This document shows, one piece after another, positions 1 through 64,000 of a stretch of 64,000 nt of DNA. Under the pieces are notes generated by a model. It was not told the DNA's origin, made no database searches, and saw only the letters and a list, made by a program, of their open reading frames with translations. Source of the stretch: Leucoraja ocellata (lineage: Eukaryota); NCBI GenBank assembly GCA_036785375.1, contig JAWMAR010000058.1, positions 6,820,001 to 6,884,000 of the forward strand, read 5' to 3'. Every line of letters begins with the position of its first letter. The first letter of the stretch is position 1. Made by a program: the position numbers and the translations under genes.

Positions 1-392
1 GGATTGTGCATTTAGAACAGAGAATTTTACAATGAATTGTGAGCTCGCATTTTCTAAGAACTATGGAAGGAGAGTGATATTTTTAAAGGCGAGGAAGATA
101 AATCCATGATAAGCTAAGGAGGGGGACGGGGGTTAATATTATCATTGGTAGGTAGGAATAGGCAACTGAGTTTACAGTCAGGTCAGCCAGGATCTTATTA
201 AATGGTGGAGGGGAGTCATGACCCATTTTCTGTTCCTCCTTGATATTACTCCGATATTATACACAGACAGACCTGCAGAGATCAGTGATGCAACTCAGTG
301 TCATGCACTGACATTTCTGGGTCCACCAATGCCGTATCCCAGTGTTACACCGGGATGGATGTGTCCCTGCCAGTTGTGCACCCCAATGTCTT

Positions 393-614
393 GGAGTCAT
401 ACAGCATGTAAACAGGCTCTTCGGCCCATCTCAGCCATGCTGACCAAGATGACACATTTAAGCTGGTGCCATTTGCCCACATTTGGTCCATGTTCCTCTA
501 AAGCTTTTCTAACCGTGTACCTGTCCAAGTGACCTATAAATGTTGTTATTGCACCTGATTCAACTACCTGCTCTGGTAGCTCTTTCCATATACCCACCAC
601 TCTCTGTGTGAAAC
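393..614 (-). mobile_element. CR1/HER1-like LINE 3' end
   Basis: Minus frame reads FTQRVVGIWKELPEQVVESGAITTF, the CR1 ORF2 C-terminus, followed by the typical 3' UTR. Confidence 0.85.
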
Positions 615-1134
615 AGTGAAATGACATAGAGTGACATTTCTGTGTACACCAGTATTGTATCCCAGTGTTACTCAGTGACAGACCTATCCCCACCAGTAGT
701 GCAACCAATGGTATATAATAACAGACTTGTACCCACCAGTACTGAACTTTATTGCTACCGTGACAGACCAGCCTCTACCAATACTCTACCCCAATGATAA
801 ATTTGCCGCTGCTTGTAGTATATTTCAGTGTAAAACGGTGACATTCTGGATCCATCATGACTCCACTCCAGTGGGAGAATACCAGACCAGTCCATGCTGG
901 TATTGTATCCCAGTATTATATGGTGCCAGACTTGTCTCAACTAGTACTGTACCCCAGTTATATAGTGACAGACACGTTCCCACCAGTACTGTACCCTAGT
1001 GTCATAGAGTAACAGACGTGTCCCCACCAGTACTGTACCTCAATATTATACAGTTACAGACCTGTTCCAACTAATAATGTACCTTGGTCATGTCATCTAG
1101 TAAATGTGGTAGCAGATATGAAACCTTGAGTAAT

Positions 1135-1378
1135 ACATAGAAACATAGAAAATAGGTGCAGGAGTAGGCCATTGCGGCCCTCCGAGCCTGCACCGCTATT
1201 CAATATGATCATGGCTGATCATCCAACTCAGTATCCTGTACCTGCCTTCTCGCCATACCCCTGATCCCTTTAGCCACAAGGGCCACTTCTAACTCCCTCT
1301 TAAATATAGCCATGGAACTGGCCTCAACTACCTATTGTGGCAGAGAATTCCAGAGATTCACCACTCTCTGTGTGAAAA
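1135..1378 (-). mobile_element. Young CR1 LINE 3' end with (TTTCTATG)n tail
   Basis: FTQRVVNLWNSLPQ motif; CATAGAAACATAGAAA tail; very similar to the copies at 23212 and 57481. Confidence 0.9.
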
Positions 1379-1839
1379 TACAATGACAGATCAGTGCCCG
1401 ACGGATTCCCTGCAATACAATAGCAGACCTGTGTCCTTTCGTGCTACACCCTGATAATGCCAGACCAGTAGCAGACCTGTTCTTCCCCGTGCTGTACCCC
1501 AGTGTTATACTGCGTGACCTGCATTCCTCAGTACAATACTGAACTGTTCTCAAATCACTAATCTGCCCCAGTCAGTAATGTGCCGTTGTGTAAAGCTATT
1601 TCCACCTGCTGTCACCCCAGTCATATGGCAATGGATCATTTTCCTGCAGTTCTGCATCCTAGTTTTATACAAGGACATGTCTGAGGCCCTCAGTATGGTA
1701 CTACAGTGTTATACAGGAACACATCTCTCCCAGTCAGTACAGTATTACAGCAGTGTATGATGACAGACCCATACACACTGGTACTGAACACCAGTATTGT
1801 ACAGGGATTAATCTGCACCGACCAGCAATGTAAATCAAT

Positions 1840-1935
1840 AAAATTGCAGATGCTGGAAATATTCAACAGGTCAGGCAGCATCTGTGGAAAGAGAAACAGA
1901 GGTAATGTTTCAGATTGAAGGAGTTTGCTAGATCT
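1840..1935 (-). mobile_element. Old Penelope-derived 3' terminal fragment
   Basis: GCAGATGCTGGAAAT...GGTCAGGCAGCATCTGTGGA matches the other PLE terminal repeats in the window. Confidence 0.65.
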
Positions 1936-2154
1936 GGACAAGAGAAAAAAACACTTGTTAGTTTTAAATTTGAGAGAAATTTAGGATGGGGAAGAAAAGA
2001 TGCAGGGAGAGTCTGCGATAGTGTGAGGCAGGAATGCTGTCAGTAGAAATTTCACATCTCCTCTCGTCCAATGGGCTAACTGGGGGGATGGGGATGGTGT
2101 AATTACAGGTTGATGAATACAGACAAACAAGTGTAACGTGTTGCTAACAGCAGC

Positions 2155-2460
2155 AAGGTGGTGCAGCGGTAGAGTTGCTGCCCTCCAGTGCCAACGAGCC
2201 GGGTTCGATCCTAAGTAAGGGTGTCATCTGTAGGAAGTTTGTACATTCTCCTGTGACTGCATGGGTTTTCTTCAGGCACTCCGGTTTCCTCCCACACTCC
2301 AAAGACGTGCAGGTTTGTTATAATTGGCTTCGGTAAAACTGTAAATAGTCCCTAGTGTGCAGAATTGTGCTAGTGTCTGTGGTTATCGCTGGTCGGCGCG
2401 GACTCGGTGGGCCAAAGGGCCCATTTCCGTGCTGTATTTCTAAAGCCTACAGTCTAAAGT
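2155..2460 (+). mobile_element. tRNA-derived V-SINE (HE1-like)
   Basis: A box GGTGCAGCGG, B box GGTTCGATCC, V-domain (TTCTCC..GTGACTGCATGGGTTTT..CTCCGGTTTCCTCCCACACTCCAAAGACGTGC), CR1-like tail. Confidence 0.9.
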
Positions 2461-2699
2461 ACATGCTCAGTAGATGATACCATACTAATGGTGAGAGAAA
2501 ACAGAGTCAATATCACACCTGAATCAGTACACAGCGCAAATGACTGATGACAGAGTAAATGGGTTATCTAAGTTTGAGCATTTGATATTGATTCTTGAAG
2601 GCTGCACCGTGCCCAAAGAGATGCTCCTCTTTCTCAGGCTTACAGTGGCAAGCTGGTAGAGCTGTTGCCTCACAGTGCCAGAGGGCACTGATCCTGGGA

Positions 2700-4075
2700 T
2701 GATTTTTCATATATATAAAAAGGGGCAAGAGTGGGCATTGGACTGCTGGAAAATGATGTTGGAGAAGTAGTAATGGGGATCAAAGAAATGGCGAACTAAC
2801 TGAATACGTTTTGTTATTGGTCCCTCCTCCACATCAAGAATCCCTGCAGTAACTTTTCCAACACTAATGTTGGACTCATTAGCCTGTTGTTCCCAACTTG
2901 TCTTTGCATCCTTTCTTAAATTAAAGCACAACCTTAGCCATAATCTGGGCTTTTGGTACCTCATCCATGGTTAAAGATGATGCAAATATCTCTGCCATAG
3001 CCCCTGTCACCCCTATGGTATACAGGTATACACCTGAGCCTACCATTGTGTTCTACAGTTACATACCTGTGCCCACTAATATTATCCCTGTGTTATACAG
3101 CTGTTCCTCGCTGTTATACAGTGACAGATTGTAATGTGAAATACCAGTGCCTGTTGTACAGTGACAGCTGTTTAAAACCAGTACCAATTTTGATGGGATT
3201 AGACAGGAACTTTCAAAAATTGATTGGGGGAGGCTTCAGGCAAAGGGATGTCAGGTAAACGGGAGGGTTTTAAATGGGAGAATGGGAGAGTTCAGGGCCA
3301 GCATATTCTTGTTAGAATGAAAGGCAAGGCTGGCAGGAGTGGGAAACCCTGGATGACAAGAGATGTTGAGGCTTTGGTCAACAAGAAAAAGCAGGGATTT
3401 GCCATGTATAGGCAGCTGGGATTATGACTCCCTTGAAGAGTACAAGGGGTGTAGGAGTACCCTTTGAGAGAAATTATCAGGGCAAAAAAAGGAACTTGAT
3501 ATAGTTTTTGCAGATGATAAATTAGAATCCAAAGAGATTGTACAGTGCTCTACAGAGACAGACTTGACTTCACCATTCTAGTAAGCTAGTCTCATCCAGT
3601 CTCAAACTGAATGCCAGCATTGCATTTGCCTTCCTTATGGTGACTCAACCTGCAAATGAGCCTTTTGGGAATCTTGCACAGGCACTCTCAAGTCCCTTGG
3701 AACCTCTGATTTCTGAATCCTCTCCCCATTTAGAAATAAGTCTATGCCTTTATTCCTTCTACCACGGCCATACACTTTGTCACCCTGTATTCCATTTGCC
3801 ACTTCTTTATCCACTCTTCCCACCTGTCCAAGTCTTTCAGAGAATTCAGATCATTACTTTCAATATGAAAACCTTGCGTACCCAATAGCGGCCCCCGTGG
3901 AACGCCACTAGTCACCGGCAGCCATCAGAAACGGTTCCCTTTATTCTCACTCTTTGCCTTCTGCCAGTCAGCCAATCTTCTATCCATGTTAGAGCCTTAC
4001 CTCTAATTTAATGGGCTCCTACCCTGTTTAGTAGCATCACACGCGGCACCTTATCAAAGGCTTTCTGAAAATAGT
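2700..4075. mobile_element. Mosaic of decayed CR1 ORF2 fragments in both orientations
   Basis: Plus strand KPWMTRDVEALVNKKK (3224-3427); minus strand FLNGERIQKSEVPRDL(G)V.VQDSQK (3635-3823). Confidence 0.75.
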
Positions 4076-4253
4076 CTAGCGGATCCATGCAGCACTATTA
4101 TATAGCAGGATTAGACAAGTGACTGACATGTTGCGACTAGTTTCTGTGCACAAGGTTTATACACTCCATAGGGAGTAAATTCTGTGAACTTGGGAAATGA
4201 AGGGTCAGGAACGAAGTGAAGTTGTCAAATAAGTGAGATTGAAGCCAACTATG

Positions 4254-4453
4254 NNNNNNNNNNNNNNNNNNNNNNNNNNNNNNNNNNNNNNNNNNNNNNN
4301 NNNNNNNNNNNNNNNNNNNNNNNNNNNNNNNNNNNNNNNNNNNNNNNNNNNNNNNNNNNNNNNNNNNNNNNNNNNNNNNNNNNNNNNNNNNNNNNNNNNN
4401 NNNNNNNNNNNNNNNNNNNNNNNNNNNNNNNNNNNNNNNNNNNNNNNNNNNNN
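4254..4453. other. Assembly gap (200 N)
   Basis: Run of N characters. Confidence 1.
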
Positions 4454-4906
4454 AAGACTCAATGACGCAGCTCGCAACAATCTTCTCATCAGCAGCTAGG
4501 AATGAACATACTTGCTGGTCTTGCCAGTCAGGCCCACAGACTAGGGATTAATTATTTCTTGAAGCGAGTATGCCTTTCGTTGAACAATTTTGGGAAAAAG
4601 TTTGTTCAACTGACTTTTATCCAAACTTGGCCAGCTGGTTCTCTCTAAGAGTGACCATAGATAAATGACAGGTAGACAAAAAGCTGGAGGAACTCAGCAG
4701 GTGAGGCAGCCTCTATGGAGAGAAGGAGCAGGCGACGTTTTGGGTCGAGACCCTTCTTGAGACTGATGTTGCGGGGTGGGGGGGGGGGGGGGCCGGGAAA
4801 AAAAAAGGAAGAGGCGGAGACAGTAGGCTTGTGGGAGAGCTGGGAAGGGGGAGGGGGAAGGAGCGAGAAAGCAAGGACTATCTGAAATTGGGGAAGTCAA
4901 TGTTCA

Positions 4907-5106
4907 AGAAGGAACTACAGATGCTGGAAAATCGAAGGTACACAAAAATGCTGGAGAAACTCAGCGGGTGCAGCAGTATCTATGGAGTGAAGGAAATAGG
5001 TAACGTTTCGGGCCAAAACCCTTCTTCAGTCTGAAACGTTACCTATTTCCTTCGCTCCATAGATGCTGCTGCACCCGCTGAGTTTCTCCAGCATTTTTGT
5101 GTACCT
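4907..5106. mobile_element. Palindromic PLE-derived short insertion with 10-bp TSD
   Basis: TCAATGTTCA at 4897-4906 and 5107-5116; near-perfect ~75-bp inverted arms (GAAGGTACACAAAAATGCTGG... / ...CCAGCATTTTTGTGTACCTTC). Confidence 0.9.
5002..5029 (-). ncRNA. Minimal type I hammerhead ribozyme motif (PLE-associated)
   Basis: Minus strand reads CTGAAGA-A-GGGTTTTGGCCC-GAAAC-GTT; core nucleotides intact. Confidence 0.65.
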
Positions 5107-5144
5107 TCAATGTTCATACCGCTGGGGTTTCGCTTGGGTAGTAA

Positions 5145-5470
5145 CGGCTCGGAAACAAGCTCTTTGGCCCATCAAGCCTGCACCTACCAACAACCACCCA
5201 TTTCCATGAATCCTGATTTAATCCTTTTTTTATTCAACACATATTCTCATTAACTCCCCGGAGATTCTACCACTCTCCCGCACATAGAATCAAGCTTCCA
5301 GTGGTTGGCTAATCCACCAGGCCACATGTCTTTGGGATTGGGAGGAAACTGGAGCACCAGGAGGAAATTCATAGGGAGATCATGCAAACTCCACACAGAG
5401 AGTACTCAAGGTCAAGATTGAACCCGCATCTCTCACGTTGTGAGGCAACGGCTCTACTAGCTGCACCACT
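5145..5470 (-). mobile_element. V-SINE (HE1-like), diverged
   Basis: TCTTTGGGATTGGGAGGAAACTGGAGCACC...TGCAAACTCCACACA...AAGATTGAACCC is the reverse V-domain plus B box. Confidence 0.85.
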
Positions 5471-5619
5471 TACTAAACTTGCCTGCCTCTCTTCTATTTT
5501 ATCCATTAAGACATACGTTTCAATCTATTTGTCCGGCAAGCCTTTGGTTATCTGTGCCTCTTTATTTGTTTAACGTCAGTCTTGTTTGATAGCACTGTGG
5601 AGAGGTGGCACGAGCTTTC

Positions 5620-6150
5620 ACTGTGTGATGAAGAGAGTGAGGTGAAGGTTCATCAGATTGTTTCCTGAAATGACAGGTTTATCGTTGGCCCGGAGATTCA
5701 GCAGGCAGGGCCTGCGCTTCCTTGATGTTAGAATAATGAAAGATGATCTCATTGAAATGTGCAAAATTCTTCCAAGTGTTGACAGGGTAGATGCAAGGAT
5801 GATGTATCGTTGGCTGCGCTGTGTTGAAGCAGGGGTCACAGCTTCAACACAAGAGGGAGGGGGTGGCAAAGCAATAGATCCATGATGAGAAGACATCTCT
5901 TCACCCAGATCATGGTGAACTCCTCGGAAATCTTTAAGCTAAAGTGGTGCGGAGGCTCAAATGTTCAGGAAATTCAGGCTAAAGATTGATTATTGTGATT
6001 CACACGATTTTTGGATATCGAGTGAAACAAGGGATGTGGGTTTAATGCAATTTATTCTCTCTCTCATATGGAGGTAATAGATCGGCCCTGGCAGGCAGGC
6101 AGGCATGAAAGGCTAAAGGGTCTGTCCTGCTTTTTATGACCTTATATGAC
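5620..6150 (+). mobile_element. Old CR1 3' fragment
   Basis: RIMKDDLIEMCKIL..VDRVD resembles [12 protein letters not shown]; CR1-like 3' UTR. Confidence 0.75.
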
Positions 6151-6359
6151 AGGTGCTATATAATTTCAATTTGTTGGCGTTCCAGCTCCTGGGGGAGTAG
6201 GGCACTGTCCAAAAACATGGCAAAAAAAAACACAGCAAGATATACTTTTCACTTCTGGCCCATAGTTTATATTTGGGATGCCGCATAGCAGAAATGCTGG
6301 CATTCTGTGATTTATTCTATCACCGATGCCCTGCCTCCCTTTGTAAAAGAGACACTAAC

Positions 6360-6555
6360 CTAGGGCCCTTCCTGGTCTCCCAGGCGGACATAAGGGATTG
6401 CATATTACTCTTCTGAAGAGGAGAGGTGAGTTTCCTCCAATGTCCTGGCCAATTGCTACCCTCGAACCAACAGCACCAACATTGCTTGGTCGTTATCACT
6501 ATGGGATCTTGTTCTATGTAAATTGGCTGCAGCATCTCCTCTGTTACGTCAGTAA
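6360..6555 (+). mobile_element. DeuSINE (SacSINE1-like) Deu domain
   Basis: GAAGAGGAG..TGTCCTGGCCAAT..CCCTCGAACCAAC..TGGTCGTTATCAC..TGGGATCTTGTTCTATGTAAATTGGCTGC matches the recalled Deu-domain consensus. Confidence 0.7.
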
Positions 6556-6559
6556 CAAA

Positions 6560-6720
6560 CCATCTCCCTAACAGCATCGTGCGTGTACCCACACCTCAAG
6601 GACTGCAACCGTTCAAGAAGGCAGCTCACCACCACCTTGTCAAGGGCAACTGGGAATGGGCAATTAAATGCTGGCTCAGCCTGCAGAGTCAGATCCCTTG
6701 AATGAAGATGGAAAAAAGAA
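6560..6720 (+). mobile_element. CR1-clade LINE 3' end (KKAAHHHL type)
   Basis: Reads LPNSIVRVPTPQGLQPFKKAAHHHLVKGN, then GGGCAATTAAATGCTGGC 3' UTR; minus-strand relative at ~18355-18490. Confidence 0.7.
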
Positions 6721-6837
6721 TCAATGCAAGAGTTTAGAGAAGGATCCCGACCCCTGAAGGATCCCTGAAGACGGGGCCTGACCTGTGATGTCACCTATCC
6801 CTTTTTCCCTATAGATGCTGACTAACCTGCTGTGCTA

Positions 6838-7163
6838 AGGGCCTGTCCCACTGTACGAGGTAATTCAAGGGTTTTCCCCTGATTCGAACTTGGAGAATGT
6901 CCGTAGCGGGTCCGTAGGAGTTCGTGGATGTCTCGTAGCAGTTTGTACGAGTAATGGTAAGTACTCGGGAAATCCGGTAAACTCGTGACGTTTTTTCAAC
7001 ACTGTGAAAATTGTCCACGAGTAAAAAAATATTCGTAACTTTAAAAATTGTTACTTTTTACTCGTAAAAGCCGCTACGAGGCATCCACGGACAATCTCCA
7101 ATTTCGAATCAGGGGAAAACTCGGGAGAACTCTTGAATTACCTTGCACAGTGGGACAGGCCCT
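6838..7163. mobile_element. PIF/Harbinger-like MITE inserted in a PLE-derived repeat
   Basis: TIR AGGGCCTGTCCCACTGTACGAGGTAATTCAAG ... CTTGAATTACCTTGCACAGTGGGACAGGCCCT; flanks CTA/TTA; host repeat resumes as TTACTCAAGCACTTTGTGTC. Confidence 0.85.
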
Positions 7164-7699
7164 TTACTCAAGCACTTTGTGTCTATCTTCAGTGCAAGAG
7201 TAGTTAGGGTAATGGAAGTAAGGCAGATGGATGTGGTGAGGTTATCTAGCTGATTGGGGGAACAGGCGAGAGGTATTCGATGGTTTACCTTTGTTCCAGT
7301 AGAATTAACTGCAATGTGCATGAGAATAAAGGGTGTGCATATCGATGAGCTGCTCGTCAGTTTGCCTTCCCCTGACTGATTGCACATCCATTCACCATAT
7401 AATCTCAGTTAAACGGGGCACAGACATACAACCATCACAGCAACAGCTGCACTCTCAATCCAGCAAACACCCCCAACCCCCCCCCCCCAAACCACACCCC
7501 CAACCCCCCCCCCCCCCCCCCCCCCCCGCCCCCCACCTCCATGACCGATGAAATAAGAAGATTTAGAAGTACCAGGGGATGGAGGAGTCGGTGAACCACA
7601 ATAATCATCTTTAAAAGGGAAACAGTAAGAGAGTTTGCAATTGGCACCTTTCCCAGCCTCAGGAAATCCCAAAGTACCTTGCTCACTAATCTGTTGTGG

Positions 7700-7995
7700 C
7701 ACAGAGGAGGCCTTTCAGCCCAATGTGTTCCTACCAGCTCCCAGCAGAGCAATCCCATCAGTGTGGATCCCCCACTCGTGTCCCTCTGTCTCTGCAATTT
7801 ATCCTCTCTCACATGCCATCAACTCGGCTTCCTTCAGGGAATTCATTCTCACCAATCACCACGTCTGTGGGATGTGGAATGGCACCTGGGGGAAATCCAC
7901 ACAGTCTTAGGGGGAGCGTGCAAACTCCACACAGACAGCACGGGTCAGAGAGCTGAGACATTGTGAAATCTGTACTTGCCGAACCATTGTGCTAC
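7700..7995 (-). mobile_element. V-SINE, diverged
   Basis: ACGTCTGTGGGATGTGG...GGAAATCCACACAGTC...GCGTGCAAACTCCACACAGACAGCAC. Confidence 0.8.
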
Positions 7996-8709
7996 CCAGA
8001 GCCAATTATGTGCTTCTGAAAAGCAGTCACAGTTTTATAGGAGCTAACATGCTGGCCTATATGTGTATGGAAAGATTCCATGCATTGTAACATCATGATG
8101 GTCAGAAAATGCCTGAGCAATTCAATACAGGGTACAATTGAAAATGCACTTTTCCCAGTCTCAAAAGTGATTCCCAGTCATTTACATTAGTCCAGTGATC
8201 TTGCCCAATCCCAGGTCCTGATTTCAGCATGTACAGCACCTCAGAGGGAGCACTGTTGTCAGAATCAGACCCCGTTTTCCCAAGGCAGTCATTTCAGAAT
8301 GAATCAATTTTATCAATGTGGCACTGAATTGGACCCCACTAAGAATCGCTTACCATTCACACCCACATTTGGCACCTTACCTTGCTGCACCCCTAACTGG
8401 ACCTAGATACAAACTTCCAACCCCTAATGGTCCCAAACCTCTGAGTCTCAATGATTCTGACCAATCCTAAACCCCCAACGCCCCTGATTACCAAAATCCT
8501 CACCAAATGCACCAATTCATTGTAACACCAATCCAAACCATAATAATCAATCCAACTCACACACTTTATTCTTGCTCCATCAGTACCTTATCCACCTCTT
8601 GGTTGGGCTCATAACCCCCAGCTCAGCCTTTCCTCTATCACATTCCCTCTTTGCCCTGGACACCACTGGAGTTTCATTTCAGTGCACTTTAGAAACCCTT
8701 GCCTAAGAC

Positions 8710-8880
8710 ACCAGGGAGAATTGTTCCGAATAGTGGACAAAGTCCAACTGACAAGGTAAGTGTGAACTTTGGGCTTCACCAAGTATCTGAAAGATGGCAT
8801 CCCTGACAGAACAGGACATCTTCAGTATTACCCTGGTGTGCAAGTCCAAACTGTGCAGTCAGGAAAGCTGGGAATGGAAT
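8710..8880 (-). mobile_element. Probable DeuSINE 5' part
   Basis: CACCAGGGAGAA..CCGAATAGTG and GAAAGATGGCATCCCTGACAG..CTTCAGTATTACCCTGG resemble reverse SacSINE1. Confidence 0.5.
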
Positions 8881-9269
8881 GAAAATAAATTATCTTCAAT
8901 CCATCCTTACCAAAGAGCCCTTTGGAAATATGCTGCCCCAGGTGTAATTAATAAAGAACACTCGAGTGAGAGGCTGCAGCATGTAATAGAATTGGCAAGC
9001 AGGGAACAGATCCATCAGAAAACTCAGTCAGTTCTCTGCAGGCAGAACCACAGTGAAACCTCTTAATTAAAGGAAATGGCAAAGGTGACGAGAAGAGATC
9101 CACAGAAATGGCCCCAATAGCACACAGATTAGGACATAGGAAATCCAATTAGCTGAGCATATTAAATGAACCCAGGTTAGGGAGGGTTTGCACAGAGAGA
9201 GGGCTGTAATTGTGAAGTGAGGAAATCTCTCTCATCGTTCTGTGTCCGGTCAATGGTTCAGGGAACAGG

Positions 9270-9700
9270 TCAACGAGAGGGAGGAGGAGATTGCTGAGGA
9301 TGGAAGAGCAGCTAAAATAGAAGAGAAGGAGAACGAAGAGGAGGTGGATACGGTGACGTGGGAGGAGGAAGGAGTAAGGGAGGAGGGAAGGAGCAGGAGG
9401 ATTCAGGGAATAGGGAAGAGATGGAGGAGGAGTTGGGGAGGGTGAGGGAAGGAAGAGAAATAGACAAAGAGGAGAAAGGGTGGGAATATGAGGAGGGAGG
9501 AAGGTGTGAATGAGGGGATGAAGATGGAGGGAAGATGGAGAATGGGTGCTGGAGGACAGTGTGGGTGAGAGGAGGAAAAGGAGAAGAGTGGGAGCAGGAA
9601 GGTGTGGATGAAGGGATGGTGATTGAGGAAAGGAGAGATGTCGGAGGAGAAAATTGCGGAGAGCGGAGGGAGAGTTAAACAGGAGGAAGGGGCTGGGAAG
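9270..9700. repeat. Purine-rich (GA/GGA) low-complexity tract
   Basis: Strong G/A bias on the plus strand. Confidence 0.85.
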
Positions 9701-10304
9701 TTATAGGTTAGCAGTTTCACAATCAGTCCCAGTCTTGGCTCTAGGGATGGGAGAGATTGCAGAGACTTCGTGCCAACCCACTCTGACAGCTTTTCATCTG
9801 GAAATTGAACGGAAATGTAACATGTGCCGGGATGAATTAAATATTTTAAAATCCCCTGGAACAGTTATCGAGCTGTTTCGTGTAAGTTCTTTGAATCGAA
9901 AGACTAGGGGACTCATTTTGCAGCTTTTTAATGTCTTTGCGAAGTTTGATGGTAATCTTTGGAGTTTGCATTCCCACTGGAGTCTGAGTCAGGCAATTTA
10001 GCTGGACTCGGAGCCTTCAGGGGAGGCTGCCCGAGGAACAGCCTGCAGGAGATGAAACTCCTTCAATCCCCCGCCACTGAGCTGCTTTCAATATTGATGA
10101 ATTCTTTTTAAACGGCTCTGTGAGATCCGTCTAGTTATTCTGACGGCCTTCAGACAGGCAACAATCAGTAATCAAAGAGAGAAAGGTTTGATTTTGATAT
10201 CCCCGTCACTACCGCAGGTCCCCAGTGCAGTCTAATTTGGTAGGGCTTTTGTTACCATGTAGAAAGATGGCAGCGACTTTGTGTACAATAGATGAATAGG
10301 ACAG

Positions 10305-11460
10305 TAAGTCAACCCACTGCCCTTTCACCCCTGGGCCAGTGAGTCAAAACACTGCCTTTTCACCCTGGCCCAGTAAATTAAGACGCAGCCTTTCATCCCT
10401 GGGCCAGTGAGCCAACACACTACCACAGAGTCACACTGACATAATATACAGAGCCAGGCCATTCAGCCCATTGATAATAATCCCATTTGCCTTCATTAGG
10501 ACCGTGTCGTTCCATGCCTTGCCTATTTAATTGTCTGCCCAGATGCCTCTGAGAGATAGTGATTGTATCTAATTCCACCACCTTCTCTAGCAGTGAGTTC
10601 AAAGATATCAACTATGTAAAAGACATCTATCAGTTCCCCTTTAAAACCCCTTCCTCTCACTTTACACCAATACCCTCTTGAATTTAATATCCATGCGGTG
10701 GGAAGAAAGATTCTGACATCTGCCCTATCTTGGCCTCCAATCATCTTATATATATAGATATATATACACACACACACACACACACATATATATTTATATG
10801 TATATATCTCTACCAGGTCACCCTCGACCTCCTTTGCTCATGACAAAATTAGCGTAGCTCAGCCAATCTCTTCCCATTACTAAAGTCCTCAGTCCAGGCA
10901 ACATCCTGGTGAACCTCCTCTGCGCTCTCTCGAGTGAAACAACATTCTTCCTATAGTGTTCAGAACTGCACGCAATATTCTGAGGGCAGTTTAACCAGTG
11001 TTTTGTAAAGTTGCAACATAAATGTTGGGCCCACTCTTATATTCTCTTATATTCCGTGCCCTGACCTGTGAAGGCAAGCATGCCATAAGCCACCTTCACC
11101 ACCCCATCCAATTGTCTTGCCACTTTCTGTAAATTATGGACTTGGGCCACATCAATATTCTTCAATGCCCTACCATTTACTATAAATGTCCTACCCGGTT
11201 TTAAATGCGCCACCTTGCATGTGTTGGGAATTAATCCCATCTGCTGGTGCTTTGTCCAAATTTCCATCTGATCTGTTTGTGCTGCAGCCTTATACAACTT
11301 CTCTCACTGTCCACAATAACACCAACTTTCATATTCGAAATGGTGCATTTTCAAGGGAAGTCGAAGGACATGTTATTAAAAAGAACGGTGTAAAGTGAGA
11401 GGAAAGACTTCACCCCTGGGCCAGTGAGTCAACAGACTGCCCTTTCACCTCTGGGTTGGA
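10305..11460. repeat. ~34-bp tandem repeat (CCTTTCACCCCTGGGCCAGTGAGTCAACACACTG) split by a CR1 insertion
   Basis: Units at 10321, 10355 and 10389, resuming at ~11408-11460. Confidence 0.8.
10425..11330 (-). mobile_element. CR1 LINE 3' portion containing an (AT)n/(CA)n microsatellite
   Basis: Minus frames give LKVARQLDGVVKVAYGMLAF..GTEYK and RGYWCKVRGRGFK; CR1 3' UTR near 10425. Confidence 0.85.
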
Positions 11461-12184
11461 AAATCTCTGCAGTGATGGAAAATGCTGAATGAGAGGAATG
11501 TGGAGGCTTTTTAGTGCGTTTGCTTCTACATAGTTCAGCCTCAATCAATTGCGCTACCACATCGGTATGCAGGGTAGTGAAAGAAAGTGTGATCTAGTGC
11601 AGCTCCGATTTAGTGTTGATCATCCCCACCTCTGGCCCACCAGGTGAGAGGTCTGATCCCCACTCCGTTCTTTGCCAATGATTATGAAGCCCATCGAACT
11701 CTACATCAATGCACAACTAACCACCCTTGGGCTGGATAAGGGGCATTTACCTGGACCTTTGAAACAGGTCTCCCACAAGAAACAGTGAGGGCCCAATGAT
11801 GTAACACATGTAGTACAGAGGGTTCAGTTGAGAGGTTTGATCCCTGCCTATGCTACTGGGGTCACTACTGGGGTCACTACAGGTCACAAGATTGGTGTGG
11901 TGGGAAATGAGGAGTGACACAGACTGAAGCTATTTTTTTTTGCAGGAAATATATGCTGCACTGGACCAAAGAGTTGTGGAGTCACACAGAACAATGCCCT
12001 TCAGCCCATTGAGTCTGTGCCAACCATCAACTACCCATTTATACTAATCCTACTTTAATCTTATGTTATTCTCCCAACTTTTCATTAGCACCTCCTCCCA
12101 CCTCTCATCTACACACCAGGGGTCATTTACCTTAGCCAATTAGACTGCCTCTTTTTCCAGCAAACCGTTATAACTCATGAGTTG

Positions 12185-12285
12185 GAAGGATCTGCACATG
12201 CTGGTTTACACCGAAGATAGACACAAAATGCTGGAATAACTCAGCTGGACAGGCAGCATCTCTGGAGGGAAGGAATGAGAGAAGA
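12185..12285 (-). mobile_element. PLE-derived terminal fragment
   Basis: GATAGACACAAAATGCTGGAATAACTCAGCTGGACAGGCAGCATCTCTGGAG. Confidence 0.85.
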
Positions 12286-13219
12286 AAAGTCACCCATAAA
12301 AACTCATGTCTCTTAAGTCCCCATCCACCTCATTTGTCTATCAATACCATCTCCCCCCGACTCTTAAGCCCTTTGCTAATAGAATCAATTTGTCCTGAAC
12401 ACTTACGCAATGTCCTGTTCAAGTTTGAATGTCTCGAGTAAACATCCTTAACAATCTCGCTTCTAAAAGAAGCCAAACCAATGTCCCAAGGGTCTGGTAT
12501 AACTCTCTACTGCACCAACAATATGATTGATGTTGATAAGGCAGGATGTTGCTTCCTTAGCATTAGAGACCACATAGAGACACTGGAGCATGTGACCAGG
12601 GGGGAATGTGGCCCAAATGTTAAATAACTGGCAGCTGACAAAATTCCAGCAGCAGAATTTTTTCTATGCAACTAAGCAACGAGGCCTCTTCTTAATAGTC
12701 CTTAACTGAAAGCCTAGTGCAGACGGAGGAGACAGGGAATGTCAGTGTGTCAAGGACAAATACACAGAGACAGGTATAGAAACTAATCCAAAAAGAGAAG
12801 AGCGCTGTGCGAGGCAGGCCCAAAATGAGACAGGCATTGACAGGTGGGCCGCGGGAATAGTGAGGAGCCCCTCAGGACTTCACCAAGAGGATCTTTATCA
12901 AGTGATCCAGTCCAATGAGAAGCCAGATTGTCAGTATGATTATCAGTGAAGTGTCACAGCCTGACACTTCATAGTTGGAGATGACAAGAGAGAAGTTGGG
13001 GATGAAAAAGATCGAGACGCGGAACGGGGAAGGGCTGCCGAGAGAGAGAGAGATGGATAAAGTTTGCCGAGAGAGTGGATGGGAGAGTGAGGGGAAAGAG
13101 TGCCCGACGGTAAAAAATTTGGAAGTCGGGAAATTAAGTTAGACCATTTAATTAGCGGAGAGGGAGATTTTGAAAGAGAATGAAGGAAGGAGAAGGAGTG
13201 AGGGTGAGGCATTTAGAAA

Positions 13220-13460
13220 GGACATACAAGATACTGCAGATGTTGGAATCTGGAGCAAATACAAACTGCTGGAGAAACACGGCAGAGCTGGCCGCATCTG
13301 TGGAGACAGAGGGATGGCCAATATTCCAGGCTGAGACCCTGCATCATGATCTGATGCACATTCCTGATGCAGGGTCTTAACCTGCGATGTCAGCCGTCCC
13401 CCTGCCTTCACAGATGCTGCCTGACCCGCTGGATTCCTCTCGCAGTTTGTTTTTTTATGC
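13220..13460. mobile_element. Older palindromic PLE-derived element
   Basis: Diverged inverted arms (GCATCTGTGGAG..AGACCCTGCATCA / TGATGCAGGGTCT..CACAGATGCTGC). Confidence 0.75.
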
Positions 13461-15645
13461 CTGAAATTCATAGCCAGGCTTTGGACCCAGGTTATGGTAT
13501 CTGGTATGGCTGGGATGAATTTTGTTCAATGTCGGGGAAAAGGTCATTGAGCAATTGTTGATGATAATTTCTATCTCTTGATTTTTTCGCTACATTCAAC
13601 AAAGAATTGACTACGTGGAACAGGTCTGAAACATATGTTGGTGATGAGATTTCTTTGCAATATTGTTATCCATTCAGCCTGTACATTGTTCTTCACGCTT
13701 AATCGAGGTGCATCGATGGAGCCTCTCCCACTGTGATTACAGAGGGTGCACGTAAGAAAGTGAGGTGGATGGTGAATGCTAAAGATAAAGAAGAAAGAGT
13801 GAATGAGATAACAGTGATGAGAAATGAAAGAATGAATTAATATAAATTCATGTTGGACTCAAAATGTCCGCATGTCACGATCGGCCATGTACCTCCACTC
13901 TGAAGTTGGCGGTGAGCTTCAGCACTTGTTTAGCACATTTACTGCACACACTGAGTCCCTAAGCAAAGTCTGCAACAGGGCACTTCATGGCAAGGGTGCC
14001 AGAGTGAGTCTCTAAAGTGTGATAGCCACAGGGTAACACTGCCAAGTACCGTCGGAGCTGACCATAGGGTTAATCTTTCCTTGCAAGAAGCCGATCACAG
14101 AGCCCTGACATTGCGTAGCTCGAACTACAACCAAGGGCGAAATACGCCACAGTGCTTCAGCGTGTCTCCGGAACTGACCGCACACCAATAACCCCCGAAC
14201 AAGACGTACGAGCAAAACCATGACACCTATTAAAGCTTGCTGTGAACCTGTCAATCTTCCTTCCTGATAGAGGATGTCATGTGTCACAGGCATATTTGGT
14301 TGTGATGGACAGGTGTCAGTTTGAACGGGACACACTAAACAACAGACCCACATCCGCAGTGTCAATAGCAGGAAGGAGTTTGAGTTATTATTGTAACAAA
14401 AGTGTTTTGCCTGTAGCTTGAGATTTATGAGTTCCATTCTGACGAACCGTGCTGCACAATATAATTGGGAGTAAAATTGCAGCCGGCAAAAGAGCTGGAT
14501 TAAAATCAGAAGATAGACCCATAAATCATCCCACCTAACTCAACACACCAAACATTTTGGACCCGCTGGAGTTAGGATGCTTGACAAATCCCTGTGTCGG
14601 TGGCGTGCTGTTCATTCATTCCAGTTCCTTCATTCAGTTTCGTTTGAAGGATCAGGGCATGAGTCAAAGTTGATGAAGAAAATCTCTGTAACGGCAGTGC
14701 CAATCAATGATAGGCACACCTGGCCAATTTAAAGGAGACCCTCCCTCCCACTGGTGCCGGCCTAAACGAGCCCTCATTGTGAGTGAGATGACCATCTTAG
14801 AGCTGCACCCTTCACTTCTGATCTGATCGGCTCTATTGAGAGGTACAGGCTAGGTACTGACAAACACCAGGGAAAGCATTGGCCTCTGCCTAGTTCTCCA
14901 CCTGTGTCCTCATGGGAGGTTGGGTCTTAAGCCTTTAAGCCTATTAAGACCTTGGGTCATGGGAGGAAGGCTCATGCAGCTCTTGAGAATGGACTTGGTT
15001 ATTGCTGGGCCTCATCAGTGAAGGGGCAGCAGGTTGCCCTCTGTTTATCCCCACCTCACCCTATCCCCACCTCCTCAACAACACAAGGATGTCATGCTCA
15101 CCAGCAGGTAAGGCTGTTTTTCCCATGGCTGATCACATGCATGTGTCACAGCAAACCCAAGGATGCCCGCACATCCATCCTTTCCACACATCCCTCGCAC
15201 CTAATGTAACTGGATAACACTTTTTCTCCCCTTCTCTTGCCACCACTTGGGTTTTGGGGCTAAATAGATGATCTTACACCTGGCTTATCATGGTTGTGCA
15301 TTTACCCATTGAGCCATCAAGAGCACTAGAGTCTGTTTTGCAGATTGATAATTACTCACATTACAATAATAGATAATGTCTTATACGTGATCGTATGGTA
15401 TCAGGATTGTCAGGGAAACATGGCTTCATTCTCATGGAAACAGATTATATGTGTATATTTCTATGGACCAGGCCAAAGACCAAACCTTAAAGTAAGCAAA
15501 GCAAAGAAATTAAAAGAAAAATTTGGACTTACCGTTTCAATTTCGTTGTCCAATCGAAGATCACACTTTTACAATGGCTTGTCGTCAGAATGAAAATGGC
15601 TGTAAATCTCCAAAATGCACCAGTAAACTCAATGAAATGGCATCA

Positions 15646-15739
15646 CATCACTCAAAATGGCTGCTGCATCACTCAAAATGGCTGCTGTATCACTCAAAAT
15701 GGCTGCTGTATCACTCAAAATGACTGTGTCACTCAAAAC
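15646..15739. repeat. 21-bp tandem repeat ATCACTCAAAATGGCTGCTGY, ~4.5 copies
   Basis: Three near-exact copies plus two partial copies. Confidence 0.95.
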
Positions 15740-18354
15740 GTCTCCCTGGCCTGTCTACACATATGAAAAGGTGAAAAGAAGAGCCTGTGCGCCAGCCAAT
15801 AATGTCTCAGCTGCCCCAGTTTGTGCTGTACCCTTTATTGATTTTGATTTTGGACCCAACCATCAATTAGCATGCTCTGTGCTAACAAATTCTAAAGTTA
15901 GGTCAAAAGTGTGTCAGTAAAATACAGGTCTCTAAACATGAATGATGCAGAATCCAAGATTCAAACAAAGGGCAAATCTCCACATGGGAGAGGGTTGCAA
16001 CCATTCAGGAATGACTTGGAGTTTTAAGGGATTCATTTTTAACCTCCATAATACTGCAAACCCAGGACCAAAACCATAGTCATTCAAAAATATTTTCTCT
16101 TTAAATTTTCTTTGAACATTATTGGGAAGACAGGCTCTTTGACCTGGAATGTGTCATCCACTTAGGTAAGAAGATCTGTTGACTTGTCAACAGAGCTGGA
16201 AGGGCGGGAAAACCATTCCTGGCAATTTGTAACAGGTGTGATGGAAGGTGGGAGGTCTTGTGATGAAATCTCCTGGAACTGGTCCAAACGTGGCCACGCT
16301 GGTTGCAGGGGAAGGATGAAGTGGCAATGTGTTAGCTATCGGCTTGGTGAAAAGAACGAAACTGCCTGGAATGTGCCTGGCACCTGTCCACCAATGGAAT
16401 TGTCAAGTGTAGTCTCCAAACTGGGGCCATCACCTCAGTGAAACTGGAGCAATTACTGTTGTGCCACACTGCAGCAGAAGGGGATCTTGCAATTTGAAGG
16501 TTTCCTGCAGTCTGAGCAACCACATATCTCTTTGTTAGATTTTCATGTTTTTCAGTGTTATGCTCAGAAATATATAAAATGAAAATGACATTTGATTTTC
16601 TTTTAAAATGTTTAATTTTCAACACTTAATTTTCCATCTTCCCTTTTGTGGCCCAGGAATATTTGAGATTCACTGTATTCTGGACTCTTATGTTTTTGTG
16701 AATAATCCTGATGCTTGAAATATCACAGGTGTGGACAGACCCAATGGACCAACTGGTCATTCCCTCCCCGTCACTGTTCCTCTTAGCCTTATAACCTGGA
16801 GCTCCTGCTGAACAATAACCATCAATAGCATTCCTGAACTCACGGTAGTATGTTCACTGCCCGCTAAACATTCGCCGAGGGAGATGCATCTGTTCCACTG
16901 TGAACAGCCGGAAGAGCTTATATTTTATTCTCCTCTCCTTGAACCAGAGGCAGGGCTGAGGAAGTACTAAGAGAATTGAAATAAATAGGATGTTCAATAG
17001 ATAGCCCATAATCCTGCACTTATAACTGTAAAATAAATGGAGGCAACGCAAGAGGCTATTTGGGGCTACATTCCCAGCTTCCTTCTTGATCTGAGAAATA
17101 GCACAACAGAGGGAAAGAAGTGAAAAGACAGATGATAATTTTATCCCCAAGTACCAGGTCAGATCTTGCCCAGTTTTCTTCAACTGGAATGATGACCAAC
17201 TAGGTCCAGTTTACTCGCTACGGGTGGTCTCTTCAGCAGTTGCCAAGGTTTTGCAAAGTCCTGGGCCAATGGGTGGAAGCTCACAACATGAAACCATAAA
17301 AATATTTTGTATGATTTAGATACGAACAGTGAGCATCTAAATCAGCACTAGGGGGGTACACGATCCAAATACAAATCAGCACACAGTTGGTTGGGAAGAC
17401 CCTGCCAAGTTTAGTCAACCCAATATGTTTCCTTATTATGCTGTTATTAAAGGGTTAAGTTGTACCTCCGGTTACTAATAAAGGGAGACCAGCAGCCCCG
17501 TAATGCTAAAATAACTTTGCACTGGATAACACTGGGAAGCTTTTTCAGGAACATCAACTTCTCCTGACGAGTGAGAAGAATTATGGACCAAGCATTGAGA
17601 TGCATTGACTTCTTTCCCACCAAAACCCATTAGAAATAAGTTAACAGCATCCAATAACTCACTTGGAGACAGCTTGTCCCCTTCACAAATCCCAGGAGTT
17701 AGGGCACAACTAAAAATGACACTCTGGATGGCTCCTCTCCTGGAAATTGGGACAAATCCTAAACTAACTCACTTACGATTATATTGGAAGGTGATTAAGA
17801 TCTTGTTCAAGATAGGATAGCATCTTAAACTCCCCCTTTCCACTCCAGGAGCATATGAATTAGGAATTAATTATTGTAGCTGTATCCCCCCCACCCCATC
17901 CTTAAATCAGGGCAGGTTTTGTCCTAAAACAAATATTTTATCTTTATCTGTTGTTTATTTTGTCTTTATCTGTTGTTTAGTAACTTCTTATTTTTCTTCT
18001 TGCCATACATAATCCCTGCCTTAAACTCCAACTCATCAATTGTTCTCCAGTCTAGAATAATTTTTTTTTCTTCTCGACTCTGTTTTGCTTTTTAAAAATT
18101 ATTGCCTGGATCTGATTCCAAATGTTGATGCAACTTTAGTTTTGGACTACTTCCCACTCTGAGACAATCCCATAGAAAAGTTAAGGAGAATTCTTCATGA
18201 TCATTGTTCTAGTTGAGTGTAATGAGTTGCAACTTGCACTAAACCCCACAGAATCAGCTACCGACTGACTTAAAAAAAGTCCACCACCAACCCACCTCTT
18301 CAGTTGCACCTCGATATGGAAAATAAGATCCCTTTGGGCAGATACTATAATGCT

Positions 18355-18735
18355 TTCAACTTTGGCTTTCATTTGCATCTCATGTGGATAAAGTTGCCAA
18401 GGCCAGCACTTATTGGGCACCCCCAAACTATATTCCCAAAGGTGATGGTGAGTGAGCTTCTTGAGTCGGTGCCATCTGTGTGATGAAGATTGATGTAGTA
18501 ATTCAGGCATTTAAGAGCAAACCACATTGCTCTGGGTCAGGAGCCCAACGGGGCAAAGCAGCGCAGACTTCCTCAGTGAAACAGATAGGTATTTGTGACA
18601 GTTCAGTAGTTTCATAGTCTCCATTACTGGTACTGCCATTCCAGATTTAGCAATTAACAGTTCCAGTGTGGAACTTGTAATTTCCAGATCATTAGACCAA
18701 ACCACAGATTGCTGGTTTAGTAGTTTCACCACCTC
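18355..18735 (-). mobile_element. CR1-clade 3' end plus an adjacent old SINE
   Basis: Reverse of LKKLTHHHL plus UTR; SINE body similar to the plus-strand copy at 59490-59770. Confidence 0.6.
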
Positions 18736-19297
18736 TGCTCCTGTTCTTGTGAAATACTTCCCAGCTTCAGGGTTTTTGATCTAATCCATGCATGTCTATC
18801 TGCTGCAAGAGATCGCCACTCCAGCGGGATATTTAAGTCTTAAATGAATAAACTCATCATTCTGGGTCTTATGGCCCTGTTCATTCTGGTTGCAGTAAAT
18901 GAGTGTTAATTAAATCCACAAATATACCCCCATTGGAAGCAAGGGCTTGAACTCTTTATTAACAGACGGCAGTCGACTGGGCAGCTCCTCACACATGGCG
19001 GTCACCAATGAATCTCTGGGACAAATGCACAGCTAAACTCTATTTATATACAGATTATTTTTAATCAGCACAAAGCCTAGGTGTGAATGATGAGATAATT
19101 AACTTTCAACAGCCCTCAGAATACACAGGCACATGAAGACCTTAAACTTTGCAATTGTTCTCTCCTCTTTACTCCCCCTCTATATCTTTGCATTTAAGAT
19201 AATTTCACCATTGGATTTGATTGTTATTCTTCTAATTTTTGAGGACGACAGTGTTTCTGCTACATTCTCTCCATGCCCATTATTCATGCATTATTAG

Positions 19298-19612
19298 AGT
19301 CATAGATTCAGAGCCATACAGAATGGAAACAGGCCCTTCAGCCCAACTTGCCCAACATGTCCTATCTGCCCATATCCTTCCTTATCCTATCATATCCATG
19401 TACCTGTCTAAATGTTTTTTAAACATTGTGATAGGAGCAGCCTCAACTATCTCCTCCAGCAGCCTGTTCTATATACCTAACACCCATTGTGTAAAATAGT
19501 TGCCCCTCAGGTTCCTTTTAAATCCTTTCACCCTCATCTTAAATCTATTTCCTCAGATTCTTGATTCTCATACTCTAGGTAAATGACTATGCATTACACT
19601 ATTTATTCCTGG
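19298..19612 (-). mobile_element. CR1 3' end
   Basis: GAGTCATAG..GGAAACAGGCCCTTCAGCCC..CACCCATTGTGTAAAA..TTGCCCCTCAGGTTCC. Confidence 0.8.
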
Positions 19613-20364
19613 ACAATAGGAGTTTCACTGAAACCCTGTACAATGCAATCTTCATCAATTGCCTACATATTTTACATTACAATATGGTGGTGGGGTAGCA
19701 GTGGCGAGAAGATCACCTTAGACTTTAGGCTGCTAACTTGTAGTGATTTCTAAAGGAATCCTTACTTCTTAACCAACATCTGTTCCTCTTCTGCATAGTG
19801 TCTGAAAGCAAACTATGGAATTCAGGCAGGGAACAAATAGTTAAGCCACTGAATTCAAACTTGGCCTGGCTACATTGGCATATTTCCAGGTCCAATTCGC
19901 CAAGTTGAGCCTCTTCCATTAATAAACCCAATGTCAGGAGTTGTCACAGCTGGGCAGAAGAGGGACTATTGTAGATGGGACATGTTGGTCAGTTGGGGCA
20001 AGTTGGGTTGAAGGACCTGTTTGCATATGACTCTATGAATCTATGACTCTAATAATGCATGATGCAAGTGTGGTCACTGAAACCAGGAAAAAAACCCAGG
20101 GTGGGTGACTGTTCTCTCTGCTAACGCACAGAGAGTCAGGAAAAAAAACACAAGTTCCCTGTTAACATCTCATTCAAGACTACCCATAGAACTTACTCTT
20201 TATGAGACACTTTAGGCTGCTTCAGTTGTGTGATGACATGATGTATCGATGCTAATTTTGTCTAAATACTAATGTTTCTTTCTCGCATATAAATGTGTCT
20301 GTCTAAAACTAATGCAGAAAACTACCATATTCTGTAAGCTATCAATTCCTTAATTCCCCAGATC

Positions 20365-20600
20365 TCATCCCATCCACATCGACCAGTTGTCCATTTGCAG
20401 CTACCCCAATTCATTGGTGAGTTATTCCCTGTATTCACCCAACCCCATTGGTCAGTTGTCCATCTTTATTCAACAAACCCCATTGGTCTGTTGTTCTGCA
20501 CATCCTACCCTGATTGATCAGTTGTTCTGCTCTCACCCTATCCCCATTGTTGAATTATCTGCTGTCCTCACCCCACCCCCATTGGTCTGCTACCCCGCAC
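20365..20600. repeat. Degenerate ~33-bp repeat centred on CCCATTGGTC
   Basis: ATTGG/ATTGA/ATTGT at 20413, 20447, 20482, 20513, 20546, 20581. Confidence 0.7.
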
Positions 20601-20872
20601 TGATCTCATGCTCCCTGCTTAATCCAACCAATAACTTTCACTCCGCTGTTGACCCTTTATTTATCTCCTCTGCAACCATATTTGGGGCTACTTAAGAGCA
20701 TCCTTCAGTAATTATTGCCATCTACTTCTCAAGATCAGCATTGGCTTGGTATTTTATGAAAATCACAAGATGCTCAAAAACTGAAATAAAAACTGGAAAA
20801 ACTCAGCAGGTCAGTGGTAAGAGAAACAGAGATAATATTTCACGTTGAACAATGTTCTATCAAAGGGTCTTT

Positions 20873-21161
20873 TAATTTAGTTTAGAGATACAGCGCGGAA
20901 ACAGACCCTTCGGCCCACCGAGTCCGTGCCGACCAGCGATCCCTGCACACTAACACTGTCCTGCACACACTAGGGACAATTTACAAGTTTGACCAAAGCC
21001 AATTAACCTACAAGCCTGCACGTCTTTGGAGTGTGGGAGGAAACCGGAACGCCCAGAGAAAAACCCACGCAGGTCACAGGGAGAACTTACAAACTCCGTA
21101 CAGGCACCACCCGCAGTCAGGATCGAACCTGGGTCTCTACGGTTGTTCCACCGTGCCTGCC
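20873..21161 (-). mobile_element. Young V-SINE inserted at the apex of an old palindromic PLE-derived element
   Basis: GTCTTT at 20867-20872 and 21162-21167 (TSD); clear V-domain and B box; host arms at ~20770-20870 and ~21165-21245. Confidence 0.85.
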
Positions 21162-22107
21162 GTCTTTGACCTGAACCATTGACTTAGTTTCTTCTTCCAC
21201 AAATGTTACCTGATCTGCTCAGTGTTTCCAGCAGCTTCTGATTTAATTAGGACTGTTTTAATTTGGTAAATTATACAGTTGCTTTGAGCTTTTTTTGTGA
21301 GCTATAAATTGTATTTGTTTGGGCTTGCGTTATTCAGAGATTGCAAGGGGCTATACTTTTAATCATCAACCAATCCTCCCAACTGTCGAGCAATAGAGGG
21401 TTCTGAGTCTGGAAGCGATGTGCTGGTATGCTGCTTTGTTTGGTCATATTTGAACAGAAAGTGCTGTGTCACTTTCTCACAAGATGTAGCAGCACTGGGC
21501 CCATTGGATTTTGACTACAAGCTCCACATACATTGCACACAATGGAGATACATCAAATAGAGAGAAAACAATGTCCGAGGAATGTATGGAACAATTTCCA
21601 TTATTAACAGAACTTTGGACTAAAACATAGATACGGAATAACAAACACTGCAAATGATGGCTCACGTTGTTGAAAATCACCACAATATTTTTAGTTACTC
21701 AACTTACAAACTTCAAGGCAGCATGAAGATTGCACAAAGGAAAGAATAAACAGAATGGAAACAGAAGACAGGAAGATGCCATGGAAGAGGACTGAAAGAA
21801 GACAAAGCAATGGGAAGCAATGGCAGAGGGCGATTCAGGATCACAGAGAAAGAAAAGGTCTGAATCAGGTGAGGAAGAGAGACCTCAGGACTAGCAGTAA
21901 AGAATGAAGGCTTGAAGCAGTCAATCAATACCAGGGCACCATTGACATCATAACAAATAACGCAAGTGTCACCTGTTCCACTCTGGAAGGTTATCACAGA
22001 ATTAAGGAGATACGTAGTCAGGATGGCATTGATGCCTTGCCCTTTGCATAGTGTGACCGGTGGAAGAACACCTGTCTGTTGGACTATGAGGGAAAGAGAT
22101 GGCTCTC

Positions 22108-22645
22108 TGAACAGATGCGCCGTAGAAATCTGTACACAGGGTCAGATCAGGATGCATCTTTATCGGGATGCATCACAGCATGGTTTGGGAACAGCTCCAT
22201 CCAAGACCACAAGAAATTGCAGAGAATAGTGGACACAGCCCAGATCATCACACAAACCAACCTCCCTTCTATTAACTCCATTTATACCTCACGCTGCCTC
22301 GGCAAGGCCACCAGCATTATCAAGGATGAAAAGGTATGGAAGTGTGAAAACTCACACCTCCAGATTCAGGGACAGTTTTTTCCCCAGCTGTTATCAGGCA
22401 ACTGAACCATCCTACCACAACTAGAGAGCAGTCCTGAACTCCTTTCTACCTTATTGGAGACCCTCAGACTAATTTTGATCAGACTTTACTGGCTTTATCT
22501 TGTAATAAACGTTATTCATGTTAGTTGCTTTATCGTGTATTGGCACACTGTGAATGGATCGATTGTAATCATGTATTGTCTTTCCGCAACTGGTTAGCAT
22601 GCACCAAATGCTTTTCACTGTACCTCAGTCGATACACATGACAAT

Positions 22646-22736
<91 letters not shown>

Positions 22737-22737
22737 A
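22108..22737 (+). mobile_element. Rex1/Babar LINE 3' fragment with long (AACT)n tail
   Basis: LSGCITAWFGNSSIQDHKKLQRIVDTAQIITQTNLPSI..IYTSRCLGKATSIIKD; ACAATAAA followed by ~22 AACT units. Confidence 0.85.
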
Positions 22738-23211
22738 CGGGAACAGGTAAGGCACTTCCTTGTGAAAAGCGTACACCTTTGATTCTCAGGCAAATGAGGA
22801 GAGAGATGTCCTGCAGATTGTACCAGATGACCGTTGATTTCTAACTTGGCTGAATCAGCTCTCATCACGCTCTCCGATTTATCAACCAGCTTTCTGCACT
22901 CTGCTCCTGAAGATGCCAGCCTTCGCTGCAATACCAGTGGAGCACTCACCAATAGGAGGTTCCTGGCATGGAGTTTAAATCAGCAGGAATGTGATTTGGT
23001 TGAGCAAATAAATGTCAGCTCTTCGGCTCGATTGGATTAATAGGCAAGTCCAATCTGCCCACTCTCCTGCAGTGCGCTGTCGTACTCTGGCCAATCCTGC
23101 TCTTGCTTCTGTCCAGTGAAGGCCAACAGACAGCCGTCAGAAAAAGTTCTGCAGGTGGGATTCTGCTCCACAAACATATAGAGAGTTCAGCAGCAACAGT
23201 GGCAGCAGCAG

Positions 23212-23430
23212 AACTCTCTGCCACAGAGGGTAGTTGAGGCCAGTTCATTAGCTATATTTAAGAGGGAGTTAGATGTGGCCCTTGTGGCTAAGGGGATCAG
23301 AGGGTATGGAGAGAAGGCAGGTACGGGATACTGAGTTGGATGATCAGCCATGATCATATTGAATGGCGGTGCAGGCTCGAAGGGCCGAATGGCCTACTCC
23401 TGCACCTAATTTCTATGTTTCTATGTTTCT
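23212..23430 (+). mobile_element. Young CR1 3' end
   Basis: Nearly identical to ~57885-58101; ends TTTCTATGTTTCTATGTTTCT. Confidence 0.92.
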
Positions 23431-25259
23431 AACACATACCATTCAGTGCCAACCTCCTTTCCCCAACTTCATTGCTCTCTGTCAATAGAACCTTCTATTT
23501 GTTTCTCCTTCATATATTCCATTCCCACCAACACATTGCACCTGCTTTTCAAAGCACTCTACTCTGAAGTGGTCTGCTTCAGGGAAATATTAGTGACTAA
23601 CACTTTCGTTCTAAGTTCCCTGTAGGCGGCTGTAGCTTCCCTGCAATTTCCCCGTTGAATCTTGTTGAAATATTACAGATCTCCTTGAGTTTAGCACTGA
23701 GAGTTGCAGTCTCTCCCATATTCCCTGATCGGTATCCACTCTCCGTTTTTCTTTGACTACCAGTAGGCAGCAGGTAATATCTATACATTTCTCCTGGTGC
23801 TCTTTTCCATTTTCAACATCCCAAATGCAATATCACCCACCCTCTCTCTGTTTTCCAGATGCAGTATTGAATTCAATGTTTCAATACTGGCCAATCTGCT
23901 GTAGGTTATCAATCTAGCAATCTATAATATGAATCCAATTCTTTCCTCTCCTGATTTGTAAGATATTTCTGCTTCCAATTTCATTGCTCTGGGCTACACT
24001 GCACAATTCCTGCATGTTGATTTGTTTTCTCTTCATCTAACTGTTCCCATTCATTTGTTAACCAGATGGCTTCATCAATTGTTTATCCCCATGGCAACCT
24101 TGTCCTCACACTATCAAATATATTCCCTTTGTCCTAAACAACTCTCCTCACGCTCTTTACAACTTTCTTTCATTCCCAGTGGTCCATGGCCGATCATTTA
24201 CCGGAAATGCTAACTCTTTCTTCACAGGGGCTGCCTGACCTGCTGGATGTTTCCACCATTTTCTGTTTTCGCTCCATCACCGCGAGGGTCAAATGGAGGA
24301 GAAAATGGACCTCACCCTGTGCTGAATATGTGACGTGTGTAGAGCTTACACTGGATTAAGGAACAACGCACCCCTCCCCCACAAATAAAAATAAGGTCAT
24401 AGGTGAAGCTTTCCTTTTAAAAATGAGTGCTGCGTTAAAAGCTCTTGTCTGGAACTGTCTGCAAAGATCGCTACTGCATCATTGCAACTGGGTATTCATG
24501 GGAGAAGGGTCTCAGACAGGTCTCTCCATGCCGACCACAGAATAGCAGCATGACAGGTCAGCATAGAGATGAGGAAAGAAGGGGAAGAGAGGACGTGACT
24601 TCAGTGTGTAAGGCCACCCCACATCCCAATCAATCCTGTCTTACCCACAAGAGGTGCAAAAGCTACTCATTACTCTGCAGAGATATTAGTGTGTACTTCT
24701 ATTACACATATTTGCAATGAGCACTTGAGACTTAGGTATGTTCTGATAAATATGGAGCATGCAATTCACGGATGCAGATACAGTAGCTGTGTTGTAATGC
24801 CCCAGTGTGGGCCTCGTTCCTAAATATAGACAGAACAGTACAGGATGGGAACATGGTCTAGGGCCCTCAATGTCCATGCCGAACATGAAGCAAAACCTAT
24901 TCTGCTCTGCCTGGATCTATATCCCTCCATATTTTTTTCTTTGATTTCTTCAACTGTGCAAATATCACAGGAAAATAGTTAGCTCCTTAAGGACGAATCA
25001 TATTGACTGGAAAGGTCTGGTCCAAATTTCCCAATGGAAGCCATTGTGCAGGTCGTGTACAAAATGATTTTAGTATAAACACGGTGCTAGTCTCCAACTC
25101 CTCATCTACCATTGAGTCAATTTAGGCAAGTTACATGTTGAATTAGAGATTCATTTCACCACTCCAATTTTACCCACTCCTCACAGCAGCACCAATCCTC
25201 CACACTCCACAATCAGCGTGTGCAACCACACAGCAACAAGCTTCCACCTTCCTCTCATT

Positions 25260-25620
25260 GTCCCATCTTCTCTACATTGCACCACCCAGCCACACACCAC
25301 AAAAGACTGCACCACCCAGACCCACATTTCACCACCCATACACCCCACACACAGCATGACTCGCACACACACACTTCACACTGACCTACACACACCCTCC
25401 ACACTGACCCACACACACACCCTTCCCTACACACTGCTCCACACACAAACACACACACCCTACACACTGCACCACCCATAAACCCCTGCACCACACCCAG
25501 AGACGTTGCATCACCCATACCCCCATACATTGCACTATCCCACACCCCCTCCACATTTCACAACACACACATCCTCCACACTGTGCCACCCATGGACACA
25601 TTCTGCACCCTCACACTCCA
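25260..25620. repeat. CA/C-rich low-complexity tract
   Basis: Degenerate (CACAC)n. Confidence 0.85.
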
Positions 25621-27189
25621 GCCTTAATACTTCTTCCACCCCATAAATGACCCGGGTTCTAACTCCCGATATGATCCTTCCGGGACAGCCACTGAACCAG
25701 CATCACAACACTGGTATAGGCCAAGGATTGAGAGCTCATTCTCTGTCCATCAATTTTCCACACTGGGACATTTCTGGGTGGCTTGGAGCCTCTTACACCT
25801 GCCCAGACTGAAGGTGTTGGCCTTTGTCCCTTTCTCTCATGAGTGATGGGCAGCCGTCTAGTAACTGCCTCCTTAAATCTTCACACATCTCTCTCTTCTT
25901 GTGTAGTTGCTGTTCAAACCCTAACATCTAGTCAGAGGTCTTGCCGTAAAATTCTGTTTACTCATTGCTGTTGTGAAGAACATTGGAAATGTCAACGTTC
26001 TGCAACTATGTGTTACTGTGGCAGTAGTCTGGATCCCTGCTTCACTCCTGGGTAAGTTATGGTGTAGCTCCAGGGAAGTACCCAGGCCAACTCTACCCTG
26101 GGGGCAATTTGCATTTGGACTTCAAGCAATGGGCAGGAGGAAGGGATAGGTGGAAAATTGGAAGGGCCAACAGGACAGGCAGGCAGAGTGTGGGTAAAAG
26201 CTGAATCCTTGCTTCCATATATAGAAGGCGGAGTGGAAGTCCCGAAGCTACAAACGCAGAGGCTCCACTAAGCTTTTATCTCTCAGGCAGCCTCCCCCTA
26301 TAGCAAAAAAATCTCCACCTCTGGGCACTGCTGGGAGTAAAACCACAGCTGTTTTATTAAAGCCTTTTGCCATATTCTTTGAATATTTATGTTCATTAAT
26401 GTGGCAAAAAAAATGTGAGTAAAGTGAGTATTTGAGACATATCCAGTCAGGTAACGCAGACCAGGTTTCCTGGCGAGGATTGGCGTGTGGGTGGAGGATG
26501 CGTGGCTGGTAGGGGGGGTACAACCTTAAGGATGCCCCCACCCAGAATTGGCAGCCTTATTCTTACCCCAGAGTTGTTCTTCTTTTCAGTATCCCAGAGG
26601 TCCGACCCACAGGGACACTCCTAAAACAAAAAGAGCTATTTCCCAAGGGACCAAGAGTCACACACACCACCTTGTATGTGATTTGAAAGACTCAGTGTGG
26701 GACACAATCAGCTCTGACTCTACCCCCACTACTCACACTCATTGGGTGACAGATTGTGCTTTAATGAGTAATGGCAACCACCAGTTGGGAGCGATGAAAG
26801 AATACAGGTTTTCGCCAGTTATCCTGATTGATTCATTGGGAGGATTCTCAGCAATTATTTTTTTTCACAAACCAGTCATTTCCTTTAGTCATTGCCATTT
26901 CCCAATCTCCCGTCACCACTGACCCAGCTGCACCGTATGTCAGTGTGCGAATGCCTCTGTTATTTGTGGCTTCCACCAATTCCTTGGGTGCAAAGTGAGG
27001 CCAGTGTAAGAAGGCGGAGGGTAGATTTACGTTAAGTTCCACCAGGCTGCGCTGGGTCTTTTCCCAGGAAAGGGGGAGCCTCGCGGACGTGTTGCTAGTG
27101 GGGTGCAGGGGTTGACTCTCTGTCTTCATGTAACCACTTGTGGGGATAGATATCTCATGGGAGGTGGGTAGCATTCAGACAAATGGATA

Positions 27190-27540
27190 CAAGGAATTGT
27201 AGATGCTAGTTTACAAAAATAGACACAAAGCGCTGGAGTAATACAACGGGTCAGGCAGCATCTCTGGAGAATGTGGATAGGTATATTTTCGGGTCGGGAC
27301 CCTTCCTCAGACAGATTATGGTGGGCGGAGGAGAAAGCTGGAAGAGAGGACGGGCACGGCAACGCCTGGCGATGGATAGGCAGATAAAGGTGAGGGAGGG
27401 TTTAATTGGCAGATGGTTGGACAAAGGCCAAGATGAAAAGGCAAAAGATGAGAAAGGTAGAAATGGCTGTGAGTCTGGGTGGGGCACAGGGAACGGGGGT
27501 TGTATGTAGGTAGTTACCTAAAATTGGAGAATTCAATGTG
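27190..27540 (-). mobile_element. Penelope-like 3' fragment (ORF end, UTR, degenerate hammerhead)
   Basis: Minus strand ends ..IEFSNFR*; CTGAGGAAGGGTCCCGACCCGAAAA motif; conserved terminal tail. Confidence 0.8.
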
Positions 27541-27845
27541 AGGGGATATGGGGCTGAGGGTGAGGAGGTGTGCGGCTGGGAGTGTGACGGAATATGGAGC
27601 TGTGAGTGTGGGTGGATGTGGAGGCAGAGTGTGGGTGGATGTGGGGGCAGAGTGTGGGTGGTTGTGATATTGGGAGTGAGAGTGGATGTGGGATTGGGAG
27701 TGTGGGTGGATGTGGGGGCAGAGTGTGGGTGGATGTGAGGTTGTGAGATTATGGTATGTGAGGCCTTGAGAGTGAGGGATGTCGGGCTGGAGGTATGAGG
27801 AGATGTGGTGTTGAGGTGGAGTGGTCGTGGGAGGGGTGTGCTGGT
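27540..27845. repeat. GT-rich tandem-like repeat (GAGTGTGGGTGGATGTGGGGGCA)
   Basis: Several ~23-bp copies visible. Confidence 0.8.
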
Positions 27846-28729
27846 TGGAATGGCAGCCAGTTCATTGGGGGTCAGCGATGGAGCTCATCATGCCTTCATG
27901 TCAGGCTGGTTTGCTCCCGCTGTTGGTTCCCTGACTTCCCCTGACTCACGAGCTTCCCCGAGTGTCTCCCCTGCCTCCCCTCATGCCCCCATGCACACTC
28001 ACTAACCAGTGGATGCCAGCGAGTCCCTGCAGTCTTTCCCACAGGTTAGTCCTGCCTCATCTGCAGTTTCTTACTCACACAGTGTCCCATGGTGACACCA
28101 TCCCATTGCGCACTGGTTTATTGTACTTTGACAAAACCTCTGTGCCGTCCTGGGACATTTTTGCTTCAACAAAAGCAAGATATAAATGGAATGAAAATCA
28201 CAAAGATTGCCGAGCCTGGAAATCTGAAATAACAACAGAAGATGCTAGAAATACCCAGCAGGTCAAGCAATGTGGGATGCCGTCTGACATGCTGAGTCTT
28301 TCCAGCATTTTCTCCTTTCATTTTCTTACAAATTGAAGTAGTGTTGGCATTGCTGGTCATGGTGGAAACTAATATAGAATGAATCAAGCAAACAGGAAGC
28401 TTGTTTTTAAGGCTTGGGATCTTTAAAAGGATTGATAGCCACCAGTGCAAGTTTTGTTAAAATCAAATACTTGTTATTTCTGAGCCACAGACACAAAATC
28501 CAATCCAAATGCTACAAAAGCAGAACTCTCCAAAATTAACTCTTTTGCTTGGAAATTAATTCCCGGTCAATAGCAGTAGCACAATCCCGACATCTGGATT
28601 TCACTTTCTTTAGCTTCCAATTTTGGAGTCAGAATAATATACAGCCGTTACATTGAGCTCTGATAACCGGGGATATATTTCTAAGCAAGGAAGACTACAA
28701 TGTCTGTGGCAAGGCTGTAATGACATAAA

Positions 28730-28890
28730 TAATTGAAAATACTGGAAGCACTTAGCAGGTCAGACAAAGAGAAACAAAGTTAATATTTCAAGAGCATGCT
28801 CCTTTATCTCCCTCCACAGATGCTGCCTGACCTGCTGTGTGTTTCCAGCACTTCCTATTATTATTTCGGAGTTCCAGTATCTGCAGTTTT
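28730..28890. mobile_element. Old inverted-arm PLE-derived element (similar one at ~28205-28325)
   Basis: CTGGAAGCACTTAGCAGGTCAG / CTGACCTGCTGTGTGTTTCCAG arms. Confidence 0.7.
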
Positions 28891-29895
28891 CTGACATTTT
28901 CATTGACTGTAACTGGCCAACCCACTCAAATCTTGTTGAAAGGAACAAACCCTATGACGGTCACGTTCTGAATCACATAGGGTCTATGACCTGCCTCCCA
29001 TCAATGAAAGTAGCAAAGTTCATTCTCCTGTGTTATTCACTGGCAAAGGAGCTTCAGAAATGGCCTTTAGACATTCACTTTTAGGGGCAAGCAATAGTGC
29101 AGGATGTTAGACCACAGACAATGTATAACTTGGGAGAGTGCCCTTCAATTGTCAGAACAGGGGACGAAACTGAAGGTTCTCGATCTGAATCCATGCAGCA
29201 TGTGTAGTAAGATGGGGAAACTGATGGCACAGAGGGAAATAAGTGAATACTGTCCACTCTTCATTATGTAGTCATGTTTGCAATGTAATCATGCTTGGAA
29301 TGAAGTATTTTGTGATTCTTTGGGCAGCACAAGCAAAATGGAAGAGGTGGAAAGAGAGCTGTGACAACTAAGGAGGTGGAAAGCATCATAGCTCAGACAA
29401 ACCACCAGGCAGTGTGAGTGGAGTAGGAAAGAAGGGGCAACAGACACTGGTGAGAGTTGGCAGCAACCCCTTAACAGTGATAATGCAGAGCAGAGTGTAA
29501 ACAGGAAACCAGCGATAGATGTAACAATCATAATGCAGGGAAATATAAGTGATTCCAATCTATATATGGACAGACAATCCAAAATAATAGTAATTTTGTT
29601 AAAGGATAAATTAATAAAGAGCTCGTTTTCAAAACCGCTTTGTTGAGGAACCCATTGATGTCGGCTATTTCAAATCCAGTATTATGCAATGACAAAGGAT
29701 CAATGAATAATTTTCTAGTTAAGGGGTCATTAGGAGAAAGCGATCATAATATGATTGAATTTTATATTAACATTGAATGTGGTTTATTCCAATCCAAAAT
29801 CGTAGTCTTAAATCTGAAGAAATGATTCTACAAGGTATCAAGCAAAAATTGGCTGTAGTAGATTGGGAAATAATGTTAAAAGGAATGACAGTATA

Positions 29896-31472
29896 CAGTG
29901 CATTCAGAAAATATTCAGACCACTTCACCTTTTCCACATTTTGTTACATTACAGCCTTTTCTAAAATGGATTAAATTCTTTTTTTTTAATCTACACACAA
30001 TACCCCATAATAAAAAAGCGAAAACTGGTGTTTAGAAATTTTTGCCAAGTAATGAAAAAGAAATAACTGAAATATCACATTTACATAAATATTCAGATCC
30101 CTTGCGATGATACTCAAAATTGAGCTTAGGTGCATCCTATTTCCATTGATTACCCTTGAGATGTTTCTACAATTGATTGTAGTCCACCAGTGGTAAATTA
30201 AATTGATTGGACATGATTTGGAAAGGCACACCTGTCTATATAAGGCCCCACAGTTGACTGTGCATGTCAGAGCAAAAGCCAAGAAGATATTGGCTGTAGA
30301 CCTCCGAGACAGGATTGTGTTGAGACACAGATCTGGGGAAGGGTATAAAACAATTTTTGCAGCATTGTAGGTCTCAAAGAGCACTGTGGTTTCTGTCATT
30401 CTTAAATGGAAGAACCAGGACTCTTCATAGAGCTGGCTGCCTGGCCATTCTGAGCAATCGGGGGAGAAGGGCCTTGGTCTGGGAGGTGACCAAGAACCAG
30501 ATGGTCACTCTGACAGAGCTCCGGAGTTCCTCTGTGGAAATGGGAGAACCTTCCAGAAGGACAACTATATCTGCATCACTGCACCAATCAGGCCTTTATG
30601 AAAGAGTGGCCAGACGGAAGCCACTCCTCAGTAAAAGGCACATGACAACCCGCTTGGAGTTTGCCAAAAGGCACCTAAACAAGATTCTCTGGTCTGATGA
30701 AACCAAGATTGAACTCTTTGACCTGAATGCCAAGCTTCACGTCTGGAGGAAACCAGTCACCGCTCATCACCTGGCCAATACCACACCTATGGTGAAGTGT
30801 GATGGTGGCAGCATCATGTTATGGGGATGTTTTTCAGTGGCTGGAACTGGGAGACTAGCCAGGATTGAGGGAAAGATGAACGGAGCAAAGTACAGAGAGA
30901 TCCCTGATGAAAACCTGCTCCAGAGCATGCAGGACCTCAGACTGGGGCGGAGGTTCACTTTCCAACAGGACAACGACCCTAAGCACACAGCCAAGACAAC
31001 ACAGGTGTGGCTTTGTGACAAGTCTGTGAATGTCCTTTAGTGGCCCAGCCAGAGCCCATGATGAACCCGATCGAACATCTCTGGAGGACCTGAAAATAGC
31101 TGTGCACCGACGCTCCCCATCCTACCTGACAGAGCTTGAGAGGATCTGCAGAGAAGACTGGGAGAAATTATCCAAATACACTTGTGCCAAGCTTGTAGCG
31201 TCATACCCAAGAAGACTTGAGGCTGTAATCGCTGCCTAATGTGCCTCAAAGTACTGAGTAAAGGGTCTGAATACTTATGTAAACGTGATATTTCAGTTAT
31301 TTCTTTTTAATTATTTTGCAAATATTTCTACACACCTGTTTTCGCTTTTTTATTATGGGATATTGTGTGTAGATTGATGATGAAAAAAATAAATGTAATC
31401 AATTTTAGAATAAGGCTAATGTAACAAAATATGGAAAAGGTGAAGGGGTCTGATTACTTTCTGAATGCACTG
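29896..31472 (+). mobile_element. Full-length Tc1-family DNA transposon, IR/DR type (~1.58 kb)
   Basis: TA TSD at 29894-95 and 31473-74; ends CAGTGCATTCAGAAA..TTTCTGAATGCACTG; ~210-bp inverted repeats with inner and outer TATTCAGAC direct repeats. Confidence 0.97.
30280..31257 (+). pseudogene. Tc1 (DD34E-type) transposase pseudogene
   Basis: [64 protein letters not shown]; start codon lost, small deletions, stop at 31038-31040, frameshifts. Confidence 0.95.
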
Positions 31473-32597
31473 TATGTAACATATCCCCTTTAAGATCCAA
31501 AAACCCAACAAAAAAAATGGTTCAAGCAATCTAACAATGAAATTAATAATGGTATTACATTGAAGGAGAAGGCTTATAACATTGTCAAAACGTGTAGTAA
31601 GGCTGAGGGTTGGAAAGATTTCAGAATTCAGCAAAAGGAGGGACAGGTCAATGATTATAAAAGGGAATGTATTGAAATTTAGGAAGCAAGAGTGACAAAA
31701 CAAACAAAAAATTTGAATGTAGGTCCCTCATAGACTGAGGCTGAGAAATGATAATGGGGGGAAAAAGGAAATCACATCAATTTTAGAGAAGTATTTTATG
31801 CCTTCCAGGGAAGAAGACATAAAATATATTGCAGAAATATGTGAGAGTACTATGTCTAGAGAGAACGGGTTGCGGTAATAAATTAGCATTAGTGGGAAAA
31901 AAAGGCTGTGGAAAATTAATGGGGCTGAAAGTCAATAAATCCACGGGACCTGATGACCTGCACACCAGCTTTTAGACGGAGTTGAATATGGAAATAGATG
32001 ATGCACCAGTGGTCCATAGTTCCTGCAATGATTCCCACATAATACAGTTACCAAACATAATCTTTCTTTTTAAGAAAGTAGATCGAAAGAAAACATGGAA
32101 CCACAAACCAGTTATGCTGACGTCAAGAGCAGGGAAAAAGCTAGAATCTAATATTAGGGAAGAGACAACAGGGGACTTGGAAAATAATATTAGGCTTGAG
32201 CAGTCGTGAACGAGAAATTGCGTTTGGCAAATCTATTGGAGCTTTCTGAGTAGCAGGACAGCTAAGGGGGAACTGGTTTCAGAAAGCCTTTGGATAAAGT
32301 GCTAAAGGGGTTGATTAACGGACACAAAACAGAGGGCAAGACCAAATTATTAGGTTTGGAAGGTGTACTGGTGTGGGATGAGGGTGTCAGTGCTCAGGGA
32401 TGAGTGGTGGGGGTTCATAATCTATATTTGTGATTTGAATGAAAGGCCCAAGTATAATATATTCAAGACTGACTGATGATACAGAGTTGAGCAGCAGTGT
32501 AGACTGTCACAAGGTTGCCGAATGGTTTCAAGGGGATATTCACAGGCTGCATGAATTAGTGAAGGCAGATGTAATGTCGACCTTTATTGGAAGAGAA

Positions 32598-33042
32598 AAC
32601 TCAAAGCTCAACAGGTCAGACAACAACTCTGGAGGGCATGGATGGGTGACATTTCAGGTCAGGACCCTTCTTCAGACTAATTGTAGTAGGGAGAAGAAGT
32701 GAGGGCTGGACAAAGCCAGGCAGGTGATAGGTAGATACAGGTGAGGTGGGATTTTGTTGGCAGACGGGTGGACAAAGGCCAGAGATGATAATAAGACAAA
32801 AGGCTGTACGATAAGGAGAAGAGTGAAATGGGAACCCAGAGGAAGGGATATAGGTGGAAGGGGATGGGGTTGGCCGAAAGAGGGGCGGGATGGTGGGAGA
32901 AATGGGCGCACATATGGATGGGGGACAGGGAAGTGAGGGGGGGTAAACAGAGTTGCTATCCTGACCCGGCTGAGCTACACTGTTTTGTGTGTGTTTTTTA
33001 TTTTGTAAAACCAGCATCTGCAGTTTTTTTGTGTCTAAATTC
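32598..33042. mobile_element. PLE-derived insertion with inverted ends and 13-bp TSD, inside CR1
   Basis: TATTGGAAGAGAA at 32585-32597 and 33043-33055; minus-strand CTGAAGAAGGGTCCTGACCTGAAATGTC at ~32648-32675; opposite-orientation tail at ~32960-33036. Confidence 0.85.
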
Positions 33043-34729
33043 TATTGGAAGAGAATTCAAGTATGAGTAAAGATGTCTCGCTGCAATTACATCAGCTCCT
33101 GATGAGGCCGCACCTGGAATATTGTGTCTTGTTCCCCCACCAATGAAGAGATTAAATGGATTGTGTGTCTGTTTGGAAGAATAAGGTGTGATCTTATTAA
33201 AATATGCAAAATTCTTACAGGTCTTGGTAGGATAGATACAAGGATCTAATTTAATCTGGCTGCAATCTCTGGGACTCGGGGACAGAATATCAGAATAAGG
33301 AGTTGGTCATCCAGGACTGAGGTGAGAGGAAATATCTCCATCCAGAGAGTTCTGACATTTTCAACACTATTCAAGTAAGCTACAGAAACAGTCAGTGACT
33401 ATATTCAGAACAGCCTTTTGGATAGGAAGGAAATCAAGGGATATGGGATTGATGCAAGAAAATAGCTTTGAGGTATAAAATCAACCATGATATTGAATTA
33501 TGGAGCTGATATGGACTTAATGGTTTAATCCAGCTACTTTTCCTTATGTTTTATGTCTGATAAACGGGGACAGTGAATACTATTTTCTGACTTCAAGGCA
33601 CTATTATTGGTGAATATTACTTCAAATGTGCTCATTGTCAATGCTGAAGGATGGAGAAGCATTTTGTGACATGACCTTCGGTAGGACATTTTTTTAAAAA
33701 CAAAGTCAATTTAAAACATTTAGGATGATGTGAGGATGGCAGGTATTTCTTGTCATGATCAATAGACATGTCAATGCTGCTGCTGGAAAGTACTCTGCTT
33801 GACAAAAAGAAAAAAATATCATTCTTGCATCACAAAGATCGTTAAATCATTCCTGAGTGGGTTGACTATTGGGAGGGCAAAGGGCAAAGGGCACGGTAAG
33901 AATGAATGTGACCCAGTGAATGTCCAGAAATTCACCAATGCTCAGGAATAACTTGACTATCATGGCCTTGCATGAAAGCAGCTGATTAGTTGTGTTCTGC
34001 CCAGAGCTGTTCCAGGGGTCAAACCTCTTGAATACTTAGTTTAATGGCTTCCCCATCCCCCACCTTCACTCCCTCCACCCTAACGTTTAGAATCATCATT
34101 GTCAGACCCTCCATCGCTTTTTCTGTTCCCCTCACTCCCTCAAAATGTTTATTTGAACCGACTACTTTGATCAAGCTTCAAGATGAATTAAAATCAAAGG
34201 GGGCCACAGTGTCTCCTCTACATGTGCGAGACTACGCATAGACTAGGTGACCATCATGCCCAACAGTTGCCCTCGGTCTGCCATGACACACTGAAGCTGC
34301 TCATTGTTACCCATTTTAATTCTCCTTCCGATTCCCAAACTGACCTTTCTCTCTTTGGCCTGCTCCACTGCTAGTGCAAGGCCACACACAATCTGCAGGA
34401 ACAACACCTCGTATTCCGCTTGGGTAGCATACACCCCAATGACATGAGCATTTAATGTTACAATTTCAGATAATGGCCCCTCCTTATCTACCCAGCCCCA
34501 CCCACCTCTTGCCCAACTTCCATTCAATTACACCTGCCCCCCCCCCCCACCCAACCACCCAATTCCTTTCCCATCCTCCATCTACTCATCTTCCACTCCT
34601 CCTTACTCTAGTTCCCATATTTTCCTGTTCCAACTTCCCCCACCATAGTTCCTTTAGACCCACTATCACTCCCTCTAGTCCCCCACCTTTCCTATCAGAT
34701 TCCACCACCTGCACCCTTTTATCTTCTCC

Positions 34730-35218
34730 ACTGCAAGAAATTACAGAGATGTAGCCCAGCCATCATAGAGACCAGACTTCCCACCATTAACTCCATCTAC
34801 ACTTCCTTAGAAAAAGCAGCCAACATAATCAAAGACTTGTCCCACACTGGTCATTCCTTCTTCTCTCTGCTCCTGTCATGCAGAAGGTACAGAAGCTTGA
34901 AAGCGTACACCTCCAGATTCTGGAACTGCTTCTGCTCCTCCGTAATCAAGCTTCTGAACAGTCCTTCCATAAGCGAGGGTACTGTCTGATTCACCTCGAC
35001 CCCATTGGAGACATTAGACTTCATCTATGGAACTGATGCACTACAATGCTGAGAACTATATTCTGCACTGTGTCTTCTTCCTTTGCTCTACCTATGTACT
35101 TGAGTTTGACTTAATCGCATTCATCTATGATATGCATAAGTGATCTGTTTGGACAAGCATGCAAAACAAAGCTTTTCACTGTACCTCAGTACACGTGACA
35201 ACAATAATAAACCTAATC
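34730..35218 (+). mobile_element. Rex1/Babar 3' fragment
   Basis: KKLQR..AQ..LPTINSIY..KAANIIKD.SH.GHSFFSLL..RRYRSL; 3' end CTTTTCACTGTACCTCAGTACACGTGACAACAATAATAAA. Confidence 0.8.
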
Positions 35219-35327
35219 CTCCAGCCTTGGTTACTCTCCACCCATCTGGCCAATCTTCCCACACTTGCCATTAATGATCCACCCCTTCCCTCACCTCTCC
35301 CAGCTACCTCTACTCTACCCCATTAGT

Positions 35328-35355
35328 CTGAAGAACGGTCCTGATCTGAAACGTC
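35328..35355 (+). ncRNA. Minimal hammerhead ribozyme motif
   Basis: CTGAAGA-ACGGTCCTGATCT-GAAAC-GTC; core intact, stem II partly decayed. Confidence 0.55.
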
Positions 35356-36574
35356 ATCTGTCCATTTCCCATCACAGATGCTGCCCGACCCACGAAGATC
35401 CTGCAGCAGTTTGTTTTTGTCTCTAGAATCAAAGAGGAGTTGATAATGGCCATATGTGAGCAATAAGTTGCAGGTGCCGGCAGAATAAGAAGAGTGAGAG
35501 AAAGGATTGCTCGCTGAGACCCAATTGGTTGAATTACCTCTTCCTGTGTCAGATAACATTTGTAAGACAATTGGCCATTTTATTTAGAAAACAAAGCTTT
35601 TGCTGTTGGCTGTTTAAATGGACAATGAAATGAGGGCTGGCAGACAAATGTGGCTGCCTAACTGATGTCAATCACCCTCTCACATACCAACAGCAGAACT
35701 TGTATTTCATACTTTTCATACTTGAAGATCATAGGTACATTGCAGGAACATTGTTGGGAAACGTTTGATGGGCAGCCACCTAGAAAGGATGAGGACATGT
35801 CACTAATGGCTTGCTGGAGGAGAGAGATTTTGTGAAGGGTCTTAAAGAAAGAGAAAATGTCGAGAGGTGGGGGAGGGGGGATTTCACGGCCAGAGGTGTG
35901 GAGGTATTGCTGGGCAGCTGCTTGTAATGGTACGAAGGCCATGAGATCACACGAGAAGTTTCGACTCTGGAGCATAGAGATCCAGCAAAATTATAGGATG
36001 ATACAGATAAACAGGAGCTCAGACTTGGGGAGATTTAAACGCAAGAATGAAACATAGAAACTAGGTGCAGGAGGAGGCCATTCGGCCCTTCGAGCCAGCA
36101 CCGCTGCTCCCATTTGTCTTCTTCAAAATTTCAAAACTGCACATAAGGCAGGAAGTCCAATGGTTGGTTTATAACTCTGAAGGCATACATTCCAATATAT
36201 TGTTATTGAAATAGAAGAATAACTGTATAAGGCTCAACATTGATTTTTTTGGTTGTGGGATTGAAACTGATTGGATTCTGGGAAAAGGAGCACTCTGTAG
36301 CGTTTAGTTGCCTGCAGAGTGCCTGTGATATCAACCTCAGCTGGCTGTTTGGTACGCACACATCAAATAGAAATGCTTCCTGTCGCTGGCCAAGATCTCC
36401 TGCAGTAAGCCAATTAAAAAGAAGGAAATCATCTCTCGGCACCCACTGCAAGCCCTCCACTCAGACGTGAAAAATAACATTTTATCTGAAAACAATTAAA
36501 AAGAAACCCTGTGTAGGTTGCAGCTCGGATTAGTCAGCGAGATCAACAGGGGGTGGAAGCTTGAAATCGAGTGT

Positions 36575-36588
36575 GTTGCCATGGCAAC
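36575..36588. promoter_or_regulatory. Perfect palindromic RFX X-box
   Basis: GTTGCCATGGCAAC in non-repetitive sequence. Confidence 0.55.
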
Positions 36589-37174
36589 CTAGCATTGGAT
36601 CGAAGGTAAAGCAGGAAAGTAAGTGGCAGGCCCACATGTTCCCATCCCGAGGTTCCCAACCCTCCAGCATCTCAGGAGTGGAGGAGTTGTTTCAGCACCC
36701 TGGCACTAGCAGGGAGAAAGAGGTGCCGTGTGAGTTTCTTGCTACCAACTGAGGTACAACTGGTGACCAGGTAAATAGAATCAGTATAGATGGGGACTTA
36801 ATGGTCAGCATGGACATTATGGACAAGAGGGCTATTTGACTCCATAACACACTTAATGCTAGCGACCGAGCCCACATTCCTCCAAACTAACTCGCTGCCA
36901 ACATGTGAAGCTTGAGGTTGAGTGAAAGTGGGTTGATGTTGGATGGAGCTCTGCACAGCAATCACAGAGTAACAAACCCAGAAATGCGTCTGTGCAACAC
37001 CTGAAATCAGGGTTATGTGTAGATGACAACTGTGTCAATACAGCCTTGAGCAGGTTGCCTACATTGGAAAGGTTAGGTCCCAATTTGTTTGCTCCTGCTG
37101 CGTGGTTTTCACCTACCCTTGCACAGAACGGGGGACTAGAGTATCCTGGGTTATGGAAGAAAAGGTGACCCTGA

Positions 37175-37385
37175 AAATAGACACAAAAAGCTGGAATAAC
37201 TCAGCAAGTCAGACAGCATCTATGGAGAAAAAGAATAGGTGACATTTTGGGTTGAGAAGAAGGGTCTTGACCAAAAAATTCACCTATTCCTTTTCTTTAG
37301 AGATGCTGTCTGACTAGTTGAGTTACTCCAGCTTTTTGTGTCTATCTTTGGTTTAAACCAGCTTCTGCAGTTCCTTCCTACACAA
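37175..37385. mobile_element. Palindromic PLE-derived element
   Basis: Arms ATAGACACAAAAAGCTGGAATAACTCAGC... / ...GTTGAGTTACTCCAGCTTTTTGTGTCTAT, plus full tail CTGCAGTTCCTTCCTACACA. Confidence 0.85.
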
Positions 37386-38439
37386 AAGGGCACTCTGTAT
37401 GCATAGTAATGTTAATGGCAATTGGTGGAGCAGGATCAAAGGCAAACTCCTGTTCTTATGTTCTTCTGGTGCGATGTTCTTCAGTGAAATGTTGTGGAAA
37501 GGCACCTGATGAAAGGGGCAGCACCTGCTACCATCTCCAGCCAAGCTTTGCAGGAGTTATGTCCATGCAGGCTGTCCATTCACGAGGCAGTCTGTGATCA
37601 TAGCTCCAATTATTGAAAATCTCCTGTGACAGATCACACACATACATGCTCACTCTCAGAGCCTTGCCCCAGGACATTCCCAGGTGCTCTCTCAGTAGAG
37701 AGAATACCTTGTTCTGTAAGGCTGTTTGCTTGCCATTTCTAGCCACTCGCTTTAGGTAGTGAGGGGCGAGCGGGTGTTGGTGAATTGAGCTATTTACCAA
37801 TGTGTTCAGTTGGTGGATGGATTTGAGGAAATGGATGCAAGGATCAGAGGAGAAATTGCAGGAAAGTATGTTCACACAGTGGTGGGAGTTTGGTCTCACC
37901 TGGATGATGGGATGGCAGAAGTAGAAGCCCTCTGCACACTTCAAAAGCATCTGGATGAACACAATTTGGTAATGGTATTGGTAATAATTGTCATTGTCAC
38001 GTGGACCGAGATACTGTGAAAAGCTGCATGGTGTCATCTTCAGAAATATGGGACAAGATGTGGGATGCGCTTAAGTTGCTCTTGGTTTCCTTAGCATGGA
38101 TGTGATAGATTGTACGGACAAATGTGGTGCATTATCTTCCTCTACTTATGCTTGGTTATACATTTATACTAGTTTCAACTTCAACATTTGAATGTCGTGC
38201 TGTCCTGCACGGTACCACTTGAATGGGGTTGGGTGGGGTGAGATGATGGGCTGGTTTGGAGCAAAGGGGAAAAGCAAACCATTAAAAAAAAATGTAATCT
38301 TGAAATATCTTTTACTTTGAAACTTCCATCAGTTTGGCATGATTGCACACAGAATAGAGACAGGATCCAGTTGCACACAGAATAGAGACAAGATCCAGTT
38401 CAGGCTAAGAAGGCTGAGGGGTCAATAGATAGAATATTC

Positions 38440-39240
38440 TGCTCATGATCTTATATAGTTCCATCAGCCTACTTCGTTTGCTCCAAGGAATAAAGTCCTA
38501 GCTTGTTCAACCTCTCTACAGCTCAGGCCCTTGAGTCCTGGCAACATTCCCGTAAATTGTCTCTGCACTCTTTCCAACTTAACAACATCCTTCCGATAGC
38601 AGAGTTACCAAAACTGAACATAATACTCCAAATACAACCTTATATTTGCCATACCAACATCTTATACAACAATAACATAACATCCCAACTCATATACTCA
38701 TACCCTGACTGATGGAGATCAATGTATCAAAAGCCTTTTTGACCACGTACATTTGACGCCACCTTCAGGGAACTATGTACCTGCATTCCTAGATCCCTCT
38801 TGCTCTATAACACACCCCAGTGCCCTGCCCATTACTGTGAAGGTACTACCCTGATTTGACCTCCAAAAGTGCCACACTTCACACATATCTTCATTCCTCA
38901 GCCCACTTGCCCAGCTGATCAAGATTCTGCTGTAATTTTTTATAACCATCTTCGCTATCTACGATACCACCCACGTTAATGTCATCTGAAAACGTACTAA
39001 TCGTGCTTTGTATATGCTCATCGAAATTGTTGATATAAACTACACACATCAATGGGCCCGGCACCTATCCCTGAGGCACACCACCAGCCACAGGCCTCCA
39101 GTCTGAAAAATAACCTTCCACTATTACCTTCTGCTTGCTTCCAGCAAGCCAATTCTCTATCCAGTTGGCTCGCTCTCCCTGGATCCCTTTTGATCTAATC
39201 TTCCAGAGCAGCCTGGTCCATATAGACAAATGTCTATGGC
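38440..39240 (-). mobile_element. CR1 RT/3' fragment
   Basis: ATGTCATCTGAAAAC is the reverse of the F.DD motif; typical CR1 ORF2 minus-strand text. Confidence 0.8.
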
Positions 39241-40189
39241 TTTGCCCTCTTCAACATTTTTGGTTCGGAGGGCAACACTCAGCTCCCTACTCCCTGATAT
39301 ATTTCAGCATGTCATTGAACCACTGAAGTCCATTCCCCAAATTATTTTTCAAGAGAAGGGTTAAACGACAACTTCCATTCTGACATTCCTGCTGATGTCG
39401 GATCCCAGATTTAAATCACCCTGATTTATAACTATTGAGTCTGAATACGGTATATATAATTTATAGAGACACAAGAGCTTTCTGCTGCCGAAATCTGAAG
39501 CAACAAAACAATCTGCTAGAGGAACTCAATGGGTCAAGTAGCATCTGTGGAGGGAAATGGACAGTCGACATTGTAATTGATAATCAGGTCTTCACTATTT
39601 CTCTGTACGCAGAATAGCGATTAGTGTTGTGACCTTAACCCTTGCTTTCCCCTTCAGATAGCTTATAGTGAATAGCTTTTGTGAAGGATGAAGTTTGTGG
39701 AGCTGTTGCCATGGTAAATATTTGACATTTATTCATAAAACTTGAGTGGGTTGATAATTTGTGTGCAATTGTCTGGAGTTATTTTTCTGAGTTTTGTTTT
39801 GAATGCTATAACACAGATGTGGTTTGTTTTAATTGCAAGATGCAGATGGAATCCGGAGCTAGTGAGTGTGGGACATAATCAGCGCAAAGAATGGGGGGAA
39901 GATCAGTCAGTCAGGCAACACAAATCTTGAGCTGTCAATCCTCGTGCAAGCTGTGGAGGCCGACATCACCAGAGGGCTTCAGGGCGAGAGCAAGAGATGA
40001 AGTGTTGAATAGTGATCTCAGCATAAAGCAAGTAGAGGGAGGGTCTGAGATTGTGTCTTCGAGTTGTACAGCAGAGAAAAGCACCTCATATTTTACTTGG
40101 GCAGTTTACAACCCAATAGAATAAATATTGATTGCTCTAACTTCAAGTAACCCTTGCATTACCTCTCTCTCCATCCCTCTCTCCCCTGC

Positions 40190-40553
40190 CCTGCGGCCCG
40201 ACTCTGGAGCTTCGGAGGCTCCAGTCACAGGTCCGGTGGACGGTGACATCGGGAGCTCGCGAGTCCCTGGTGGGAGACCCATAACGGCAACTTCTCCCGC
40301 CCGATGGGGGGTTGAAGGCGACCCGGACTTGCTAGCGCCCGCCGGGGGCTTTGACATCGGGAGAGGAATGGAGAGCAGGGGAGAGACAAGACTTTGCCTT
40401 CCATCACAGTGAGGAGGAGATTCACTGTGATGGATGTTTGTGTAAATTGTGTTGGTGTGTATCTTGGGTCTTTTCTTGTTGTATGACTGCAGAAACCACA
40501 TTTCGTTTGAACTTCATTTGAGGTCCAAATGACAATAAATGGAATAGTATTGT
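40190..40553 (+). mobile_element. GC/CpG-rich non-autonomous retroelement with Rex/Babar-like 3' end
   Basis: CpG-rich body; 13-bp hairpin at 40400-40434; ends ATTTCGTTTG..AAATGACAATAAA plus a short tail; interrupts the PLE UTR. Confidence 0.6.
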
Positions 40554-40755
40554 ACTAGTTTCACTGTCGCCCTGCTGACTTTCACTGTTTGTATCCACTC
40601 GTTATCACCTTCTCCACAGCCAACAATGGACCATTGTGGGCTCCACCTTTCCTTGATTATCATTACTGGCTTTGATTTGTACTTTTGCATACCTTTCATT
40701 CATTTTTTCCTTGTACCTTTTTATTATACCGTTTCCCGTTCCCCTGTATCTCAGT

Positions 40756-40783
40756 CTGAAGAAGGATCTCGACCCGAAACGTC
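40756..40783 (+). ncRNA. Minimal hammerhead ribozyme motif (best-preserved plus-strand copy)
   Basis: CTGAAGA-A-GGATCTCGACCC-GAAAC-GTC-ACC: CUGANGA, stem II, GAAA, palindromic ACGU stem III, GUC cleavage triplet. Confidence 0.7.
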
Positions 40784-41329
40784 ACCAATTCCTTTTCTCC
40801 AGAGGTGCTGCCTGACTCGCTGAGTTACTCCAGTTACTGTGTTTATCTTCAGAGAAACAGGCCCTTTGGCTCATAATGTTCATGCTGACATGTTTGCTGA
40901 TCCACACTAATCATATTTGCCTGTATTAGGAATGTGGGAAAGGAAACCTGGAATTTATAACCATCAGAAGTGTCAACCCATTCCAGAAAATAGATCTAAA
41001 AGGTGAAATTTAATGTATTTCACTCCTCACTTTCGGCCGAGCCCTGACTGACAACTTATTAAATTGCCATCGTCTTCAAGACACAATTTCATCTTGTTCC
41101 AAAAGAAGTGATCTTATCGAGTGCCTGATTGTTTCAGCACAGCCTGTCAGTTGTTGACTACAAACGTGAGCACAGCAAGGGGACTCGGTGAACCAGTCTA
41201 GCCAAGCAAACCAAATAAATAGTGAGGACGTATTTGTTGTTGCACCCCACAGTGAAACACTGTGTGAGGCTCCTCAGCCTGTTCCTCCTTGCCTTATCCT
41301 AACTTAAACCCAGGCAAGAACTTGCATGA

Positions 41330-41490
41330 TATAGCACCTTCCAAAGGCTAGAAACAAATTATGCACAGCAAGCTCGCAAAGCAGGGAAGGAAAATGACCG
41401 GATAATCTCCTTTTGGGTATTGTTTGAGGAATGAATAAAGATAACACTCCCCTCCAACTGGTTCTCAAAACAGTTGTCACACGGCCTTCT
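41330..41490 (-). mobile_element. DeuSINE Deu domain
   Basis: AATTATGCACAGCAAGCTCGCAAA..AATGACCGGATAATCT..TTTGAGGAATGAATA is the reverse Deu domain. Confidence 0.65.
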
Positions 41491-41632
41491 CTGTCCATGT
41501 TGCTGGATCGCTGAGTTTTACCTCTCCATCACTTTCTCAAGGAAAGGAGTAGAAATAAAATACTGTCTTTTAAAGTAGGCCATTCGGCCTTTCAAACCAG
41601 GTCTGATCTCTGACAAGGTCATGGCTGATCTT

Positions 41633-41732
41633 GTGTAGGAAGGAACTGCAGATACTGGATTAAATCATCACCCATTTCTTCACTCCAGAGATGCTGCCTG
41701 TCCCGCTGAGTTACTCCAGCATTTTGTGTCTA
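41633..41732. mobile_element. 100-bp inverted PLE-tail insertion with 14-bp TSD
   Basis: TCATGGCTGATCTT at 41619-41632 and 41733-41746. Confidence 0.9.
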
Positions 41733-41944
41733 TCATGGCTGATCTTCCTCCTCAAGAACCATTTTCCTGCTTGATCCCCAAATCCTTTGATTCCTTTAAT
41801 ATCCAGAAATAATGATGTTAGTTTGGGACACAATCAATAACTGAGGCTCCACATCCCCCTTCCAAAGATGACTATCCTTGTGTGAAAAAATGTCTCCTCA
41901 TTTCATCCTTTTACAAGCTAAACCGTGATCCTTGTTCTGGACTT

Positions 41945-42179
41945 GGTTTAGTTAGTTTATTGCCACGTGTCACAGTGAAAAGCTTATTATCACAGAGAAA
42001 ATCTTTTGTTGTGTGTGTGCTAACCAGTCAGCGGAAAGAGAATACATGATTACAATCGAGCCATTTACAATGCAAAGATACATGATAAGGGAATAACGTT
42101 TAGCGATAAGTTAAAGCCAGTAAAGTCTGATCAAAGATAGTCCGAGGGTCATCAGGATAGTAGTAGTTCAGGACTGCTC
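41945..42179 (-). mobile_element. Rex1/Babar 3' UTR fragment
   Basis: Reverse complement of ~22420-22650; TCTGGACTT at 41936-41944 and 42180-42188 (probable TSD). Confidence 0.85.
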
Positions 42180-42464
42180 TCTGGACTTCCCAACAACTAC
42201 ATTGAATGCATTTAATTGAGATAACTTCCCATTCTTCTGTGGAGAATAAAGTCCATGACAACTCAATCTCTCCTCAGATGACAGATCATCCAGCCCTGGA
42301 ACTATTCTAGCTCATCTTTGATACACTCCCTCTAACAGGTATAGCATTTTCGGGTAAGAAGATAAAATACACAATATCCCTGATACAGTCTGGTCAAGAC
42401 CCTGTATCGTTGAGGTAGGAATCCTGTACTCATACCCTCTTGCAATAAAGACTATTATATTGTT

Positions 42465-43028
42465 GCCGCTCGCCTTTTAACCGGAACTCGAAAGAGGGAG
42501 CACATTACCCCAATTTTGGCCTCCCTTCACTGGCTTCCAGTGCACTTTCGAGTTCATTTTAAAATTCTTTTATTTGTTTTTAAATCTTTGAATGGCCTCG
42601 CCCCGCCTTACCTCTCTGAGCTGCTCCACCTATATGCTCCTACCCGGTGCCTCAGGTCAGCGGATCAGCTGCTTCTTGAGGTACCAAGGTCTAAGCGGAA
42701 GCTCAGAGGGGATAGAGCCTTTTCTGTTGCTGCACCGGCACTTTGGAACACCTTGCCGCTGCAGATCAGACAGGCCCCTTCACTGTCCATCTTTAAATCC
42801 TCCCTAAAAACGCATTTTTATTCAATGGCTTTCGACACTGGCTGAGACTTTGTTCCTGTTTTAGTGCTTTTAATGTCTTTTAATTTTTTACTGTTTTTAT
42901 AGTCCTGTCGTTTTAATGGTTTTAGTTTTGTGATAACTTTTTTGTTGATTTCCACTGTACAGCACTTTGTGGTAACTGATGTTGCCTAAAAGTGCTTTAT
43001 AAATAAAGTTATCATTATTATTATTATT
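42465..43028 (+). mobile_element. L2-clade LINE 3' end, well preserved
   Basis: Open frame AARLLTGTRKREHITPILASLHWLPVHFRVHFKILL..LAPPYLSELL..LRS..GDRAFSVAAPALWNTLP..FKSSLKTHFY; CAGCACTTT..AAAGTGCT stem-loop; (ATT)n tail. Confidence 0.92.
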
Positions 43029-44868
43029 GTTTATATTCCCAACTTTCTACTGCTCTGAATATCTGAGAATTTAAAGAAAAAGGGTTTTGGCTCTTTTATC
43101 TTCCAGAACTGACATCATTTACTTAGAATAGTTATGTGGCTGGGGCAACTTATCAGATCTGTGGGATTGTTTCACAGCAGGAGTTAATACATTTAACATA
43201 TTGAAGAAGAAACAATATATTCAGGGTATTGGGCAGTGGATATTTCCAGCTGGACACTGCAAGTGAAGTTACCTATTTCAGGTTGTATTGCTTTACAAGC
43301 TTACACGAGTCTATGCCACTGTTCAAATGTAGGTTGTGGATGTTGTCTTAACACAGTCTAAGGGGGAAACAAGCTCCTTCATTTATCCTTCATTGGCCTT
43401 TGAGCTTCTCCTGGTATTTCACTTCCCTGCCCGGAGCCTCCCACTCACCCTCTCTGAGTTGTTCAGCTTTTGTCACTCGCTGTTATGTGTCTCTCTGATC
43501 CACCACGCCTTTCTTCCTCTTTAATGACTCTTTATTGCTTTTGATTACTGCTCTTCCTCTCCACCCTGCAGCTCCATCCATCCTTTTGGGATCTGGCTAT
43601 GGGCTGGGGTACCACTAGGCAATCATTAACCAGGCTTTTAATGCTCCTTGTGCATTCAGCTGTAGCAACAAAAGACATGTTGTATGTCAATGCTTTTCAG
43701 AAGTGTTCTAGTGTGCTGGCTGGGCAGGACACAATGACAGAAGGGGATGAATCTATGTCTGTGGTAAAGGCTAATGGACCACAGACTGGGAAGTGTCAGG
43801 TTATCAACTTGTGGGTGAGAAGGATGTTGGACTGACTGGAAGATACGGCAGAGGGCTGAGTTAGATTAATCTCCTTTACTTGAATACTTCCCTGCCACTG
43901 GCACCCCTGGTTCCCATCTTGCTATGGATCATTGAAGGCTCTGTTCAAACTAACCATCACTGGCAAGGTATTGGAATGATATTGGTGTCGGTATGTGTTT
44001 AATATACAAGGAGGCATGAATGGAGATCAGAGGATGGGAATTTTCTTTTACAAAAAAGCTGTTGTTGGGAATGAGAGAGCAGCTGGGCCCCACTGCGATC
44101 TGACAAAGAGTTGTACATGGTTCAAAGTGCTTGTACATTATTAACCACTTCAGCGAGGTCTTAATGCCTGCTTCAACATACCATGGATATCGAGAGGGGT
44201 TTTGGATGCAGGATGTGGTGAATCTATCTCATTCAGAAGGTGGTAAGTAAAGAACTGATCAGCTTTCTGTTGGTGAATCCAATGTCCAGGTCCATTACTG
44301 AGCTGCACATATCAGGCAGATCCCCTACCTGAATTAGTTCCGGTAATTAATAGAGGAGGAGGTTCATGTAATGGTGGGGTGGCTGTAACAGTTATGGAGA
44401 GCAACAGATATCCTTTACATGTGGCAAGTCAAAAGTCGAAGACCATTAATATAAATTAGCTTCTAAATCCAGGACCAAGGTGAGGATCAGTGTCTTTACA
44501 CAGAGAGTGGCTTTAATGGTATGGATGAGCAACAGATAAATACATTATGAAGAAAATAAAAAGGACAATATGCTGAGCTGTACAGGAGTGTGAGGAAGCT
44601 TGTGAGAAATGCAATACTGCAGTTGACTAGCTGGGTCAAACAGCCCGTGACCACACCAGGTTCTGGATGATTCTGTGCTGTGGTTCCTGGTCCAGGGGGC
44701 CCTGTACCTGACCCCCAGTTGATAAAGATGAGTTTGCAGATGTTGGCCAAAGACAAGGGGAGATGTTGGAATATGCTGGTGACTTCAGCATCCAAGTAGG
44801 AAGAAATTCCATGAGAAGAGGGAGAAGTGTACAAATACTCAAATCCTGACAACATCAGCATTTTTTAG

Positions 44869-45110
44869 CGGGGGGGGGGGTGGGGGGGTGGGGGGGGGGG
44901 GGGTGAAAAGATAGAGAGAAAGTGAGAAAGGAGGGAGGAAGTAATAGAGGGAAGGGGAGAAAAGGGAGAGAGAGGAGGGACATAGAGGGGAAAAGAGAGG
45001 GAAAGGCAGAAAGGGGGAGGTGGTACAGATCGAGGGAGCGGGAGTAGGGAAAGGAGAAGGAGAGAACAAAAGAGTAGAAGATGGAGACGGGGAGAGAGCG
45101 GGAGAACGAA
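44869..45110. repeat. Poly-G plus GA-rich tract
   Basis: G runs at 44870-44903 followed by a nearly pure purine tract. Confidence 0.85.
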
Positions 45111-45499
45111 TTGGAGAGTTTTTAATGGTATTTCTTTCAAAGCTTCTCCACATAAACTGGTAAAACTGATATTTTCCAGTGCAGGGAAAGATTTAAAAGC
45201 CTGCAGGCAAATGCTTTTAGTGTGAATAATGTTAGCCTTTAGATCACTGCATAAATAGATATGCTCTCAAAGATCCTGCTTTGCACAACAAAGCAAAAAT
45301 TATGGCTTTTCTTTGGGAGATGAAACCTTTTCAGAATCAGCTCAACATTAACTAAAATTGTGACAAATCTCAACTGTTACTCCTCGCCCAGCTTTCTTCA
45401 AATTGTTTAAAAGGTGTAAATAGCGGACAATGTGACTTGCAAACCCCTGAGGAACTGACGAAAGGATGTCTTTTGTAAATCAAACTGTTAAAAATATTG

Positions 45500-45515
45500 A
45501 ACAATGCGCATTGTC
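45500..45515. promoter_or_regulatory. Inverted SOX dimer-type site
   Basis: AACAATGCGCATTGTC, containing the perfect palindrome ACAATGCGCATTGT. Confidence 0.4.
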
Positions 45516-47049
45516 GTTGGACAGGTGACATAGAACTCTTACCTCAGATCCACAGAGCTGGCTGTCTTTTTGAAGAGTTTCCAATCTCACTGAAGTAAGA
45601 CCAAGGCAGGATACTGTTCATCTTCACCTGTAGTAGCAAGAGAGGAAGAGAAACACTGAGTGGTTGTTCAGATGCAAGATCATCATCACTGTCCCCTCTG
45701 CCTTCTAAACTCCACGCTCGTCACAATTTGCTCAGTTCCAACAAAGTGCAAAGGTCCTATTAATCAACTGATAACTAAAGGATTGTCATAGACATCATAC
45801 TTTGGCTGCAACATCAACCTGAGATGCTGCACACCAATTCAAGTGCTTTGGCTAAATCACCCAACATCTACCGCAAGAGGTCCAGGGGTATTTGTTGTAA
45901 GATCTCGACCAATGTTCTTCCCACATGCATTAGAAAGCTTAGGTCAGACGAGATAAAGGAAATTTCAGGACTTTCTCAATGACAACAGCATTTAGAGATC
46001 GCTAACCTTTTAAGATGTCTCTGGAGCATTATTGAATGAAATAAACACTAACATTTTAGAGATTTCAGCCAATAGCTTGGCATAAGAGCCAGCTTCTCAG
46101 GATCTCAAGGGTGTGGAGGGAGCCTGGACATTGCCAGATCTTGGGGCAGAAGCTCAAACGACTGGAAATGGAGATTTAAGAGTGATTTCAGGGCCTATTG
46201 ATACATATGTTTAGGTACTGGTGCGGACTGGAGTGGAGCATGGATCGAGTGGTCTGATGGGAGGTCAGGGTCTGATAACAGGGCTATGGTGGGAGGACTG
46301 GACAAGGATTTGGTGATTGGGCTAGAGAGAGGAGGTGGGGGGGGGGGCAGGGCATGGAATAGAAGGTGTGAGGGTTGGGAGGGGGGGGGGGTTCTGGAAA
46401 TTATGTGATATAAAAGGTGGGGACAAGAGGTGGACATGCATCCGGTGACTTGGTGGAAGGGTTTGGCTGGGATTGGAGGCCTTGGGCATTGGACCAGGTG
46501 ATTTAGTGGAATGATTAGACAGGGGTTGAAAGGTGAAGGGAGGTGACAGGTGGTGTTGGAGAAAGATCATGTGGTGTAATGAGAGGGCCAGGCAGGGTTT
46601 GGAAGGTGTCATGTGTGGGGCTTGGGCATGGATGGGTGGAGTTGGAAGATGCAAGGATTTGCGTTTGAGAGGTGGAGTGGGACACCGAGGGGAGACCCTG
46701 ACAGCATCTGCAGGGAGTTAAGAGCCAAGAGAGTCAAAAGTGTTAAATAATCATATGCACCAGGATTGGATCAATGAAATTCTTAATTGGTGCAGCTTCA
46801 CAAGCACATTAAATGTAACAATGCAACAAATAAATATACAATAAGAAATAATAATCAATTATCAGTTATTTGTTGGATCTGCCTGGTAACTTTTGGTGAT
46901 TCATGTCGGTAATTACCTATGTTCCTCTGACTGTAACTCGTTTGCAGTCCATCTCCATTTAGAGAATGATGTGCCTTTTCATTCCTCTCACCGACAAGTG
47001 TGACCTCGCCTTACTTTCCATTTACTAGATTTTCACATGCAAAGGTACA

Positions 47050-47370
47050 TCAATTATCAGGAACCCAGACCCGGAGAAGAACGGATCTATCGTAGGGTTG
47101 TAGGTTTGAGAACACACTGAGGTACTGGTGGGGTGGATAAGGCCAGAGTTGGGACTTCTTCATGAGAAGTTTAAAAATTAAAGTGTTGCTTAACTGGGAG
47201 CCAATGGAGGTCAGCGGCCACCAGGGTGCTTGAAGTGTTCTTGGCACATGGACAGAGGTAGCTTAGTCAGCCACTGGACTAGGTAGTCCAAGGTCTCAGC
47301 TGAGGCAGGGGTGATATCTGGCAGTGTTATGGATGTGGAAAGAGTATGAGATTACCATGGGGCATGCATG
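47050..47370 (-). mobile_element. Ancient L2 fragment
   Basis: Minus strand CTCCATTGGCTCCCAGTTAAGCAAC encodes LHWLPVKQ. Confidence 0.6.
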
Positions 47371-47531
47371 CAATCCTGAGGGCAGATACAATCCTATGAC
47401 TCATAATTGATCAGCCACAATGTTGCTGAATGGCAGAGCACAGTGGATGAGTAAAATGGCCTACTCCATATACAGGTGTAGCACGGCCAGTTGTAGCTAC
47501 AAAGGGCATTTACAAGACCATTCCCTGAACC

Positions 47532-47699
47532 CATGTGTAGGAAAGAACTGTAGAAACTGGTTTACATCGAAGATAGACTATAGAAATGCTGGAGTAACTC
47601 AGGCAGCGTCTCTGGAGAAAAGGAATCGGTGATGTTTTGGTCGTACTTCGGTCTGAAGAAGGGTCTTGACCTGAAATGCCACCCATTTCCTTCCTTCAA
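47532..47699. mobile_element. Inverted PLE-derived insertion with 13-bp TSD
   Basis: CATTCCCTGAACC at 47519-47531 and 47700-47712; GGT-CTGAAGAAGGGTCTTGACCTGAAATGCC-ACC at ~47650-47683. Confidence 0.9.
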
Positions 47700-48959
47700 C
47701 ATTCCCTGAACCTAGGTCTCCCAACCAAACGTGTCTCGGAGCAGTTACATCGACCTTTTGGGAAGGTTACCATGAATCTTTGAGGGGAGGAATGAATGAA
47801 ATAGGCGCGTATTCTCCAGTGTTTTGAAGAACGGGAATTGAATCCTATAAAAATCTGAAGAGAAAATAGAGGAAGTGCTCAGAGCGTTGGGAACCAGGTT
47901 CATAATGTTATGATAATGGGTTGGCCAATTCGAGCTGTAATAAAAACACATCTCCATGTAGCATGCTGTGGATATGTGGAATCTGCTGCCCAGAGTGTTG
48001 AGGTTAAGTCATTGGGTCTCTTCATGGATGTTGGATGATTGTTTGGGTCAATAAGGGAACCGACCAAAGGATTGAAGAAGAGGCTGGAGATAGAAATTCA
48101 GCCATGAAACTATTCAACGCAGCACGTTCTCGATGGGCCCATCTGGCTAATTCCAAATCCCTGTTCTTAAGATGTTATTAATGATGAGAACAGGCTCAAG
48201 GCCCCGAATGGCCTTCGGTTAGTTTTACTCTAAAACATCCCAAAATATATTCATAACGCGTTCTGCATTTGCTCTTCTGGATGTAAGATGGCTATTTCAT
48301 TTGTTTACATAATATCATGAGATGCACTTTAAAATAATTAATTCTATATGAGGTGAACTCAAGTGCATATGAATATTTTTAATTACATGCGTCATATCTG
48401 CAAAACGTATCAACATTTCATTTTAGAGTTGCTTTCAACCACCAGCCAAATGCATTATATAGAATCAGGGGATGGGAATTACACTAGTGGCTCTGCACCC
48501 GCTGTCGTGCAGCAGAAATGCATTGTGTGCATGCTGTTGTGCATAGTGCATGTGCAGCGATAGAGCTTTAGAAATTAGAGCCAACAGCCCTCACTCTCTC
48601 TCTGTTTCCATTGCCGCTGGTACGATGTGACAAGTGATGTGTGACTATTCCTGCAGGTTGCTGCTGACTGCAGCCTATTTACACTCAAGCTGAATTCACA
48701 CTTGAACGACATTCAGATTTTATACTGAGGCTGAGCCAAAGCTGCTTCATAATTACGGGCCGCATCAGATAGCGGGCCTGCTGCAGACATACATCATGGG
48801 CGCTGCCCTGCCATGGTGGTCGCAAACCACTTGGAGAGGAGAGGAGGGCATGTTAGCATCAATTAGCTGCTCACATGTCAGATATGTATGGTGAGCTTTG
48901 GACTCCCTACTGTTCACGTTGGCAGAGAAACAACTTCCCTCCAGGGATGAATAAAATTT

Positions 48960-49740
48960 TATCGTATACTCACATTCACACTCCACTCACAGAAAGTGCA
49001 CAGCTATATCCTCACATGTACTGTTTATGTGGAGTGTTTGCACCCATACTGCTCTCACTCAGTGTGTACAGCGGTGTACTCACACACAGAGTGCATACAA
49101 TCTGCACACAATCAGAATGTGCACAAGAGTGCACTCATTCAGTGTGTGCAGCATTACTCCCCCCTGTGCTGTTCATGTATGTACTCAAACATAGTGATGA
49201 ACCACAGTGTACATATATGTGTGGCCACCCACACACGGCTCACACTGAAACTGTGTGCATGCATCTGCTCACACTTACATTGCTGGTGTATGGGAAATTA
49301 CTAACAATGGGACGCACGGCTCACACTCAGACTGTACAGCAATGGACTAACCCTCACACTGTTCACCCTCAGACTATTTACAGTGTACACATGTACACTG
49401 CTCATGGTATGTGTGTAGGGGTATACTCACATTTTCTCACCCACCCACACAAACAAACATGTACCCAAACTGAGTGTGCACATACATATTGTTTGCACAG
49501 ACAAATATACAGAATATGTACAGACAAATATGTACTCACAGTCTGTACAGACATGTATCCACACACAATGTATTCAGACATGACTCACACAGAGCTTGTA
49601 CAGGCATGTGCCCACACAGTGTATACGGACATGTCCTCAAAGCATGTTCACACATGTATTCAAACAGACTGTGTGTTCAAGTGTAGTGACAGTGGTACTG
49701 CTCACACTCAGGGTGTGAGTACAACCCTCAGCACAATAAT
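48960..49740. repeat. Degenerate CA/TG-rich tract
   Basis: Many ACAC/TGTG/TGTAC words; accounts for the spurious 290-aa ORF. Confidence 0.8.
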
Positions 49741-50069
49741 AAACTAACTCCAATATCAATATCGAAGCATGAATGTCACCCACTAGAGGAGCAGATAAAT
49801 ATCACTCTCTTTTGGATTGATGCTAACAATCAGTCTGAGTTCACCTGTGAAGACTGAGGGCCTGGATGGGTGACCAGGATCCTCCATCTCCACGTGACCT
49901 CGTGAAATTGTTGGTAGTCCAGGAAGCACAGACATCGTCCTTTCATTATCCTGATGCCAGGGTCTCAATTGGTTCTTTGCAGGAGTTGTTCAGTCCATGT
50001 CCCGCAGGATTTTAAGGGTGAATGAATGTGTCCTCCGGCTGAGGGAGTCTAGAACCAGGAACTCACCAC

Positions 50070-50480
50070 TAAGACATGGAGCTATACAGCATGGAAATAG
50101 GCCATTTGGCCCACCTTGTCCATACCAATTTCATACTGAGATAGTTCCATTTGCCTGCATTCACCCAATCAGTGCCCTCTAAACCCTTCCTCTCCAATAT
50201 CAAATGTCTTTTAAAAGTGTAACAGCATCCACTTTGATGGCTTCCTCTGGCAGGTTTTTCTAAATACAGACTACTCTCAGTGTAAAGGTTGCCCTTGATG
50301 TCCCCCTTAAATCTCTCCCCTTTCTCAATAAGCCTCAGTGTAAAGTTTGCCCGTGTCCCCCTTAAATCTCTCCCCTTTCTCAATAAGCCTATTTCTCTAG
50401 TTTTAAAAATATCGGCCATGAGAAAAAAAGGCTGTCTTTCATGATCTTGTACACCTCAGTAATGTCACCCCTCAGACATG
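50070..50480 (-). mobile_element. CR1 3' end with internal ~57-bp tandem duplication
   Basis: CTCAGTGTAAAG..TCCCCCTTAAATCTCTCCCCTTTCTCAATAAGC at ~50276 and ~50334. Confidence 0.8.
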
Positions 50481-51509
50481 AATTCTCTTATTGCAGCAAA
50501 ATGTCCTCCCCTATCCAGTAGCTAATTCTGGATTCCATGTTATCTAACTTACCAAACAAGCCTACCATTTTCTTTTCAGTTATTTATTAACTAACATTAC
50601 TTATGAATCTGCTTTTGCTGCCCTTTCTGAGAATTTAGATTAGAGCAACCTCCTGTGTGAAAACAGAGACCAGGGAGAATGCGGACTCTAAAACCGGTAG
50701 CTACATAGCGGAGAGCAACAAAACAGGCAGCACTTCTGCAGGGAAATGGATAGTTAGCATTTCAGGTCGGGGCTCTGTATCAAGTTCTAGATGAAGGGCC
50801 TCAATGTGATTGTCCATTTCCCTCCACAGATGTTACCTGAATTTCTGGCTGTCTCTAGGTCCTCGTATATTTTTGCACCTATGTAACAAATAGTTTCCTC
50901 AATAACCTTGTAACTCTCTTAACTATCGTAGAGTAAGTTAACCTCCCAAACTCCCAGTCTTTCCACAGGAATGGAGCAGGCATTACTATTCAGTGCACCA
51001 TCTCCAAGGTCTTAACTTGCTCCCAAATGTGTGCAAAAGTAGACTCGCCGCAAGGTCTCACTCGTGATCTATAGCTTTACTTTCTCTTTACCAGCTTAGT
51101 GCAGGAGGGGCGATGGAGATGTGAGGGGAACTTTGCTTTGGGTAAAAACATTATGTTTTATGGTTGTCAGGCTGCTCACCCCCCCCCCCCCCCCCCCCCC
51201 CCCCCGGAGCCTGACAGCACAGGACACTATCACTGGGAAACAGTGCTGCAGTCCTGGCGCTTGCTGGATCCCTCCCTCCCCTATGCATTCTGTATCTTAT
51301 ATGTGGCTTTCAAATCATGGCTTGCAGCTAAACTTCGGATTCAAAGTATTGATATCTGTACCAGCTGCACCTCATTAAATTGGAAAGCTTCCCTTCAAGG
51401 CTTTTAAACTATATCCTGAGCGACATGGTTTTTCCAGCTAATTGACTGAATTGTAAAGCTTCTCTGCAGAAATGACAGGCATTTAGATCAGTATCGCTTC
51501 ATAATGGTG

Positions 51510-51840
51510 GTATCTGTGAGTGTGACTGCTTCTGTGCCTATGTAGATGTGTGGCTGCCTCGTCAGTTTGCGTGTTGTTATTTGTGTGTTGGTACGTGTGT
51601 CTAAAAATGTGTCTGTCAGTCTTTGTGTGGCTAAGCATGTATGTACCTGCCTGTATGTGTGTGTGTGCCTGCATCTGCACCTTTGTACATGTATGTGTGT
51701 GTTTGTGTAGTGTTTGAGCCTGCTTTTGTGCACATCTGTGGTTATAGGAGTGTATCTGAATGCATGTGTCTGCATACGTACATATGTTGGTGTGCATCTG
51801 TGCATGTCCCTATGTGTGTGTTTGTGAGTGTCAGTGACCA
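51510..51840. repeat. TG-rich low-complexity tract
   Basis: Degenerate (TG)n. Confidence 0.85.
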
Positions 51841-54800
51841 TGCCTTCTGCTCCCGTATTCTGGAATCCCCTCTCTGAACCTCTCTGACCCACTCAGCTGC
51901 CTCTGGTCGTTCTTTCAGACCTTCCTCTGACACCAAAGCTTTGCCTCCTCCTTCAGCTTGCTGTCTGACTCGTGTTTAATGCTGCCCCTATGCTCAGGGG
52001 CGTATGGCTGTGTTAGCAGGGCTGTATGAATGCAAAATATGTTGTATAATTTGCATCAACTATGCTGGAATAAAAGCTGAAGTGTTTACGTGGTGATGAG
52101 GCGATGTTTATACAGACCCCAATGCATTTGTCTCACTTCCTTGCTTTCTGCTGGAACAGACACAGTCAGAGCTGCAGCAGCAGCAAGAAGCAAAGCAGAG
52201 TAGGTCGGCACACAGAATATGTTCCTCTTCCTCAGAGGAAAGGTCTTGAACCTGCACTGTGGGAAGTGTTGAGATAACAGCAGTCATTTCAGGGGAACTC
52301 CTCAATCTCCTTCTTGCCCAAATCTCTTTGCCCGCCCCCACCTGAGTGGACCCTGCCTGTGGGTCAGCTATCATCATCCCTTTACCACATCCCTCCCACT
52401 GCGAGAACGGTTCCCAGCCAACGTGATTATTGTGGATGAGACACTGGTACTGTGGATCACGGTGATGACTCTAACTCCCAAAGAGATGCATCCCCCCCTT
52501 TGCCTCTCCCAGATCGTTGCTGTAGGAGTGAAGCTCGCATTAGAAAATCAGCCTCTGTCTGTCCTCCTACACTTCTGGCACTTTCTCCTCCTTTGAGCAA
52601 CTCACCCAATTCCATTCTTCTTTCCTCTCATTTAAAATTGTCGCTTCCTTCCGCCCACCCGAGTACAATAATAATTTTCTTATTAAGCTATCTTCACTGC
52701 TTTCCACCCTCAGCCTTTCCATTAAGCTACTTCACATCTCTGGTAATTTCAACCTCCAGTTCAATTCACTTGCTGCTCATTCTCCGTGTTCTCCACTTGT
52801 TTTCAATCTCTCCCTCCCTGTAAACTTGTCAGCCTGTGTTCTCTTTGACGTTGAGCTCTCATGTTAGCGAGCTACTTTCAATATCATGGATGACGCCATC
52901 CCTGTCACATGCTTGCATTGTTCTATATCCACATTGCCTCTCCCGTCCCAGCTCCGTGTGCTCTGCCCCAGGAAGATTCAATTACTGCAGCCCTTCTGAA
53001 ATCTCAGTTGTCCAGTCGCTGATGCTCTAATTATCACCACACTTCCATAGTCACTGATCTCCTAACCAAGCCCTTGCCTGCACCTCTGAAGTCCTAAACC
53101 CCCATTATAAACCACTGTCCTTTCCAACCACTGACCACCCACCCTGACACAGCATTCATTCTATTTACTTAGGTTGACAGGTTATTGACCAAAAGATTGG
53201 ATTGCCAATTCACCAGCAGATGCAGGTGTATCTGATTCTATTGGCCCTTACCTCATCCCCTACTGTTCACTGTTCCAGGGTGACCCTGCAATGGGAAGAC
53301 AACCCCTACTTCATTCCGTTACTGTAAGCTATCCGCATGAAGCCCTCTCACATTACCTCCGCAATGACCTCCATTAACAAGTGCAAGGAGCACGTATCCT
53401 GATATCCTCTAGGAAAATGTCTTTGTCATTGAGATATAGGGACCATCTAGTCTGTCACCTTGTCAATTACTGCTATCCAATTTCCGCCACCACTCACAAC
53501 ACTACACTCACAATACTAGTTCCTTGAGACTCCCTTGATTCTTTGCTGACCACCTAGCTTCGTCATCCCCCCCCCTCCCCCCCCCTTGAATTAGATATCA
53601 CATGATCGACGAATTAGGGAACACATTATGCTGACCGAATTGGTTGTCATGTGATTTTGTTCGAGAAGTAGAGAACTACTTAAGTGACTTTGGAAATTGA
53701 CACGAATGAGAAAAGTTGTCTTGCCAAAACAAAAAAACAATGCAGGAAAAAGAAAAGTTTTCAGGCAACCTCCAACAGTAATCAGATGCAATTGTTTCCT
53801 AAAAACACAGTTTCACCAGGGGTGGCCCTGGAAATTGACTAGGTATTGCTTCTATTGACAATTGTGTAAAGATACTCCATTAAATAATGTGCAACCTTTT
53901 GTATTTTGAACTTGCAGTAATGAAACAAAATTTATAGCTATTAGAAAGATCTTTATTATTGAATATCCTGCGGAAGAAAATAACATTGATATTGTGTCTG
54001 AAAGTCTCTATCTCCTAAGCTGCTGGTGTAACTGCAAGTGGACATCTCTCTGATTATCTATAGTCCTTGTACCAAACAATTCATTACATGCGTCACTGTA
54101 TGTCATGCCCAGCATTACATCTGTGCAGTGAAACACCTCAGTGCCAAGCAGAGGCAGGGCCCCACTTGGCAGTAGATTCTGTATGATGGTCCCCTGAGTG
54201 GACTGTCAATGTGAATTGGGAGAATGCCTCATTGCCAGAACTTTCAAACAAGCACCAGGATCTCGCATGGCTAGATGTGAGAGGGGTCTTCCCTGTCAGC
54301 ACCGGCAAAGTCTCAACCCCTTGGCACCTGCCTCAAGGTGTCTGCAGAGCGGATGAGCAGGTTATCTGACTCCTTGTGGACTGCTTGTTGGCCAAGACTG
54401 TTTGGACAAGATGTTGTGATCTTAGCCAAGGTTTGTTCCGAGCAGCATTGTAATACAGGATTCTGTGATCTACGGGATACACACTGGATTATCGTCAAGT
54501 TGGTTCAGGATGTAGCTTACTCTTCCCAAAATGTAGTGGTCTTCCAGCCTGCAAATATTGCAGGATACAAGCAAGTGCCACAATAATGATCAGCATCAGG
54601 TCAAGAAATAGGCTCACCTCATTTGTGAGTATCCCCTTGTCCTCCCGACCAGACCCAGCACAAATTGCATAAACAGTGTTATTTTTCCTGAGGTTATGTT
54701 TACACATGTCCATCCTTTATTAAATTATATTTTTCCAGTTTCTAACCACAAGAGACAGGTTTTCTCTACTAAAGTCTCAGTAATTCATTTACTGCTCCTG

Positions 54801-55039
54801 ACTCTTGCTTTGGCTTCATATATGAATTATTTCCTGAACTCTTCTCTTCTTTTCATTCAAATGAAAATTCCCTGTGATAAAAATCCACCGCCCTACACTA
54901 CACCTCCGCCACAGAGTTGTGAATCAACTGATTCCTTGCTGAGAGACATGCTCTAAATGTGTGGATTTTTACCTGAAGGGTTCAGAGACATGTTTTGGCA
55001 TCTTTCATGTGAAGGGGAGCAGATTAATCGAATTGATTG

Positions 55040-55340
55040 AAAAATTCAGCTTGGCGCAGGCCTTTCACCCGCAGAGCCGCACCAGCCATCCATTCACCAT
55101 TCACACCTCGTTCTATGCTATCCCACTCTTGCATCCACTCCTTACACACTTGGGACAATTTACAGGGGCCAATTAATCTATAAACCCGCACGTCTTTGGG
55201 ATGTGGGAGGAAACTAGAGCACCTGGAAGAAATCCACCTGGACACATGGAGAGCATCAAACTGCACACAGATAACTCCCGAGGTCGGGATTGAACCAGGG
55301 TCTCTGGCGTTGTCAGGCAGCAGCTCTACCAGCTGTGCTG
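55040..55340 (-). mobile_element. V-SINE
   Basis: CACGTCTTTGGGATGTGGGAGGAAAC..GGGATTGAACC..GGCAGCAGCTCTACC. Confidence 0.85.
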
Positions 55341-56859
55341 GATGGTTGGAGCTCACTACACAAATGGCAGTGAATGGTGGCCATTAACTGTTACTCTGAA
55401 GACTGTCACTAATAGATGCTTATTTGGTGGGATGGCTTAGCTGGGATACAACTGATGTACAGATTGACCATTAAATGGTTAAGTAGGCTCAAGGAACTTA
55501 ATAGCCTTGTCTTATTGAATCACCCGTTTTTCCAAAAAAAAAGAATTAGACTGCAATTCAAGGGATCACACATTTTTGTGGCAAACTCTTCTCTGCAACT
55601 GTTCTCTGATTTCTCTCCCCATTCCCTCATCCAGGACACCACTGACAAAATGGGAAAGGGAATTTTAAAAATGAATGGAATTTCTGTCTTTCCTTCCTTA
55701 TTGCAATTGAATTATTTTCTTCGGCTGTCACTCTCACTTCAACTCTTTATCAAACAAGTAACTAATTGGGTCAAATTGAACACTTTACCTTGATAAAGCC
55801 TTCATTGAGATTCTGCCCTGTGACTCACCCCTGGGCATTCCTTTCCAATGTTCTTGATTGAGGAAGAGGTATTGGAACCCTGTTATTAGCAGTGCGGAGG
55901 GAACGGGGTGACCATGGAGGTCAGAAAAGTGATGGGAAAGATCTCCCAGGCACTGAAAACAAGATTGCAGCAGTATGCATCATCTCTGGTATCGGAATAT
56001 TACTAATGGCCATTTCAGTGCTGAGTGGGGAGGTCATAAATCACAAATGCAATGCAGCTAGCCAGCTGGCGTTTGATTCATATCACCAGCCAGGACAACC
56101 TGTGTAGCAGGAAAATGCCCACTTATTCAACAACATGGACAGTGGGCTCCACTATTTCCCTGAAACACTTTTTTTTTGAAGAATGTACAATTTGAAGCTG
56201 ACCTGACACCTAATTTTACAATGAAGGATACGTTCAAGCCGTTGTGTCCATTTTAAAGCAAGAGGGAGTCAACTCCCCCTCTCTTAACACGGCAATAATT
56301 CTCCAGTAATCTTCTGAGCTAATCATTCGCTTGCACAGAACTGGGATCTGGTTATAGGAGCAGGCCATTCAGCCTGACCAGTACTCAGACACCCAAACAA
56401 GTAGTCTTTTTTTTTTTCATTTCCATCCAGCTACCTTGCCTCTGTAATTCATCATACGCTTGCCTATCAAAAATCCAACAATCTCAGTTTCAATTTTTCA
56501 ATCAGCCTCAAGTTTTTGTAAGAAGCCTAGGTCGGAGGTTTTGTAAGAAGCGTATCGGACGTTTCCTGATATCACAATGTGGTGTCTGCCGCTAACTTTA
56601 AGGTTATGCCTCCTTTGCACTAGGTTACCTCTCCAGGGAAAAGAGCTCCTCTCTAGTTCCATCCCTGTCACATCATTTCACCATTTGGAAAACCCAAATT
56701 GCATTATCCTCTACATTCTACATGACAAATCTATCTACCTGTCTTTGCATTTTAGTCCTTTCAAGCAGTGTCGTTCTGGTGAACCGGCAATGAACTCCCT
56801 CAAAGGCACAATTGAAGGTAGTGCTCCAAGCACACTCTATCCAGAGGTTTTAAAAAAAT

Positions 56860-57230
56860 TAAAAACAGAAGAAGTCGGAGCTGGAGTACATCAAGCAGCC
56901 CCCTGAGCCTGCACTACCGTTCAATGTGGCTGACCTGAACTTAGCCTCAGCTCCACTTTCCTCCCAGTTGTCTGTAAACATTGATTTCTCTGCATCTTTC
57001 ACATTTATCTCATCCTTGAATACAATGCGGCTCACATTCACAGGTATCTGAGACACCGAATTTCAAAACTCTCTGCAAGAATAATATTTTCATCATGTCC
57101 ATCTTAGATAGGAGGCCCTTTATCCCAAGCCACGAGCCCCCCTCCTCCCCCAATTCTTGGAATCCCCCACAAGCAAAACATCCTCACCCCATCTACCATC
57201 TACCATCTACCCTGTCAGGTTTCATCACAA
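56860..57230 (-). mobile_element. Old CR1 3' end
   Basis: GGAGCTGGAGTAC..CCGTTCAATGTGGCTGA..CTCTGCAAGAATAATATTTT..TCTACCCTGTC. Confidence 0.6.
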
Positions 57231-57442
57231 GCTGATAAATTAGAAGCATTGAGGGAGTGCCTGGGAAACAGCAGACTATGTGGGTCCCTCACCCTAATGG
57301 CAGCCTATTCTGCCACCATACTGTAGCTGCTGTCGGGAGAACTCTTCATTCACCTTCAAGTAATTGCCGTAAATACAGCGGGGACCTTTTCACCATAGGG
57401 CTATTTGCAATGTGGAACACAGCTGCTCCCAGTTTCTCCTTA

Positions 57443-58381
57443 AGGGCCTGTCCCACTGTACTAGCTAATTCAAGAGTTCTGTGAGTATAGGAGCAGGGAG
57501 GTTCTACTGCAGTTGTACAGGGTCTTGGTGAGACCACACTTGGAGTATTGCGTACAGTTTTGGTCTCCTAATCTGAAGAAAGACATTCTTGCCATAGAGG
57601 CAGTACAGAGAAGGTTCACCAGACTGATTCCTGGGATGTCAGGACTTTCATATGAAGAAAGACTGGATAGACTTGGTTTGTACTCGCTAGAATTTAGAAG
57701 ATTGAGGGGGGATCTTATAGAAACTTACAAAATTCTTAAGGGGTTGACAGGCTAGATGCAGGAAGATTGTTCCCGATGTTGGGGAAGTCCAGAACAAGGG
57801 GTCACAGTTTAAGGATAAGGGGGAAATCTTTTAGGACCGAGATGAGGAAAACTTTTTTCACACAGAGAGTGGTGAATCTCTGGAATTCTCTCCCGCAGAA
57901 GGTAGTTGAGGCCAGTTCATTGGCTATATTTAAGAGGGAGTTAGATGTGGCCCTTGTGGCTAAAGGGATCGGGGGTATGGAGAGAAGGCAGGTACAGGAT
58001 ACTGAGTTGGATGATCAGCCATGATCATATTGAATGGCGGTGCAGGCTTGAAGGGCCGAATGGCCTACTCCTGCACCTATTTTCTATGTTTCTATGTTTC
58101 TCCCAAGTTTCCCCTGAATCAAACTTGGAGAATTACGGTAATAGCCGCTTGTAGGTACTCGGGGCTCTCGTGGCCATTTTTCAACATGTTAAAAAATGTT
58201 CACGAGTCCTCACGAGCTTACCACGTTTCCCGAGTACCTGCCGTTAGAGTTACGAGCTGCTAAGAGACGCCCCGAGCTCCGACTTACCCGCTACGTACAT
58301 TCTACGTGCTTACCACGAGTTTGATTTTTTTTTTAAACTCAAGAGAGCTCTTGAATTACCTTGTACAGTGGGACAGGCCCT
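57443..58381. mobile_element. Second Harbinger-like MITE, split by a CR1 insertion
   Basis: TTA TSD at 57440-42 and 58382-84; same TIRs as 6838-7163; interior related in reverse orientation. Confidence 0.9.
57481..58101 (+). mobile_element. Young 5'-truncated CR1 LINE
   Basis: [55 protein letters not shown]; (TTTCTATG)n tail. Confidence 0.95.
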
Positions 58382-59489
58382 TTATCCAGTCCCAGGAATT
58401 CTTCCAGAGATCCAGAGAGCTGCAAGGTCTGGTGAATCTAATTTCCAGGAACCTTTGATTCTTATGTGAGGACACACAGATCTTTCCGAACTCCAACTTT
58501 TAATAGCCTCACACAATTTAAATAGAAAACTTTTTTGTACTTGTGGATTTCTCATACTTCCCTGCATTAACTCCATCTGTTATTTTGGCCCTATACCTAT
58601 CGTTACTTTGTATGCAGTTTACCATCTGAGCATCAATTGAACAAGGAAATTCATTGCACCCTGATGTTTATGGCAATAAAACCAATCTAAATCTGAATCT
58701 TTGCCCATTCATCCAAAGTGTTTTTATATCCTTCCACAGACTTCTTTGCTGAGGCCCTGGGTTACTCTAGTTTTTGGCATGCAAACAGAAACAGCCTTTC
58801 TGGGACCACTACAAGAGATTGCAATGTTGGCCAAACTCCAATTTGAAATGATGTCAGCGTGTTTATGCTCAGAAATATACCACTAAACCAGGGATATCCC
58901 TCCCTTCCCAAACATTTGCCCCACACTGTAGTGGCTCTGTTGGAATGGAAGACCCCTGCCACGGTCACTCACATGGGTAAGCAAGGCCTGGTCAACACGA
59001 TACAAGCCAGCAGGGAGGACCTGTTTTGAGGGCCCTGGAGATCTACCCAGCCTTCCATAGGTAGGAGTTGGTCAATGCTATCTCCTGCACAAGTGTGGGA
59101 CCTCAACGAGGGGTGAAATGTGATAGACATGGAATCAATGTGATCAGCCCGCAAAGTGAGGATGTATTTTTTATACAGTCTACTTTAAGTGAAGTGCTTC
59201 TTAATGGCAAATATAGAGATGTCATTGTGAGCTATTACAATAATTGGAGCAGGGTTTCCTTCATTGATGTGTCACATTCAATGCAACTGGACACACGGTC
59301 AGGTGTGAGATTATTCTGTGCATTATTTGGCCTCTGTCCACTGATCATTGGGTGTTGTGTTGGTGTTAAGTATTGGAGGGTGAAGTAGTTCACTTGGTTT
59401 GCAATGGGGAACTTTAATTTGCAGGTTTCCCATGTAAACCAGCTGTCTGACTGGGAGTCCATCATGTTTCTGCTCCAGCAGAGAGAATT

Positions 59490-59770
59490 CTGGACCTCTG
59501 CTCCTGGGACATGTCTGTGGCAGCTGAGAATTTAAATTCTCGTCATTAAATGATGCTGGAATTGTATTAGTTTCTGATACAGTGACCAGGAAATGTGGTT
59601 AAAAACACAATGGCTCACTAACATCGTTCAGGGAAGGAAATATTTTGTATTTACCTGGTCTGGCCTGTACGTGACCCCAGTCCCTCTAATTCTAATATTT
59701 AACAGCCTCCACAGGGCAATTAGGGATGAATCATATGTACCAGCAAAATTCACATTCCCTTAAGGGATAG
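59490..59770 (+). mobile_element. Old SINE with CR1-clade tail
   Basis: TGGCTCACTAA..TTCAGGGAAGGAAA..TTACCTGGTCTGGCCT..GGGCAATTAGGGATG; related to ~18510-18735. Confidence 0.65.
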
Positions 59771-59874
59771 AATTTTAGAAAATAAATGATGCCCTCTGTT
59801 ACTGTCTCACAGTGATGAAGGTTCACCAACTGCTTGGTCCATTCCGTAGGGCACCCTCCAAAACCAATGTGGTC

Positions 59875-60200
59875 CCATCCCATTGAGCAGAGCCAGCTGC
59901 CTCACATTGCCAGAGACTCGGGTTCAATCCTGACTTCCGGCACTGTCTGTGTGGAGTTTGCACGCTCTCCCTGTGACTGCATGGGTTTCCTCCCACATCC
60001 CAAAGGTGTGCGGGTTCATAGATTACATGGCCCCCAATGTCTAGGAGAGTGGTAAAATCCGGGGGGAATTGATGGGACTCTGGGGAGAATAATAAAAAAA
60101 TAATTTGTGTAATTAGTGTAAATGGGTGCTTGATGGTCAACATGTACTCTCAGTGGGCCGATGAGCTTGTTTCTGTGCTCTACCTCTCTGTAACTCGATA
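59875..60200 (+). mobile_element. V-SINE
   Basis: B box GGTTCAATCC; TGTGTGGAGTTTGCACGCTCTCCCTGTGACTGCATGGGTTTCCTCCCACATCCCAAAG. Confidence 0.88.
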
Positions 60201-60660
60201 AGCTTCTGTTCTGGTGATCTGTGGTAATTTCCAACACTAGGCTAATGCTTGTGCAGCTCTCTGTTTCAGCTGTGAGGCTGGAGAGTGCAGTGGTGTGAGT
60301 GGGCAGAGAAAAGTAGGCAGCAGCCCTTTTATCCAAAGATCCATCCCTTCACCCACTGGACGTGTCTGGCAGTGAGGACTCCTGTAGGATGGAGATGATG
60401 TCATGTGCAGTTGACCTCCAGGCTGAAGGAGTGGCACTCCTGTCCGAGGAGCCCTTGTGGTCAACGGCCAACTTTGGAAGTAAAATATTGATTTGTGTTT
60501 CCCACTTATAAGGGGGTGAATTAAGTGACATTTTTGTGAAACAGTTTTCAAGACTTCAATTGAAGCCTCTCTCTCCAATCCGGCATCAACAATCTGTTGG
60601 GGCAGATGATTCCCACCCCCCATTGCTTGGGCAAAATTGTTCCTCTTTTCATTATTTAAT

Positions 60661-60840
60661 TGTGTAGGAAGGAACTGCAGGTGCTGGATTAAACGGAAGA
60701 TTTTATCACAAAAAGCTGGAGTAACTCAGCGGGACAGGCAGCATCTCTGGAGAAGGGTCTCGACACAAAACGTCACCCATTCCTTCTCTCCAGAGATGCT
60801 GCCTATCCCGCTGAGTTACACTAGCTTTTTGTGTCTATCC
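60661..60840. mobile_element. Palindromic PLE-derived element
   Basis: Inverted arms around AAGGGTCTCGACACAAAACGTC; imperfect flanking duplication TCATTATTTAATTG / TCATGTTTAAATTG. Confidence 0.85.
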
Positions 60841-61111
60841 TCATGTTTAAATTGCCTGGTTCTAACTTAAACTATATTCTCTTTCATCCAGATCCCCCAT
60901 CAGAACTAAAGTTCTCTTTCTAGGGTCAAGCAGAAACAGGCCCTTCAGCCCACCACGTTGATGCTAACCACTGAGCCATGAGCCATTTACCAACACTTCT
61001 TTCTCACCTATTGAATCCCTTTAGCATTTTATTTTACCATGCGATTCTGATACGCCAACTGGGCAATAAAATAAAGGCAGGTAGCTTGAATTAGAAAGAT
61101 GATCAGACCTA

Positions 61112-61211
61112 GACACAAAATACTGGAGTAACTAAGCGGGTGAGGCAGCATCTATGGAGAGAAGGAATGGGCGACGTTTTGGGTCGAGACCCTTCTTCGG
61201 ACATGATAATC
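61112..61211 (-). mobile_element. PLE-derived terminal insertion with ~15-bp TSD
   Basis: AGATGATCAGAYCTA at 61097-61111 and 61212-61226; mutated hammerhead core. Confidence 0.85.
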
Positions 61212-62019
61212 AGATGATCAGATCTATTTGGTTAATGCACCATACCACCACGCTCCAACTTACACTCTTTAAGTCATGGTATCTTTGTGGAAATTACCAG
61301 TCTCTATGGATCTTTATTGCTCAAAATGTCACACACTTCACTTCCCTTTAACTGTGGAACATGAATCAATATTTTGCTTCCAATGTCACACAGTCCATTT
61401 ACTGAGCACACGAGTTTCTGTTTAAGAAGGAACTAAATGTTAAAGTGTACTGTTCAATCTATCAGAATTAGCAATGAAAGGCTTGGCATACCACAGCATT
61501 ACACCTAGTGAAAGATTTTAAACACATCAAAGACACGGAGAAACTTGAGAAGGAAGCACTTCAGACAAGGAATTTCGTTGCAATCCTTCAATGATCTGCA
61601 ACATTAGTTGTGCACAGAATGGAAGATTTGTTAAATTCCAGTCTTCCACCATGCGACTCTGATACGCCAACTGGGCAATAACATTGTAGTAATACTGGAA
61701 ATCGATCAGCAAGTCAAACACACTGATGTGCTAATGATTTAGTATTTTTAGTGAAATGGGGAGAAGGATAAATATTATGCAGGACAACAGAGAGATCTCA
61801 TCGGTTCTGCTTTCAGTTGTCTTTGTTGCCTCAATGAAAGGCTCACCACCTCTGGATTGGTTCTTGAACCCAGGACCGCTGAAGCAGGGCAGCACTGAAC
61901 TATTCTCACCCGACAGTTCCAATTGAAAAATAATTATTTTCTTCTGCTTCTTGCACAGGTATAAAAACATAAAGGTACATAAAACCTACCCAAGCTTTTC
62001 AATGGTTACCAGCTATGTT

Positions 62020-62420
62020 TGTGAATGGGACACGTTATGGGTGATGTGGTGGGAGCAATTGTGGATGGAGTAATGGACAGAGTTGTAGGTGGGCTGTGGG
62101 TTATTGGCGGGATGTATAGCTGGAGCAGTTGTGGGTGGTTTGTGACTGTTGGTGTGAGTGGAGTTGTGTGCGGGGCATGGTTGATATGGTGGGTAGAGGT
62201 ATAGATGGCATATGGGTGGTCAGTGGGTGAACTGTGGTTGGGGGTGTGGGTGATGTGTGGGGAAGTGGGGTGGGGTGCGGTTGGGATGTTGTGGGGTGGG
62301 ATGACGTTTGGGTTGTGCGGAATGTGGGTGGGGTGCAGTTACAGTTGGGTTTGTGGATGATGTTGTGGGTGAAGGTGGTCTTACAAATAGGTTTGTGGGT
62401 GGGGGTGTGTGTGGAGCTCT
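62020..62420. repeat. GT-rich low-complexity tract
   Basis: G/T strand bias. Confidence 0.8.
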
Positions 62421-62724
62421 GGGTGATGTCAGCTGATTGGGAGAATTGGTGCCTTACAATCAATGTCACACAGAACAGACACAGAGTGTCTGCTACAATC
62501 AGGGATTGTTGGCAACTCCGCCTGAGTATAAACATGCCAACCAATAAAGGTTCCAGCACGCCAGCAAGAACACTAATAAAGCAGATCAGCCACAGGGATT
62601 TAGTTTGAAAGGAATGGAATTGAAAAGTCGGTAAGTTGTGCTAAAGCTAAATTGTACCTTGTTTAGACCACACACACGGCACTGTGTACAAATGTGGTTG
62701 TCATGCACAAAAGAAATAGAAACA

Positions 62725-63100
62725 CTGCAGAGGTGATTCACAGGGATGTTATCTGAGATGTGAGGGTACAACAGCAGGAGATGGTGAACACCCGTCTCTC
62801 TTCTCTTGAGGTGATCTTTTGAAGGTTTTTAATGCGTGAAAGGTTGTGATAGGATAGGGAGTGGATAGGATGAGATTGTTCCCCCCTGTGGGAACGAGAA
62901 CAACTAGAGGCCATCAATATAAGATTGTCACCAACGGGGAATGCAGACAAAACCTTTTCACCCAAAGAGAGAAAATGGAACTCACCACTATTGGGAGTTT
63001 TTGCAACTGCTCAGGTACACTTGAGGGGAGGCTAGAAGTACAAAAGCAGAAGGGAACTGAGGATTAGACAGATAGAATTCAGTGTGCCAGGTTGAACATG
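62725..63100 (+). mobile_element. Old CR1 3' fragment
   Basis: DRMRLFPPVGTRTTRGHQYKI..NLFTQR. Confidence 0.75.
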
Positions 63101-63484
63101 AATCCTACCAAGAAATAAGGAGATCATTCTCCTAATGGGTGCTTGGGGTCTTAGAAATGTGAGCAAAACTGTCCTTGAGTTAACCTGTCCTCACTAGCAG
63201 AATGCATTTGGTTTTGGACTTCCTAATACTGCAATTCATAATACTGCATGGCCCACTGCCTGAGTGTAGTGTGGTCCCTAGCAAGGAACATGGGTCAGCA
63301 CCGTCTTTCAAAAGATGCAGGCGGACTCCTTCAACTGTTGTAGTCAGCCAGTGTTTGACACTGGTAAAGGGAGGCATGGAACCACTTCAATGCAAACCAT
63401 CATTAATTCCACTAAAGGGCTCATCTTCATTTAGTTCTGCAAACCCACCCTTCCCAACATTCCATATATCACTATGACATAGAA

Positions 63485-63770
63485 GTGGACATTTGGCCCA
63501 TCGAATCTCATAGTGCAATCCCATTCTCTACTCATTTATTCTGTCACTTATTCTCCCCAAATTCCCATTTCCTCCCTCTAGGTTCCACTATCCACTTGCA
63601 CTAGAGGCAATTTACAGTGGCCAAGTGACCGACCAACCTGAATATGTTTGGGATGTAAGGGGAACCCAGAACACCAGGTGGAAACTCAAGCAGCCATCAA
63701 GAGAAAGTACAAACTGTGAGCAGACAGTAGCCATGGTCAGGATTGAACATGTGTCGCTGTTACTGTGAGG
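63485..63770 (-). mobile_element. V-SINE, diverged
   Basis: ATGTTTGGGATGTAAGGGGAACCCAGAACACC..GTACAAACT..CAGGATTGAAC. Confidence 0.75.
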
Positions 63771-64000
63771 TAGGGCACCTGTAGTGAGCGAGCACTGTTT
63801 GCTGACTGGCTGACAGCTGGGCTAGTGAGGGGGCAATCACGTCACAGGTAGAGCAGAAAGCCTGAAGGAAGTACCTGGGGCAGGGACTAAGGTTTCCTAC
63901 ATCAGGAGCCGGCAACTCGCTGCTCAGCCCACTGATAGTCACTGATCCCAAACAATACAGAATATTTCAGGTTGAAACCAATGGCTCCTTAAAGTACTGT

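Follow-up and report, generated by a model that had tools for sequence, protein, structure and literature searches.

Short, densely inserted repeats with damaged minimal hammerhead motifs are very probably decayed 3' ends of Neptune-like Penelope-like elements

Minimal hammerhead ribozymes were described in 2014 in the ends of Penelope-like elements (PLEs), as truncated solo copies; a single fish or frog genome can hold solo motifs in the thousands. The minimal-hammerhead study of that year found no cleavage by monomers and weak cleavage by dimers, and 8/9 dimers of published minimal hammerheads failed to cleave when tested. It also reported a D. virilis intron that ends at helix I. An inverted pLTR, a 30-40-bp tail, target site duplications and junction palindromes have been published for PLEs (Craig 2021, PMC8557442; Arkhipova 2013, PMC3846280). 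A CX2-5CxxC linker between the reverse transcriptase (RT) and the endonuclease (EN) is a mark of Neptune and Nematis (Craig 2021), and rotifer pLTRs contain an Inr-like TCACT (Arkhipova 2013). In Poseidon_Ac (Frangieh 2024, PMC11167929) both target strands are nicked and extended, and RT has two internal start sites, which mark off the tail. The Poseidon_Ac ribozyme needs the assistance of the element's protein, and uncleaved RNA is the main substrate.

The 64-kb stretch of genomic DNA analysed here (the window) is animal-type DNA with 44% GC and a CpG observed/expected ratio of 0.30; repeats of this sort suggest a cartilaginous fish. The initial annotation had proposed a dispersed repeat of ~130 nt, and this repeat is real. 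Iterated nhmmer identified 30 module matches, a longer profile model identified 31 matches versus 0 in each of 10 shuffles, and a covariance model identified 32 at E<=0.1. The union of the profile searches generated 33 pieces, which form 32 arms since the piece at 7164-7196 is the detached end of the 6765 copy. These arms make up ~22 insertions, the majority consisting of the pLTR alone. Modules are ~100 or 136 nt long and are dispersed through the window. The 31 copies of the longer model cover 2,648 bases (4.1%); the plus and minus strands carry 16 and 15 of them, respectively. Four full-core copies per 64 kb would extrapolate to ~60 per Mb, for which a single window is too thin a basis. No head-to-tail array of whole modules was detected in the window by the profile searches. 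The viral contigs searched yielded no relative, and searching viral, metagenome and prokaryote collections by pattern gave 0 matches or three chance bacterial ones.

In module coordinates, TCAGT occupies columns 2-6, CTGAAGA columns 7-13, stem II columns 15-18 with 23-26, GAAAC columns 27-31 and GTC columns 32-34. The cut is predicted between columns 34 and 35. The coordinates of the features are collected in Table 1.

Table 1. PLE-derived features of the window, beginning with the parts of the copy that was flagged at the outset.
Feature	Position	Strand	Basis or remark
GIY-YIG C-terminal remnant with stop codon	40090..40150	+	homologue search
Unrelated GC- and CpG-rich repeat inside the PLE 3' UTR, just upstream of the flagged copy	40186..40550 (limits approximate)		no self-match in window
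Pyrimidine-rich PLE 3' UTR before the module	40551..40750	+	inferred from the analogous 4767 and 27316 copies
TCAG-T-CTGA palindrome and TCAGT, start site of short copies	40751..40759	+	columns 2-10
Minimal type I hammerhead, 12/12 core bases; stem II from 40764-67 and 40772-75 (A-C mismatch), ACGU at 40779-82, cleavage predicted after 40783	40756..40783	+	not the predicted fold
Linker, conserved 3' hairpin, short 3' end without tail	40784..40851	+	
Partial tandem with an inverted copy: modules at 5034-4906 (tailed) and 4767-4664, endonuclease end (~4905-4880) and UTR between them; inverted arm at 5031-5111 (+)	4664..5113	-	arms join via the palindrome
Solo module preceded by partial copies of the hammerhead 5' part	6735..7196	+	split by the element at 6837-7164; 9-12-bp flanking repeat, by eye
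Older-subfamily head-to-head pair	13224..13455		both arms start at the core
Endonuclease end, 200-nt UTR, tailed module	27187..27545	-	U16.1>A
Head-to-head pair without hammerhead	28206..28311		non-nested arms
Head-to-head pair lacking the core's 5' half	28730..28889		
Pair: minus arm with 267-nt UTR and 12 core bases, tailed plus arm	32583..33055		15-bp duplication; two G-U changes in the minus arm
Endonuclease remnant of 93 codons with two stops, the longest; UTR carrying a further insertion; module at 35323-35424	34192..35424	+	C-U in stem II
Head-to-head pair; plus arm long, minus arm short	37169..37381		
Pair, non-overlapping arms	41619..41746		perfect 14-bp duplication
Pair, palindrome junction	47519..47714		15-bp duplication
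Old head-to-head pair	50716..50874		both arms start near the core
Head-to-head pair, non-nested arms	60665..60842		6-nt junction overlap
Solo ~100-bp insertion, column 5 to short end	61097..61226	-	15-bp duplication
Old solo copy	1848..1916	-	endonuclease end 2616-2560 lies 640 nt upstream, same strand
Solo copy	12181-12277	-	
Solo copy	20793-20848	-	
Solo copy	21167-21240	+	
Solo copy	24200-24268	+	
Solo copy	39493-39572	-	

Several other elements were seen in the window. A ~330-bp MITE-like element with long terminal and internal inverted repeats (6837-7164) splits the 6765 copy. A Tc1/mariner transposase remnant lies at 30324-31037 (+), with flanks at ~29950-31450 (Pfam HTH_Tnp_Tc3_2, E 1e-19). 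Decayed LINE-type RT fragments are at 38981-39214 (-), 3754-4049 (-) and 42414-42845 (+), the last judged from its translation only. An assembly gap of 200 N at ~4250-4450 is just beyond the tandem at 4664-5113.

The repeats are very probably decayed, 5'-truncated 3' ends (pLTRs) of Neptune-like PLEs. Their hammerhead probably acts on the RNA of the element itself and is probably inactive in the copies seen here. GIY-YIG remnants lie upstream of modules on the same strand. A search with the endonuclease remnant at 34192-34473 found 89 homologues (best E 2e-16), several with GIY-YIG matches below the Pfam cut-off; one of them, P0070, contains RT plus GIY-YIG, both weak in Pfam. The remnant at 40090-40150 produced 36 homologue matches (best E 5e-7). 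Endonuclease ends of 8-9 residues at ~4905-4880 and ~27545-27515 are directly joined to modules, and a further short end lies at 2616-2560. A weak endonuclease match at 6381-6527 (E 0.005) was left out of the count. A homology search found no PLE RT-coding sequence in the 64-kb window, so the clade assignment rests on the homologues. The CX2-5CxxC linker, whose region lies outside the window, was found in 3/6 homologues inspected (P0004, P0012 and P0070); this would fit a Neptune-like element, and Nematis also has the linker. A word-based protein search found no longer relatives, and Pfam did not detect the decayed remnant. Four predicted proteins (P0002, P0004, P0013 and P0049) have the endonuclease end fused to unrelated host domains (GPCR, NYAP, DUF4518), and are probably mispredicted exons from such repeats.

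The initial annotation had called the repeat a PLE 3' module with a minimal hammerhead, which is supported by the endonuclease remnants, the homologues, the target duplications and the motif. It had also placed GIY-YIG C-termini upstream of the module at four places. All four are present, although in two cases 600 and 850 nt, including other insertions, separate them from the module. Absent from that first reading were the ten head-to-head pairs, the target duplications and the two fixed 3' ends.

The family majority is a minimal type I hammerhead with CUGAAGA, an extra A, a GGGU/ACCC stem II, GAAAC, ACGU, GUC/GUU and a 2-bp stem I, which bears out the elements as they were first described. 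The twelve core bases, in order and with one extra base after A9, are found in the majority and in 4/31 copies; the 5' half of the core is present in 16/31. All four full-core copies show damage in a helix, and none of the 31 copies in the window has both core and helices intact. Three of these copies had been put forward as the best cores. In the flagged copy at 40756 stem II reads GGAU/ACCC with an A-C mismatch, in the 35328 copy the conserved first pair of stem II is C-U, and the 5029 copy (5002-5029) has A-A in stem I and is part of an 83-bp hairpin with its inverted arm. The fourth, at 32675, has all core bases, two G-U changes and a lost palindrome. CpG decay of mutated cores, suggested earlier, was seen as G12>A in 7 copies and as ACGT>ATGT or ACAT.

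Stem II cells are paired in 85% of cases across 15 copies, and young copies have the ACGU palindrome. Non-CpG identity to the majority is 88% in the core versus 82% in the 3' hairpin (p=0.16) and 73% in the linker (p=0.002). The helix covariation score was 0.24, with 59/500 shuffles equally high, and has little power because the copies are decayed. No two-sided change in stem II was seen among the aligned copies. In three unpaired copies the hammerhead is not the predicted ground state, with a stem II probability <=0.01 from folding energies that leave tertiary contacts outside the model; the prediction pairs the core bases with the linker. A search with Rfam, which the initial annotation had recommended, generated 0 matches at the gathering threshold and no hammerhead family among 18 matches at E<=10 in the window. 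The miRNA-like Rfam matches are inverted pairs of the module. The bare pattern CTGANGA-N4,25-GAAA had 9 matches versus 5.7 expected, and 13/100 shuffles were as high, so that the pattern alone is not above chance.

The suggested large load of self-cleaving motifs therefore stands for remnants but not for working ribozymes, given 0/31 intact copies, a motif that is not the predicted ground state, and papers that report weak dimer cleavage or a need for protein. Judged by sequence, the hammerheads in these genomic copies are likely inactive. Because every examined motif is damaged, the repeats are likely harmless fossils, chiefly a record of how the element inserts.

Young copies with an intact motif exist elsewhere than in the window. 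In four RNA runs of organism D, which may be a different species (1-2% of its reads placed on the window are 99+% alike), each run has 3,322 to 6,413 reads that continue upstream of 41668. The majority of these reads have an intact core, stem II and palindrome start (agreement 0.64-0.70). Organism D reads also contain a ~66-nt head-to-tail subfamily unit, which restarts at hammerhead G12 after the 3' hairpin. Its joints are 40833-40776, 41727-40776, 27282-40833, 27282-41728, 41728-28812 and 41728-41683, with 158, 1,121, 2,178 and 1,036 joint reads in the four runs, summed over six rows. The unit adds a second GAAACGUC half to the module, and no such tandem occurs in the window. We rejected this half-duplication as a monomer-active hammerhead, since folding placed it a predicted 12.9 kcal/mol above the minimum and gave no support. 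In run X7 the module reads were in excess on the antisense strand; this was also set aside, as it is confounded by oligo-dT priming on the adjoining A-run and by library direction.

The insertions have a distinctive anatomy. Ten head-to-head pairs comprise 20/32 arms. There are two fixed 3' ends ~35 nt apart, a short one near column 99-104 and a long one near 134-136. Nine of the ten pairs have one long and one shorter arm, the remaining pair is ambiguous, and none has two long arms; the ~35-nt tail is on one arm only. Target duplications of 14-15 bp bound 4/19 units tested, with a chance of <=0.2% each. Three are 15 bp (32583-33055, 47519-47714 and 61097-61226) and that at 41619-41746 is a perfect 14 bp. 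The other 15/19 units had no clear target duplication. Two pairs are joined through the TCAG-T-CTGA palindrome, and a partial tandem plus inverted copy is found at 4664-5113. The old copies at 20793-20848 (-) and 21167-21240 (+) diverge 320 nt apart; they were counted as singles and may be an eleventh pair.

In 4/10 pairs the arms are non-nested, each holding sequence that the other lacks. The arms at 41619-41746 do not overlap: within the perfect duplication, one consists of columns 103-134, all of it tail, and the other spans columns 28-99. Fold-back of one cDNA is unable to give non-nested arms, which therefore favour priming from both target strands. The remaining 6/10 pairs are nested and fit fold-back and two-strand priming equally. 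L1 twin priming is the same kind of two-strand priming, and no paper that applies twin priming to PLEs was found in a literature search of limited scope. Non-nested pairs are a detail beyond the published PLE descriptions compared here.

Short copies begin at the hammerhead's first bases and not at the cut site. Counting each insertion once, 8/13 insertions reaching column 11 start in columns 2-11 (P ~3e-6, or 3e-5 after allowing ten windows), with start columns read by eye and the column window picked after seeing the data. The start hazard per base is 0.087 in columns 2-11, versus 0.009 in columns 12-62 and 0.006 around the cut site. Clustering holds when five old solo copies are assumed to run into the UTR, and is 7/8 among paired or duplication-bounded units alone; the 7164 piece enters no start count. 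The TCAG-T-CTGA palindrome and an Inr-like TCAGT are located at this edge (columns 2-10). Since copies run through the cut site and end at the hammerhead edge, their templates would mostly have been uncleaved RNA, in line with the in vitro results on Poseidon_Ac. The stop at the edge is likely the RNA's 5' end. Candidate causes are a transcription start at TCAGT (compare the rotifer TCACT, and an internal promoter), which we favour, a splice boundary or an enzyme block. Start clustering at the hammerhead edge is a detail beyond the published PLE descriptions compared.

The following insertion mechanism is proposed. The element's endonuclease would nick both target strands ~15 bp apart, and the RT would begin within the sense RNA, using one of two start sites for each strand. 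Both cDNAs would stop early and be joined at their 5'-truncated ends, producing a pair with a tail on one arm. Templates would mostly be uncleaved RNAs ending at the hammerhead's first bases. The ribozyme of an intact element may cleave only as a dimer via the ACGU palindrome, likely with the element's protein. The inserted copies would decay afterwards, largely at CpG. We infer the nicks, the internal RT starts and the cDNA joining, whereas the element's identity, the duplications, the 3' ends, the pairs and the damaged motifs come from the results above. Overlapping arms would need two RNAs or strand displacement. More speculatively, the pLTR could be a complete ~136-nt mobile cassette, in which RNA starts at the hammerhead edge, protein and two uncleaved RNAs prime both strands at two internal sites, the cDNAs are joined head to head, and the ribozyme is a dimer-sensing switch and not the maker of the template's end. 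We put this forward tentatively and with some doubt. With the density of the window, about a million such ends would be expected in the genome, which would suffice to decide between twin priming and fold-back and to locate the RNA start using genomic data only.

Other readings of the repeats were weighed. The module might be a self-propagating SINE-like unit: RNA transcribed from TCAGT would contain the ribozyme and both RT start sites within its first ~136 nt, and solo would beget solo. This differs from the proposed mechanism in the RNA source and is compatible with it. The pile of 5' ends at columns 2-11, the solo 100-bp insertion with its own duplication at 61097-61226, and partial copies of columns 7-26 before 6765 and inside the 13357 junction are consistent with such a unit. 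So are the Inr-like TCACT of rotifer pLTRs and the finding that pLTRs suffice for integration in trans (Arkhipova 2013, PMC3846280). However, the same ends could come from the 5' module of full-length transcripts, a splice boundary or an RT block, and no read-start pile was seen at TCAGT in the 6 of 8 rows listed, a weak test with fragmented libraries. We felt that a SINE-like unit was possible, though the chances are against it. Arkhipova 2013 argued for self-priming, in which pairs would arise by fold-back at the junction palindrome on an antisense template and not by two-strand priming. The palindrome joins in two pairs and the 6/10 nested pairs agree with this, but mutually exclusive arm sequence in 4/10 pairs and the non-overlapping arms within a perfect duplication at 41619-41746 make fold-back an unlikely source, and priming from both target strands is preferred.

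The motif could be hammerhead-like but no longer catalytic in this lineage, and retained as a promoter or protein-binding signal. A 2-bp stem I, a core predicted to pair with the linker and the lack of a covariation signal point that way, as do insertion without cleavage in Poseidon_Ac (Frangieh 2024, PMC11167929) and the Naiads, which thrive without hammerheads (Craig 2021, PMC8557442). Most organism D reads, however, keep the core, stem II and palindrome start intact, the core is better kept than the linker, and a 2-bp helix I is known in D. virilis; loss of catalysis throughout the lineage is thus improbable. The initial annotation had considered that intact copies might cut host pre-mRNA or release small RNAs. 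The repeats are dense (4.1% of the window) and module reads are abundant in organism D RNA. On the other side, none of the 31 copies is intact, paired copies are locked in long hairpins, and the strands are balanced. No host exon was found among the 261/335 stop-to-stop frames >=62 residues scanned with Pfam, where only the Tc1 transposase was significant. On 27000-46900, RNA depth was near zero (mean ~1 or less) in 9/30 bins in all four organism D runs, and high depth sat on repeats and came from other copies. In the 6 of 8 rows listed, read ends were piled neither at the cut site, where Anolis has none either, nor at columns 2-11, although fragmented libraries are a weak test. With no host exon among these frames, no sign of locus transcription in these runs and no read ends at the cut site in these rows, cutting of host RNA is unsupported in the window and very improbable. 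It is hard to credit that the repeats are non-LTR retrozymes, which are tandem hammerhead units giving circular RNAs. Retrozymes derive from PLE pLTRs and were found in the one chondrichthyan sampled, and the reads contain a 66-nt tandem junction, but the window has no whole-module head-to-tail array and the 66-nt unit lacks CUGAAGA and stem II. We retain the reading of decayed PLE 3' ends.

The motif as flagged is ordinary, being of a kind known since 2014, and two details of anatomy go beyond the papers compared. The 2014 minimal hammerheads share CUGANGA with one extra base, G10.1-C11.1, the absence of loop III and a palindromic 15.2-16.2. They are likewise mostly solo copies from truncated PLEs, with pairs on opposite strands. 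Stem II is 4 bp and stem I 2 bp here, versus 7-8 and 4-5 bp in Schistosoma. In the 2014 set only D. virilis has a 2-bp helix I, and it was missed by the descriptor used. The short stem may have hidden this family from descriptor searches, and published counts could be far too low for the lineage. If the window is typical, the density is far above the 4,000 and 9,000 motifs counted in coelacanth and Xenopus. The files searched gave no match for shark or skate, and no chondrichthyan description of the module was found in the literature searched, with Repbase, Dfam and subscription journals outside the search.

Canonical EN+ PLEs (Craig 2021, PMC8557442; Arkhipova 2013, PMC3846280) share the C-terminal GIY-YIG, the linker (in homologues), the partial tandem, an inverted truncated copy, a 30-40-bp tail at one end, junction palindromes and target duplications. 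The duplications are 14-15 bp here versus 8-10 bp in rotifer PLEs, most insertions here are pLTR-only, and the non-nested arms count against self-priming. The Anolis element Poseidon_Ac (Frangieh 2024, PMC11167929) shares two RT starts that bound the tail 3' of the hammerhead, an uncleaved RNA template and the absence of read ends at the cut site. It belongs to another clade, and its protein help and RT starts were measured, whereas ours are deduced. Retrozymes (Cervera 2020, PMC7229834; Li 2026, bioRxiv 2026.07.22.740005) share the type I hammerhead and kinship with PLE pLTRs, but form tandem arrays with complete hammerheads, while the modules here are dispersed, truncated and head-to-head. 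Scale and anatomy are the remaining interest, as dense short insertions with duplications test the formation of inverted ends and the role of the hammerhead directly.
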